64,000 bases of DNA from Eledone cirrhosa (taxonomy: Eukaryota). Shown here one piece after another: positions 1 through 64,000 of this stretch. The stretch is from positions 360,964,001-361,028,000 of the forward strand of contig OZ024743.1 of assembly GCA_964016885.1 (NCBI GenBank), written 5' to 3'. The notes below the pieces were generated by a model. The model was given only the letters and a program-made list of their open reading frames with translations. It was not told where the DNA came from and ran no database searches. The position numbers were made by a program, and so were the translations under genes. The stretch's first letter is position 1, and each line of letters starts with the position of its first letter.

Positions 1-1412
1 CAATACGGCATTGTCACGGTGGCAATGACTTTGATGGTGGGCTGACCTGTGTCACGCCACCCACCCCCCAACAAAAAAATAAACAGAGAGTTGATACGAA
101 TTAATCGTACAAATGTGTATATTTATGGGATTAATTCTCTGTGATTATCGATTATATATGAATAAAGTTCATAACAGGAAATTTTCTTTTATATTCATCT
201 TCAACACTTTCTAACTTACATTGATGATAAACAACAGCAACAAAAACAACGCAATAAACTAATAACTAGCAATAATTGGCAATGTCCACGGAAAGATATG
301 TTTGTTATTTTGATTAGTTTGTTTGCTTAGTCAAAAATAACATATTGGAAAATCAAAATAGAGAGAAAGAGTAGACGAGATAGATAAAGAAATGCATACA
401 AAGATCAGCAGAACTATGAATAGCTAGATATGTTGATTGTCTGGTAGTTATGCATGTAAGTTAATAAATCGGCAGTGCATGAGTGTGTGGGAGAGACACA
501 GTGAGAGAAATGATAATAGAAATACAGTAACGGTGCAAGGGCCGTGTTGTTGGTCGATAGGAACGGATTATTAAATATCAATTAGAATAAGGTTACAGCA
601 ATTAAGAAAAAAACACATAGATATACGCAATGAATATCTCTCTCCCTCTCTCTCTATCTATCTCTCTCTTTTTTTCTTAGTTGTGCGCTAGCAGCCGAAG
701 TATGTGATGAAGTTATATCGGTATATATACAGAATAGAAATAAGTAAGCCTGAGTAAATGTGTATATATATTTAAACATATTTAGTACATAGATATGTAA
801 ACATTCCAAATATCCATTATACTCTGTAAATTGAAAACCAACTGGTACTTACACATAACCAGTATTCAAAACTGGTCGAACATTCATTAGAATGAGTCTT
901 TTTCGAATTACAGGGAAAAACGTATATTTTGTATGTTTACGATTTCCACTCTTCTGTACCAAATGTAATAGAAACTCCCACGTTAAAATCTTAATAATAG
1001 CTATGAATTTAAATGAGATATATTAGAGACAGCAATGTAGAGAGCAGTTCATAGATAATTACTTTCATCCTCGATAGTTATATGCCAATGTAATATTATG
1101 TGCCTTTGTTGTGTCATCGTGTATCCCAGTGTCTGTTCAACGTGCCACTCAGCGAACTGATGACGAACAATATAGTCTCATTCAAGCTGAGCATTAACCT
1201 CTCACAGTTTGAAGACCTTCCTGTGTGGTGAAAGCCAACATCCTACACGTGGTGCCCCTAATATGGCTATCATAGAATAGTCTAACAGTTAACGGAGAAA
1301 TGTGTGCGGGTGTGGCGAGCCCCATTTATTCTAGCCATTAGAAAAAAAGCAAAATAAATGCATCACCTCCGAAGGAGGGATGACTCAAGAAGGAGAAGTG
1401 TAATATAATAAT

Positions 1413-1591
1413 TGTTTCTACTTTTGGCACAAGGCCAGAAATTAACCAGTACATTACTGGTACTTTATTTTATCGACCCCGTAATGATGAAAGGCAAACT
1501 TGATCTCGGCGGGATTTGAACTCAGTCTGTAAATGGACGTAACTATGCTGGAAAGCATGGCGTTCGACTCTATCGGTACTACCAATCCACC
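1413..1591 (-). mobile_element. tRNA-headed SINE (copy 1 of 5)
   Basis: Reverse complement of the SINE at 11420/34146/42690, with A-box-like TGGTAGTACCGA, B-box GAGTTCAAATC and central GCCTTTCATC..CGGGGTCGATAAAAT. Flanked by an 18-bp target-site duplication GAAGTGTAATATAATAAT (1395-1412 and 1592-1609). Confidence 0.9.
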
Positions 1592-1899
1592 GAAGTGTAA
1601 TATAATAATGTCTCAACGACGGACCTTTAGTAAGAACTACTAAGGTTTGGTTATATCATACTCCTGGGCTGCTTTTGAGAAAACTTTATAGCATCTACAC
1701 AATACACACTAGCGTATTATGTTGGAAACATGTTATTGCAGAATGTATTTCAGACTAAATGATTGTTGAATAACATGGTCACTTGGCTTACAAAAACAGA
1801 TAGCTATCTATACAATAACTACAAATATGTTCATTATCAAGTACTTGACGAGTCTCTATTGCTATATTTTAAATTTATTTAGGTACATACTTACATACA

Positions 1900-1931
1900 T
1901 ACATGCATACACACACACAGACACACATACA

Positions 1932-2000
<69 letters not shown>
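1900..2000. repeat. (CA)n/(TA)n compound microsatellite
   Basis: Seen directly; source of the YI-repeat ORFs. Confidence 0.95.
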
Positions 2001-2003
<3 letters not shown>

Positions 2004-2539
2004 CATACATTCATGCACAGAGACGGATGCACATGCAAATATATGTATAGATCATATAGATATACATTCATCCACTTTATAGTTTGCCAATTGTTAAACA
2101 TGTTATTATCTATTTAAAGTAATTACTTATAAATACTTTTATCTAGTTGGAGTGGTCATTGGGAAATAGCCTTCAGAATATCCTGATTCCATTGGTTCAA
2201 TAGACATTTCTAGAGTTTTATTCTAGTCAAACAAATATTATAATAAATATAAAGATGACAGTTAAAAATCTAGTCATAATTAGTAGACAAAATTTCTTTG
2301 CACCATAAAAAAAAATGCCGGAAAATATGATAAAGTGCAGACTTTGTCAGAAGAAATAAAAAATGATTGGTGGGTGTATATATATAAAGCCCCATTGCAT
2401 GTAAGTCTAATCACTCATCGTTAGACAATAGCACAGTGTCAAATATTGACACCTGTAGAACTGTGTTTTATTGTGATTGCTTCTCTGTTCCGGCTGCCGC
2501 TGTTGATTTTGTTTTGTTTTTTCGTATTTTATTTTTGTA

Positions 2540-3060
2540 GTTACCGGTCAATCCTTAATATGATCAAATGGGGACTGGTTCGCACGACTTCGTTCCGGTG
2601 ATTATAGTTTTGAGGATCACGCAGGACGTTCGTCCGACTTCAATGAAGAACAACTGCTTCAGCTGAGGCAAACAGACATACCTCAACAATTTAACAGATT
2701 AGCGGCGAAAATCGTACAGGGGCGCTCCGACCATGGTCCTATACGATTGAGTCGTGAGAACGCTGGGCCGCATACGTCAAGTGTAACCCATGAGAAGCTG
2801 CTGGAGCTTGGATGGAAGGTTCTGCTCAGCCCACCGTTTTCCTTCACCTTGAACCTACATACTATCACTTTTTTCTTTCAATGAGCAATGCAAGGCTGTC
2901 AAAAACCTACGCCAACAAAGTCCACTTGAATCAGCGTCTGAATGAATTATTAGCATCAAGCCAGAAGAATTTTACAGCGACGGAATCATGTCACTTCCTA
3001 AACGATGGCAGACTGTAATCACAAATGTTGGCGATTATTTTGACTTTTAAAATTTTCCTA
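2540..3060 (+). mobile_element. Decayed mariner (Tc1/mariner) transposase fragment
   Basis: Broken frames read RSGRPSDFNEEQL-like and KLLELGWKVLLSPPF..PTYYHFFLSMSN, resembling the mariner WEVLPHPPYSPDLAPSDYHLF region. Confidence 0.7.
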
Positions 3061-4185
3061 AACCTAAAGAATGCCCAAGTCAATAAAAAATTGAAAGAGG
3101 GCGAGAAGAATCTGTTTCAGGTAAATGTTAGACTGCTGAACACATGATGTAATATATTTAAGAAGGTATGGTGTGATAGCATGAGGATTTAACTGCTATT
3201 TATTTCAGTGGGATTGATCATATTGTTGAATCATTTGTTGGGTAGTTATATAAATGTTGTTGCTGTTGCTGTATTAATAATTCTATTATGTTTGAAGTTA
3301 GGAATCTTGTGTGCACCACATACTAGCGCTGCAGATAGTGTGGCATTTACTACAATCAGTGTTGTAAATACTAATTACAATTATAATACAATACATATAA
3401 TGTAGCCTTAAATCTATCTGTTCCATCAACAAAATAATATTTTTGGAGGTTAATTTATTGTGGTTATTGAGGTTATTGATAAACGTATGAATGCGGGACT
3501 GGAAAACGAAATAAATAAATATATTTGATACAGCAAATCAAAGTTATAATATATATGAGGTTTTAAAAGAGCTCAATTTCATATTCGATCACAGGGTAAA
3601 ACTCTACATGTTGTATTGAAGTGTATCAAAATATTATCGATACCGTTTGTGTATGATTTTTTACTTCAATATACATCTGAGCATACCCACCCAAGAATAT
3701 AACTGGATTGAAATATTTACAAGATAATTAAATGTTAGAGAATGTATCATAACAACATCGACTCAAGAACAGATAGAGAAAAATGGAGATACAATATATT
3801 TCGGCTCCACATAGAAATATATCTGCCAATGCTTCCTGTTTTAACTCCATGTTAGCGTAGCATTTTGTGCCATAACAAATATATCCAGTTCCCCAAATTA
3901 AACGATTCTAATCAATCATAAAAAACAGATTCCTTGTCACACGTCTTGATTTTTCCCAGGTTCATAAAAGATCGAAGGTCAAAAGCGGACGCAAATGAAA
4001 TTCTGAAGATTTCTCTATCTTTATGAGATTGTATCTCACTTTCATTTACAACGCCATTGTTACATTATTAAACAAAATCTACATAACTAGTGGCGCGTAG
4101 ATAAATTTTGCATGTCATGCAAGTATCTAAAAAAAATGTGCTACTCTTTACATTACACACACACACGCACACGCACACGCACACG

Positions 4186-4226
<41 letters not shown>

Positions 4227-4371
4227 TTAGTTTTGCGAGGTTTTTGAGAACGGAATAAATTAAATTAACCGATATAAAAGACACAAAAGCGAAAACCAAC
4301 CAAGCAGTGAGTGTGTTCTGTTATTAATACTGGCAATATTATTACACAAATATGACCCGCCCCAAGTATAA
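4227..4371 (-). repeat. Short interspersed repeat, intact copy (split copy at 40966-41091 + 42650-42671)
   Basis: Its reverse complement matches 40966-41091 and continues into 42650-42671. It sits between (CA)n and (TA)n tracts. Confidence 0.8.
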
Positions 4372-4384
4372 TAATATATATATT

Positions 4385-4451
<67 letters not shown>

Positions 4452-4469
4452 AGGGCGGGTAAAATTCCC

Positions 4470-4650
4470 GAGATCCATGTACGAGTTCTCTCCAGCGGTC
4501 TCTGTCCCTCATAATCGCTGCCATGTCCTGCGTCTCCAAGAGACCACTGACTGTTCTTAGGGCGTCAACATATGTTAACCTCGGTTTTCCTCTTCCAGTA
4601 TGTCCATGCAGTGCCTCCCACAGGAGCCTTGAGTGCTGTGTCAACTCCGA
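4470..4650 (-). mobile_element. RTE-clade LINE 3' fragment
   Basis: LLWEALHGHTGRGKPRLTYVDAL...MRDRDRWRELV is a typical RTE ORF C-terminus. Confidence 0.75.
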
Positions 4651-5945
4651 ATGTCGGTAAAACAAAACAAAACAAGAGAGAAAAAGAAACTTGTCCATTG
4701 TGGGTCTCTGCAAACGGAAAAGAGTCAGTCCCATATTCTGACGGCAGCAGCAGCAGCATAAGGGATGTTGGCGGGAGTAATAGTAGAGGTGCTAGTAGTG
4801 GAGAAAAGTGATGATAAAGTAAGAAATAAAAAGTTCCAGAGTTATATGTCCTTGACACTGTTTTCCAATCATTAAGAGGTTTTGTTTGACCAGGATCTTT
4901 GCTATGATCATCGTGGCATCTGGTTGTATTACAGCTAATTCTGCATTAGATCGGAAAATATTTGCTATTAAGTTAGAATGTTTTTCCTCATTAAATTTCC
5001 TGCATGCTGATTGTAGGCTTTATTGGCTTCGGGTCGATAATGAGCATGCAGGGGTTTTAATGAGAAAATACAATTTGACATAATAACAGATGTTTTGATA
5101 ATCCAACACGGAGAAAACGAGTTTTGCTAAACGACACCAATGTTTGTTCATGTCATAAAGGTATTTTATATACATACCAGGTACGCTTTTGAATTTTTTT
5201 TTATTATTAGTTTCTTTAAATATATAAATATGTGTGTTAGTGTGTGTGAATGTGTGTATGTGTGTATGTGTGTTTATATGGGTGGGGGGGTCATAGTCAT
5301 TTGATGGGCAATCTATTGCAAAATAATAATTGAAACTCTGTATAGATATTCAGTGTGACAGAGTGTGTGACAAGGTGGGTCCTTATAGATACAGTTCATC
5401 TTGTATTTTAGTGTCAGTGGATATACATTCTATAGATACTTGTGTATATATGTATTATTGGAAACAACGTCTTATATATGAGTGTACGTGTGTGTGTGTG
5501 AATGTGTGTGTGTTTGTATGGGTGTGGGTGTGGGTGGGTGTGCATGTGTATGTGTGTGTGTGCGTGTGTATGTGTATGTGTATGTGTGAGTGAGTGCGTG
5601 CGTGTGTGGGTGTTGGTTACGTGTGACAGAGTTAGACAGAGCGGGGGTGAGTGTGAGTAGGTGGGACGAAAGTGGACAGGAAAAGCAACAAAGTATTAAA
5701 CAAACTAAGAGATCAAAGATGTAAAAATGAAAAAAAACATCACAATCAAGCCAGAAGAGAATAAAAAATGTCTACCGAAAATCCAAACAAGACAAAGAAG
5801 AAATAGCTACCAAATATATGAAAACAATGAGACACACCTGCTAGAAATAGACTAAATGATATTCTGGAAGTTCATTCGCCATATTTAATCAGCAGCGAAG
5901 CAATAGATGCATTCGATTTTCCAGGAGTTTAGAATAAAAATTACA

Positions 5946-5952
5946 ATAATAA

Positions 5953-5984
<32 letters not shown>

Positions 5985-8565
5985 ATTTCTTTATTAACCA
6001 CAAGGGTTTACATAAAGTAGACATTAAGGACAGTACAGGACAATACAGGGCGGTAGAAATGGGCATTTCTGCGTGTAAAAAAACAAGAAACAGAGGACGT
6101 AATAATAGAACAATGAAAACATTCCCCAATAGGGGGGAGACTTCCGAGGGACATTCGTGGAGAAAGCCCATTAAAAAGCCACAGTGACCCTGACCACCAG
6201 GGCAAGTGCCCTCTCCCAGTTTTCCACCTTTAATTTACAGACACATACTCAGAGTAGGCCCATTCACTCGGGCCATTCTAGCCTCTCTCACCCATCTTTC
6301 AACAAAATGCTGGGAAGAGAGCACTTCCCTTTCTACCCTGATTTTCCTTTTCAAATGAAATTTGAAAAAGTCAATCAGGGCATCACCGAAGAGGTAAGTG
6401 CTCGTCTTCAGCCCTTTCAAACGTGTCCACCATACTATCTCTTTCGCCATGGCCACCAGACAGATAAACCTGTTGAAATGGAGTGGAAAAGATGGGAAAA
6501 ACCACTTACCTTACTTCTCGTAGAGGAAGGATGGTGTGTCAATCCTTTTCACTGCTTGTGGCCTCCTCCGGAAGGATGTCCTTATAAATCCTCCTGGAGA
6601 GTGTTTGTCGGAAGTCTCCGATGTCTTTGGGGAATTTTTGTTTTAGTGTCATGTACGTTTTCTGTGTGATGCGAGTGATTTGAATGTGTGGAGGTGGTGT
6701 TAACTTTTGGGTTGTTGTGTAGTCTTTTTCTGTGATGCTGGTGTTGTGTTGCATGTAGTTTAATAATTGGTGGTTGTTCAAATTTAATGCTGTGTAGTGT
6801 GTATCGTATTGGTTGTTTTGTTTTGTTTGCGTTCGTTCTGGGTTTGTTACTGTTACGCTTTTTGGTGACTTTTGTGGTGTTGGTGATGGTGGTGTTGGGG
6901 TTAATGATGGTGATGGTGTTGGTGTTTGTGGTGATGGGGTTGGTGATGCTGGTGTGGATAGTGGCATATCTGTCTTAACTTTCTTGTTCGATAATTTATT
7001 TGTTTCCCTCTGTATATTGTTTTTTGAGGGGGAGGGAAGAGAATTTTTTTCCTTTTTCGTTTCTTTTTTCTTTTTTCCTGATACCGTTTTCCACTCCTCG
7101 TCGTCACAATCTGTCTCCAGTTGCGATAAGCCGGGGAGTGGAAAATCCTCCACAGGCGTTGATTTTGGTTGTGGCGTGGTGGATGGTGTAGGCGCTGGTG
7201 CTAGTTCTGGGGCGTTGGGTGGTGGTGGTGTTGGTTTTGCTACTGTTGCTGGGGTTGTTGCTGTTACAGTTGCTTCTGTTGTTGTTGCTACAGTTGTTGC
7301 TGCTATTTCTGCTGCTGGTGGTGTTGATGGTTGAGTCACTGGGGTGGGTAAGAGAGGTGGCTTCAACCTTTTAGCCTGAGGGCAAAAAGCCCTTAGGTCG
7401 GTTCCTTCACCACAAACGACACACCTAGGTCTTCTTCCCTCGACGATTACGGTGAGGTGACTGCCGTCAGTGAGGTCTATTACCTCTGGGATCTCCTCAA
7501 TGCTTTTATGGTCCGCTTGGATCAGGAGCTCCATCCCATATCCGGACCAGTTCTCATGCTTTTCTTTTGCTATTTCTATTATTTTGGTGTTGGCTTCGAT
7601 GCGGGCGAGGACGGCAGCCATTAGCCAGGGAATTTCGATGGCCGGTGGAATGTGGGTCACGCTGTTCTTCACAAGTCTCTGGCCACAATAGCTTGGGATG
7701 AGTGTGAAGTCGTCACTTCTTAATGGGGTCATGGAGTGTTCGCTGGCTTCCTGTGATGTTTCAAAGAACACGTCCACGGTTCCATACTTCTGATGTGGTT
7801 TTTTTCCCCACACATTTCCCAAAGAGTTTTGGATTTGGGACTCGGATGCCCGTTCCACTCAGCGCGATTTTATGTTAATCGTCCGATAAGACACGGTGCA
7901 TAGGCGCCGATGCTCCATTTTATTAGGTGGGGGGAGGGACCCTGTACCCATCTTTCTTTACCATTCTCTTGGCTTCATCTAATTCCTCCTGAGTTTCCTG
8001 GATTGCTTAGCATTCTTTGGTTGCTTTGGCAAACGTCGCAGTGGTGTTGATGTATTTGTTGTTATTTTCATTGTTGCTGTTGCTGTTGTTGTTATTGTTA
8101 ATTTTGTTATTGTTATTTTTAGATTTAGTTGTGGTATTCGGTGTTGAAGAGTCGATTTTGGGTGAATCCATTTCGATGTCACGAGATAATTTATTTTTTT
8201 CTTTTGTTTCTGTTGTCGCTGTGGTGGTGGTGGTAGCGGCTTCAACACCTACTTATATTTTTAGTGTTGGCAAATGTAGTAATAGTTACAATGGTGGTGT
8301 TGGTGTGAGGTGTTAGTTTGTAAGGAAGGTTCTCAGCTGCTTGGTGTAGCTGTGAGTCGTCCATGATTTTTTCAAAGAAATTTTTGTTTGATTATTATAA
8401 AAGTTTAAAGGCTCCAATCTTTTTCAGTGTCCTTTTCCGAAAGGAAATTATGTGACCTTATAAATACTTAACAAAATGTTTTTTCCATAAATGGCAATTT
8501 GAAACAACTGAAAACAACAAACCTTTGCGGAGCTCACGATGATACGATTTCCTACGTAGGTCGCC
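5946..8565 (-). mobile_element. Tx1-clade LINE family A, internally deleted (ORF1 + 3' end), flanked by (TAA)n
   Basis: Same 5' end (GGCGACCTACGTAG) and 3' UTR as the plus-strand copies. ORF2 is deleted from its start codon position (about 6469) to the last ~75 codons. (TAA)n at 5946-5983 and 8566-8615. Confidence 0.92.
6539..7858 (-). CDS. Tx1 ORF1 (gag-like; zinc knuckle, Pro/Thr-rich linker); N-terminal part frameshifted to about 8250
   Basis: 439-aa ORF with CVVCGEGTDLRAFC (CCHC knuckle, H changed to D in this copy). Closely similar to 12388-13706. Confidence 0.8.
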   Translation of the reverse strand: MERASESQIQNSLGNVWGKKPHQKYGTVDVFFETSQEASEHSMTPLRSDDFTLIPSYCGQRLVKNSVTHIPPAIEIPWLMAAVLARIEANTKIIEIAKEKHENWSGYGMELLIQADHKSIEEIPEVIDLTDGSHLTVIVEGRRPRCVVCGEGTDLRAFCPQAKRLKPPLLPTPVTQPSTPPAAEIAATTVATTTEATVTATTPATVAKPTPPPPNAPELAPAPTPSTTPQPKSTPVEDFPLPGLSQLETDCDDEEWKTVSGKKKKETKKEKNSLPSPSKNNIQRETNKLSNKKVKTDMPLSTPASPTPSPQTPTPSPSLTPTPPSPTPQKSPKSVTVTNPERTQTKQNNQYDTHYTALNLNNHQLLNYMQHNTSITEKDYTTTQKLTPPPHIQITRITQKTYMTLKQKFPKDIGDFRQTLSRRIYKDILPEEATSSEKD

Positions 8566-8615
<50 letters not shown>

Positions 8616-8616
<1 letters not shown>

Positions 8617-9609
8617 CAGCATAGAGGACTGTGTTCAGATGGAGTAAAACAACCTACACAAATACGTGACCGATAGTAAGGAGCCAATGCTCAGAATTGT
8701 ACTGAAGGAGAGGACAATAGACCAGGGGATCTCCAAGGAGGATATAACAACGAGGAGAAAGAGCAACCTTCATGAAAAATCCTTCATATACCTTCTTTGA
8801 GACAACGGAATTCAGAGAACCACAGACATGGAACTGGTTGAGAAGAGGAGACCTTAAAAAGGCTACAGAAGGAATGCTAATGGCTGCCCAAGAGCAGGCC
8901 CTCAACATGAAGTGGCTGAAACACCATATTTACAAGGAGGAGGCTAGCCCACTGTGCAGGATCTGTGGAGAGAGAGAGGAGACTGTGGCTCACATTGTAT
9001 CGGAGTGTAAACACCTAGCCCAGACTCACTATAAAGGCTGGAGACATGATGTGATGGGCAGGGAGATCCACTGGCACCTATGCAAAGTAAACAATTTACC
9101 ACAATCTGAGAAGTGGTATGAGCATCAGCCAGAGTCGGAGATAGAAAAAGATCAGGTGAAGGTGCTATGGGATTTCAGGATACAGACGGACAAGAAACTG
9201 GAACACAATAGAACACAATAGACCTTACCTGGTGGTTTTGGACAAGGAAAAAAGATCGGGCCTGATTGTGGATGTGGCCTGTCCATTCGACACGAGAGTG
9301 CAAGAGAAGGAGAGGGAAAAAATTAACCGATACCAGGACTTAAAGTGGGAGGTAAAAAGGATTTGGAACTGCCATGAAGTCAAAGTGGTCCCGATTGTCA
9401 TAGGCGCACTATGTACTATCTCAAAAAGTTTCCGGGATGGTTAAAGAAAATTGGCCCCGCCCCGCTTTTTGGAACACTTCAAAAGGCATGCTTGCTGGGA
9501 ACAGCAAGAACTCTCCGATACGTCCTGAATATCTGAGGCTGCAGGTAGTGGCTTGATATTCATTTCAACACACTTTCCAGTTAACTAACATCAATGACTG
9601 AGATTCAAA

Positions 9610-9645
<36 letters not shown>
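8616..9645 (+). mobile_element. R4/Dong-clade RLE LINE, 5'-truncated, (TAA)n tail
   Basis: AAQEQAL, CRICGEREETVAHIVSEC (CCHC), RHD, LWDF.IQTD, PDL..., DVACPFD, K..RYQDL are restriction-like endonuclease motifs. Ends in (AAT)n 9611-9645. Confidence 0.92.

Positions 9646-9688
<43 letters not shown>
9611..9688. repeat. (AAT)n(ATT)n self-complementary microsatellite
   Basis: Polarity switches at about 9646. Confidence 0.95.
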
Positions 9689-9689
<1 letters not shown>

Positions 9690-9694
9690 CTTTT

Positions 9695-11413
9695 GCTCTG
9701 TGGTGAGAGTGAACAGTCACCTTTAGGAACCGTTCAACTTCATGCGCTAAGTCCGCCAAGGTTGTCCCGTTTCGTCCCTCTTCTACGTATTGACACTCGA
9801 GCAATTACTGCATATGAGGACGATGTCACCGTAGTGGTGCCGAACACCAAACATATCCAGGCGATCGGCACTACACTAGGAGAATACGAAGCGGTGGCAG
9901 GAGCCATCAACCAGGAAAAGTCAGTGGGATTGCAGCTCGGCACATGGAGAGGCAGGTCCATGCCGTCCAACAGCGTCGTCGGGCACTGGACGGACGGACC
10001 GGTTAAATTGCTAGACTCCCAGACGGACAAAAACTGGGACGAGGTGACGAGCAGGGTGGATTCTCTCACCCAGAAATGGGCGGAGAGGAAGTTATCCCTG
10101 AAAGGTCGAGTGGAGGTGGCTAACGCGTACATCGCGTCCGTCATCTACTACCGCCTGACCGTCGTACGTTGTCCTAGGCCCCGCCTGACTGCGATAGAGC
10201 GTCAGCTCTTTCGCTTTTCGTGGAAGGGACGCGCTCCGATGGCCAGGCGGTCCATCTGCTGTCAACACCCTCTACCTGGAGGGCTGGGCATGCCGTGGCT
10301 GATGATGCGCAGACACGCGCCCAGGCTACGACATCTCCACGTCTTCTTCGACGGCGATCATGTGTGGTCGCCGTTTGCTAGACGCGTCTTTCCCCAGCTT
10401 GTCTCCTTGACGGAGCTGCAGTTCTGGGTCAAGCGAAGACCGAGAGGGAGCGCTTGGAGACTGGAATGTCTTCAGGCGCTAACAGCCCTCGACCAATCGG
10501 GCAATGTGATCGGTGGAAGCTCCACCTTGGCGTTCTATAAGGGATTAGTGGAGGGTAAGAGCGACGACGTACTTGGGAAAACTCTAGGCGTCGACGAAAA
10601 TCAACTAGCCAATCTCTCCGGAAGAACTTTCGGGCCGGGGCCTATGGACAACTTCCAGAAATCCCTGGCTTGGATGTGCTACCGAGGAGCTTTGCCAGTT
10701 CGGGATAAACTCTATAGGCATGGAGGTGCCGTCAGCCGGGCATGTCCGAGATGCGCGCAGGGCGACTAAACCGTCCTACATGCACTCATCCAGTGTCCGA
10801 GCATTGCTGACTTGTGGGTTTATGTCGAACACCTGCTGTCGCGTGTAAGACGGATCCAGCTATCAGCTGAGTCCATCGTGAGGATTGCCGCGCCCTCTTA
10901 CTTTAGCCCGGAAGGGCAGGCAGTTTTTATCTGTCTGGTGGCCATGGCGAAAGAGATAGTATGGTGGACACGTTTGAAAGGGCTGAAGACGAGCACTTAC
11001 CTCTTCGGTGATGCCCTGATTAACTTTTTCAAATTTCATTTGAAAAGGAAAATCAGAGTAAAGAGGGAAATGCTCTCTTCCCAGCATGTTGTTGAAAGAT
11101 GGTTAGAGAAGCAAGTATGGCCCGAGTGAATGGGCCAACTCTGAGGATGTGTCTGTAAATTAAAGGTGTAAAACTGGGAGAGGGCACTTTCCCTGGTGGT
11201 CAGGGTCACTGTGGCTTTTAATGAGATTTCTCAACGAATGTCCCTCGGAAGTCTCCCCCCTATTGGGGAATTTTTTCATTGTTCTATAATTACATCCTCC
11301 GTTATTTTGTTTTTTTACACGCAGAAAGGCCCTTTTGTACCGTCCTGTATTGTCATGTACTGTCCTTAATGTTTACTTTATGTAAACCCTTGTGGTTAAT
11401 AAAGAAAGCATTA
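9695..11413 (+). mobile_element. Tx1-clade LINE family A, 5'-truncated ORF2 + 3' UTR
   Basis: Matches 17160-18923, with YEDD (degenerate YADD), LSLKGR, GGLG and a CPRC..ET..H....C zinc finger; stops and frameshifts present. Confidence 0.92.
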
Positions 11414-11419
11414 TATGAT

Positions 11420-11600
11420 GGTGGATTGGCAGTATCGGTAGAGGGTCGGACGCCATGCTTTCCAGCATAGTTATGTCCCTTTACGATCTGAGTTCAAATG
11501 CAGCCGAGGCTGACTTTGCCTTTCATCCTTACGGGGTCGATAAAATAAAGTCCCAGTAATGCACTGGATAATTGCTGGCTTTGTGTCTAACGTAGAAACA

Positions 11601-11633
<33 letters not shown>
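11420..11633 (+). mobile_element. tRNA-headed SINE with (TTA)n tail, inserted in a Tx1 tail
   Basis: A box TGGCAGTATCGG, B box GAGTTCAAAT, central domain resembling the Meta-SINE core, (TTA)n 11602-11633. Confidence 0.9.
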
Positions 11634-14630
11634 GGCGACCTACGTAGTAAATCGTATCATCGTGAGCTCCGCAAAGGTTTGTTATTTCCGTTTGTTAAAA
11701 ATTGCCATTTATGGAAAATTTTTATTGTTAACCATATATAAGCGCACATACATTGTTTTCCGAAAAGGACACCCAAAAAGATTGGGGCCTTGTGCCCAAA
11801 ATTTAAACTTTTATTATTATCAAAAAATTTCTTTGAAAAAAAATGGCTAATTAACCTCTGCACCAAGCAGCTGAAAGCCTTCCTCACAAATTATCACCTC
11901 ACACCGACACCACCATTGTAAATGTTACTACGTTTGCCAACACTACAAAAAATATAAGCAGTAGCAATATTTTAAATTTGTCTCAGGCAGACATTCATTT
12001 CCCGCCATTACCAATGACTGCAGGTGTTAAAGCCTCCACCACCACCACCACCGCGACAACCACCACCCCCACCGCCACCGCGACAACAGAAACAAAAGAA
12101 GAAAAAAATAAATTAACTCATGATGTCGAAATGAAATCAAGAAACATGGACTCTTCCCCACCAAAGACGACTGACGTCACCACCACCAAAACTGAAACTA
12201 AAATTAATATTAACACAAATAACGATAGCAACAACAACAATGACATTATAAAAACGACCGTTAGTTTTGCCAGAGTAGCAAAACAGTTCGAAGCATTTAC
12301 GGTAACTCAGGAGGATTTAGAAAATGCCAAACAAATGGTAAAGAAAGATGGGTACAGGGTCAGCCCCCCCCCCACCCACCTAATAAAATGGAGCATCGGC
12401 GCCTATGCACCGTGTCGTATCGAGCAATAAATGTAAAATCGCGCCGAGTGGAACAGGCATCCGAGTCCCAAATCCAAAAAGCTTTCGGACATGTGTGGGC
12501 AAGAAAAACCCACATCAGACGTGGGCAGAAGTATGGAACCGTGGACGTGTTCTTTGAAACACCAGAGGAGGCTAGAGAACACTCCATGGCCCCATTAAGA
12601 AGTGATGACTTCACACTCGTCCCAAGCTATTGTGGCCAGAGACTCGTAAAGATCAGGGTGACCCACGTTCCACCGGCCATCGAAATTCCCTGGTTAATAG
12701 CGGCCGTCCTCGCCGGCATCGAAGTCAACACAAAAATAATAGCAATAAGAAAAGTAAAGCAGGAAAACTGGTCCGGATCTGGGATGGAGCTCCCGATCCA
12801 AGCGGACCAGAAAAGCATTGAGGAGATCCTAGAGGTAATAGACCTCACTGACGGCAGCCACCTCACGGTAATTGTCGAGGGCAGAAGACCTAGGTGTGTC
12901 GTTTGTGGTGAAGGAACCCACCTAAGGGCTTTCTGTCCTCAGGCTAAAAGGTTGAGGCCACCTCTCCTACCCACCCCAGTGACACAACCATCAACACCAC
13001 CAGTAGCAGAAATGGCAGCAACAACTGTAGCAGCAACAACAGAAGCAACTATAACAGCAACAAGCCCAGCAACAGTAGCAAAACCAACACCACCACCACC
13101 ACCAGCAAAACAAACACCACAACCATCCAACACTTCAGAACTAGCACCAGCGCCTACACCATCCACCACGCCACAAGCAAAACTAACGCCTGTGGAGGAT
13201 TTTCCACTCCCCGGCCTATCACAACTGGAGACAGATTGTGACGACGAGGAGTGGGAAACGATATCCGGAAAAAAAAAAGAAACCAAAAAAGAAAAAATTC
13301 TCTTCCTTCCCCCTCCAAAAACAAAATACAGAGGGAAACAAATAAATTAAGAAACCAAAAAGTTAGGACAGATATGCCACCATCCACACCAGCATCACCA
13401 ACCCCATCAACCCAAACACCAACACCATCACCATCATTAACCCCAACACCACCATCACCTACACCACAAAAGTCACCAAAATGCGAAACAGAAACAAACC
13501 CACAACAAACGCAAACAAAACTAAACAACCAAAACGATACACACTACACAGCATTAAATTTGAACAACAAGCAATTATTACACTACATCCAACACAACAC
13601 CAGCATCACAGAAAAAGACTACACAACAACCCCAACATTCACAAGACCTCCACACATACAAATCACTCGCATCACACAGAAAACGTACATGACACTAAAA
13701 AAATAATTCCCCAAAGACATCGGAGACTTCCGACAAGCACTCTCCAGGAGGATTTATAAGGACATCCTTCCTGAGGAGGCCACAAGCAGTGAAAAGGATG
13801 GAAAAACCGTCCTTCCCCTACGAGAAGTAAGGTAAGTGGTCTTTCCCATCTTTTCCACTCCTTTTCAACATGACCTCACTCAGAATAGGCAGCATAAATG
13901 CGCGTGGCTTGGGGTCGTCATGGAAGCAGGGCCACCTACTCAACGACCTCAGGTCACTAAACATAGATGTAGTGGCGATCAGCGAGACCAGAATCTCCGA
14001 AGCACAGGCTTTCGCACCGATCTTCGGCGGCTACGATGTGTGCGCATCTCCCAGCCGTCCGGGATCGGGGGGAGGAGTTGCTGTGCTTTTTCGGAGAGGT
14101 TTGGATCTTGCCATACGGGCCATCTTCCTGGACCCAGAAGGTAAGTTGGTGGTGCTGGACGTGACCAGCGGAGACGGGCAAGCTTTCAGGTTAGTGGCCG
14201 TCTATGTCCCAACAGGAGCAGGGCGGCCTGATTTCTTCCGGCGTCTGGAGACCTTTCTTGGAACGTCCCGCTCTTTAGTGTTAGTGGGCGACTAGAACGG
14301 GATCTTAGATGCACGCTGGGATTGTGTGGGATTAGTGGATAGGGAAGGAGGGTGCAAGAGTCTCACCAACCTTCTCAGGCGTTTTGAACTGTCTGACAGG
14401 TACCGAATGGATTTCTGTGGTCTTTTAATGGGCTTTCTCCACAAATGTCCCTCGGAAGTCTCCCCCCTATTGGGGAATTTTTCTTTGTTATTTTATTTCA
14501 TCCTCTGTTTTTTTTTACACGCAGAAATGCCCATTTGTACCGTCCTGTATTGTCCTGTACTGTCCTTAATGTCTACTTTATGTAAACCCTTGTGGTTAAT
14601 AAAGAAAACATTATTATTATTATTATTATT
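11634..14630 (+). mobile_element. Tx1-clade LINE family A: intact 5' end, frameshifted ORF1, APE start, internal deletion to 3' UTR
   Basis: Starts GGCGACC right after (ATT)n. ORF1 pieces at 11978-13835 include CVVCGEGTHLRAFC. ORF2 starts at 13870 (MTSLRIGSINARGL..ISET..VYVP..LVGD, APE endonuclease). Jumps at 14415 to the 3' UTR; (TTA)n tail 14611-14630. Confidence 0.92.
12388..13706 (+). pseudogene. Tx1 ORF1, frameshifted at the A-run near 13270
   Basis: ORFs 12388-13350 and 13251-13706 together match the 439-aa ORF at 6539-7858. Confidence 0.8.
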
Positions 14631-15531
14631 GTTCTTTGAGTCTCAGTCATTGATGTTAGTTAACTGGAAAGTTTGTTGAAATGAATATCAAGCCACTACC
14701 TGCAGCCTCAGATATTCAGGACGTATCGGAGGGTTATTGCTGTTCCCAGCAAGCATGCCTTTTGAAGCGTTCCAAAAAGCGTGGCGGTGCCAATTTTTTT
14801 TAATCATCCTTGGAAACTTTTTGAGATAGTACCTAGTGCGCCTATGACAATTGGGACTACTTTGACTTCATGGCAGTTCCAAATCCTTTTTACCTCCCAC
14901 TTTAAGTCCTGGTATCGGTTAATTTTCTCCCTCTCCTTCTCTTGCACTCTCGTGTCGAATGGGCAAGCCACATCCACAATCAAGCACGATCTTTTTCCTT
15001 GTCCAAAACCACCAGGTCAGGTCTATTGTGTTCCAGTTGCTTGTCCGTCTGTATCCTAACATCCCACAGCACCTTCACCTTGTCGTTTTCTATCACCGAC
15101 TCTGGCATATGCGCACACCATTTCTCAGAATGTGGTAAATTGTTTACTTTGCATAGGTGCCAGTGGATCACCCTGCCCATCACATCATGTCTCCAGCCCT
15201 TATAGAGAGTCTGGTCTAGGTGTTTACACTCGGATACAATGTGAGCCACAGTCTCCTCTCTCTCTCCACAGATCCTGCACAGTGGGCTAGCCTCCTCCTT
15301 GTAAATATGGTGTTTCAACCACTTCGTTTTGAAGGCCTGCTCTTGCGCAGCCATTAACATTCCTTCTGTAGTCTTTTTAAGGTCTCCTCTTTTCAACCTG
15401 TTCCATGTCTGTGGATCTCTAAATTCAGTTTTCTCAAAGAAGGTACTATGAAGGGATTTTTCATGAAGGCTGCTCTTTCTCCTTGTTGTTATTTCCTCCT
15501 TGGACATCCCCTGTTCTATTGTCCTCTCCTT
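14631..15531 (-). mobile_element. R4/Dong-clade RLE LINE, 5'-truncated
   Basis: Reverse complement of about 8705-9610. CRICGEREETVAHIVSEC, RHD, RPDL. Shares the (TTA)n tract at 14611-14630 as its tail. Confidence 0.92.
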
Positions 15532-18500
15532 GCCATACGGGCCATCTTCCTGGACCCAGAAGGTAAGTTGGTGGTGCTGGGCGTGACCAGCGGAGAAGGG
15601 CAAGCTTTCAGGTTAGTGGCCGTCTATGCCCCGACAGGTGCAGGGCGGCCTGATTTCTTCCGGCGTCTGGAGACCTTTATGGAACGTCCCGCTCTTTAGA
15701 GTTAGTGGGCGACTGGAACGGGATCTTAGATGCACGCTGGGATTGTGTGGGATTAGTGGATAGGGAAGGAGGGTGCAAGAGTCTCACCACCCTGCTCAGG
15801 CGTGTTGAACTGTCTGACGGGTACCGAATGGATTTCCCGAATGTACCAATGTGGACTTGGACAAATCGCATAGGATCATCCAGATCATATCTAGATAGAG
15901 TATTTTGTAGGGAAATAGATAGGTCTAGCATAGGCTGTCCACAATTCAAGATAGTCAGCTACACGGACCACAAATTCGTGATCTGTGTGCTTGACTTAGA
16001 TAGGCTTCATAGACGAGGACACGGCCACTGGAAGCTAAACGCATCCTTACCAGCGCGCAAGGCCTACAGAGACCGGATTAGCGAACTAGTTAAGCGGGCG
16101 TTGACGGGGGCCATCGTCAACAACAAGTGGTGGTTTGCTCTGAAAAGAGCAATTAGAATAGAGTCCATTAGGTTTAGTAAGGCTTTAGCAATAGAGAAAA
16201 ATAGAGCAGAGGGAGAATTAGTTAGAAAATTAGACGAGGCGCTTAGCAAAGGCATCGCGACAGACGTACTTGCGGCGAAATTGGCCCTTGACCAATTCTT
16301 CAATGCAAAGCACGAAGTCTGCGTTGTTAGAGCTAGGTTTCGTGCTCTCAGACACGAGGGGACGAAAGCCGTTCAATGGGTCCGAGTGGCGTAGACGCGT
16401 CGTGGCAATAAAGCCACGATCCGGTCTTTGGTGGACCACGACGGGCGCATACTACTCGATCCCGGGCAAATGTGTGATGCTTTTCAGCGACACTTCGCTA
16501 AAACTGTTCGGGGGCAGTGGCGGGCCGAGGGATGGACTTTAGTGTCTACCTCGACGGACTGCCGCTGCTTTCGGCCACTGAGGCGGAGTGTTGCGAAAAG
16601 CCGATAACAACCGCTGAAGTACGGGAGGCAATGACTGGCTGCACAAGGGGTAAATCGTCTGGTTTAGATGGTCTGCCCTATGAACTTTACGTACAAATGC
16701 CAGACTTGTTCGGAGGCCTCTTGACGGACGTCTACTGCAACTGGCAACAGAACGGGAGAATTCCCAGCCTCTGTGAGCCGAGGAGCGGTGGCGCTGCTGA
16801 GAAAGGATCCGAACAAGTGCGATAACATAGATAATTTTAGGCCCAAAACTCTGCTAAACACAGAGTTCAAGATTTTGGCCAAGGTGCTAGCAAAGAGGTT
16901 GGCGCTTGCCGTTGGTGGTCTGGTGGGAGAGGCACAGACATGCGCCATTCCCGACAGATCCATCCACGACAACCTCCACCTCATGCGATACATCGTAGAG
17001 AGGGTAGCTAGGGAACCTGGCACGGGTGGGTCTTTGATCAATTTAGATCAGTCGAAAGCCTTCGATAGGGTCGACCATCGTTACCTAGCGGCAGTCCTGA
17101 GGGCGGCTGGCTTTGGGCCCATCTTCAGAGGCTGGATCGTTGCCATGCACAGCGACATCTGCTCTGTAGTGAGAGTGAACGGTCACCTTTCGGAACCGTT
17201 CAACATCATGCGCTCGGTCCGCCAAGGATGTCCACTCTCGTCCCTATTGTACGTATTGACTCTCGAGCCATTACTGCACAAACTGGAGACGTTGAGCGGG
17301 GTCCCGCGCGAACTAGGATGCGGAAGATCCGCGTCACCATATGCCGACGATGTCACCGTAGTGGTGTCGAACGCCAAACACATCGAGGCGATCGGCACTA
17401 CACTAAGTGAATACGAAGCGGTGACAGGAGCAATGATCAACCAGGAAAAGTCAGTGGGCCTGCAGCACGGCACCTGGAGAGGCAGGTCCATGCCGTCCAA
17501 CAGCGTCGTCGGGCGCTGAACGGACGGACCGGTTAAATTGCTAGGGGTCTGGTTCGGTCCAGACCTCCAGACGGACAAAAACTGGGACGAGGTGACGAGC
17601 AGGGTGGCTTCTCTCACCCAGAAATGGGCCGAGAGGAACCTATCCCTGAAAGGTCGAGCGGTGGTGGCTAACGCGTGCATCGCGTCCGTCATCTACTACC
17701 GCCTGACCGTCATACCTTGTACTAAGCCCCGCCTGACGGTGGAAGGGACGCGCTCCGATGGTCAGGCGGTCCATCTGCTGTCAACACCCGCTACGTGGAG
17801 GGCTGGGCGTGCCGTGGCTGATGATGCGCAAACACGCGCTCAGGCTACGACATCTCCACCTCTTCCTCGACGGTGATCAGGTGTGGTCGCCGTTTGCAAG
17901 ACACCTTTTTCCCCAGCTCGTCTCCTTGACGGAGCTGCAGTCCTGGGTCAAGCGAAGACCGAGAGGGAGCGCTTGGAGACTGGAATGTCTTCAGGCGCTC
18001 ACAGCCCTCGACCAATCGGGCAATGTGATCGGTGGAAACTCCACCTTGGCGTTCTATAGGGGATTAGTGGAGGGGAAGAGCGACGACGTACTTGGAGAAA
18101 CTCTAGGCGTCGACGAAAATCAACTAGCCAATCTCTTCGGAAGGACTTTCGGGCCGGGGCCTATGGACAACTTCCAGAAATCCCTGGCCTGGCAGTGCTA
18201 CCGAGGAGCTTTGCCAGTTCGGGATAAACTCTACAGGCATGGAGGTGCAGTCAGCCGGGCATGTCCGAGATGCGCGCAGGGCGACGAAACCGTCCTGCAC
18301 GCACTCGTCCAGTGTCCGAGCATTGCTGACTTGTGGGTTTATGTCGAACACCTGCTGTCCCGTGTAGGACGGATCCAGCTATCAGCTGAGTCCATCGTGA
18401 GGATTGCCCCGCCCCCTTCCTTTAGCCTGGAAGGGCAGGCAGTTTTTATCTGTCTGGTGGCCATGGCGAAAGAAATAGTATGGTGGACACGTTTGAAAGG

Positions 18501-18925
18501 GCTGAAGACGAGCACTTACCTCTTCGGCGATGCCCTGATTAACTTTTTCAAATTTCATTTGAAAAGGAAAATCAGGGTAGAGAGGGAAGTGCTCTCTTCC
18601 CAGCATTTTGTTGAAAGATGGGTGAGAGAAGCAAGTATGGCCCGAATGAATGGGCCTTCTCTGAGTATGTGTCTGTAAATTAAAGGTGGAAAACTGGGAG
18701 AAGGCACTTGCCCTGGTGGTCAGGGCCACTGTGGTCTTTTAATGGGCTTTCTCCACAAATGTCCCTTGGAAGTCTCCCCCCTATTGGGGAATTTTTCTTT
18801 GTTATTTTATTTCAACCTCTGTTTTTTTACACGCAGAAATCCCCATTTGTACCGTCCTGTATTGTCCTGTACTGTCCTTAATGTCTACTTTATGTGAACC
18901 CTTGTGGTTAATAAAGAAAACATTA

Positions 18926-18983
<58 letters not shown>
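15529..18983 (+). mobile_element. Tx1-clade LINE family A, 5'-truncated, near-complete ORF2 pseudogene (APE-RT-zinc finger), (ATT)n tail
   Basis: GDWN, YLDR, TDH, WKLN (APE); GLDG, FRP..LLN, LDQSKAFDRVDH, RQGCPLS, YADD (RT); CPRC..H..C. Several stops and frameshifts. Confidence 0.95.
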
Positions 18984-19477
18984 GCCAGCAACAGCAGCAA
19001 TACCAAGATAAAAAATATATATAATCTCACGTACTGCTACTTCTATTATTCATTTTCATCCCGATTGATTCCTTCTTTACTTTAATTAATTCCAGACCAT
19101 CTATTGATTACTGTTTTTGTGGTATTATTTTATAATATATTTGTTTTTGACGCTGTTGTGTTTTTGATGCCGTGTTGTAGTTGTGTTGGCAGGCTGTGGT
19201 GCTATCACTTGTTTATGTTTTGTAGTTTTTCTTTGTTTGCGTAGTTATTGGTTTGTTATGATTGTATTAGCTGATATTGATGTTGATGTTGTTGGGGTGG
19301 TGGTAGATGGATTGTTGTAGGGATATTGGGAACTTGCTGTTGATGTTATCGATGTTGTTGTTGTAGATGATGTTGCTTCATTACATATTTGAAAAGCGCA
19401 GGTTATTTCAGTCCATTCAATTCGGATTTGTTTGTCAGTTATTCGCTTTGTGTAAGTCTGTTTGTTTATGTTTCCAT

Positions 19478-19790
<313 letters not shown>

Positions 19791-20229
19791 GGTTGGCTGG
19801 ACGGGTCCTGTGTTGATTGGCTGATTGGCTGTGTTTGTTGGCTTGTGGGCTGGTTGTTTGGCTGTCTGAAAGGGAGGCTAAAGGTTTATCTGGTTGGATA
19901 GTTTACTGGTTGGTTGGTTAGGTAGCTGGTTGCCTGGTTGTTTGGTGATTGTATAGAATCTTGTTACTTTGGGGATCACTGTTTGTCTCATTACTTCACT
20001 TGTTTATGGTTGGAAAGAAAGGTGTGGCGTGTTGGCCATGTTTCTCCAAATGTATACAGTATGCAGCACACTGATGAATATGCTGGCTACTTATATATAT
20101 GACGAGTCTGCTCGCAACTTATACACACACACACATACACACACAGATACACACACACAACCATACACCCCCCTCCACACACACACACACACTCACACAT
20201 ATATATATATATGTTTATATATACTTTGT

Positions 20230-20352
20230 AATAAACAATACCCATGGTTTCACGAAGTCAGACGATTCTAACAGAGGCGTCTGAACCCGTTCATCAGATA
20301 GAAATCTTTAATTTGGATATCTGACTTCGTGAAACCTTGTGTAATGGAATAA
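20230..20352. repeat. Short element with terminal inverted repeats (MITE-like)
   Basis: Perfect 17-bp inverted repeat GGTTTCACGAAGTCAGA (20246-20262) / TCTGACTTCGTGAAACC (20320-20336), extending imperfectly outward. Confidence 0.7.
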
Positions 20353-20445
20353 TTATATTGTGTTGTTTATTACACAATTAAATAGCTCTGAACTATACAT
20401 AGAACACTCTCTTTCCTTTACCTTTACCTTTTCTACGGAAATACT

Positions 20446-20558
<113 letters not shown>

Positions 20559-21399
20559 TAGCGATGATATTTATGATTGTGTTGAATACTATATAACTTT
20601 GGAGAAAAATGGCCAACACATATATATACAGTAGTGAAGGGGACAGTGTGCTCAATGCGTATCAGATGCCAGATATGTGAAGAATGTGAGTAAGCCAGAG
20701 AAATAAGGTGAACCAAAAAATTGTATAAGCGACGCTTTCATATATAAATTAAATGTTAGAGAAAACAATACCAAATTCTTGAACATATCTAAACTATAAT
20801 AAAGTAAGGAGTGCGGGACTGCGTACGGTTTATATCTTTTAATCCAGTTAGTAAAATAATTTGGATTACTTTGAATAAATAATGAATGAATATTACATAA
20901 TATATGTATTAAATTTCGTAAATATAAATAATTTAAAATTGACTTCTTTTCAAAGTTTCAAATTTCTACACTTCCGGTATATCGTCGCCACCACCACCAC
21001 TTCAATTGCCATATATATAGAAAGAAAGAGTATTGGATGAGAGAGATAGAGTAATTATGATTTTCTACACACTGATGCGTATGATTGTGCACATTCATAC
21101 ATCTATATGTTTATATAACTATAATCGCGCAAACACAAACTTATAAAAAAAACACGGATATACATTCAGATAAATACACATACTTTCACACATTTACATG
21201 TAGACAAACACACACATGCAGTCATGATAGCGTTCGGTGAATTGGAAATGGGAGGGTAAAAGTACAACATTTTATTTATTTATTAACAACACTGTTTAAG
21301 TTTGTTTTTTTTAAACTCATTTGTATAAAATATTTAATATAATGATTACAGAACGAAAACACTAACAAATATAATATATACAAAGGAAAGGGAAAGCAA

Positions 21400-21965
21400 A
21401 AAAGAAAGAAAAAAGTACACAAGCACGTAATACACACATCTTAGACCACACAGAACAATATGCAGGCGAAAGGGTGGAAAAAAAGGCTACCAGAACAAAA
21501 GACAACAATATAGCGAAGAGCGTTGCGAAACCTCTAATAACTTTTGAAGCAAGCCAGCACACTTGCAGCGTTACCTGGGGTGATGGCGAGGTTGAGGTGC
21601 TGGAACGAGCATCACCAGTTACCTCTGTTTGGCGAGACACCAGTGAAGATAAGAACCTCACTGTCAGTAGCCCGACTTCCCCAAACGTCTCGAACACCAC
21701 AGGCTGGATAATGTAGTTAGCTGACATAACACGGTATTTTAGGATTTTGTTCTGTTCAGCTGCGGATGCTGTAGCTCTCGCCCTTACCGCTGCATCCAGA
21801 ATGTGGGAAGGTGCAAAAGAGTCACTAAATGTGACGTCCCAGGTAAGGCACCTGCCTCTTGACCAGGAGCACAGAGTAAGAGCGTCAAGTCTTTTCACAT
21901 CAATTCTGGACAACTCAGACGGTTCAAAAAATTGAGGGGATATTTGCCCGGGCCAAAGCACTTGA
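21400..21965 (-). mobile_element. CRE-like RLE non-LTR retrotransposon 3' fragment
   Basis: EP..L.R.D.KRLDALTL..WSRGRCLTWDVT..D..APSH...AE..K..KY....PVVFETFG matches the CRE-type restriction-like endonuclease pattern. Confidence 0.75.
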
Positions 21966-23342
21966 GTGGCACGATTTCGTCGGTGTTCTTAAATTAGAGA
22001 CGTGTGTGTGTGTCATTGTTTTTAACTTAGAGACATATATGTGTGTATCCCTTTCCTTCCTTTTACACACACATATATTCACACAAACACAAGTAGTTAG
22101 AGAAGTTCAAGGATGTTGGAGCCGTGAGTGATGGTATGCAGGAGACTGAATTAATGCAAGAATTGCAAAATGCAAAATGCAGTAATGCGCCAGCCTCAGC
22201 ATTCAGCAATCAGAAGAATGGGGTAGGTGTAAAAGCCAAACTCGCTGTCTTCTTGGTATATATATATATATATCACGTCCCGATATCTCAACATTTTCAC
22301 CTTGTCACCTGCACTCCTGTTGCTGTCATTTCCAGAATATGTGAGGGATGCATGCTGTCATATAATTTGCTCACCTGTGCCACCTACCAAGTGACTCATG
22401 CTCAAGGGAATATTCGTGACGACCGTGTTATTTCAAATCCGGCAAAACTGTCATCCATGCCTTGGCCCATGAATTTATTTGAGAGTGAAAGAGTGAGGAA
22501 GAAAAGAAACAGGTAAAAGACTGAGATATAGAGATATAAAGATTAGGAAATTTGCAAACCATTATACCTGGAGAGAAAACAAACGTTCAGACGACTGATA
22601 TAGAGCGAAGAGTGTAGAATGAAGTATAATAAGGTAGAATGACAGAGTTTGAAGAGAAAGTGAGACATAAGACACACAGGCATAGAGCAAAATAGATAGT
22701 TAGAGAGATTGAGAGGGACATTGTCTACGAGAGGACAAAGAAGAAGAAAAAAATTAAGTACTTGACAAGATCTATTTTATGCTTCAGAAAATGTACTTGG
22801 AAATATTTGGATATTGATTCAAGGACTCTAACTCAATAGAAGTGTATTGTATTTGCATTCTTTTCCATCGGATCCTCATGAAATAACTATAAGCACATTG
22901 CTGATTACAGGCACTCAGGCAGGCATACAGCTTTAAATACATCATACGCTGTATGCCATTGCGTGCATACAAACAAAGGAACAATGTCACGTGACGCGTT
23001 AAACATAATGGTCGAAAATGATTATAGCAAATCATTTTGTTATTGTGATTGGATTTATGATGAAGCTACACAAGGTATGTATAAAATGTATACGTGTATA
23101 TGTATGAATATAAACACATAAACACAAACCCAGAAACATACACTCACACACACCTACATTCTCACGCACAGGCAATCGTGCAAACCTACGCATAAATATG
23201 ACCTGGTGCTTCTGCACACGAGTCTCCATATGCGGCTCTTGCATAAGTATACTATTTAGATTTGGTAATATTGATTTATAATAATATTTAGAAGTATTAG
23301 CGCATGTAACAAAACACCTCATACTATGCTTGTGCGAATGGA

Positions 23343-23452
<110 letters not shown>

Positions 23453-23469
23453 AATATATATCACGCACC

Positions 23470-24030
23470 TGCTTTCTGGGAATATTCCTGTTCTGCTGCC
23501 AATTGCAGTAGATCGCTTCGAGGTGATCAGAGAACAAGTCAAGCAGTCTACATATAGTGATCTGTAAGCGTACATCATCATCTCGGCTGCAGTTATCGCC
23601 CTTTCGCAGCGCTCCGCATCGGCTGGCGAGAGACGCGGTACGCCGTTGAGGTAGAGACAGACGTCCGCCACCGTCTTCATCTCACCACTGCCCCCGAACA
23701 GACGAGGACAAAGCTGGCGAAAGGCCTCACGCATCTGCCTGGAACGTTCGGCTCGCGTCCGTCTCGATCCGTCAATGACCGAATTGTGGTTTTCATACCA
23801 CGCTGCACCACTTCCACGCGGGCCCATAGAAGAGCTTTGGTTTTCTCTTTTCTAAGAGCACGCGCCTTACCTCTGACAATGCAACCTTCGTGTTACGCAT
23901 TGAAGAAATGGTTTAATCCCATTCTCACCGCTAGCACGTCAGTTGCAATGCCATTGCAAATAGCCTCATCTAATTTAGCTACCACAACTCCATCCTGTTT
24001 TATCTAAAGTTAATCCTTTGCTAAAAACCT
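23470..24030 (-). mobile_element. Old Tx1-clade ORF2 fragment
   Basis: Similar to 56930-57480 (NA.HEGCIVR, CER.IT, YCNWQQN..IP). Confidence 0.8.
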
Positions 24031-24499
24031 CTTTTGAGACTCTATAGTGCAGACTTGACTGGCTAGATGTTATTAAGAGCAACATTAACATAGCATGATA
24101 TAGAATAGAATTGGAAACGGAACACATATTTTACAAATCTCTTAAATGCACCACCAATTATAGCTAGTAGAGAAAATATCCCTGTTAAACATGATTTCAA
24201 CATTAACACTCAGGCTGAAATTTAGACGGCTATTAAATGTTGATGAGCTTCCATATGCAGACGATATCGGCCTGTTGGGGATTGAATTTGAAATCAGTCA
24301 AAAATAATATGACACACAGTCCTCTACAATTAAATATGTTAATTAACACAAATTAAAGAATCAGGTATGCTACCACCAAACCTTGAATTGAAGAAGGGCA
24401 GTCCCTCCATGCTTCTCAGAATCTTGGATCAGCGTATGGTTGTGACTGACCAAGAGCCTCACATTTTTGAAGGCAAATTCATCACTGAATGCAGCTAAT

Positions 24500-24695
24500 A
24501 CAAACGATTGCAATTCCCAATGAGAGTCAGTTACGCAATGACCATTAACACGTACCAAGGTCATACCCTTCAGGTTGTCGGTTTCCATTTAAAAGAGGGT
24601 TGTTTCTCACATGGTCAATTATAAGTAACTAAAAGCCCCACAACCTCTTAATATACGCCCCAGAGAAAAACATTGTCTATACTGAAGTTCTTTAA
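24500..24695 (+). mobile_element. Helitron PIF1-helicase C-terminal fragment
   Basis: Translates KRLQFPMRVSYAMTINTYQGHTLQVVGFHLKEGCFSHGQL*V...KNIVYTEVL*, matching the Helitron FP..FAMTINKSQGQT..FSHGQLYVA..NIVY.EVL pattern. Not in the ORF track. Confidence 0.85.
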
Positions 24696-25470
24696 ATACT
24701 TCATAATTTTCATAAAATACATTGTTATTACTTTATTATGTATCGCATTCTTTTCCGAAAATGGAATGGGGTGGGAAGGGGGAAACCTCCCATTTTCCGA
24801 GCCTCCGAAATTCCTTCAGTGAAATTAACAGAGATGGGAAGGGAGCGGGGACACTCGGAATTACCGATAAACACCTCTCAGTCATTTCAATTCATATGTC
24901 ATCATTCTGTTGATAAATAATATTTTGATCTTCCGTCATTTTGTACTGCTGTGGAAAGCGTTGTAAGCTTAATTAATAAAGTGTTCCCTAATTTCCAAAT
25001 TAGCTCTTCCAATGAGGAGTGACTGTATGAGAGAGCAATCCTTTCTCTCCAAAACATCAGTGGATGCCATGAATAAAATCTCTCATAAATAATCCCTGGA
25101 GTTAGCCAGACCAATAAATCTATCGACACAGAAATCATTGTATCTAGTGAAGTTCCGTAAATGCTTTATACTTTTCTGAGAATAAATTTTATTTTTCAGT
25201 TCTTTATTATTTTCTGTATTTAGATATTCTAAATAATTTTTTTCAATTATATTACGCAATATTTTAATACCTTAACTTGGCTGGCCTTGTTGACAAATAA
25301 GGTCATTCGGTCTGACTAACGACAGCTATGCTAGCCAATGAGAATAAGTTACTTGTGACTCGCTTGAACTACCATTGTATTTATCTGAGTACTTCCTCTT
25401 TCTTCTTCTCTTTCACTGTAGATTATTGAACTAAACCTTCCTGCTACATGAAGACACGCCTTTCAAGCTC

Positions 25471-25528
<58 letters not shown>

Positions 25529-25803
25529 TTACGGTATGTGCGCATTTCTTCTTTAATTTTACTACTAATTGTGTGTGGCTGATGGTATATTTGGTCGAAG
25601 TCTGCATGCTGTCGAAATGTTCGATAAATAATGGAACGGGGCTGCCGCGAAGAGGCTACGGTCGATTGTTTGTCAGAGATTTCTCCATAAGAAAATTTAT
25701 TCTTAAAGCTTGCTAGATTTGATTTTGTATATCGTTAATTATGCTAATTAGAAGAAGAAATAGTATATATTTTAATATCTGATGATTCTAAACACATGAT
25801 TTA

Positions 25804-25889
<86 letters not shown>

Positions 25890-25910
25890 GCGTGTGTGTG
25901 TGTTTGTGTT

Positions 25911-25953
<43 letters not shown>

Positions 25954-25967
25954 TGTGTGTGTGTATA

Positions 25968-26200
25968 CAGTGGCGGATTGGCCAACTTGCCAGGTTGCCC
26001 ACTGGTAAGTGGACCCCTGTGACCCGCCCTCGTATTTTAGGGGCCAATGCTTGGCTTACGAAAAATATCTTTTTAAAAAAGTCTTAAAGGAAGAATAATA
26101 ATTTAAAAAAATAAATAAACAAATAAGCAAAGTATTTGGTCAAACAATCCCCTAGGGAGCTAATAGAAAAACCAAAATAGTGCTAACAGTTAGAATCACT
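25968..26200 (+). mobile_element. Possible hAT-type transposon end
   Basis: Begins CAGTGGCGGATT, a hAT-like terminus; no partner TIR found. Confidence 0.3.
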
Positions 26201-26247
26201 GGTAACTGTATTCATGCATGCATACATACATGGACACACACACACGT

Positions 26248-26318
<71 letters not shown>

Positions 26319-26953
26319 AAAAATGGAGAGCTGCGTGGTTGCACATGGGATACCTATGAATAAAATTAGTCCTTCATCAGTGATCTTCCAACTTTCATTG
26401 GTATTTCATCGCTTTAAAAATCATATACCTCTAGTTGGTGCAAGCAATAACTAAATAAAGTTATTGGGACAAGTCAAATAGGGTGAAACGAGTGATATAT
26501 GTAAACAAACAACGAATGTATTGCAACGGAAAGATAGGAAGAGACAAGTACATGATATGTGTAAGTTTAAGCTTGGTGAATTCATGGACGTGAGATACAG
26601 ACCATCGGACATGGGTGAGATGTGAGCGAGAAAGGATTTCACACAGGTCAAACGGGAGGAAGTGAGAGAGGGGGAGAAGCAGAGAGTGAGTGAGTGGAAG
26701 TGTCAGGAAGAGACCAGCCGAGAGAGAGTGTGACCGGCAGAGGGGGTAAAAAGAAGGTGAGAGATACAGAGAGAGGGGAAGCAGTAAGAAAGAAACAGAC
26801 AATCGCAGCTGAGGAAAAAATATTATATATATATATATATATAAATACTTACACATACACACGAGCTGCTGGCCAAAATAATTTTCATGTCAATGGGTTA
26901 GACATATGTAAAATCAATTACACACACATACACCCCCACACACACAGACACAC

Positions 26954-26992
<39 letters not shown>

Positions 26993-26999
26993 CGTGTGC

Positions 27000-27079
<80 letters not shown>

Positions 27080-27411
27080 TATTGTCACCCCACATAAATG
27101 TAAACACGGTCTCTTTCTGAAGAGCCGATTTACCACGGTGATATAAAATGGTGGGAATTAAATTTTCCGATAAATCCTAACAGACCCAAAATTCTAGATC
27201 TTGTTTACTTGTAACGTGGCGAAACACGTGTCAATTATACAATAAATGTTGATACTCTAACTGTGATGTTGTCATATTCATATTACTTATTACATTATAT
27301 AAACACTCTTGGAATTACCTTCATTGTACCCACGCTCAATCACCAAGGATGCACTAGGATAAATCATTCACTTCTCGAGTCAAAAACCCCTAACGAGATT
27401 TGATCAATACT

Positions 27412-27476
<65 letters not shown>

Positions 27477-27520
27477 ATATATATATATATATACATATAT
27501 ATAAATATATATATATAGAT

Positions 27521-27588
<68 letters not shown>

Positions 27589-27633
27589 GAAAGGTATAGA
27601 GATTGTTTTAGCATATATATATATATATATATA

Positions 27634-27896
27634 ATATTATAATGAAATGACAGGAGGCTGGATTTGTGTAAATCCTTGAAAGGTTTATTATACTATGATC
27701 ATTTCAATCACCGGGTTCCGTATGAATCCGGTGATATCATCAGATATTCGAAATATAATACGTGAATGTAATAGATAAAATCCATGGGGCTGAAAATCGA
27801 GGACTCACACAGAACCCGGTCATTGAAATGATCATAGTATAATAAACCTTTCAAGGATTTACACAAATCCAGCCTCCTGTCATTTCATCATAATAT
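27634..27896. mobile_element. PLE-type inverted pseudo-LTR unit (~85-bp inverted arms)
   Basis: Arms 27634-27718 and 27812-27896 are near-perfect inverted repeats. Each ends in the 3' half of a hammerhead plus AATAAA reading outward. A second partial copy is at 49860-50027. Confidence 0.8.
27690..27747 (-). ncRNA. Minimal type I hammerhead ribozyme
   Basis: Minus strand: AUAU CUGAUGA U AUCACCGG..CCGGUGAU U GAAA U GAUC A UA GUAU, then AAUAAA. Intact core, 8-bp stem II (first pair U.U), palindromic GAUC loop III, AUA cleavage triplet. Confidence 0.8.
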
Positions 27897-28099
27897 TTAA
27901 CTCCGTAATAGCACCACCAACTACAAAAACAAAGACGGTTGAACTGCTTTACGTTGAGTACTCTCTATATTATTACGTTACGATTGACCATACGGAATAG
28001 ACCAGCTCTATACAGTGGTGAACCACAAACCTGAATAAATATATATATATATATATATTTATTAAAATAACAGATTAAAGTTTAAGCAAAGAATCGCTG

Positions 28100-28335
28100 C
28101 TTTCACCCTTAATGGGATCTTGTGAAGGATCACAAATCCAATTTTCCGAACAACCCCTCTATTCGGTTTATTAACCCTACGAAGTCCGATTTAGGTAGAC
28201 TTAGTAAAAGGATCCTTGATAGATTTATACCTGAAATTAGAAGTGTGGCCCCTCTTGCACTGTGGAACAATTCTTTCGCGGTGATTGATTGGTTCAACGG
28301 CATATGCAACAAGCAACATTGCCGTTTTACTCAAT
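28100..28335 (+). mobile_element. Penelope-like RT N-terminal fragment
   Basis: KDHKSNFPNNPSIRFINPTKSDLGRLSKRILD...LWNN...VIDWF, a motif typical of one group of invertebrate PLEs; subclade uncertain. Confidence 0.7.
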
Positions 28336-28428
28336 TATTAATTTAAGTTATTTATATATATATACATATTTATATTTAAGTAACAGCCGTACTAAAAGTG
28401 GGAAATGAAATTTCGTTTCATTTTTTCC

Positions 28429-28480
<52 letters not shown>

Positions 28481-28485
<5 letters not shown>

Positions 28486-29678
28486 GAAGGAGTTGTAGTA
28501 AGGAACCAGATGGACGATAACGCACCAGAGTACTCAATATTTAGGGTAGTAGAGTGGGTAATAGATAGGAGAAAGTATGACCCCGACGGCAGAGCTCAAG
28601 CCATTTCGACGGCTATTTCTGGAGTTTGTTTAGTCTGGTAAATAAATAGCCGAACTTTTCAAGCGGTACTTCCTTATATGGGAAGGTTGTAGTTGTCAAG
28701 AGGATTGGTCAAAACGTGTAGCAGACATAGAAAAGTCTATCATGGCAGTGGGTGCGGGGTGGGGTGGCTGAACTCGCCTGTAGAACGATAGAGGAGTGGG
28801 TAGAGCCAGTCAAGAGTTGAAGGTGAAATATACACGGCCAATTCTAATGAATGTGTATGAAAGTAGGCCAGAGGAAGTAGGCCAAATAAGGTTTCTTTAG
28901 AAAAAGGAGTAGGGACGTTAATGAATAGGTAAATTAAATGGGATTGGGAAACAAGGAAAAAAAATATTAAAAAAAAAATATAATAAAAAATGAGAGAAAG
29001 ATATATTAGAAAGTAAGATTGGAAAGTGAGAAGTGAAATAAAACAAAAAAACTAAGGAGTCTAACACAGCTGCTATATTAGTTGGTTCTGCTTTTTCGGC
29101 CAATGCTATAGAATGAGTTGCTCGATGAGAATTATTGAAAATTTAGAATTGGGTATTAAAAATTAATACCACTTCTCTGGGGTCTAACACAGCTGCTATG
29201 AATAGTTAGTGTAGCGTAATCGGCCAATGCTATCTATAAGTTACTGGGGTAGGGGTACTGAGGCTAAATAAGCCCGATGGGCTGCATTGGGGTAGCGAAA
29301 GGGGGAAAAAACGAGGAACGAACGAGGAAGAAGATCGGCGGTGGAAAGAAGTGATAGGAGGAGAGAAAGGGAAGAATAAAACACAGAGGAAAAGAAAAGA
29401 GGTACATCTACCTATATAATTTGGGATTTTCCCTATCTTATTCGGCAAGTGGGGTGTTTCAGCCCTTGTATACCCACCCGGATCGTTAAGGGGTTTGAGA
29501 ACGAGGTAAGTCTTCCGCAATATGTGTTTGCAAGCAGTTACCAGTTCGTCTTTTTTGTTTAGGAGTTGATCCTTCGTAAACAGCATTTGTAATGTTTCCT
29601 CCGAGCATAAGTTACACGGACGGCGTCCTCCTGTGTAAGATTTAGCTCTGGACAGTAAGCCCCAAGTAAGATGGTAAG
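28481..29678 (-). mobile_element. Penelope-like element 3' part: GIY-YIG C-terminus + 3' UTR/pLTR
   Basis: 29510-29678 reads LTWGLLSRAKSYTGGRRPCNLCSEE...LLNKKDELVTACKH. Downstream there is a pyrimidine-rich UTR, a duplicated CCAAT-containing motif and a decayed hammerhead (28593-28666). Bounded by (TA)n on both sides. Confidence 0.75.
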
Positions 29679-29761
<83 letters not shown>

Positions 29762-30147
29762 TATATAATATATATATATATAATATATATACATACATAT
29801 GCAGTGACGTGGTTAGTCGGTCTGGTCACTACTTCTGATAGGATGTGAGAATAGTCTTTAAAGGAATGATATCGCATACAGTAAGGATGAACAGAGGAAG
29901 TTGAAAGGACGAGTAGGCAAGTGATGTAGTTTCGTTCAAAGAGTTATTCCATACATGAAGCGATCATACAGAGGGTCAAGGCGTATGTGAGTGACAAGTG
30001 TGGCAGGGGAGAGGAACAATGATACGCGAGTTGTCTCTGCCAAGGGTCGACTGGTGAAAGTGTTTGGAACCACTCTATTTATACAAAAATAATTGTTGAT
30101 GTTTACCGCTTGTGTGACTTAAGGGTTGTTTGTTTCACTGGGGTGAG

Positions 30148-31099
30148 GTAGCTAGATAAGCAGATAGAAGAATTGTTTATTTCATTGGTAAGCACAGATG
30201 TTATTTCCGGTGGCTATAAATTATCCCCCTGCCAGATCTTTTGTACAACAAAAGAGCGAAACATCGTATAGTAATGAGTCAGTGGTGCATTTGTAGTGAC
30301 AATAGCCCAAGGAGTGTCGAGCACGCTTTGAAATTTGGTGATCATGGCGTATAGGACAGAGTCGATGTAGAGATGATATGGCAAGATGTGTGTGTCAGGA
30401 AGAAAAAAATAAACTATAAAATGAATTTGACCAGATTTATGCAGGCATGATGAATGAGCCAGTTGCATTTGGGTTGAGATGCCTGCGAATTGCGTGACAA
30501 AAAGTTTAACAGGGCAGTGAAAAAAATAACCGTAATGTGTGAAATGAATGGCCGTAAGCATGTTGCTTAAAAGTAACAGTTTGCTCCAAAGCATATAAAT
30601 TGAGCGAATGCATGTGGTAAAAAAATAGCGAGGCATTCTCGAGCTATTGAGTGAATGTGTACGTAAAACGAAGGCCTGTGTTTTGAGGATGCGATTTGTG
30701 AAATGCGTGATCAAAGAGAAAACATTTTGTAGTGTAAGAGTTAGAGGGACAAAATATCTATGCTCAATGTATGAACCAAAGGTGAAACAAACGAGGTTGT
30801 GCATGAAAAATAGAATATGTACACGCCTTGTATAAAAATGATGGCAATTACACAATTAATATTGCAGAATATGGAAAATAAAATTTTTGGAAAACAAGAG
30901 AGAGGAGAAAAAAAATGCCATACACAATGCTATACACAATGTTTGTTCTTAAATAGTATTTGTAATAAATAATGTTCATAATAAATAATGCTAAAAATTG
31001 CAATTGTTCAAGCAGAAAGTTCATTGTATTTGTAGCTAGATAAGCAGATAGGAGAGTTGTTTATTTCATTGGTAAGCACAGATGTTATTTCCAGTGACT
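30148..31099. repeat. ~68-bp direct repeat pair (30148-30215 and 31032-31099)
   Basis: GTAGCTAGATAAGCAGATAG..TTGTTTATTTCATTGGTAAGCACAGATGTTATTTCC occurs twice with few mismatches. Confidence 0.85.
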
Positions 31100-31207
<108 letters not shown>

Positions 31208-31276
31208 TGTATATATATATATTGCAATTGGTTAGCATGGTTGCAGCCAGAGCTTCAATTTTACTGAACTACCATT

Positions 31277-31329
<53 letters not shown>

Positions 31330-34145
31330 AGGTTGTATGTAGGGGTTTATATTTGTATGTGTGTGTGTTTTATTTGTGTGTGTTTGTGCCAGTGTTTAGG
31401 TGTGTGAGCGTGTGTGTACATACACTTACAAAGAAACTGTTGTTTCTTCATATTCATCATGCAATAATATATCTAACTCAGTTTTTTTTAAAAAGGACTT
31501 TCTAAGAATCCGGGTACAATTTCTGAGTATAATTTTACCTATCATTCATTTTAGCTTCTCTTGCTCTTCCTTTGGCCTAATATTATCGTTCTTTTTGTAT
31601 CTGGTATTTCAGATCTACAGACAAACCTAATATAGGGAGGATTGAGTGCAATTGTGTTCCTGATTTCTTTGTGTGTTTGAAGCCTTTCCTCTTAATCTAA
31701 TAAGCTTACGTGAATTGTTAATCGTGCTTTGTGTATGGGGTCCATCTACAATATGATGATGTTGACATTTGTATTGTCATGAATTGCACAGGTGAATATT
31801 GCTATCCTTTACTTAATACACAATGCACGATTAACAATTGACGTAAGCTGCTTATTGTCAAAGCTTACAATTCTTCATTTAGAACTCTGTGACCCTGTCT
31901 CTGTTGGTAGAGCACATATAATATGATGCTGGAGAGAACTATAGTACTTGACACCAGCGTATGAGTGGTCGGTGCATTGCCAAATATTTATGAGGTTCAC
32001 TTTCGAATCATTAGATACCCGACTCGATCACCATTATCGTAGCATCTTCGATGAAAGGCTCATTTATCATAGTCTCGAGTCGACCCATACAATGTGAGAG
32101 TAATTACGTAGGCAAACATTGCCTGAATGCTTGACAGATTGACTGTACCCGTAAGGAAAACCGTTTGCCCTGTAGAACCCTGTATCACACTGAATCTTCA
32201 GTGAAATACTTTATGAGCACATGTGTCTGAGGGATCCTCAGTCATTTACACATATATTTCATGCAGCCTCTTCCATCGATTGAATAACTGGAACAGTTAT
32301 CGTCGAAAGCGAGGTAGTTATATTCCATAGAATTTACAAGATCGAAGTAAAAGACATTAAACCACTTTAGTGATACCAGCTTCTGATTGGTGGGCTATTA
32401 CCTCCACCGTTTGTTAGGTACTAGTACATATCGGCGAGATCCTGAACGGATAAAAGTTGAAATTGAGTTATGCGTGATATAAACATTAAATATTCAGGGC
32501 CGTAGATTAAATAAAGAATAGAACAAGACAGTGCCCAACGTTTACAAATTATGCCATCGACCTTACTCTATTGTTGGTATATATATATTAGTAAACTATC
32601 TTTATGTTTACATATTGAATTCTTCGCACACTGTTCGATTTAAATATCACTGACGACATACTTGTATATATGTTGACTGGTTATTGTTGTTGTTTGAAAC
32701 TTGTTGGGCTCTAATCCAGTATGCATGATCAGATGCATTTCAACTGTGAGCCTCCCCTAAGTTGTATAACTGGAGACTGTGTTAATCCACACGGCCTTCA
32801 TTATTTAGAACGGTATTAGCAGTCCGAAGGATAATATCAACACCCTTTTATAGCTTGAAAACAAAATTCTGAAATCTGTTCATAAAGGCTCACGAAGAAG
32901 GAGTTATACAACTTCTCTACGAAAATGAAATGTCTTACAACTATTTTATGATCCATAAAGTTTTGCTCTTTCTATGTAAAAACATACTATACATACATTG
33001 TGTTACTTTTTATTCATTAACGATGTCAAGTGTATTTTGGGTGTTATGCATTTTATAATCTGTATTAAAGGTGGTCTAACTAATATTCGAATCATCATTA
33101 TACCAAGAAAATATTTTCTCTTCGAATGTTGTCCGCGATGTCAAACGATTTAGTTTCATTACAGAGTTATAGACAGTGTATCATGTTGAATGAAAATAGA
33201 CATTTGTCTCTTGATGGTATCATTTTTGTCACATGATTAACATTTCATTTTAGAGCTGAAGTCATTGAATATCATTCAATGAAAGTTATAAAAATCCGTT
33301 CATTTATTGTATCAATTTTGTGAGAAAATATTCCATCTAAAGTAACATCTATGAATCCTAAATTTCTTAGATAATGTATTCTGCTAATCTCATTGGCAAG
33401 AACCACATAATCATTAGCATTAAAACCATTCTTAAACATAAACGAACTACGCGTCCTAGTATTACACGACTGTCTATATACATTTGATCAGATGACCATT
33501 ATATTTAATCGTTTTAAATCCTCGCTCCATAACTTTGATATCATGGGTATTTAGTAAATCTTAGAAGTCAAACTTTTGCACGCAACATAATCACGTCTAC
33601 TACCATAGACAACGGTATAATTTACTACTAGTCTTCATTATTTCGATGTAATATTTGTCGAACCGTATTAAAGTGTCTGAAAATTATATACTCAGTCAGT
33701 TTCAAACGAAAATGTATTGCGAATAAAACCGACTAATACAGTAATAGTTTAAACATACCCTTCTTTAAAATTAGACGTGTAGACATAAGTTACCTATATA
33801 TCAATTTCCTTAAATCCAGTTTTTTCAATGGGATGACGTTCTATGCAACCAATACACTGAATGCCCTCCTTTCAATTTTTTCGCAAATATATCTATAAAT
33901 TGTTCATATATATCAAGTACTTATTCAATTACTGCAACGGCGCTATGTCAGGTACATACGTTTCGTTGATCGTTGGTGATCAACTTCGTCAACCTGTGCC
34001 GATGAAAAAGAACCGGAAAGTGTTTACTCATAGAGGTGAAAAAGAAGAGCCAAATGAAGAGAAGAGAATCGAGCCAAGGGCAGATAATCCGTATGGGCGA
34101 GCAAACGCTAAATTTTATACTCAAACATTATTATTAAATGTTATG

Positions 34146-34338
34146 GATTAAAGGCGGTGGATTGGCAGTATCGGTAGAGGATCGGATGCCATGCTTTGAA
34201 GCATAGAGTTACCTCCCTGTATGATCTGAGTTCAAATCCCGCCGAGGTTAACTTTGCCTTTCATCCTTCCGGGGTCGATAGAATAAAGTAACAGTAATGC
34301 ATTGGGTAATTCCTGGCCTTGTGACAGAAGCAGAAACA
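34146..34338 (+). mobile_element. tRNA-headed SINE
   Basis: Same family; 19-bp TSD ATTATTATTAAATGTTATG at 34127-34145 and 34339-34357. Confidence 0.9.
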
Positions 34339-36830
34339 ATTATTATTAAATGTTATGAAGGGCGACTAGAGAGAAATCGATCGGTTATGAAAAACATCGA
34401 TAGGTTAAGAAGGATGTAAATCGATATTTATTAAAAGGTACTGAGAAACATGTGAACAATTCGAGAAGAACTCAATATGGGTGTTAAGTGGATTGTTATT
34501 ATTACATAATTTGCAGTACTTGAGCCCATATAAATAAGGTAGAGATTTTTCTAGTATCTTACATTTGAGGGCATTATCAAAATTCCTCCCTTTGAATTGC
34601 TCTATTTTATTTGCCGAATTTGTGGGGTTTTGTTTATTCGGTTATTGATGTTTGTTTCGTGATTGAGGAAGTAGTTTTTAAACCGGCTCTCTGACATTCC
34701 GACGTATTTCCAGGACCTGTGTTAGTGGTTTAGGTTTAATGGATAGACCTCAGCTTCGTATATTATCGGTGGGTTGTTGCATTCTTGGTCCAGCGGGCAT
34801 GACCTATCTTTTTTACAGGAACATCCATATACTTTGGAACTCTGTTGTTTATGCAGGATGCGTGAGTTATATATGTAAAGTTAAAAGGTGAAGGAGAAAA
34901 TGCACATGAGTATGTCTAAATACTATTTTTTCTTTAATCCGACATAATGAATACTTTTATAATAGTTGCATTAAATATAACCGGTTTCATTTCTAGAGCA
35001 ATCTTATCGAATATTAAATATTAAATAATTGAAAAATGTTTTTTCGTGTATTCTCTGAGCACTTTGAATATATGTGAGTTTTCTGTCAAAATTTCTTCTT
35101 AAGGTGTGATAGTGAAGGCGGAGGAGAGTTTCAATAGGTCAAGTTTCAATTGAATTCACTTGGTTAAAAATAGGAAATGTTCTTACCATTCATAATGAAC
35201 CGTGTGTGTGTGTTTGTTTATGTGTGTGCATTCATGTGTGAGCATGTACATACAACCTAAGTTATGCTGTTAGATTACAAAGAAGCGATACAAGCTCAGT
35301 TTAAATTGAAACGAAATTGTTTCTGGTGCATTGTTACATCTGTTAGGAACATAATGTGGATCATCCATCAATTTCTTTTATTCTAAACCAAAGTCCCTCT
35401 GACATGTTTAAAAGTCATAACTAATAGGAATATCATCAATATGATATTATTATTGGCTTTTATCATGGTTTGCCATAATAATATAATACTATGGCAAACC
35501 AAGTCTGGTTTAACGTCGATTAACGACAAACAGTTTAATGTCACCACATAGACATTAAAAATCATTAGAAAAATCCATATTGTTGTAAGAATTCAAACAA
35601 GGTATCCGGTGTGAGAATTCTCGAAGAGCCTGAAAATAGTCATAGATACATCCTTTCTCTCTCACTAAACAGTAAATGTATACATTTTGTAATAGAATAT
35701 GTATGTTTTCCCTGGCTATCATGAATGCTCCATGTGGTAATTGGTTGAGCTTAAACATATGATCGAAGATAAGTTGACTTGCTTCGCACATGATTTAGAG
35801 ACCGATGTACGCAAAATGTAAATTACACATGTTGATGTAAATACCACAACGTAAATAACAACCGATGCCAAAAAGAACAGCTCATATAAACGGTCTTTTG
35901 ATACACTTTTCTCGTTACATTTATATGTTTCCTAGTTATATATTGAAGTTTCAAAGCGTTCGTGTTAATCTAAATTCATCACCACAATTGTCTTATATAA
36001 TTACAATATATACATGCTGAAAAAAGCTCGTAATGTTGACTGCTTATAACTCTATTTGTAATTGAACCTATTTTAGATACTGTTGATATTTAGTATATTA
36101 TCTGTTAGATCTAACTTACTTTCCATCGTACTTATTTGCTTATAACACATGTAGATTTCTCATTCCGATTGGTGGCTAGTTCTGTCTCTCAATCTGTTTG
36201 ATCTTAGGATCTAATGTATTCGAAACATATTCAAGCTCTGTATTCACCTAAGAGAATGAAGGTAGATATTTATCATAAGGTATTTGATTTACCAAGATGA
36301 TGATCCCTCTATTTCTGAAGGATGTGTTTAATTTTCCTTAGATTTAGAAAATAGATAGCCCTAGAGGTTGGGTTAATTCAATCTCAATTTACCGCTAAGA
36401 GATGCCAGAACGTGATAGCAACATATGGCAGACTTTTCCGGAACAGAAACCAATGGCAGAGGCATGTTAAATTCAGAACTTGTTGAACAAAGGTAGAAGA
36501 ATAGGAAGGGTGGGTGAAATGAAGTACGGCGATTCTGTCAGTGGAGAGACAAGACGTTTAATAACTGATAATGTATGAAAGAAAAAATGTTATACAGATT
36601 TATAAACAGAGAGAAAGGGAAAGAGAAAGAAAAGATAGGGATTGGGGGGAGGTTAGTATAGATCAATAAAATGATAAACACTGAGATATGGAAATACAAA
36701 ATTGTATAGAGATTTAAGGGAGATATGAAATTTACCAAACTATTTCTAATGCAGCCGCCTTGTGTAGACAGAAATACTATTTTTAAATTATTCGTTTACT
36801 TGAGATATTTAATTAGAAGAATCACGGTGC

Positions 36831-36887
<57 letters not shown>

Positions 36888-36891
<4 letters not shown>

Positions 36892-37540
36892 AGCCGAATT
36901 ACCCACGCCTCGCTGCGTTTAACACATTATTTTTTGTGAGAAAATGATGATTGATTTTATATCAGTGATATAATTTATGGAGAAAAACTCTGCATTTCAA
37001 TATTGCTCAATGTAAAATGCAATGCATGAAAAACTGGAAAACATTATTCTTTGTAATATATGAAATCAAAATTACATTATTAAATCTTATTGTTATTTTG
37101 TTTCTTGTAAATAATTTTTTTTCAAAATATCAATTCAGAACCTTCGTGAATAGGCATCATATCTTGTCTTTTACCTACGGTTTAAATTTCATATAAATCG
37201 AAGGGAAAACAATTCAAGGGGTTTAATGCCACCGGGGAACCCTAATAGGGGGTTTATGCCTCATTGTGGTGTCTTAATATTATTAAAATTTGCTGAAATT
37301 TTGTGAATAGGCATCATATCTTGTCATTTAAATTTCATATAAATCGAAGGCAAACAATTTCAGCGGGGGTTTTGTGCCCCCGCGGAACCCTTTGATTAAA
37401 ATGAAATATACTTATCCAAGTACCCTGGGCAATGTAGTCTCAGAATATATATGGTTATGAGGGTCTATCTCCAAAGCGATAGGAGTAGTTCGTGAACAAA
37501 CAAACAAACAAACAAACAGGAATACATATATATATATAGA
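36888..37540 (+). mobile_element. Non-autonomous Helitron/Helentron-like element (DINE-1/HINE-like architecture)
   Basis: Starts ACAAGCCGAATTACCCACGCCTCGCTGCG, has an internal ~150-bp tandem duplication (37140-37260 and 37300-37390), a (CAAA)n tract and a TATATATATAGA end. Confidence 0.6.
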
Positions 37541-37839
37541 ATTAATAAATATGTACTCCAATGTTAACTTGTCTATAATTCTGTACTACATTGACCCCTT
37601 TAACTAAATTTTGTCCAAACAACACCACTAGAAGAATTTACTCCCCCCGCCAACCTTAACACGCCTCATTTAGCTAACTGCTGCCAAAACATTTTCCTCT
37701 ATACAATCTCTACTACTCTGACAGTCTTGAATCCTAAGACTACCTCCCCTTTACTCGCTTCCCTCTTCCTCTTCCCATCCTACCTCCTACTTTCTCACAT
37801 ATCTAGTGTATAAAATATTCTCCTATCATTCTACCATAA

Positions 37840-37956
37840 AGGTCTGACGACATGGTGTGTTCTCTTACAGTGTACCTACGATTTATGATAATATTTTTAT
37901 ATTATACAAATAGCGAGGTATAGGTAACCCACACACTATAGAAACAATTGTTACCT
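37840..37956 (+). ncRNA. Minimal type I hammerhead ribozyme with ~90-nt extended stem II
   Basis: AGGU CUGACGA C AUGGUGUGU...ACACACUAU A GAAA C AAUU G UU ACCU. Stem II continues (UUAC/GUAA, UGUACCU/AGGUAUA, AUAAUAU/AUAUUAU); first stem-II pair C.A. TATA-like TATAAAA about 30 nt upstream. Confidence 0.75.
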
Positions 37957-37999
37957 AATACATTCTTTATACCCGCATTTCCGTTTCATAAACTTCTTC

Positions 38000-38045
<46 letters not shown>

Positions 38046-38052
<7 letters not shown>

Positions 38053-39280
38053 AGGACAAGAAAATGGTGACAGATTTTTTCCAGTGAAAAATAGTTTAAT
38101 TAGGAATAAGTATAAATTAGTTATAAGTAATGGTTAGTATTCAGTGTTAGTTTTAAGTTTTTTACCAGTTGCGCATTTCAAATGGTTTTCAAAAATAATT
38201 CTGAGATAGAGCGTTCGTGATTTGGTTGGTTGTTGAATGTCACGTGAATAAGCACTATAATTTTGATTGGTCGGTAGAAGTCACGTGAATGTTCAATAAT
38301 AAAAGAGCTCAAATGATGTATTGTATTGTCATAACACCAAGGTGTGTGTGAGTGTTTCCAGGTTGTACGTACTGCAAGGGAATCCATTAGGCCCTGCCGT
38401 ATGGGATACTTGTGGATAGAAATGGATGTAGGATGTATGTTGATGTAGGTATGTATGTGCACGTGTGTATGTTGTGGGTTCGACTTAGGGAGAAGTGTTT
38501 AGATGGGGTCCGTATTTGTTAATAAAGTGAGATTCCTTGCAGATGCACTAGGTGTGGATGGCATTATCTTTAAATTTGTAGAGGGGAAAGATTCTAAAGC
38601 TGGGATGATTTTGGGTAGCACAGGTATCAATGTGTTCACTCAGCGGTATTTTTCAGAATTCCCGTATTTTGATTTGTGATCTATGGACAGTCATGCGTTG
38701 GCGGAGGCTGTCTTTAGTCTGGCCTATGTATTGTTCTCGACAACCTGAGCAAGTTAATACATATCTTAGGTTTTCTGATGCGCATGTGAAATTGTGCTTT
38801 ACTATAAAACGTTGTCCCTGTTTGAAATAGAATTCTGAACCCTCTATTAGGTTGGTGCATATGCCACAGTTGGGTCTATCGCATTTTTTTTACTGTGGGT
38901 TTCGTTGTTGTCGTTGGTATTACCTTGGCATGTGTTAGGATGTTTTTCATTGACTTAGATTGTCTTTTGCTCTTTATAATATCGTGTGTTCCAAGGATTT
39001 GATTCATTCTATGGTCCTTCTGTAACACAGGGATGTTCTGGAGGATGGTGTCAAAGGCCTCATTGTTGATGGGGTTATGTGTGGAGATGTATGGTAGAGC
39101 TTTTAGTTTCGGTTGGTTTGCTTTTGGGTCTCTAAGATCCTGGGTACTGAGTTTCAGCGCATGTTGGATTCCATTGTCAATTAGTGATGCAGGGTAGTCC
39201 TTGCCTATGAATGTGTCCTTTAGTTGTTGTATCCGTAAGTAACAGGTGTTTTTATTGTACATATTCCCTTGGCTAAGTTA
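38046..39280 (-). mobile_element. Penelope-like (Neptune-type) element 3' part: thumb, Cys linker, GIY-YIG, pLTR
   Basis: ORF 38876-39262 continues after a frameshift as KCDRPNCGIC...FTCASENLRYVLTCSGCREQYIGQTKDSLRQRMTVH...E.HFINKYGPHLN to about 38485. Decayed hammerhead at 38164-38226. Confidence 0.85.
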
Positions 39281-39471
39281 TATATATATATATTTATTAA
39301 AATAACAGATTAAATATTTGCTCTACGGTTCTTATATATCCGATATATATTTATCCTTATCGAGCCCTCTTTTGGATTTTAGTCTTCAAATTTATTATAT
39401 ATATATTGGTTGCCCTTGAAATATGTATAATAAAATAAATATGGTTTTATAAATATTGTTTCCATTTATTA

Positions 39472-39531
<60 letters not shown>

Positions 39532-39723
39532 TGGAAGGTTAGAAAAATCGAAGCTTTGGCTGTGGCCATACAAAGTCTACATACAATAGAAATGAGTTAG
39601 GAAAGCACTCGATAAGGGTAAGTCCTTAGAGTAGTATTTTAACCTTCTAGTTCTTTCGTTACTTTGGTATTGCATGGTTGGGTTTTGCCTACCGCAACGT
39701 TCAATTTGTCAAGCTATTTAAAC

Positions 39724-39786
<63 letters not shown>

Positions 39787-39821
39787 ATATAAGATCAAAA
39801 GATGGTTAAAAGAGGTCCATG

Positions 39822-39892
39822 TATTTTATTTTGCGCATTTCAAAAACAAATATCATCATGAGATGATATTTGCGTTCTCATCAGATAAAATA
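39822..39892 (-). ncRNA. Minimal type I hammerhead ribozyme fold (U16.1 replaced by A)
   Basis: UAUUUUAU CUGAUGA GAACG CAAAUAUCAUC ucau GAUGAUAUUUG UUUUU GAAA U GCGC A AA AUAAAAUA: 8-bp stem I, 11-bp perfect inner stem II, palindromic GCGC loop. Lies 3' of a long pyrimidine-rich pLTR-like tract and next to (TA)n. Confidence 0.7.
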
Positions 39893-40785
39893 GGGAGACA
39901 GGATATGAAGCTTTAAAACACTTGCGAGCAGTGAAGTGTAAAATAAAATAAGATGGATATATGAGATTGGGAAAAAAAAGAAAGAAGGGGGAAGCAAAAG
40001 GTAAGGAAGAGGAAGAAAGAAAAAAAGGATCACGGGGGAGGAGTATAAGAAGGAAGGATGAGAGAGGAGGAGACATGAGTGAGTGAGAGAGAGAGAGAGA
40101 GAGAGAGAGATAGCCTTTAATACTGAGAAACACTGTTTCACAGAGAAAAATAAAAAAAAAACGTTGTAAGATGATACATAATTTAAAAAAAAATTGAAAT
40201 TAAAAGTTAATGAGGTTTATGAATGTTGATGTTTATGATTAAAGAAAAAGGAATTAAGAATAATATTTATTTAAGGTTTATATATTGAAGGGTTTAATAA
40301 TATGTGCGAAAAGGAATGTATTAATATGTATTATTAAAATAAAAATATTAAGGAGATAAGGTGAATGAAGAAGAGATTAAATGAATTATGAACTTAGAAG
40401 AATTAGTAAAGGTCTAAGTTTGTTTCTATGTATTGTAATATGAAAAAGTAAATAATAGGATTAATACGAGCACGAAAGGAGAGAAGAAAAAAGAAACTTT
40501 AAGGAAGAAAAAATATATAACGTCAAAAAAATATATGTTTACAAAATTTACTAATGGTAATATTAGTATATATTAAAATATAGTTTGTATGGCCAAGAAT
40601 ATAAGGAAAATGCTATAGTGAGTAATAATATGAATTAAGAAGTAATTGAGAAGTAAAAGTTACAGATTAAAGATTAAAAGATTAGAAATTAAAAAAGAAA
40701 AAAGGAAGTGGAAGTGGAAAAAAGGAAGTGGAAGTGGAACCAAATATATATATATAAGAAAATTTCGCTCTACCTGATTGAATAC

Positions 40786-40957
40786 AATAAATGTAATCTG
40801 AGTTTTTCGAATATTAATAATAACATTCGATTCATTTGCAATTATGCAAACAAGCCTCAATTTTATAGACATGGCTATAAAATTGAGGATTGTTTGCATA
40901 AGTGCAAAGGATTCAAATGTTGTTATTAATATTCGAAAAACTCAGATTACATTTATT
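40786..40957. repeat. ~172-bp near-perfect palindrome
   Basis: AATAAATGTAATCTGAGTTTTTCGAATATTAATAA...TTATTAATATTCGAAAAACTCAGATTACATTTATT, with essentially no spacer (centre near 40871). Confidence 0.92.
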
Positions 40958-41091
40958 ATATATATATACTTGGGGAGGGTCATATTTGTGTAATAATATT
41001 GGCAGAATTAATAACAGAACACACTCACTGTTTAGTTGGTTTTCGGTTCTGTGTCTTTTATATAAGTTAATTTAATTTATTCGGTCCTCAA

Positions 41092-42649
41092 TGTTACCAT
41101 TCACTGACCGGCGGTCAAAAATACAGATACAATATAGACACAAACATATATATATAATCTAACAAAGTTCTTTCGTTGCACATCTGCAACATCGTCAGTT
41201 GTGCTACTATGTTTCCTCCCGTTGTATTATATGCCTACGCCATCTTTATTTAGTCTGTTTATTTATTTTATTTTGTCTTCTCTGCGCATGCGTTTGCGTG
41301 TGTGTATAGTGTTTTGTTTGATGTGTGTTCGTGTTTGGGTGACTGTGTATTGGTTATTGTATTCTATCTTAGTTTACTAGTGTGTATTTATATGTGTTTG
41401 TTGTTATTGTGCTTGTGTATGTATTTATTCATTTATTTATAATTCTCTTAGGTCAGTGTTGTTTGTTTAGGTGTTCTTATTATTTCATTCATTTTTTTCT
41501 GTTTAGCCTTGGCCTTCTAACTTCTATTTCGCTGGCCTCTCTGATTGGCCTAGCTGCTGGGTCATTTCTATGTTTAGATATTATTCTAATGTCTATGTTG
41601 TCTATGTTACCGTCGACATGTTCGTATAGTACTGAACCGTTTTTTCGTCCTTTTAGTCCTCCCCTCCCCGTGTTTGTCTATCCTTTCACCTATTCTACGA
41701 GCTGTCTCGCCTATGTATGTTGTTGTCATGTTTCTGCAAGTACCCTCTGTACATCTTATGCTATAGACTATGTTTCTAGTTTTACAGTTTATCCGGTGGT
41801 TTACTTTACATATAATACATTTCCTATTAGTGCAGTGGGTTTTCTTAAAAGGGTAGATTTAGCTGATCGGGGATTTTATGGTGGTTCCTGGCTTTTCTAC
41901 CACCTTAATCTTTAAGCGGGTCTTTCTCAGGGCCTTTCTACACTGGTTAGCTAATTTCCCACCAGAGGTAACGTCCACAAACATGACACTCTGGTATCTC
42001 TGGTTGTCGTACCATGAGGTGGCTTTCCCTATCTTATGTCTAGTCCTATCTAAGCTATTCCATGATTTGCTCCTGTATAATGGGCAAATTCCTTTCATGT
42101 CCAGTTCTATGAGGGTATTATACTTCTCCGTGGCTCCTTCGTATACTCTGATTCTGTCTCTTTGGTTTTAGCCAGAGAACTGCATGCGGTTGATGAAGTG
42201 TTCGATGTGTCTTTCCATTTCTGTTGGGTCGCACATGCGGGACACGTTCTTCATCACTCGTACAAAGTCTGCGATCAGAATATTAAACTTAGCACTACTG
42301 GACACTGCTGATTTTTTGGAGGCCATGGGTTTAGCATAATGTGAGTGGAGAATGTGGGCTCTCTCCTCTATAGTGTTAATCCAGAGTTCCGTGTCTAATA
42401 CAGGTAGTCTATTGTTAGGGTGTTTGGAAGGGGAGTCGATAGTTACAGTTATACTCTGGTGTATGGAATTAGCTATCTGCTGGATGCTTTCCATTGTGAT
42501 ACATTCTAAATCAAACTTGTTATTACTCTCTTGTGGGGACGTCCTTATTACTATATTGATGTCGTCTACGTAACGAGAGTACATGATGAGGTCTATATAA
42601 AAATATATATCCAAGTATAACAATATTTGTTTCGACACACGATTTCATA
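41092..42649 (-). mobile_element. Penelope-like element (Naiad-like), 5'-truncated: RT-thumb-Zn linker-GIY-YIG-pLTR
   Basis: RYVDD, LPVLDTELW, MQFSG, PLYR, SVMFV, KVVEKPG; after one stop HCTNRKCIIC..NCKTRNIVYSIRC..C..YIGETAR..ER..H...RE...RPRLN ending about 41489. Apparent TCAA duplication at 41088-41091 and 42650-42653. Confidence 0.85.
41162..41202 (-). ncRNA. Minimal hammerhead ribozyme fold in the PLE 3' end
   Basis: ACAA CUGACGA U GUUGCA gaug UGCAAC GAAA GAACU UUGU: intact CUGANGA/GAAA core, 6-bp stem II, 4-bp stem I. The helix III/UH segment is imperfect. Confidence 0.6.
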
Positions 42650-42689
42650 TCAAAAACCTCGCAAAACTAATTCATCGCCGTTATATATA

Positions 42690-43036
<347 letters not shown>

Positions 43037-43401
43037 CATTGTACAGATTTATATATAGTTGAGAAAAGATGCACAACGGTAGGATATGGAGGAACTCAAA
43101 TGAGAACGTGACTGTTAAATTTCTGTTGTGCGTTAAATTCAGTGAAGTCATAGTAGTTAATTGAACGGTACTCTAGAATATGTTTGTTGATCGCTAGTGC
43201 TGATTAAGTATACATACATTAAAACTCTTTTACTATCGACTTCTCTACCCGGTGATGGATCTCGGGTGACGATTATATGGTTTTTTTCAAGTCAGACCAG
43301 AGGAAGAGCAATTGGAGAAGTATTCAATTATAACCACCGACTGTGACAGTATACTCGTATTGCGTGTGAAATTCGGTAGATCGAAAATGCACATACCCGT
43401 A

Positions 43402-43459
<58 letters not shown>

Positions 43460-43875
43460 GTGTGTGTGTGTGTAAATCAGCATAGAGAGATAAGTACACA
43501 TAGGGATGTGTTCAATCCTAGGGGATTACGGAAAGATCGCTGAATATAAATCAATAAAAAAAATATATTAAAGTGTACTAATCATCCTATATCGAATTAG
43601 GTGTCGCAGAAACCCTATATCGGAGTATACCATCTTCCCCGAGGGTCCGGGTAACTATTTCAATCATATCTTATTTTGTTTGACCCGTTTAGCTTGTTCG
43701 CTTTTTGGGCTTAGGTGGTTAATGGCCTCTTATCCATCGTCTCAGTTTTGTATGACCTTTTTAACTTATGTTTATAGCTCTGGTATCTTTATATACATGG
43801 AGCGCTTGTCAACACAATTCGGAAGTTGCGTTTCGCTAATTTCTAGCCGCCGAAATGCGATTCTCAGTGAATTTA

Positions 43876-43920
<45 letters not shown>

Positions 43921-44020
43921 AGAGAGAGAGAGTGAGAGGGAGAGAGAGAGAGAGAGAGGGGGAGAGAGAGAGAGAGAGAGAGTATGGTAAGCATGCATAT
44001 CCTTATGAAAATAAAAGATA

Positions 44021-44115
44021 TTCTTCTTCTTCTTCTTCTTCTTCTTCTTCTTCTTCTTCTTCTTCTGCTTCTTCTTCTTCTTCTTCTTCTTCTTCTTCTT
44101 CTTCTTCTTCTTCTT

Positions 44116-44202
<87 letters not shown>
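44021..44202. repeat. (TTC)n(TTA)n compound microsatellite
   Basis: Seen directly; source of the poly-S/L/K/N ORFs. Confidence 0.95.
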
Positions 44203-44204
<2 letters not shown>

Positions 44205-44361
44205 AGTTGCATTTATCTTGCTTTATGTTCATACGAGTTATCACCAAGTCACAACCAGTGACCTCAAGAGACAACAAGGTCCGCCATGTTCAAGAAAGAA
44301 CATACATATTCACACATGCATCTTTAGTGTTTAGACTTGTGATGTACTTATATTGACAGAA

Positions 44362-46600
44362 TCTTCTTCTTCTTCTTCTTCTTCTTCTTCTTCTTCTTCT
44401 TCTTCTTCTTCTTCTTCTTCTTCTTCTTCTTCTACTTCTTAATCCTGAGAGGGTCATAGGGGCGGAGTTCTCAAACTCTTTTTTCCAGCGGGTCCATTTA
44501 GAGGCAACTCTTTCCCACTGATCCCTCTGGATCCCCAAGCGAACTCATGGTTTTTATTCAACCATCGTACTCGAGGTTTACACCTGGGTCACCCACCGGT
44601 AGGTTTCGCCTGTAAAATCTGTCCAGCATTATTTTCCTGAGACATTATAACCATAAGTACATAGTATCGGAGTTGTGATCTCTCAATTCGCAGAAATAGT
44701 GTCTCTATTTGGAGCGACTCACTGACCTCCGAGCTACGTAATCTATCGAGTAACGTTATTCCAAACACCCTCCCGAGGAAACCCATTTTGGACGCCTATA
44801 TTCGTGATAGCATTCTTTGAACATTGCACAAGATTCATGTTCATATGAAACAGTTGGCATGAATACCGAATTGAAGATAGCGAGTATGGGTTTCGTTATT
44901 ATTACCGAATGCTGAAACAGGCGCATTACTACAGTGGCTCTTGCAATTCTCCATCCCTCATGAAAACGGCCCCGAGAGACTGAACGTCTACGCGTGCTGG
45001 ATTGAAACTCCATTCACATCTCGTAGGTTTCCACGTTTCCCTGCACTGATTGTCATTCCAGCTATGCAGCACTCAGCACCAACCTATCAAGTACAAGTCT
45101 GACGTAACCCTCTGTCGAATTAAGTAATACTTAATGACACCAGCAAATTCCAGCCGACTGACTCTACACCTTCCAGATGTCACACCATTCCCAACCCGGT
45201 TGCGCATGATAATCCTATTCATGAAAATGAACATGAAAGGAGACGGTATGCACCCTTCACGCAGTCCGACTCTGACATAGAATGGTTTTGATTTACTACA
45301 ATTGGAGCAAACTTTCTTGTTTCAGTTTTTGAAATTTGGGATCACTGCCGATTGCCATTGCATACTTGATTTTCCAGACATCCAGGCCACACGGCACACA
45401 CGAGTCAGTTAGAGAATACCCTCTCTATTTAAGGCTTTTAACATCTCTGGACAAATGTCATCCTTCTCAGTAACCTTGCCACATTTGAGTGCTTTAATTG
45501 CTCGTGAATACAGCCTCCAAGAGACTAGTCATCGTTCACAGATGCACCATGTATACATCAGAAACTGTTGTTGTAATCGGGTGTAGGAGGTCAGCAGAGT
45601 ATTATTTTCACCTCCCGAGAATGCACCTTCCTCAGGTGAGGAGAGTCCCATACGCTTTGGAGGTAGCAGGTGTGGAGGAGGAAAGTCGGGGATGGTCTGC
45701 CAGAACATTTTATTTGCTGATCTGATGTCAGATTTTAGCTTAACCTCCAAGTCTTTGTATTTACTATCTCCGCAAGTGTAAGAAGGGTGACTTATTTCCA
45801 AGCTATGTTTTGTAGGCCTTTACTTTGCTTGGATGGCATCTTTGACCACTTGATTGAACCAAGGGGTCTTATGACATCTGGCGCCACACCAAGACTCTTT
45901 TGCCCACAGCAGAACCGGCTGACCTGAATAATCACCACTTCGTTTCGACGTCCTCAATTTGCTAAGTGATTTCTATGGATTTAGATGCAGTAGTATCTGC
46001 ATGAATAGCTCTGGCTTGCTCATCCACCAACGCCTTTCACGTCATTCTGTAGGTTAACCTAGGTCTGCCAGGAAGAAAATATTCATAATGGAAAGTCCAT
46101 TGCTAAAGCCGATATCTAATAAGGGATCTCCATGTCAGGTCCCTTCCATGTCAGGTCATCAGTGCCAATATGTTCATTGATGACTCTATAGGATATAGGA
46201 CACAGTATTACTTACATTTAGCGCTGCAGTGACTTCATAAAGGAAGTATCTATATTCAGACTGCTTGTTTGGTGCATAAACTTGCACCACCCACAGAGAC
46301 CTATCTTTTAGCCTAAGGTTCAAAAGGCAAATCCACCCTTCTAATGGTATCAAGTGCGAAATACATTCTGACAGCCAGAGCTTATGAGTATCTTCACTCT
46401 CGTCTGCGTATTTACTTCTGGCGCCCCACCTGAATAGTGGATTTACTATCCGCCATCCAAAGACACTGAACTTTGTTGTGGAAACCCCGACTGTAACCAA
46501 CCGGTAGCATCTAGCCTCTACCGCACATTTTTGTTCTTCTTACCTGCAACGAATTTGATGTTCCAGGTACCAATTGTCAAGATTTGCTCCCCTTCCAACC
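44362..46600 (-). mobile_element. Highly decayed RTE-clade LINE with (GAA)n tail
   Basis: LTIGTWNI (about 46560-46585), VVQVYAPN (APE), WFNQVVKDAI, MFWQTI, MGFLGRVFGITLLDRLRS..IERSQLRY (RTE C-terminus). Tail is (TTC)n on the plus strand, 44362-44440. Confidence 0.75.
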
Positions 46601-46609
46601 TTCTTTGAT

Positions 46610-48670
46610 ATCCAAAGATGGTTCCTCTAATGATTTAGTTTTTCGCCTCCCGTAGATTTACCAAAATCGATAGTTTGTAATCGATAATCAATTACTTAGA
46701 ATAAGTTTTGCCTTGGTACCATGAGGAAAATAAGAAACTTTTCCACCTTGAAGTATGTACTTTTTCCTCAATATTAAGTGCTTTATACCTATATACAAAA
46801 TACTATGTGTTTCTCAAACGATATATCGCTTTTTATCTCTCTATCATATAAACATATATCTTTTAATTTGAATTATTGATGCTCTAGACCAGGGATCGGC
46901 AACCTTTTGGAGAGAGTGGGCCAAACAGCTATGCAGTGTCATGGAGGAGGGCAATGTTATTAAATATGTAAATAAATTTTCTGGAGGTTTAAAGCAAAAC
47001 AAGGAATTTAATATAATTTTATTTTAACAAGAAATAACAGAAAAACAACTACTATCACAATCAACAGAAAAAAAGCAAATTCCTTGCTACAAACGAAATA
47101 CAGTTAGAAATGGTAAATGATTTAATGAGACACTCGTTTCTGCTTATTGTGCGATAACTTCTCCACATCAGGTGAAATATTTGTAGATGACAGGAGCAAA
47201 ACGTCATCCATGTGGTCGTCACGCAACCTTGTTCTTAAATGACTTTTAGTATATTTCATTTTGGAAAAAAGTTGTTCTCAAGCATATATACTTCCAAATA
47301 ATGATATCATCAGTTTCGTATTAGTCAAGATGTTTTTATATTTTCCGCTTGGCAATATATATTTCTTGTAGAAGTCATCAGTGGATTCGAACTGAAATTT
47401 CGATTTCAAAGATTCGTCGCACTGTAAGTCAATTAACTCCAACTGATATTCTTCTTAAAAGTTCGGCACTCCAAATCGACCTTTCTTTTCTTAGCTTCCA
47501 TGGGCTTATTTTTGTTCAAACAAAACAGATTTATGGAAAGGAAAAAGGACAAAAAGTATAATAATCAGAATGAAGAAATAAGAAACAATGAAAACAAATG
47601 TAAATGCAAATACAGTAATGCGATAAAATATGATAATTGGGAATAAATTATATAAAACCAGGTTTCTAACGACGTTGTTAGATCAGGGTTGCCATTTGTT
47701 TTTTTAAACCACTTTTGGCCCAATTCTAATAATAATAATTCACACAATTTATCACAAATAATTAAATAAACGTTATTATCGAATAAAGATACACACTGTA
47801 TAGTTGTTATACCACCAGATAACAAACTCAAATGAAAATACTCTGGGGAGGAGGGAACGAAGTAATTTTTCCAAGGACAGCTTGACCTTGTGTCGTGGTC
47901 ACAGGTAAGGTCAGGCAAACGAAGACGACAATAATTCACGAGTGATTTTACTGAATGACAATATGGGTTTAAAAGCGAGTCATGCGAACCGTAAGGTAGT
48001 ATACCTTCCAGTCGCTGACGAAAATGCATACTTCCAGCCAACATTTGTGTTTGTTGAGTGGAACAAAAACACATACATGAAATCACAGGAAATAATAATA
48101 CAGGTGATATAATGCTTGGCGGAAAGCCCCCAAAAAGATGGATAACAGCGTTTCTACAGAGAAGCATAATCATCATGCATATTATATATATTATGATACC
48201 TGAAATTAGTATATAACTGCTCTAAATTCATAATTGTTGAGTTGCTTATACTGTGACTAGTACTTCGCATCTCTTTCTAGCTAATGTGGCGTCCAGTCCT
48301 ATTTATATCTGCCGCCACAGTTAAAACGTTCGCACAAGATACTTTTTATGCTTTTGGCTAACTCTCGGATCCCGACAGATATAACAGTATTTTGTGATGT
48401 ATTGGAACTTATCCAATGGTGATTCCTCTGATGATTACTTTTGCGTCTCACGTGCCGTTAACAAAACTGATAGTTTGTAATCGATAATCGATTCCTTAGA
48501 ACCATTTTAGCTTTGGTTTACTAACTTTGAACTTTTAACATAAGTAAAACAAGAAAATTTCCACCTTAAAGTATGTAATTTTTCTTAAATATTATGTGGT
48601 TTATAGATATGTGAGATATACCATGAGTTTCTTGAACGATATATGACTTTTCTCACTAAATATACATATA
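46610..48670. repeat. ~250-bp diverged direct repeat pair (46610-46860 and 48410-48670)
   Basis: Shared blocks GATAGTTTGTAATCGATAATC, TTTCCACCTT.AAGTATGTA and AACGATATAT occur in the same order. Confidence 0.75.
46890..47430 (-). mobile_element. hAT Charlie/SPIN-like transposon end with transposase C-terminus
   Basis: TIR-like CAGGGATCGGCAACC preceded by the Charlie-type target CTCTAGAC. Minus strand reads SLFGSIYA*EQLFSKMKYTKSHLRTRLRDDH...PDVEKL....QKRVSH (hAT dimerisation region). Confidence 0.85.
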
Positions 48671-48729
48671 TATTTGAATTTGAATTTTATATATACATAT
48701 GTATATATATATATTTATATATATATATT

Positions 48730-48789
<60 letters not shown>

Positions 48790-49859
48790 CGCGTGTGCGT
48801 GTGTGTGTGTATATATGCGTGTGTGTCTGTATATATATATATATATATATTATTTACTCTTTATATATTCCTAGTTGTGAACTCAGAATTACTCCATCCA
48901 TGTTGAAGAATATATATACTAGTATAATATTGATTCATTGAGTAAGTGCATGTACATTTTCATGTGGAGTGTTGGTTTATCTCCTGTGGGGTGAATCATA
49001 GAAGGCGAAATGATGGTAATTATGTGTAACTGTTTCTTAGCTCGTATCCATTGTTGATATGAGTCGAACAGTGTGTTTCAATGATTTCTCTTCGTATAGT
49101 AGGAAATAATGCTAACTATGACTTATCTGATTCATTGTTTTAATTCTCAATCTAAAGGGAACATCACTCATATGGAAATAAATCGAATGGTATTGAATTG
49201 TGTTAGTAATGAACATACATCACTTACAAATGAATAATATATTGAAGAAATTAATAAGAATAATTTTCTATCATTAATTTCCCAAAATGAAATTTAAAAA
49301 AATCTGACGATAGTCTACATTTTTTAGCTTGAATTTTGCTGTAATAGCTTAGATAAAAACAGATCCCTATAGCTAAATCTTGAAAATGTGAAAGTTTAAA
49401 TTGACAACATATTGAACACTTCCCCATTTTAAATCTTTTCATTTCATATATTTAAAATATTTTTTTCAACTGTAAAATACTTCATTCTCAAAGTAAATTC
49501 CTCTGACCACCGAAAACCTGAAAAATTATTGTACCATATATACTAGTTCACTTTCAATAGCAATCTTGTTTACTAGCATTAAACCAATTGAGCTTAATCA
49601 TGGATATCCATGCAGCTACGGGGTTATTTAGAAACCCTATACATACAAATGAACTCTACTACATATTTTGAATACCCTTTCGTCATTTTAATGTCTTAGC
49701 TCTATAATCGAATGAGCTCATCTATAGACACACACGCACGCACACACACATAAACAAACACATACAAACAGAGAGTGTAGCCAACAAACAAAGTGTAGCC
49801 AACACTTGAGGGCGACCGACTAAAGTAGAAGATGGTAGATGGTCGGTTGTCCTCTTGTC

Positions 49860-50024
49860 TATGATTTTTAGCCCCATGGATTTTATCTGTTATATTCCTT
49901 TGTTATATTTAGAATACTTGATGATATCACCGGATTCATACGGAACCCGGTCATTGAAATGATCATAATGTAATAAACCTTTCAAGGATTTACACAAGTT
50001 CAGCCTCCTGTTATTTTATTATAA

Positions 50025-50027
<3 letters not shown>
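49860..50027 (+). mobile_element. Second copy of the 27.6-kb PLE pLTR, with mutated hammerhead (49914-49971)
   Basis: Reverse complement of 27634-27800. Core reads UUGAUGA and stem I is disrupted. Ends at (TA)n. Confidence 0.8.
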
Positions 50028-50068
<41 letters not shown>

Positions 50069-50214
50069 TTTTGAGTTTATGTTGGTTGTATACCAACACC
50101 TCAGTATGCAGTCTGGAGCACTCGACGAAGTGCGCAGGTTGGTTTGGTTTCTCCGGAGTAGTGTAAAATAAAGTTAAATAAAAGTCAAATGATTAAAATT
50201 TAGCTTCGTTTATT

Positions 50215-50269
50215 ACTGCTATATATATTTCAGTGACAGCCATCTTTGGCTGTGACCTCTTCAGGCAGT
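50215..50269 (-). ncRNA. Minimal type I hammerhead ribozyme
   Basis: ACUGC CUGAAGA GGUC ACAGCC aaagau GGCUGU CACU GAAA U AUAU A UA GCAGU, then AAUAAA. Canonical core, 5-bp stem I, palindromic loop III, AUA triplet. Confidence 0.88.
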
Positions 50270-50726
50270 TTCAATTAGTATGGTATAGACAAGTACATAT
50301 GTTGTTTAGGTGTATAATATTGTCAATACTCTGATTTGCCCAGTTCCTTGTTGGGTTGTTATTTCATTGAGGAACTGGAGTCATATGAATTCAAACAAAC
50401 GAATTTCAGTGTCAAAGGTCCTCTTCTCCTCTCATTGGTCAGTTATTAGAACATTCCTCATTCTAAGTGTTGTTATTGTTGGAGTTAGCTTAAAAGTTGA
50501 TAAAATGGTAGAAGGGACAAGGTGTTAAAGGAACAAAATAACAAAAGAACGAAAAAAGTGTCAAACTTCCCACTGGTCAGTTCTGAGAGCATTCCTCAGT
50601 CAGAAGTCTATAGAATTATTTCTGGGTGAGGCTCCCTGTAGTGTTTTTGCCTACTATTGTTCAGTACATTTGACCTCTACCATTATTTCGGTAGTGTTGT
50701 TGGTGTTGTGGTCAGCTTATATCTTG

Positions 50727-50896
50727 CTGCTGCTAACAATTTAGAAGTATCCAGTCTCTGTTTTCTTCATTTATTGCCTTATATTTCTTCATATACATGG
50801 AAGAACCCCCATCCCCCCACCCCACCACCACTATGATGGTGGCAGGAGGGATGAAGAAAAAACACACACTGGATACTTCTAAATTGTTAGCAGCAG
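50727..50896. repeat. ~45-bp inverted repeat pair (50727-50770 and 50851-50896)
   Basis: CTGCTGCTAACAATTTAGAAGTATCCAGT / ACTGGATACTTCTAAATTGTTAGCAGCAG. Confidence 0.85.
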
Positions 50897-51653
50897 TATA
50901 TAACGAGAAGATAAAACATGTGAATGAGAAAGTGATGCAAGTAAATTAGATATGACTTATATAAAGTTTCTAGATGTTGTCGAGATGAAATGCTGTCAAG
51001 TTTGTAAATGGCATTCTTCTTTTAATCATCCTCTCATACGTTTGGGTTTAGATAATTTCTGTTAAAATTGTACGACTAACAACTTTCTTGTGCTAATGAA
51101 AATCGTGATTAGAAATGAAATGCCAGCTGTCTGTTTGTGAAATGTATACAGTAATGTCATTTAAAATTACTAGAGATTAATGCCGCTAATGCCCTTACTT
51201 TCAAATCCATAGACACAGCATAACTAGTATATGATCGGTTGGCCTGTTAGAAATGGCAACAATGCCGCCATGCACTCCTATCTTAGAAACAAACCGTCAG
51301 AAACAAACCGTTGTTTGGTGAATACTGGAATTGTTCTGGTCACAGGTTTTCTCGCTCAGTTCTGATTCTGAGATAAACAATAACACAAGTTCACATTTCC
51401 CTACCTTATACCTGTCCCTGTATGAGTTTCTTATCTCTTCACATCTTTCTTTCCATATACAAGTTCCATTTTCGAGAAATTTTCCGGAATAAATAGGCAT
51501 ATTCTAAGCATGCACTTGTAGACTGGAGAAAATAAAGCAGCGAGGGGCATCTGCTTATGTTGCCCTTCGTAATGACCGTGATCACGAGTCTGGGAGTTTC
51601 CTTCATTATACCTGAGTGATGGTCTCACTTGTGGAATTCGGTTATATATATAT

Positions 51654-51834
51654 TTGTTTCTACTTTAGGCACAAGGCCAGCAATAACCCAGTTCATTACT
51701 GGTACTTTATTTTATCGACCCCGTAAGGATGAAAGGCAAAGTCAACCTCGGCGGGATTTGAACTCAGATCGTAAAGGGACGTAACTATGCTGGAAAGCAT
51801 GGCGTCCGACCCTCTACCGATACTGCCAATCCAC
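51654..51834 (-). mobile_element. tRNA-headed SINE
   Basis: Reverse complement of the same family. Confidence 0.9.
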
Positions 51835-51849
51835 TATATTGCTTGTTAT

Positions 51850-52192
51850 TTATACTCCGTGCTGCTTTAAACGTGTCTTGGAGGGAACACCCAACAAATA
51901 AGGATCTCTATGGCAATATACCACCTATCAGCAGGTCAATACGTGGACAGAGACTCAGATTTGATGGCCACTGTTGGCGCAGCAAGGAAGAAATAGCAGG
52001 TGATGTGTTGTTATGGAGTCCATCTCATGGAGCAAGAAACGCTGGTCGTCCCAAGAAGATATACGTCAAGCAACTTGGGGGCGATACTGGATGCACTGCG
52101 GAAGAACTGGCAAACGCTATGAGAGACAGAGATGGATGGAGGAAACGTGTTGTAGAAAGCCGAGCAAGCTCGACCTGATGATGATGATGATG
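51850..52192 (+). mobile_element. RTE-clade LINE 3' end with (TGA)n tail
   Basis: LRAALNVSWREHPTNKDLYG...RLRFDGHCWR...LLWSPSHG...GRP...AMRDRDGWR, then (TGA)n. Confidence 0.85.
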
Positions 52193-52544
52193 TTATTTAT
52201 GACTTTTTTTCTATCTTTACACGTTTATATGTTAATACCCTCTGCCTCTGCTTAATGTATTGTCTTCCGGCTGTTTGGGCCCGAGTGGCCAATAAAGAAA
52301 TAAAAACAATAATAATAACAACAAAGGCATATATACATACATACACACAGTGTATTATTTTCGACGATATATATGTGTGTGTGTAAGTGGGTGCGGTGTA
52401 TGCATGTGTGTGTGCTTGCGTGTGCCTGTGATTGCGTGAATGTATAAATGTTTGTATAAGTGTTTGTGCGTGTGCATGTGTGTGTATGCATGTGTATATG
52501 TATGTTTGTGCAAATTTTAAAAAGTTACGGATGAAAATATTTAT

Positions 52545-52850
52545 GTGATTTTAGTATTTCCTTACTCTCCTTATGTATTCAGATCTTATCAATTCCTTCA
52601 TTTTATTGTTCTTGATGTCATCTTCCCCCAGAACACCCAAATCTTTGTATCCCTCTTCAGTGTCGATTTCCTTTATCATCTCACCTATTGGTATCTGGAT
52701 TATGTTGCTTCTGGTCAATTTATCCCTTTTCATCACTACGACTCCACATTTATTAACACAAAATTCCATATATATATCATTGCTGGAAATAGGGACAGTG
52801 TTAACAAATACATCCAACCCCTGCTCACTTTTCGCAAAGAGTTTTTGAAA
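52545..52850 (-). mobile_element. R4/Dong-clade RT fragment
   Basis: KLFAKSE..LD...SNDIYMEF..NKC...EGYKDLGVL, homologous to 60740-61040. Confidence 0.85.
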
Positions 52851-54655
52851 TTTCACGAAGGATACGTGAGAATGGAAAAGCTACTCTGGCTTATCCGAAC
52901 TGTATAGATGTAGGTTGGGTGGTAGAAGTATCAAATTAAGATGGTGTTTTCTTTTTGTTTTTGTTAGTCTATGCTGTGATTGCTATTTGTTTTACAAATA
53001 TATATTAACGTCTTCTTTTTTGTAATGGCCGATGCATTACAGTTTTTACTGTTTGTTATCCTCTACAGCTTATTGTTTGTTATTTTCGCACGTATATCAC
53101 ATTTATACTGTACCCGACGCTTAGAAATCATTATTTATCCTGTTATTATTATTATGTATTATTCTCGTTTTCCTTTTAGTATAGAATATGATGCACCAGT
53201 TTTTATTTTCCTAATATATATAAAAAGTGTCTTTAAATTCAGTGTTACAATCTCATCAAACCAGTCGATCAGAGTCAACCATATTTCCGTAGATGATAGC
53301 GAAATATTATTTTATTATGGTGTCAACTCATACGTAGAGTTTCACAAACGAATTTACACCTGAATGCTTAGCACAAAACGTTATGGTAGCAATTGAAAGT
53401 TAAAAGCCAATATTTGAACATTCAAATTTAAAGAGAAACGAGTGGGGGCCACACATATACTTCTCCCAGGCAACCTAAATAGTGAATAAAAAAATTATCG
53501 ACTGCCAAGAAAATCATTAAACAAGACTATGTAAAATGTTACTATCGAAAGAAGGCCATATAATATCAAATAGAAAGCTGTATTATATACAATTTGCATT
53601 GTTACGTTCGTTTTCTGATCTTTTTATTCTTCAAATATCAACTGTTATATTAAACTGAGAATGTGTTTATACGCTGCAAAATAACAGCTATGTTTTTCAT
53701 AGTGTCTCAGATATCATTTAGAAAAGAAAGGGTTTTGAACTAATGCATTAGATCCGATTGATGCGCTATGTTGGTTTGCCATATAATACACGTAACAAAA
53801 CCTTTTACAAATACCTAACACATAATATTTGTAATTCTATCTACATCATCATATCTACCATATAACAAACACTTTCGAAGAGTAATAAAACTAAAAGCTT
53901 TTAGACTATTTATTTGCATAGCACACATCGTCATGTTGGTAATGGGTCATCACTTATAATATCTACATTATATCTTTTACGACATGTCTTTTATGTAATC
54001 TCCCTTTGAAAATTCTATCACTGAATAGGTGGAATTTGCTTTGCTGATATTTACAACCTGTGTGAATGACACCAATGAAAGCAAGGAATGATGAATATCG
54101 AGGAACAAGCATTTATATGCTTTCGTTTCAATTATTGAAGCTTCTACTCGGAATGCGGAAGTATTGTTCCGAATATTAACAGCTAAATTCGTCAGGGTTT
54201 TACAGATGGCATTTCGCTGAATAGATAGATTTCAGTTTTAATTTGAAACATCAACAGTCTTATGCATGCTACTGAATACAGACTTTTGCTTTCTCGAAAT
54301 AGAGGAATGTTTGAGAGAAATTAAATGAACAAACCAAATCCAAGACGTTTTACCCTTTAATGTTTACTGTTTAAATTGGCCATGTAAAGTTTACCAACTG
54401 TTTCTCTTTTCTCCACAGATACTCTTATTTTCTCTTACTTTTTCTTTTTTCTAATCCTACTATTTATTTTGTTACAATTTCTCATCTAGTAATTGAAAGC
54501 TCGAGTCTCATTCGCGATACATTCTGTAACATTTATCAGCCCTCTTCCTCCAAATATAATTATTATTTTTATTTTACACAAAAAAACACACTGTATCGTT
54601 ATTTATGTCTTTATTGTTGCCTTGATGTGAGTTCTGTGGGGCTAATAAAGTAGTA

Positions 54656-54656
<1 letters not shown>

Positions 54657-54716
<60 letters not shown>

Positions 54717-57700
54717 TTTCATTTATTAGCCACAAGTGCCGACATGTAGGGGACAATACAAATACAGGGACAGTGGGGGTTTACAATAAGGTCGAGTAAA
54801 AATGCACAATGGCAAGACTAATTTAACAATGAAAATATAAAAATATAAAATAAACTATGCATAAATATAACAAAATAAATTCCCTGATAGGGGGTGGACG
54901 ACCCTGGGGTGATTCGGGTACCCCATCAACCCTGAACCACCCTGCGCTTCTACGGCAGCCAGGAAGAGCACCCCTCTCCTCAAGTTAGCTAGCCTCTAGG
55001 CGCATGGTCAGAGTAGGCCCATTCACACGAGCCATTCTCGCCACATTCACCCACCTTTTAGCAAAAGTACTGGGGGGCAGCACTTCTCTCTCCACCCTCA
55101 CCTTCCTTTCCAGGTGAAATTTGAAGAGGTTGATGAGAGATTGGCCGAAGAGAAAAGTGTCTGTCTTTAGTCCTTTCAACCTGGTACACCATATAATCTC
55201 TTTCGCAACTTCCACCAGACAGAGGAAAATTCCTGCTCTTCCTGACCTAAGGAAAGCGGTGGATCGATCTTCACTATGGACTCGGCCGATAGCCGGATTC
55301 GTTCCACACGCGACAGTAGCTGTTCGACATAACTCCACAAGTCAGTAATGCACGGACATTGGACAAGTGCGTGCAGAACGGTTTCGTCGTTCTGTGCGCA
55401 TCTTGGGCAGGTCCGTCTGACAGCACTTCCGTGCACTGCCAAGCGAGGGATTCCGTGCACTGCCAAGCGAGGGATTTCTGGAAATTGTCCATCGTCCCCA
55501 GCTCAAAAGTCCTCCGGTACAGACTGGTCAGTTCGACTTCGTCGAGGCCCAAAGTTTCTCCGAGTGCGTCATCGCACTTGCCCACCACTAATCCTCTATA
55601 GAACTCGAGAGTGGAAGTTCCACTGATCGCATTGCCCGCTTGGTAGAGGGAAGTGAGTGCCTGGCAACAATCCAGGTGCCAGTCACCCAGTCTCGGTCTC
55701 TTCTTGACCCAGGACTGCAGCTCAGTCAAAGAAATGAGCTGCGGAAGGCCCGTCTGATAAACGGCGACCACGCCTGTTCACCGTTGAGGCAGAATATCTG
55801 GAGATTTCGCAGCCTAAACACATGTCTGCGCATCATTAGCCACGGCATTCCCAACCCTCCGCGTAGAGGGTGCTAGCAGCAGATGGACCGCCTCACCAAC
55901 GGAACTTGTCCCCTCCACAAGAATTTGAAGAGGAGCCGTTCCAACTTGACGAGGCGCGGACGAGGGCAAGGCACGGCGGTTAGGCGGTAGTAGATGACGG
56001 ACTCGATGTACGCAATCGCCACCTCCGCGCGACCTTTCAGTGATAGCATCCTCCCAGCCCATTTTGGGGTGAGACTGGCTACTCTGCTCGTTACCTCGTC
56101 CCTAATTTTTTTCCACCTGGAGGTCTGGTCCGAACCAAACCCCGAGCAACTTTACCGGTCCGTCCGTCCAGCGCCCCACGACGCTGTTGGACGGCATGGC
56201 CCTGCCTCTCCAGGTTCCGAGCTAAAAGTCCAGCGACTTTTCCGGGTTAAGTTTGGCTCCTGTCAACCTTTCATATTCCTTCAATAAGGTGCCGACCACC
56301 TCGATTTCTGAGGTGTTCGACACCATCACGGTGATGTCGTCCGCATAAGCTGACACCGCCTTTCCACGTCCCGGTTAGAGCTGGATGCCCTGCAACAGCT
56401 CCAGCCTCCGCAGTAAAGGCTCGAGAGTCAATACGTACAGAAGGGAAGAGAGAGGGCACCATTGACGGACCGATCGGGAGAGCCGAAATGGTTCCGAGAG
56501 GTGCCCATTAACCTTGACCACCGAGCGTGTGCCGCTGTGCATTGCAACGATCCAGCTTCTAAAGACAGGGCCGAAGCCAGCTGCTTTGAGGACAAACTCC
56601 AGATACCGATGGTCGACCCTATCGAATGCTTTCGATTGATCTAAATTGATCAGTGCCCCACCGAATCCAGGTTTACACCCTAACCTCTCTATGATGTATC
56701 GCATGAGGTGGAGATTGTCGTGTATGGACCTGGCTGGGATTGCGCAAGTTTGCGCCTCCCCAACCAAATCCTCGACGACAAGCGCCAATCTCTTTGCTAA
56801 CACCTTGGCCAAAATCTTAAACTCTGTGTTGAGCAGAATTATAGGCCTGAAGTTGTCTAATGTATCCCTCTTGTTCTCGTCTTTCCTTATCAGCGTCACC
56901 ACTCCCCTGCTCACAGAACTGGGAATACTCCCATTCTGCTGCCAGTTGCAGTAGAGTGCTTCGCGGAGTTCGGAGAACAAGTCTGACATATTTACGTAAA
57001 GCTCGTAGGGGTGCGCCTCATGCAGCCGACAAGGCTGAAGTAATCGGCCTTTCGCAGCGCTCATCGTCGACCGTCGAAATGCGCGGCAAGCCCTCAAGGT
57101 AGGGACTGAAATCCGCTACTCTCTCTGACTCGCCACTCTCCCTGAACAACCCAGCCAAATGCTGGCGAAAGGCCTCACACATCCGCTTGGAATCGCTTAT
57201 CTCGTGTCCGTCTCGGTCCGCCAAAGACCGAATTGTGGTGTTATTACCACGCTGCACCTCCGCCACGCGGGCCAATCGAACAGCTTTAGTTCCCTCGTTT
57301 CTCAGCGCACGCGCCTTAGCTCTGACAATGCAACCTTCGTGTTTGGCATTGAAGAAATGGTCTAATGCCATTCTCGCCGCTAGCACGTCAGTTGCGATGC
57401 CACCACAAATAGCCTCGTCCAACTTATCTACCAGCTCCCCCTCCTTTCTCTTTCTCTCTAACGCTAGTTCTTTGCTGAACTCTATCGAAGTTACTCTAAT
57501 CTCTCTTTTGAGAGCTCCCCACCATCTGTTGTTGATGATCCCCCCTGTCAACTTTTGCTTAACTAAATTGTTCACTAGGTCCCTGTAAGCCTTACTTGCC
57601 GGAAATGACATGTTCAGCTTCCAGTAACCCGGTCCTAACCTACGCATTTTATCTAGGTCGGCCGTACAGATCACAAATGTGTGATCTGAATAGGCGACCG

Positions 57701-60530
57701 TTTTAAAAAGTGGGCAGCCAACACTATTTCTATCTATTTTCCTAATGAAGATCCTGTCTATATACGATCTAGATGACCCCATTCGGTTGGTCCATGTCCA
57801 TACTGGCACATTGGGGAAATCTAGTCGATACCTGTCAGACAGTTGGAACTGGCTGAGTAGGTGCTTGAGGCTTTCGCACTCACCGCTCCTATCAGCTACT
57901 CCCACACACCCAGCGTGCGTCTTTGATGCCATTCCACTCCCAGCTAACAGTAAAGGGCGAGACATACCCAGAAAGGTCTCCAGGCGCCTAAAGAAATCAG
58001 GTCGTCCGGCCCCTGTAGGGGCGTAGGCGGCCAGCAGTCTAAAGGCACCACCTTCGCTACTGCTCACATCCAATACCACGAACTTACCGCCCGGGTCCCG
58101 GAAGATCGACCTTACCTCGAGATCCAGTCCTTTCCTAAACAGCACTGCCACCCCACCCACCCATTCCCGGCCTGCTAACAGATGCGAAGGTCTGATAGTC
58201 GTCGAAAATGGGGGCTAGTGCGCGCGGGTCAGAAATTCTAGTCTCGCTTACGGCAATCACATCCATTTCCAGCGACCGGAGGTCGATGAGCAGGCGACCC
58301 TGCTTCCAGGGTGACCCCAGGCCGCGAACATTTAAACTTCCTACTCTTAATATTGGTAAGCTAAGAGAGAGAGGGAAGGTTTACTTACCTCCCGGGTCTT
58401 GTGAAGGTCGGGTGGTTCGATCTCCATGGTTGGTGGGGTTTCTTTTGGGAACTCCTTTAAAATTCTTGATGTGGGTTTCACATTCGGGGTTCCCACGTCT
58501 TGAGGAAAGCTCTCTCGAATTTCTTTGAAGGAATTGAGTGACATTCGAACCAGAAGCAAATCTTCTGGCACGCAAAATGTACTCATTTCAAAAATCTCCC
58601 CCTCTGTTTGAATGTCCTCGCTTCGCGCTAAGAGGGCCATCAGTTTATCGTTGGCCTTTCTAACAAGCACGAAGTTTTTAACATTTTGTTGGTGTGGTTT
58701 TATTTGTTATCGTTTTGGTGAAGGTGGTGGCGATGGTTTTGGTCGTGTTGTTTCGGGTATGTCTGTGTTTGTTGTAGGTGTGGTATCTGCAATTTCAGGT
58801 ATTTGTGTGTTTATTTGTACTTGTGTTTGTTTAGGTTGTTTGCGTTTCGGGGATTGTGGAAGTGGTGTCGATGTTGCTGGTGGTGATGATGTTATTGGGG
58901 AAGTGTTTGCGTTAGTGGTGTCTGTATTTTTTGTTGTGTGTGTTTTTGTGTTTTGTTCGGGCTTTTTTTTGTGAGTTTTCTCTGTTTTTTTTTTTGCACT
59001 TTTGGGGTTTCCTTCATCTTCGCTGCTGGAAGACAAAGTGTCTGTGTCTGTGAGTGTCTCTGTGTCTGTGTGTGCGTTTATTGTTTTGTCTATGTGTATA
59101 ATGGGGGGAGTGGGAGAACTTTCCTCGTTTTCTCCTTGGATTGGTTTGGTGTTGGTGGTGATCCGGCTGCTTTTGATGTTGGTGTCCGTGTTTTTGTTGA
59201 TGTTGTTTTTGGTGGTGGTGGTGGTGCAGCCTTCCATACTGACACTGGCGTTGGCAACAAAGGAGGTTTGCGACCCCTTGCATTTTTGCGCTGAGGGCAG
59301 AAGGCTTGAAGATGCGTGGCTTCCCCGCAGACGAAGCAGCGTGGCCTTCTTCCGTCAATCATTAGTTGGATTGTTGTCCCGTCCTGCAGGCGGGCAAAAT
59401 CCGGGATGTTATTCATATCCTCCGGTTTCATTTGGAGAAGAATCTCCAAATCCATTCCGGACCAGTCCTCTCTCTCTCTGTCCTTTTGATGTCCAGGAGG
59501 GTAATGTCTGTCCCCTCCTCGATTACGCATCCCAGCAGCTACCATATTTTCATTCCTGGTGGGATGCTGGGAATGCGTACCTTCACTGTCCTTTTACCCA
59601 TATAGGACGGATGCATGACAATGCGTTCCGTTCTGCCGGGGGTCACCGAGTGCTTAATAGCGAGGGCCTCGGTTTTGAACAGTACCGAGATGGTACCGAA
59701 CTGTTTGCCTCTTGCTTTGTACTCTATGTTACATCCGATGTACTCCAAAGCAGCCTCTACCTCTGCTTGGCTCGCAAGTTCCACTTTTCGTGTCTGCACC
59801 GAAATACATCGAAAGAGCACCGTCCTCCTTTGCATGGCCGCTATTGCCTCGTCCGGGATGGTCAGGTTTGCTCAGGACTTCTCCCGTTTAATTAGCCTCC
59901 ACGTCTTTATCGCTAATATCAATATCAATATTCAATAAGCGCTTGGTTTTGCTGCTGCTGCAGCAAATGTGGTGTTTCTGATGCTCTTATTGTTGTTGTT
60001 GTCATTCTTGCTGTTGCCACCGCCATCCTTGTTTACATTGAAGATGTCGGTGTTATTGTCGTTATTGCTCTGAGTTGTTGTTGTGGTGGTGGTGGTGGTG
60101 GCGATGGTGGTGATGTCGTTTTCAGATGATACTTCTGCTATGGCAGAAGGTTGTGATGGTAGCTTTTGAGTTTTGCCTTCACATTCAGTAGAGTGGATGA
60201 CAGGCATGACTGTAGCCGTCGTAGTCGTGGTGAAATCTACAGTGGATGCCTTTAAACTTTTGACCTGAACGTTGTTTACCGTTTCAAGGTCGAACATTTC
60301 CATAATTTTCTTTTGGTGGGGAAGCAATTTTTTTTAGAAGTTTTTAAAAATAAATCTGAATATTCGGGCTTAAAGCCCGAATATTGAGAGGTATCCCTCT
60401 CTTTAAATCAAGATGTGTACCTTAAGTTTCGTTAACGACAAGAAAATACAAAAAAATTACACTTTAAAACAGCTTAAAGTTACGAACCTTTTCCCCCGCA
60501 GATTTGTACTGTCTTCACACATGTGCGGCC
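54657..60530 (-). mobile_element. Tx1-clade LINE family B, full-length but mutated, flanked by (TAA)n on both sides
   Basis: 5' end GGCCGCAC right after (ATT)n. ORF1 pieces at 58347-60327 include CFVCGEATHLQAFC. ORF2 spans about 54985-58350: LRVGSLNVRGL, SDH, WKLN, LDQSKAFDRVDH, AYADD, CPRC. 3' UTR and tail at 54657-54714. Confidence 0.95.
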
Positions 60531-60568
<38 letters not shown>

Positions 60569-62263
60569 CCTTGGGAGGCGTGCAGATCAAGAGAGGTATC
60601 TTCCAGGGAGATAGTATGTTCCCTCTGTTGTTTCTTCTTGCCCTCATAACTCTGACAATTATACTGCGAAAAGTGAGATCAGGATACAAGTTGGGAAAGG
60701 GAGAGCTTACCATCAATCACCTCCTCTTCATGGACGATCTTAAGCTCTTCGGGAAGAGTGAAAAGGAGTTCGATGTGCTTGTTGACACTGTCCGCATTTT
60801 CAGCAATGATATATGTATGCAATTTGGTATTAGTAAGTGTGGAGTCCTTGTGATGAATAGGGGTACATTGAGCAGAAACAACGGAATCCAGGTACCAACA
60901 GGTGAGATATTAAAGGATATTGACACTGAAGAAGGATAAAATATTTAGGTGTTCTGGAGGCAGATGGAACTAAGAACAAAGAAATGAAGGAATTGATAAG
61001 ATCTGAGTAAATTCGGAGAGTAAGGAGCGTATTAAAATCACATCTGAACAGTAGGAATGCCATAAGTGCAGTAAATTCCCGAGCTGTGTCTATTATTAGG
61101 TACAGTGCGGCAATTCTGAAATGGAATGTTGCTGAACAAAAAGAAATGGATAGGAAGACTAGGAAGCTATTGACTATCTACAACATGTTCCACAAGAGGA
61201 GTGATGTCGATAGACTCTACTTAAGGAGATCTGAAGGTGGAAGAGGTCTTATCAGCATAGAGGACTGTGTTCAGATGGAGAAAAGCAACCTACACAAATA
61301 CGTGACTGATAGCAGGGAGCCAATGATCAGAATTGTACTGAAGGAGAGGACAATAGACCAGGGTATGTCCAAGGAGGAAAGAAAAACAAGGAGGAAGAGC
61401 AACCTTCAGGAAAAATCCCTTCATAGTACCTTCTTTGAGAAAACTGAATTCAGAGATCCACAGACATGGAACTGGTTGAAAAGAGGAGACCTTAAAAAGG
61501 CTTCAGAAGGAATGCTAATGGCTGCGCAAGAGCAGGCCCTCAAAACCAAGTGGTTGAAACACCATATTTACAAGGAGGAGGCTAGCGCACTGTGTAGGAT
61601 CTGTGGAGAGAGAGAGGAGACTGTGGCTCACATTGTATCCGAGTGTAAACACCTAGCCCAAACTCACTATAAGGGCTGGAGACATGATGTGATGGAGAGG
61701 GTGTTCCACTGGCACCTATACAAAGTAAACAATTTTCCACATTCTGAGAAGTGGTATGAGCATAAGCCAGAGTCGGAGATAGAAAACGATCAGGTGAAGG
61801 TGCTGTGGGATTTTAGGATACAGACGGACAAGAAACTGGAACACAATAGACATGACCTGGTGGTTTTGGACAAGGAAAACAGATCGTGTCTGACAGTAGA
61901 TGTAGCCTGCCCATTCGACACGAGAGTACAAGAGATGGAAAGGGAGAAAATTAACCGATACCAGGACTTAAAGTGGGAGGTAAAAAGGATCTGGAACTGC
62001 CATGAAATCAAAGTGGTCCCGATTGTCATAGATGCACTAGGTACTATCTCAAAGTGTTTCCAAGGATGGTTAAAGAAAATTAGTCCAGCCCCACTTTTTG
62101 GAACACTTCAAAAGGCATGCTTGCTGGGAATAGCGAGATCCCTCCGATACGTCCTGTATATATGAGGCTGCAGGTAGTGGCTTGATATTCATTTCAACAA
62201 ACTTTCCAGTTAAATAACATCAATGACTGAGGCTCAAAGAACAATAATAATAGTAATAATAAT
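60569..62263 (+). mobile_element. R4/Dong-clade LINE, 5'-truncated (RT C-terminus, CCHC, RLE)
   Basis: RGIFQGDS, HLLFMDDLKL, RLYL.R.EGGRGL, CRIC..ET..HI.SEC, RHD, DVACP. (TAA)n on both sides. Confidence 0.95.
61086..62165 (+). CDS. Dong/R4 ORF C-terminal 359 aa (thumb-CCHC-RLE), part of a truncated pseudogene
   Basis: Open frame with the motifs above; the PD of the RLE motif reads HD in this copy. Confidence 0.7.
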   Translation: MSIIRYSAAILKWNVAEQKEMDRKTRKLLTIYNMFHKRSDVDRLYLRRSEGGRGLISIEDCVQMEKSNLHKYVTDSREPMIRIVLKERTIDQGMSKEERKTRRKSNLQEKSLHSTFFEKTEFRDPQTWNWLKRGDLKKASEGMLMAAQEQALKTKWLKHHIYKEEASALCRICGEREETVAHIVSECKHLAQTHYKGWRHDVMERVFHWHLYKVNNFPHSEKWYEHKPESEIENDQVKVLWDFRIQTDKKLEHNRHDLVVLDKENRSCLTVDVACPFDTRVQEMEREKINRYQDLKWEVKRIWNCHEIKVVPIVIDALGTISKCFQGWLKKISPAPLFGTLQKACLLGIARSLRYVLYI

Positions 62264-62947
62264 GATTTCTTCATTGGCCACAAGGGCTGACATCAAGAAA
62301 AACATTACAGACGGCACAGGACGGTTCGGTGTGGGTTTTGTGCGTGTAATGATTTTTATTATTTATATAAGAAAAGAAAAAAAAAAAAAAATTATATATA
62401 TATATATAAAAAATAAAAATGAAAATTAAAACGATGAAAAATTCCCCAATAGGGGGGATACCTCCGAGGTTTACTCGTGGCAAAAACCACACAAAAGACC
62501 ACGGCCACCCTGACCACCAGAGCAAGCGCCCGCTCTCAATTTTTCCATTTCTCATACTAAGGCGTATATTAGGAGCGGTCCCGTTCACTTGGACCATTCT
62601 CGCTACATTCACCCACCTTTCAAAAAACTTGCTAGAAGGCAGCACTTGCCTCTCCACCCTGATGTTTCTCTTCAAGTGAAACCTGAAACGGTTAATTAGG
62701 GATTGGCTGAAGAGGAAAGTGTCTGTCTTTAACACTTTCAACCTTGTCCACCACAGAATCTCTTTGGCCATAGCCACCAGGCGGATGAAAACCGCCTGCC
62801 CTTCCTCCTCGAAGGAAGACGGCGAGACCATCTGCACAATGGACTCAGTCGATAACCGGATCAATCCTACACGCGAAAGAAACTGGTCGACATAGCTCCA
62901 CAGTCAGCAATGCTCGAGCACTGAACGAGTGTGTGCACAACGGTTTC
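62264..62947 (-). mobile_element. Tx1-clade LINE (third subfamily) 3' fragment
   Basis: ETVVHTLVQC..AMAKEILWWTRLK..ERWV; 3' UTR ends CCCTTGTGGCCAATGAAGAAATCATTATTA. Confidence 0.88.
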
Positions 62948-64000
62948 AGATCTTATCAATTCCTTCATTTGTTTGTTCATGATGTCATCTGCCTCCAGAA
63001 CACCTAAATATTTGTATCCTTCTTCAATGTCAATTTCCTTTATCATCTCACCTGTTAGTACATGGATTTCGTTGTTTCTGCCCAATTTACCCCTCTTCAT
63101 CACTAGGACTCCACACTTATTAATACCAAATTCCATACATATATCATTGCCAAAATTACGGACAGTGTCAACAAGTACATCCAACTCGTTCTCACTCTTC
63201 CCAAAGAGTTTAAGAACGTCCATGAAGAGGAGGTGGCTGATGGTAAGCTATCGTCTTCCCAACTTGTATCCTGCTCTCACTATTCGCAATATAACATACA
63301 GGGGTATCAGGGCAAGGGCAAACACCAGAGGGGAGAAACTATCTCCCGGGAAGATAACTCTCTTGCACGTCACGCCACCCAAGGATTCTCCATCTGATGT
63401 TAACTGTTTCACAGCAATTCATACTTTTGCTCAACAACTCTCTGATGTTATCTGCCACCTTGTAGATCTCTCGGCTTTTGGTTATCCAAGAATGAGGTAC
63501 CATGTCGAATGCCTTTTTGTAGTCTATCCATCCCATGGCAAGACCAGTGCGTCTCCTCTTGCAATTCCTCATTACAAACTTATCAACAATTAACTGGTCT
63601 TTTGTACCACGGTACTTCTTTTGGTATCCTTTCTGTTCGTCCGGTAACAAGATGTTTATGTGGAGGTGATGTTATATTTCCTCAGACACAATGCTTGTTA
63701 ACAGTTTGCACATTACGGACAGACATGTGATAGGTCTATAGTTGGTAACATCATTCCAATTGATTCGGTCTTTCATTACCAGAACTGTGGTACCTTTTGT
63801 CAACCATTCTGCTACCTCACCCGACATCAAGCAGTCATTCAACATGGTTGTCAATTTCGGGTGGAGGGATGTTATATTTTGTATCCAATACCCCTGCACA
63901 CCATCTGGGCCTGGTGATTTCCAGTTGGTTAGCTTTTTGGCCTGCCCTGTAAGAGTTTCAACTGTGATAGTCAAATCAGTTTGTTGGTGTGCTTGTTCAC
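62945..64000 (-). mobile_element. R4/Dong-clade RT core fragment (runs off the window)
   Basis: WKSPGPDGVQGYW, YRPITCL, EQKG, WIDYKKAFDMVPHSW, HLLFMD, YKYLG. Confidence 0.92.

What the first reader, a model, noticed from the sequence alone, without database searches (positions are those of the whole stretch)
5946..18983. Two LINE clades share one microsatellite with opposite strand polarity: Tx1 in (TTA)n, Dong/R4 in (TAA)n
Seen: all three intact Tx1 5' ends (8565, 11634, 60530) abut (ATT)n in the element's sense and all six Tx1 3' ends run into it. All three Dong 3' ends, and two truncated 5' ends, abut (TAA)n. Neighbours sharing a tract are therefore head-to-head (8566-8615, 60531-60568) or tail-to-tail (14611-14630, 62243-62263). 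Established: Dong targets TAA repeats, and Tx1-clade Kibi/Koshi target TC/TTC repeats. Inference: these are (TTA)n-specific Tx1 families, which I do not recall being described. Each clade's tail regenerates the other's target, building self-feeding nests of more than 10 kb.
Basis: partly seen in the sequence, partly recalled or inferred. Interest (0 to 1): 0.75.

Follow-up and report, generated by a model that had tools for sequence, protein, structure and literature searches.

The report
Two LINEs split one ATT microsatellite
In this genome, likely an octopus's, a young group of Tx1-like jumping genes sits in ATT/AAT repeats facing one way while unrelated Dong-like elements face the other way, likely because their enzymes cut opposite strands and each landing duplicates about 20 bases of repeat; repeat-seeking is a known habit of such elements, but I found this target described only for Dong.

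Summary
Observation confirmed with small corrections. Genome-wide, 1366 of 1460 exact heads of the window's main Tx1-like family follow (ATT)3 in fixed phase and 0 follow (AAT)3; a SINE control scores 3 of 30, background 0.25%. Across 146 regions, 57 of 58 tract-separated Dong/Tx junctions are antiparallel. At least five related Tx families share the target. The 'tails regenerate targets' step needs revising: for Tx the added repeat looks like a hidden 18-24 nt target-site duplication at the tract's left edge; my tail model failed its test. New here: in 7 of 10 tandem pairs the two copies are identical for the first 1.7-5.9 kb, against 3 of 465 random pairs, likely because incoming cDNA finishes on the resident neighbour. 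TRAS/SART, Kibi/Koshi and Dong are precedents. Tx1-clade membership was not tested by phylogeny. This scan already reported the same system at eight other places in this genome. Verdict: new variant of a known kind.

The parts
5945..5983 (.). (AAT)n tract, (ATT)n in the sense of TxA copy 1
5984..8565 (-). TxA copy 1 (older subfamily): intact head, ORF1 remnant 6542-7858, internal deletion of nearly all ORF2 at about 6470, 3' UTR
   Evidence: reference positions 1-2238 then 5424-5898, 80-94% identity
8566..8616 (.). (AAT)17 tract, head-to-head Tx/Dong junction
8615..9610 (+). Dong-like copy 1, 5'-truncated (last 1.0 of 4.3 kb: zinc finger and restriction-like endonuclease region, 3' UTR)
   Evidence: 94% to L116; zf-RVT weak
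9611..9688 (.). compound tract (AAT)12(ATT)14; polarity flips inside the tract
9689..11414 (+). TxA copy 2, 5'-truncated inside RT; only ATTAT after its 3' end
11418..11601 (+). about 185-nt SINE, same polarity as Tx; last 25 nt resemble the Tx 3' end
11602..11633 (.). (TTA)10 tract before an intact Tx head
11634..14609 (+). TxA copy 3: intact head, ORF1, start of the endonuclease, internal deletion at 14415 (reference 2783 to 5708), 3' UTR
   Evidence: 97%; Exo_endo_phos E 5e-8
14610..14630 (.). (ATT)7 tract, tail-to-tail Tx/Dong junction
14631..15531 (-). Dong-like copy 2, 5'-truncated; fused to TxA copy 4 over a 3-nt overlap with no tract
15529..18921 (+). TxA copy 4, ORF2 from mid-endonuclease to the end, with stops and frameshifts
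   Evidence: 97%; RVT_1 E 1e-26, zf-RVT E 2e-8
18922..18983 (.). (ATT)20 tract closing the nest
44144..46620 (-). RTE-like LINE remnant (label recalled from its endonuclease start motif, not tested) ending in (TAA)20 then (GAA)42; Dong polarity; its tails are Tx targets elsewhere
   Evidence: 8 RTE-tail/Tx-tail junctions
54657..54714 (.). (TAA)19 tract at the TxB 3' end
54715..60530 (-). TxB, full length, 5.8 kb, frames broken; ORF2 pieces of TxB about 74% identical to TxA/TxC ORF2
60531..60568 (.). (ATA)12 tract, head-to-head junction
60566..62239 (+). Dong-like copy 3, 5'-truncated
   Evidence: 93%
62240..62265 (.). imperfect (AAT)n tract, tail-to-tail junction
62266..62947 (-). 3' piece of a further Tx family (TxD, 74% to TxA)
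62945..64000 (-). Dong-like copy 4, 3'-truncated, fused in parallel to the TxD piece; runs off the window

Best explanation
At least five related L1/Tx1-group LINE families and a Dong-like LINE occupy the same ATT/AAT microsatellite in opposite orientations, likely because the Tx endonuclease nicks the (AAT)n strand and the Dong restriction-like endonuclease likely nicks the (ATT)n strand. Shown: the target, the fixed phase, the polarity, the junction geometry. Inferred steps for Tx: (1) first nick at 5'-ATAAT/G or ATAAT/A on the AAT strand, usually at the first ATT unit of a tract; (2) second nick 18-24 nt further, so that 6-8 units are duplicated and the whole old tract ends up behind the element; (3) most families end in ...ATC, so element end plus repeat rebuilds the preferred site ATC|ATTATT; (4) each insertion thus turns one site into two, usable by either clade; (5) when the nick lies just ahead of a resident copy of the same family, the cDNA often joins that resident by homology, giving a hybrid upstream copy and a duplicated leader; (6) later deletions trim copies and give tract-free fusions such as 15529-15531.
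For: 1366 of 1460 exact TxA heads follow (ATT)3, 0 follow (AAT)3 within 4 nt. Strict local test: TxA 30/30, TxB 25/30 (4 of 5 misses are degenerate tracts), Dong 5' ends 13/20 AAT and 0 ATT, SINE control 3/30, background 0.25%; TxC 32/32; TxE-type 14 of 14 heads found in 20 loci. Tract-separated junctions: Dong/Tx 57 of 58 antiparallel, Tx/Tx 25 of 25 and Dong/Dong 14 of 14 tandem. No duplication outside the tract in 55 whole copies apart from two 6-mers, so Tx uses existing tracts. 5' tract at least 17 nt in 56 of 57 TxA/TxC heads; 19-24 nt in 11 of 20 youngest copies, 3' tract median 56. SINE with a Tx-like 3' end: 32 non-repeat duplications of 10-19 nt among 92 full copies, starting ATTAT, C at -1 in 19 of 32 against 21% background. 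Empty against filled sites in repeat Y: 42 and 39 nt empty, 24+45 filled; 50, 41, 44 empty, 22+57 and 22+66 outer tracts of filled dimers. Hybrids: 7 of 10 pairs identical over 1.6 kb or more at the 5' end against 3 of 465; 64 shared rare variants before the first difference, 1 after; in L348/L349 the downstream copy keeps the rare subfamily (74 against 11 minority alleles).
Against: No nicking was assayed; strand assignment is inferred from target-primed reverse transcription. A duplication in pure repeat cannot be told from a carried 5' (AUU)n leader. The cut site is borrowed from a SINE whose driver is unproven, and the SINE is far less repeat-bound than Tx (3/30). Truncated Tx copies abut the tract much less often (10 of 46 fragment starts, a count that includes internal deletions and the TxC variant) and with shorter tracts. 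Nearly half of the youngest copies have 5' tracts over 24 nt. Three of 10 tandem pairs lack a long identical block, and the pairs were picked from a list ranked by endonuclease identity. Only 5 of 30 Y loci and 3 filled sites entered the empty/filled comparison. Seven of 20 Dong 5' ends lack the tract. Samples of 30 are the best-scoring, hence young, copies.
Confidence: 0.78

Rival explanations
1. The element carries its own repeats: transcripts start about 20 nt upstream in the donor's (ATT)n and read into the downstream tract, so leader and tail are delivered and pair with a loosely chosen ATTAT site; polarity comes from RNA-DNA pairing more than from the endonuclease.
For: Sharp 17-19 nt floor at full-length heads, shorter tracts at truncated copies, 18 of 20 tail-anchored copies reach a head, the SINE needs only ATTAT. 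Upstream target sequence in the transcript is described for R2 (PMC3774820 passages) and annealing of repeat-like RNA for SART1 (PMC7265360 passages).
Against: Tx never showed a non-repeat duplication and I saw no whole Tx copy between matching halves of a library element, whereas the SINE splits TxA in L043; filled Y sites keep a whole empty-length tract on the 3' side; tail-to-head junctions are often only 18-21 nt, too short for tail plus leader.
Confidence: 0.15
2. One reading: each clade's own 3' tail lays down new repeat that the other clade needs, so the two depend on each other.
For: Dong-tail/Tx-tail tracts are longest (median 55 nt, n=23); many Dong tails begin with an inherited AAC variant; 34 head-to-head and 23 tail-to-tail junctions show constant sharing.
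Against: Tx/Tx tandems need no Dong (25 junctions). In duplicated leaders non-repeat bases follow GAAATC within 5-11 nt (L333, L317, L323), so no long Tx tail was added there. The prediction of a 21-nt tail (upstream 5' tract of 24 nt or less for 39-45 nt junctions) failed in 6 of 7 pairs.
Confidence: 0.1
3. No targeting: copies accumulate passively in fragile or tolerated AT-rich repeats and nests grow by DNA-level duplication.
For: One array has four identical junctions (L263-L266), consistent with unequal crossing-over; deletions are frequent (4/20 TxA, 8/20 TxB).
Against: Single-base phase in 93.6% of 1460 heads and no reversed case; near-identical young copies with open frames show the same; tandem partners differ in their 3' parts.
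Confidence: 0.02

Closest known systems
Kibi (TC)n and Koshi (TTC)n; crocodilian Tx1 families in (TTCC)n/(TTTC)n (PMC4494074, passages and section 15; PMC3812793 passage)
   Same: APE-type L1-group LINEs inserted in a microsatellite
   Different: Target is (ATT)n; invertebrate host; shared with an RLE-type element. Whether this lineage branches with Kibi/Koshi was not tested.
Dong, DongAg, DongBg, R4 clade, TAA repeats (PMC3812793 passage; PMC3774820 passages); octopus Dong-R4 (PMC13282606 first third and passages, PMC8967140 and PMC9115989 passages)
   Same: Single 1173-aa frame with RT and C-terminal CCHC/restriction-like motifs, (AAT)n at both ends
   Different: Nothing essential; here it shares tracts with Tx. 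The octopus passages read list the family without a target analysis.
TRAS1 and SART1 of Bombyx telomeres (PMC7265360 and PMC10088271 passages)
   Same: Two LINEs enter one short repeat in opposite directions and form arrays; endonuclease sets the target
   Different: Both are R1-clade APE elements at telomeres; here the partners use different endonuclease classes and dispersed microsatellites.
SINEU / Tx1-Mar (PMC4494074 passages)
   Same: SINE likely moved by a Tx1-type LINE; tandem copies sandwiching one target duplication
   Different: Target there is a Mariner; the SINE here is much less site-bound than its supposed driver.
Templated or chimeric L1 insertions (bioRxiv 10.1101/2024.08.27.596794 passage; chimeras with resident L1 in cultured cells are recalled, paper not held)
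   Same: cDNA leaves the RNA and pairs with nearby homologous DNA, duplicating it
   Different: There rare and mostly under 250 bp; here 1.7-5.9 kb and seen in 7 of 10 tandem pairs.

Membership tests
L1/Tx1 group LINE | ORF2 with APE endonuclease, RT and C-terminal zinc finger | tested here: met
   Pfam PF03372, PF00078, PF13966 on L167; best PDB hit human L1 ORF2p E 3e-50 against R2 6e-21, catalytic E, D, D, H aligned
Tx1 clade | ORF1 with RNA-binding domains and CCHC knuckle (feature recalled) | tested here: inconclusive
   One CX2CX4HX4C in the sequence; no Pfam hit above cut-off; ESM features nearest CCHC clusters 0.93 and a ZCCHC3-RBD cluster 0.90
Tx1 clade | RT phylogeny grouping with Xenopus Tx1, Kibi, Koshi rather than L1 | not testable with these tools
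   No named Tx1 reference came back; nearest named RT is Argonauta hians 73%, then turtles about 41%
Tx1 clade | Target-specific insertion | tested here: met
Canonical L1 | Poly(A) tail | tested here: not met
   3' ends run into (ATT)n in 29 of 30 strict, 30 of 30 by eye; no poly(A) seen
Dong / R4 clade | Single ORF, RT, C-terminal CCHC and PD-(D/E)xK-like endonuclease, no APE | tested here: met
   L116 frame of 1173 aa (motifs read by eye, recalled); Pfam RVT_1 and no APE; best PDB hits R2
Dong / R4 clade | Insertion in TAA repeats | tested here: met
   3' ends 29/30 strict, 5' ends 13/20 AAT and 0 ATT
Dong / R4 clade | 5' HDV-like ribozyme | tested here: inconclusive
   Rfam scan of one head gave nothing near a gathering score
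Dong / R4 clade | RT phylogeny with Bombyx Dong and Ascaris R4 | not testable with these tools
   No hit named Dong or R4 among the 120 listed
TRAS/SART system | R1-clade elements in telomeric (TTAGG)n | tested here: not met
   Target is (ATT)n at interior sites on many contigs; works like it, is not a member

The most novel reading that the evidence does not exclude
An active Tx1-group lineage has converged on Dong's microsatellite from the other strand, rebuilds its own best cut site at every 3' end, and routinely completes new copies by copying the 5' part of the resident neighbour. This would keep copies full length, shuffle ORF1 and ORF2 between families (TxA and TxC share ORF2 but not ORF1) and make insertion-driven repeat growth a main source of ATT microsatellite and multi-kilobase stacks in octopod genomes.
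Probability: 0.45. Interest if true: 0.7.

Novelty: new variant of a known kind. Interest (0 to 1): 0.5.

Why it matters
It adds a target to the Tx1 group's list and gives a case of two endonuclease classes meeting on one repeat from opposite strands. With at least 150 near-identical copies, most with open ORF2 frames, the endonuclease and a marked donor can be assayed directly, which makes the open question of how APE-type elements pick microsatellites testable. Neighbour-templated 5' completion, if general, would explain full-length stacks and mosaic families, and it warns that tandem copies are not independent for dating. The ingredients are each precedented, so a specialist would find it neat rather than shocking.

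Tried and rejected
Co-integration of Tx and Dong to explain tract-free head-to-head fusions: rejected; 5' fusions (2/20) are matched by 3'-truncated fusions (3/40) and internal deletions are more frequent in the older family (4/20 against 8/20). A 21-nt own tail for Tx: failed its prediction. Reading target duplications from imperfect tracts in TxB: uninformative, copies too old. Search for a GATA-targeting sister through the divergent fragment at 23476-24025 returned another ATT family; the sister was not found or tested. RTE 3' end search returned nothing, so RTE targeting is untested. No RNA holder listed; no reads were laid. No tRNA call for the SINE and no Rfam match. No tree was built, for lack of named references; no structure was predicted. 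Literature searches found no ATT-targeting Tx1; Repbase, Kojima and Fujiwara 2004, Xiong and Eickbush 1993 and the figure and supplements of PMC4494074 could not be read and may list such a family.

Full report
Setting. The window is G000:C4:360964001-361028000 in a 3.0-Gb genome. The nearest named relative of the Tx RT is from Argonauta hians at 73%, so the host is likely an octopod (inference). Self-comparison and annotation against a small library cut from this genome resolve 5946-18983 into four pieces of one Tx family (TxA), two 5'-truncated Dong-like pieces and one SINE, separated by ATT/AAT tracts. A second nest at 54657-64000 holds a full-length TxB, two Dong pieces and a piece of TxD. 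None of these copies has intact frames.

The observation. Corrections: the Tx end at 11414 has only ATTAT before a SINE; two Dong/Tx joints have no tract (15529-15531, 62945-62947); at 9611-9688 the tract itself flips from (AAT)12 to (ATT)14 between parallel elements.

What the elements are. Near-intact copies elsewhere show TxA to be 5.9 kb with ORF1 (one CCHC knuckle) and an ORF2 of about 1140 aa with APE, RT and zinc finger, closest in the PDB to human L1 ORF2p. TxC has the TxA ORF2 behind another 5' UTR and ORF1; a search with its endonuclease listed 150 places at 99-100% identity, the cap of the list, most in frames of 1195-1204 aa. TxB and TxE ORF2 pieces are 65-74% identical to it; TxD is seen by its 3' end. 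The Dong-like element is 4.3 kb with one 1173-aa frame, no APE and R2 as best PDB hits. Clade names rest on anatomy: three homolog searches and a cluster look-up gave no named Tx1 or Dong.

Targeting is real. Of 1460 exact TxA heads in the genome, 1366 follow (ATT)3 in one phase and 0 follow (AAT)3 within 4 nt. In the 30 best-scoring loci per query (one each is the window's own; L026/L027 and L062/L063 look like segmental duplicates) a strict test gave TxA heads 30/30, TxB heads 25/30, TxA tails 29/30, Dong tails 29/30; Dong 5' ends in 20 of those loci 13/20 AAT and 0 ATT; the SINE 3/30; random positions 0.24-0.27%. TxC heads were 32/32 and the 14 heads found in 20 TxE-type loci 14/14. After merging loci L001-L230 and the window into 146 regions (957 kb), tract-separated Dong/Tx junctions were 34 head-to-head, 23 tail-to-tail and 1 parallel; Tx/Tx 25/25 and Dong/Dong 14/14 were tandem; SINE sides with Tx and the RTE-like element with Dong. 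These regions are anchored on the elements, so they measure geometry, not genome-wide frequency.

How repeat is regenerated. In 55 whole Tx copies no duplication reached outside the tract except two 6-mers. The tract before the head was 17 nt or more in 56 of 57 TxA/TxC heads, the miss being an interrupted long tract; older TxB fell below 17 in 8 of 30. In the youngest copies it was 19-24 nt in 11 of 20, while the tract behind was 17-96 nt, median 56. The SINE, whose last 25 nt resemble the Tx end, has no tail of its own: of 92 full copies 50 had a duplication of 10 nt or more starting at its end, 32 of them non-repeat, 10-19 nt long, beginning ATTAT, with C before in 19 of 32 against 21% background. 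If the SINE reports the Tx enzyme (inferred; the same reading stands in earlier scan notes), the first nick falls at ATAAT/G or /A on the AAT strand, and the family ends in ...ATC rebuild that site. A short repeat Y (3554 exact matches) gives a few empty sites: 5 of 30 loci had comparable flanks, 39-50 nt empty, against 24+45 for one single insertion and 22+57, 22+66 for the outer tracts of two dimers. So insertion adds about 20-30 nt and sits at the left edge. A model with an added 21-nt Tx tail, prompted by junction peaks at 21 and 42 nt, failed in 6 of 7 pairs. For Dong, longer tail-side tracts hint at a tail, untested.

Tandem copies are hybrids. In five arrays the junction repeats the upstream leader from an ATTA or GTTA start, non-repeat bases included (L333; L298/L258; L302/L268/L317; L308/L274/L323; L295/L263-266). 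Heads of neighbours were identical over 280 nt in 12 of 15 comparisons against 22 of 465 random pairs. Ten pairs aligned whole: first differences at 26, 287, 564, 1690, 1899, 2074, 2305, 3246, 5144 and 5853; 7 of 10 beyond 1.6 kb against 3 of 465. Rare shared variants lie before the first difference (64 against 1). In L348/L349 and L342/L343 the downstream copy continues the rare type and the upstream copy turns common. The simplest reading is a cDNA primed ahead of a resident copy that anneals to it. A related, shorter event is described for human L1 (passage). A words search of earlier scan notes found nothing on this. DNA duplication followed by conversion is not excluded.

Comparison. Dong in TAA, Kibi in TC, Koshi in TTC, crocodilian Tx1 in TTCC/TTTC, telomeric Tx1-1_ACar and the opposite orientation of TRAS1 and SART1 are in print; I read passages or single sections only. 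Octopus papers list L1-Tx1 and Dong-R4 with no target analysis in the parts read. PMC3747384, PMC4640811 and PMC4758252 (passages) added no ATT-targeting Tx1. The scan has noted this system at eight other places in this genome; those notes are not independent evidence.

Verdict. Real, strong and well beyond chance; a new variant of microsatellite-targeting LINEs, with the tail step replaced by target duplication and a likely neighbour-templated route to tandem stacks. Interest 0.5.

Noticed in passing
L167, L172, L180; L276-L294: TxC shares ORF2 (97%) with TxA but has a different 5' UTR and ORF1: a 5' module swap. It is very young, with at least 150 near-identical copies.
   Followed up: partly
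window 9611-9688; L007, L089, L095, L101, L129: Palindromic (AAT)n(ATT)n tracts recur, mostly at Dong tails; origin unexplained.
   Followed up: no
window 44021-44440; L017, L018, L022, L285, L289: (TTC)n/(GAA)n runs often adjoin the ATT tract, next to Dong heads (which begin GGGAAGAAG) and RTE-like tails.
   Followed up: no
L356-L385; L311, L313, L324: Short repeat Y (3554 exact 40-nt matches) has a low-complexity arm with an internal ATT tract that Tx uses; some loci look like short inverted structures.
   Followed up: partly
G000:C2:188050000-188081000 (L263-L266, L295, L309): Five TxC copies in tandem at 6084-6085 bp spacing with identical junctions; likely later unequal crossing-over.
   Followed up: partly
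window 41300-42650 (-): Penelope-like RT remnant (YVDD motif; label recalled, no Pfam hit), cut by a SINE and (TA)n.
   Followed up: no
window 23476-24025 (-): Old internal Tx fragment, 76% to TxB, ending at (AT)58; best relatives are an ATT-targeting family at 83-84%.
   Followed up: yes
L031, L038, L043 against L044, L037: TxA ORF1 ends at about 504 aa or runs to about 666 aa depending on the length of an A run; assembly error or frameshift site not resolved.
   Followed up: no
L030, L072, L173, L276: Another element's 3' end runs into (ATT)n and hosts Tx heads; not classified.
   Followed up: no
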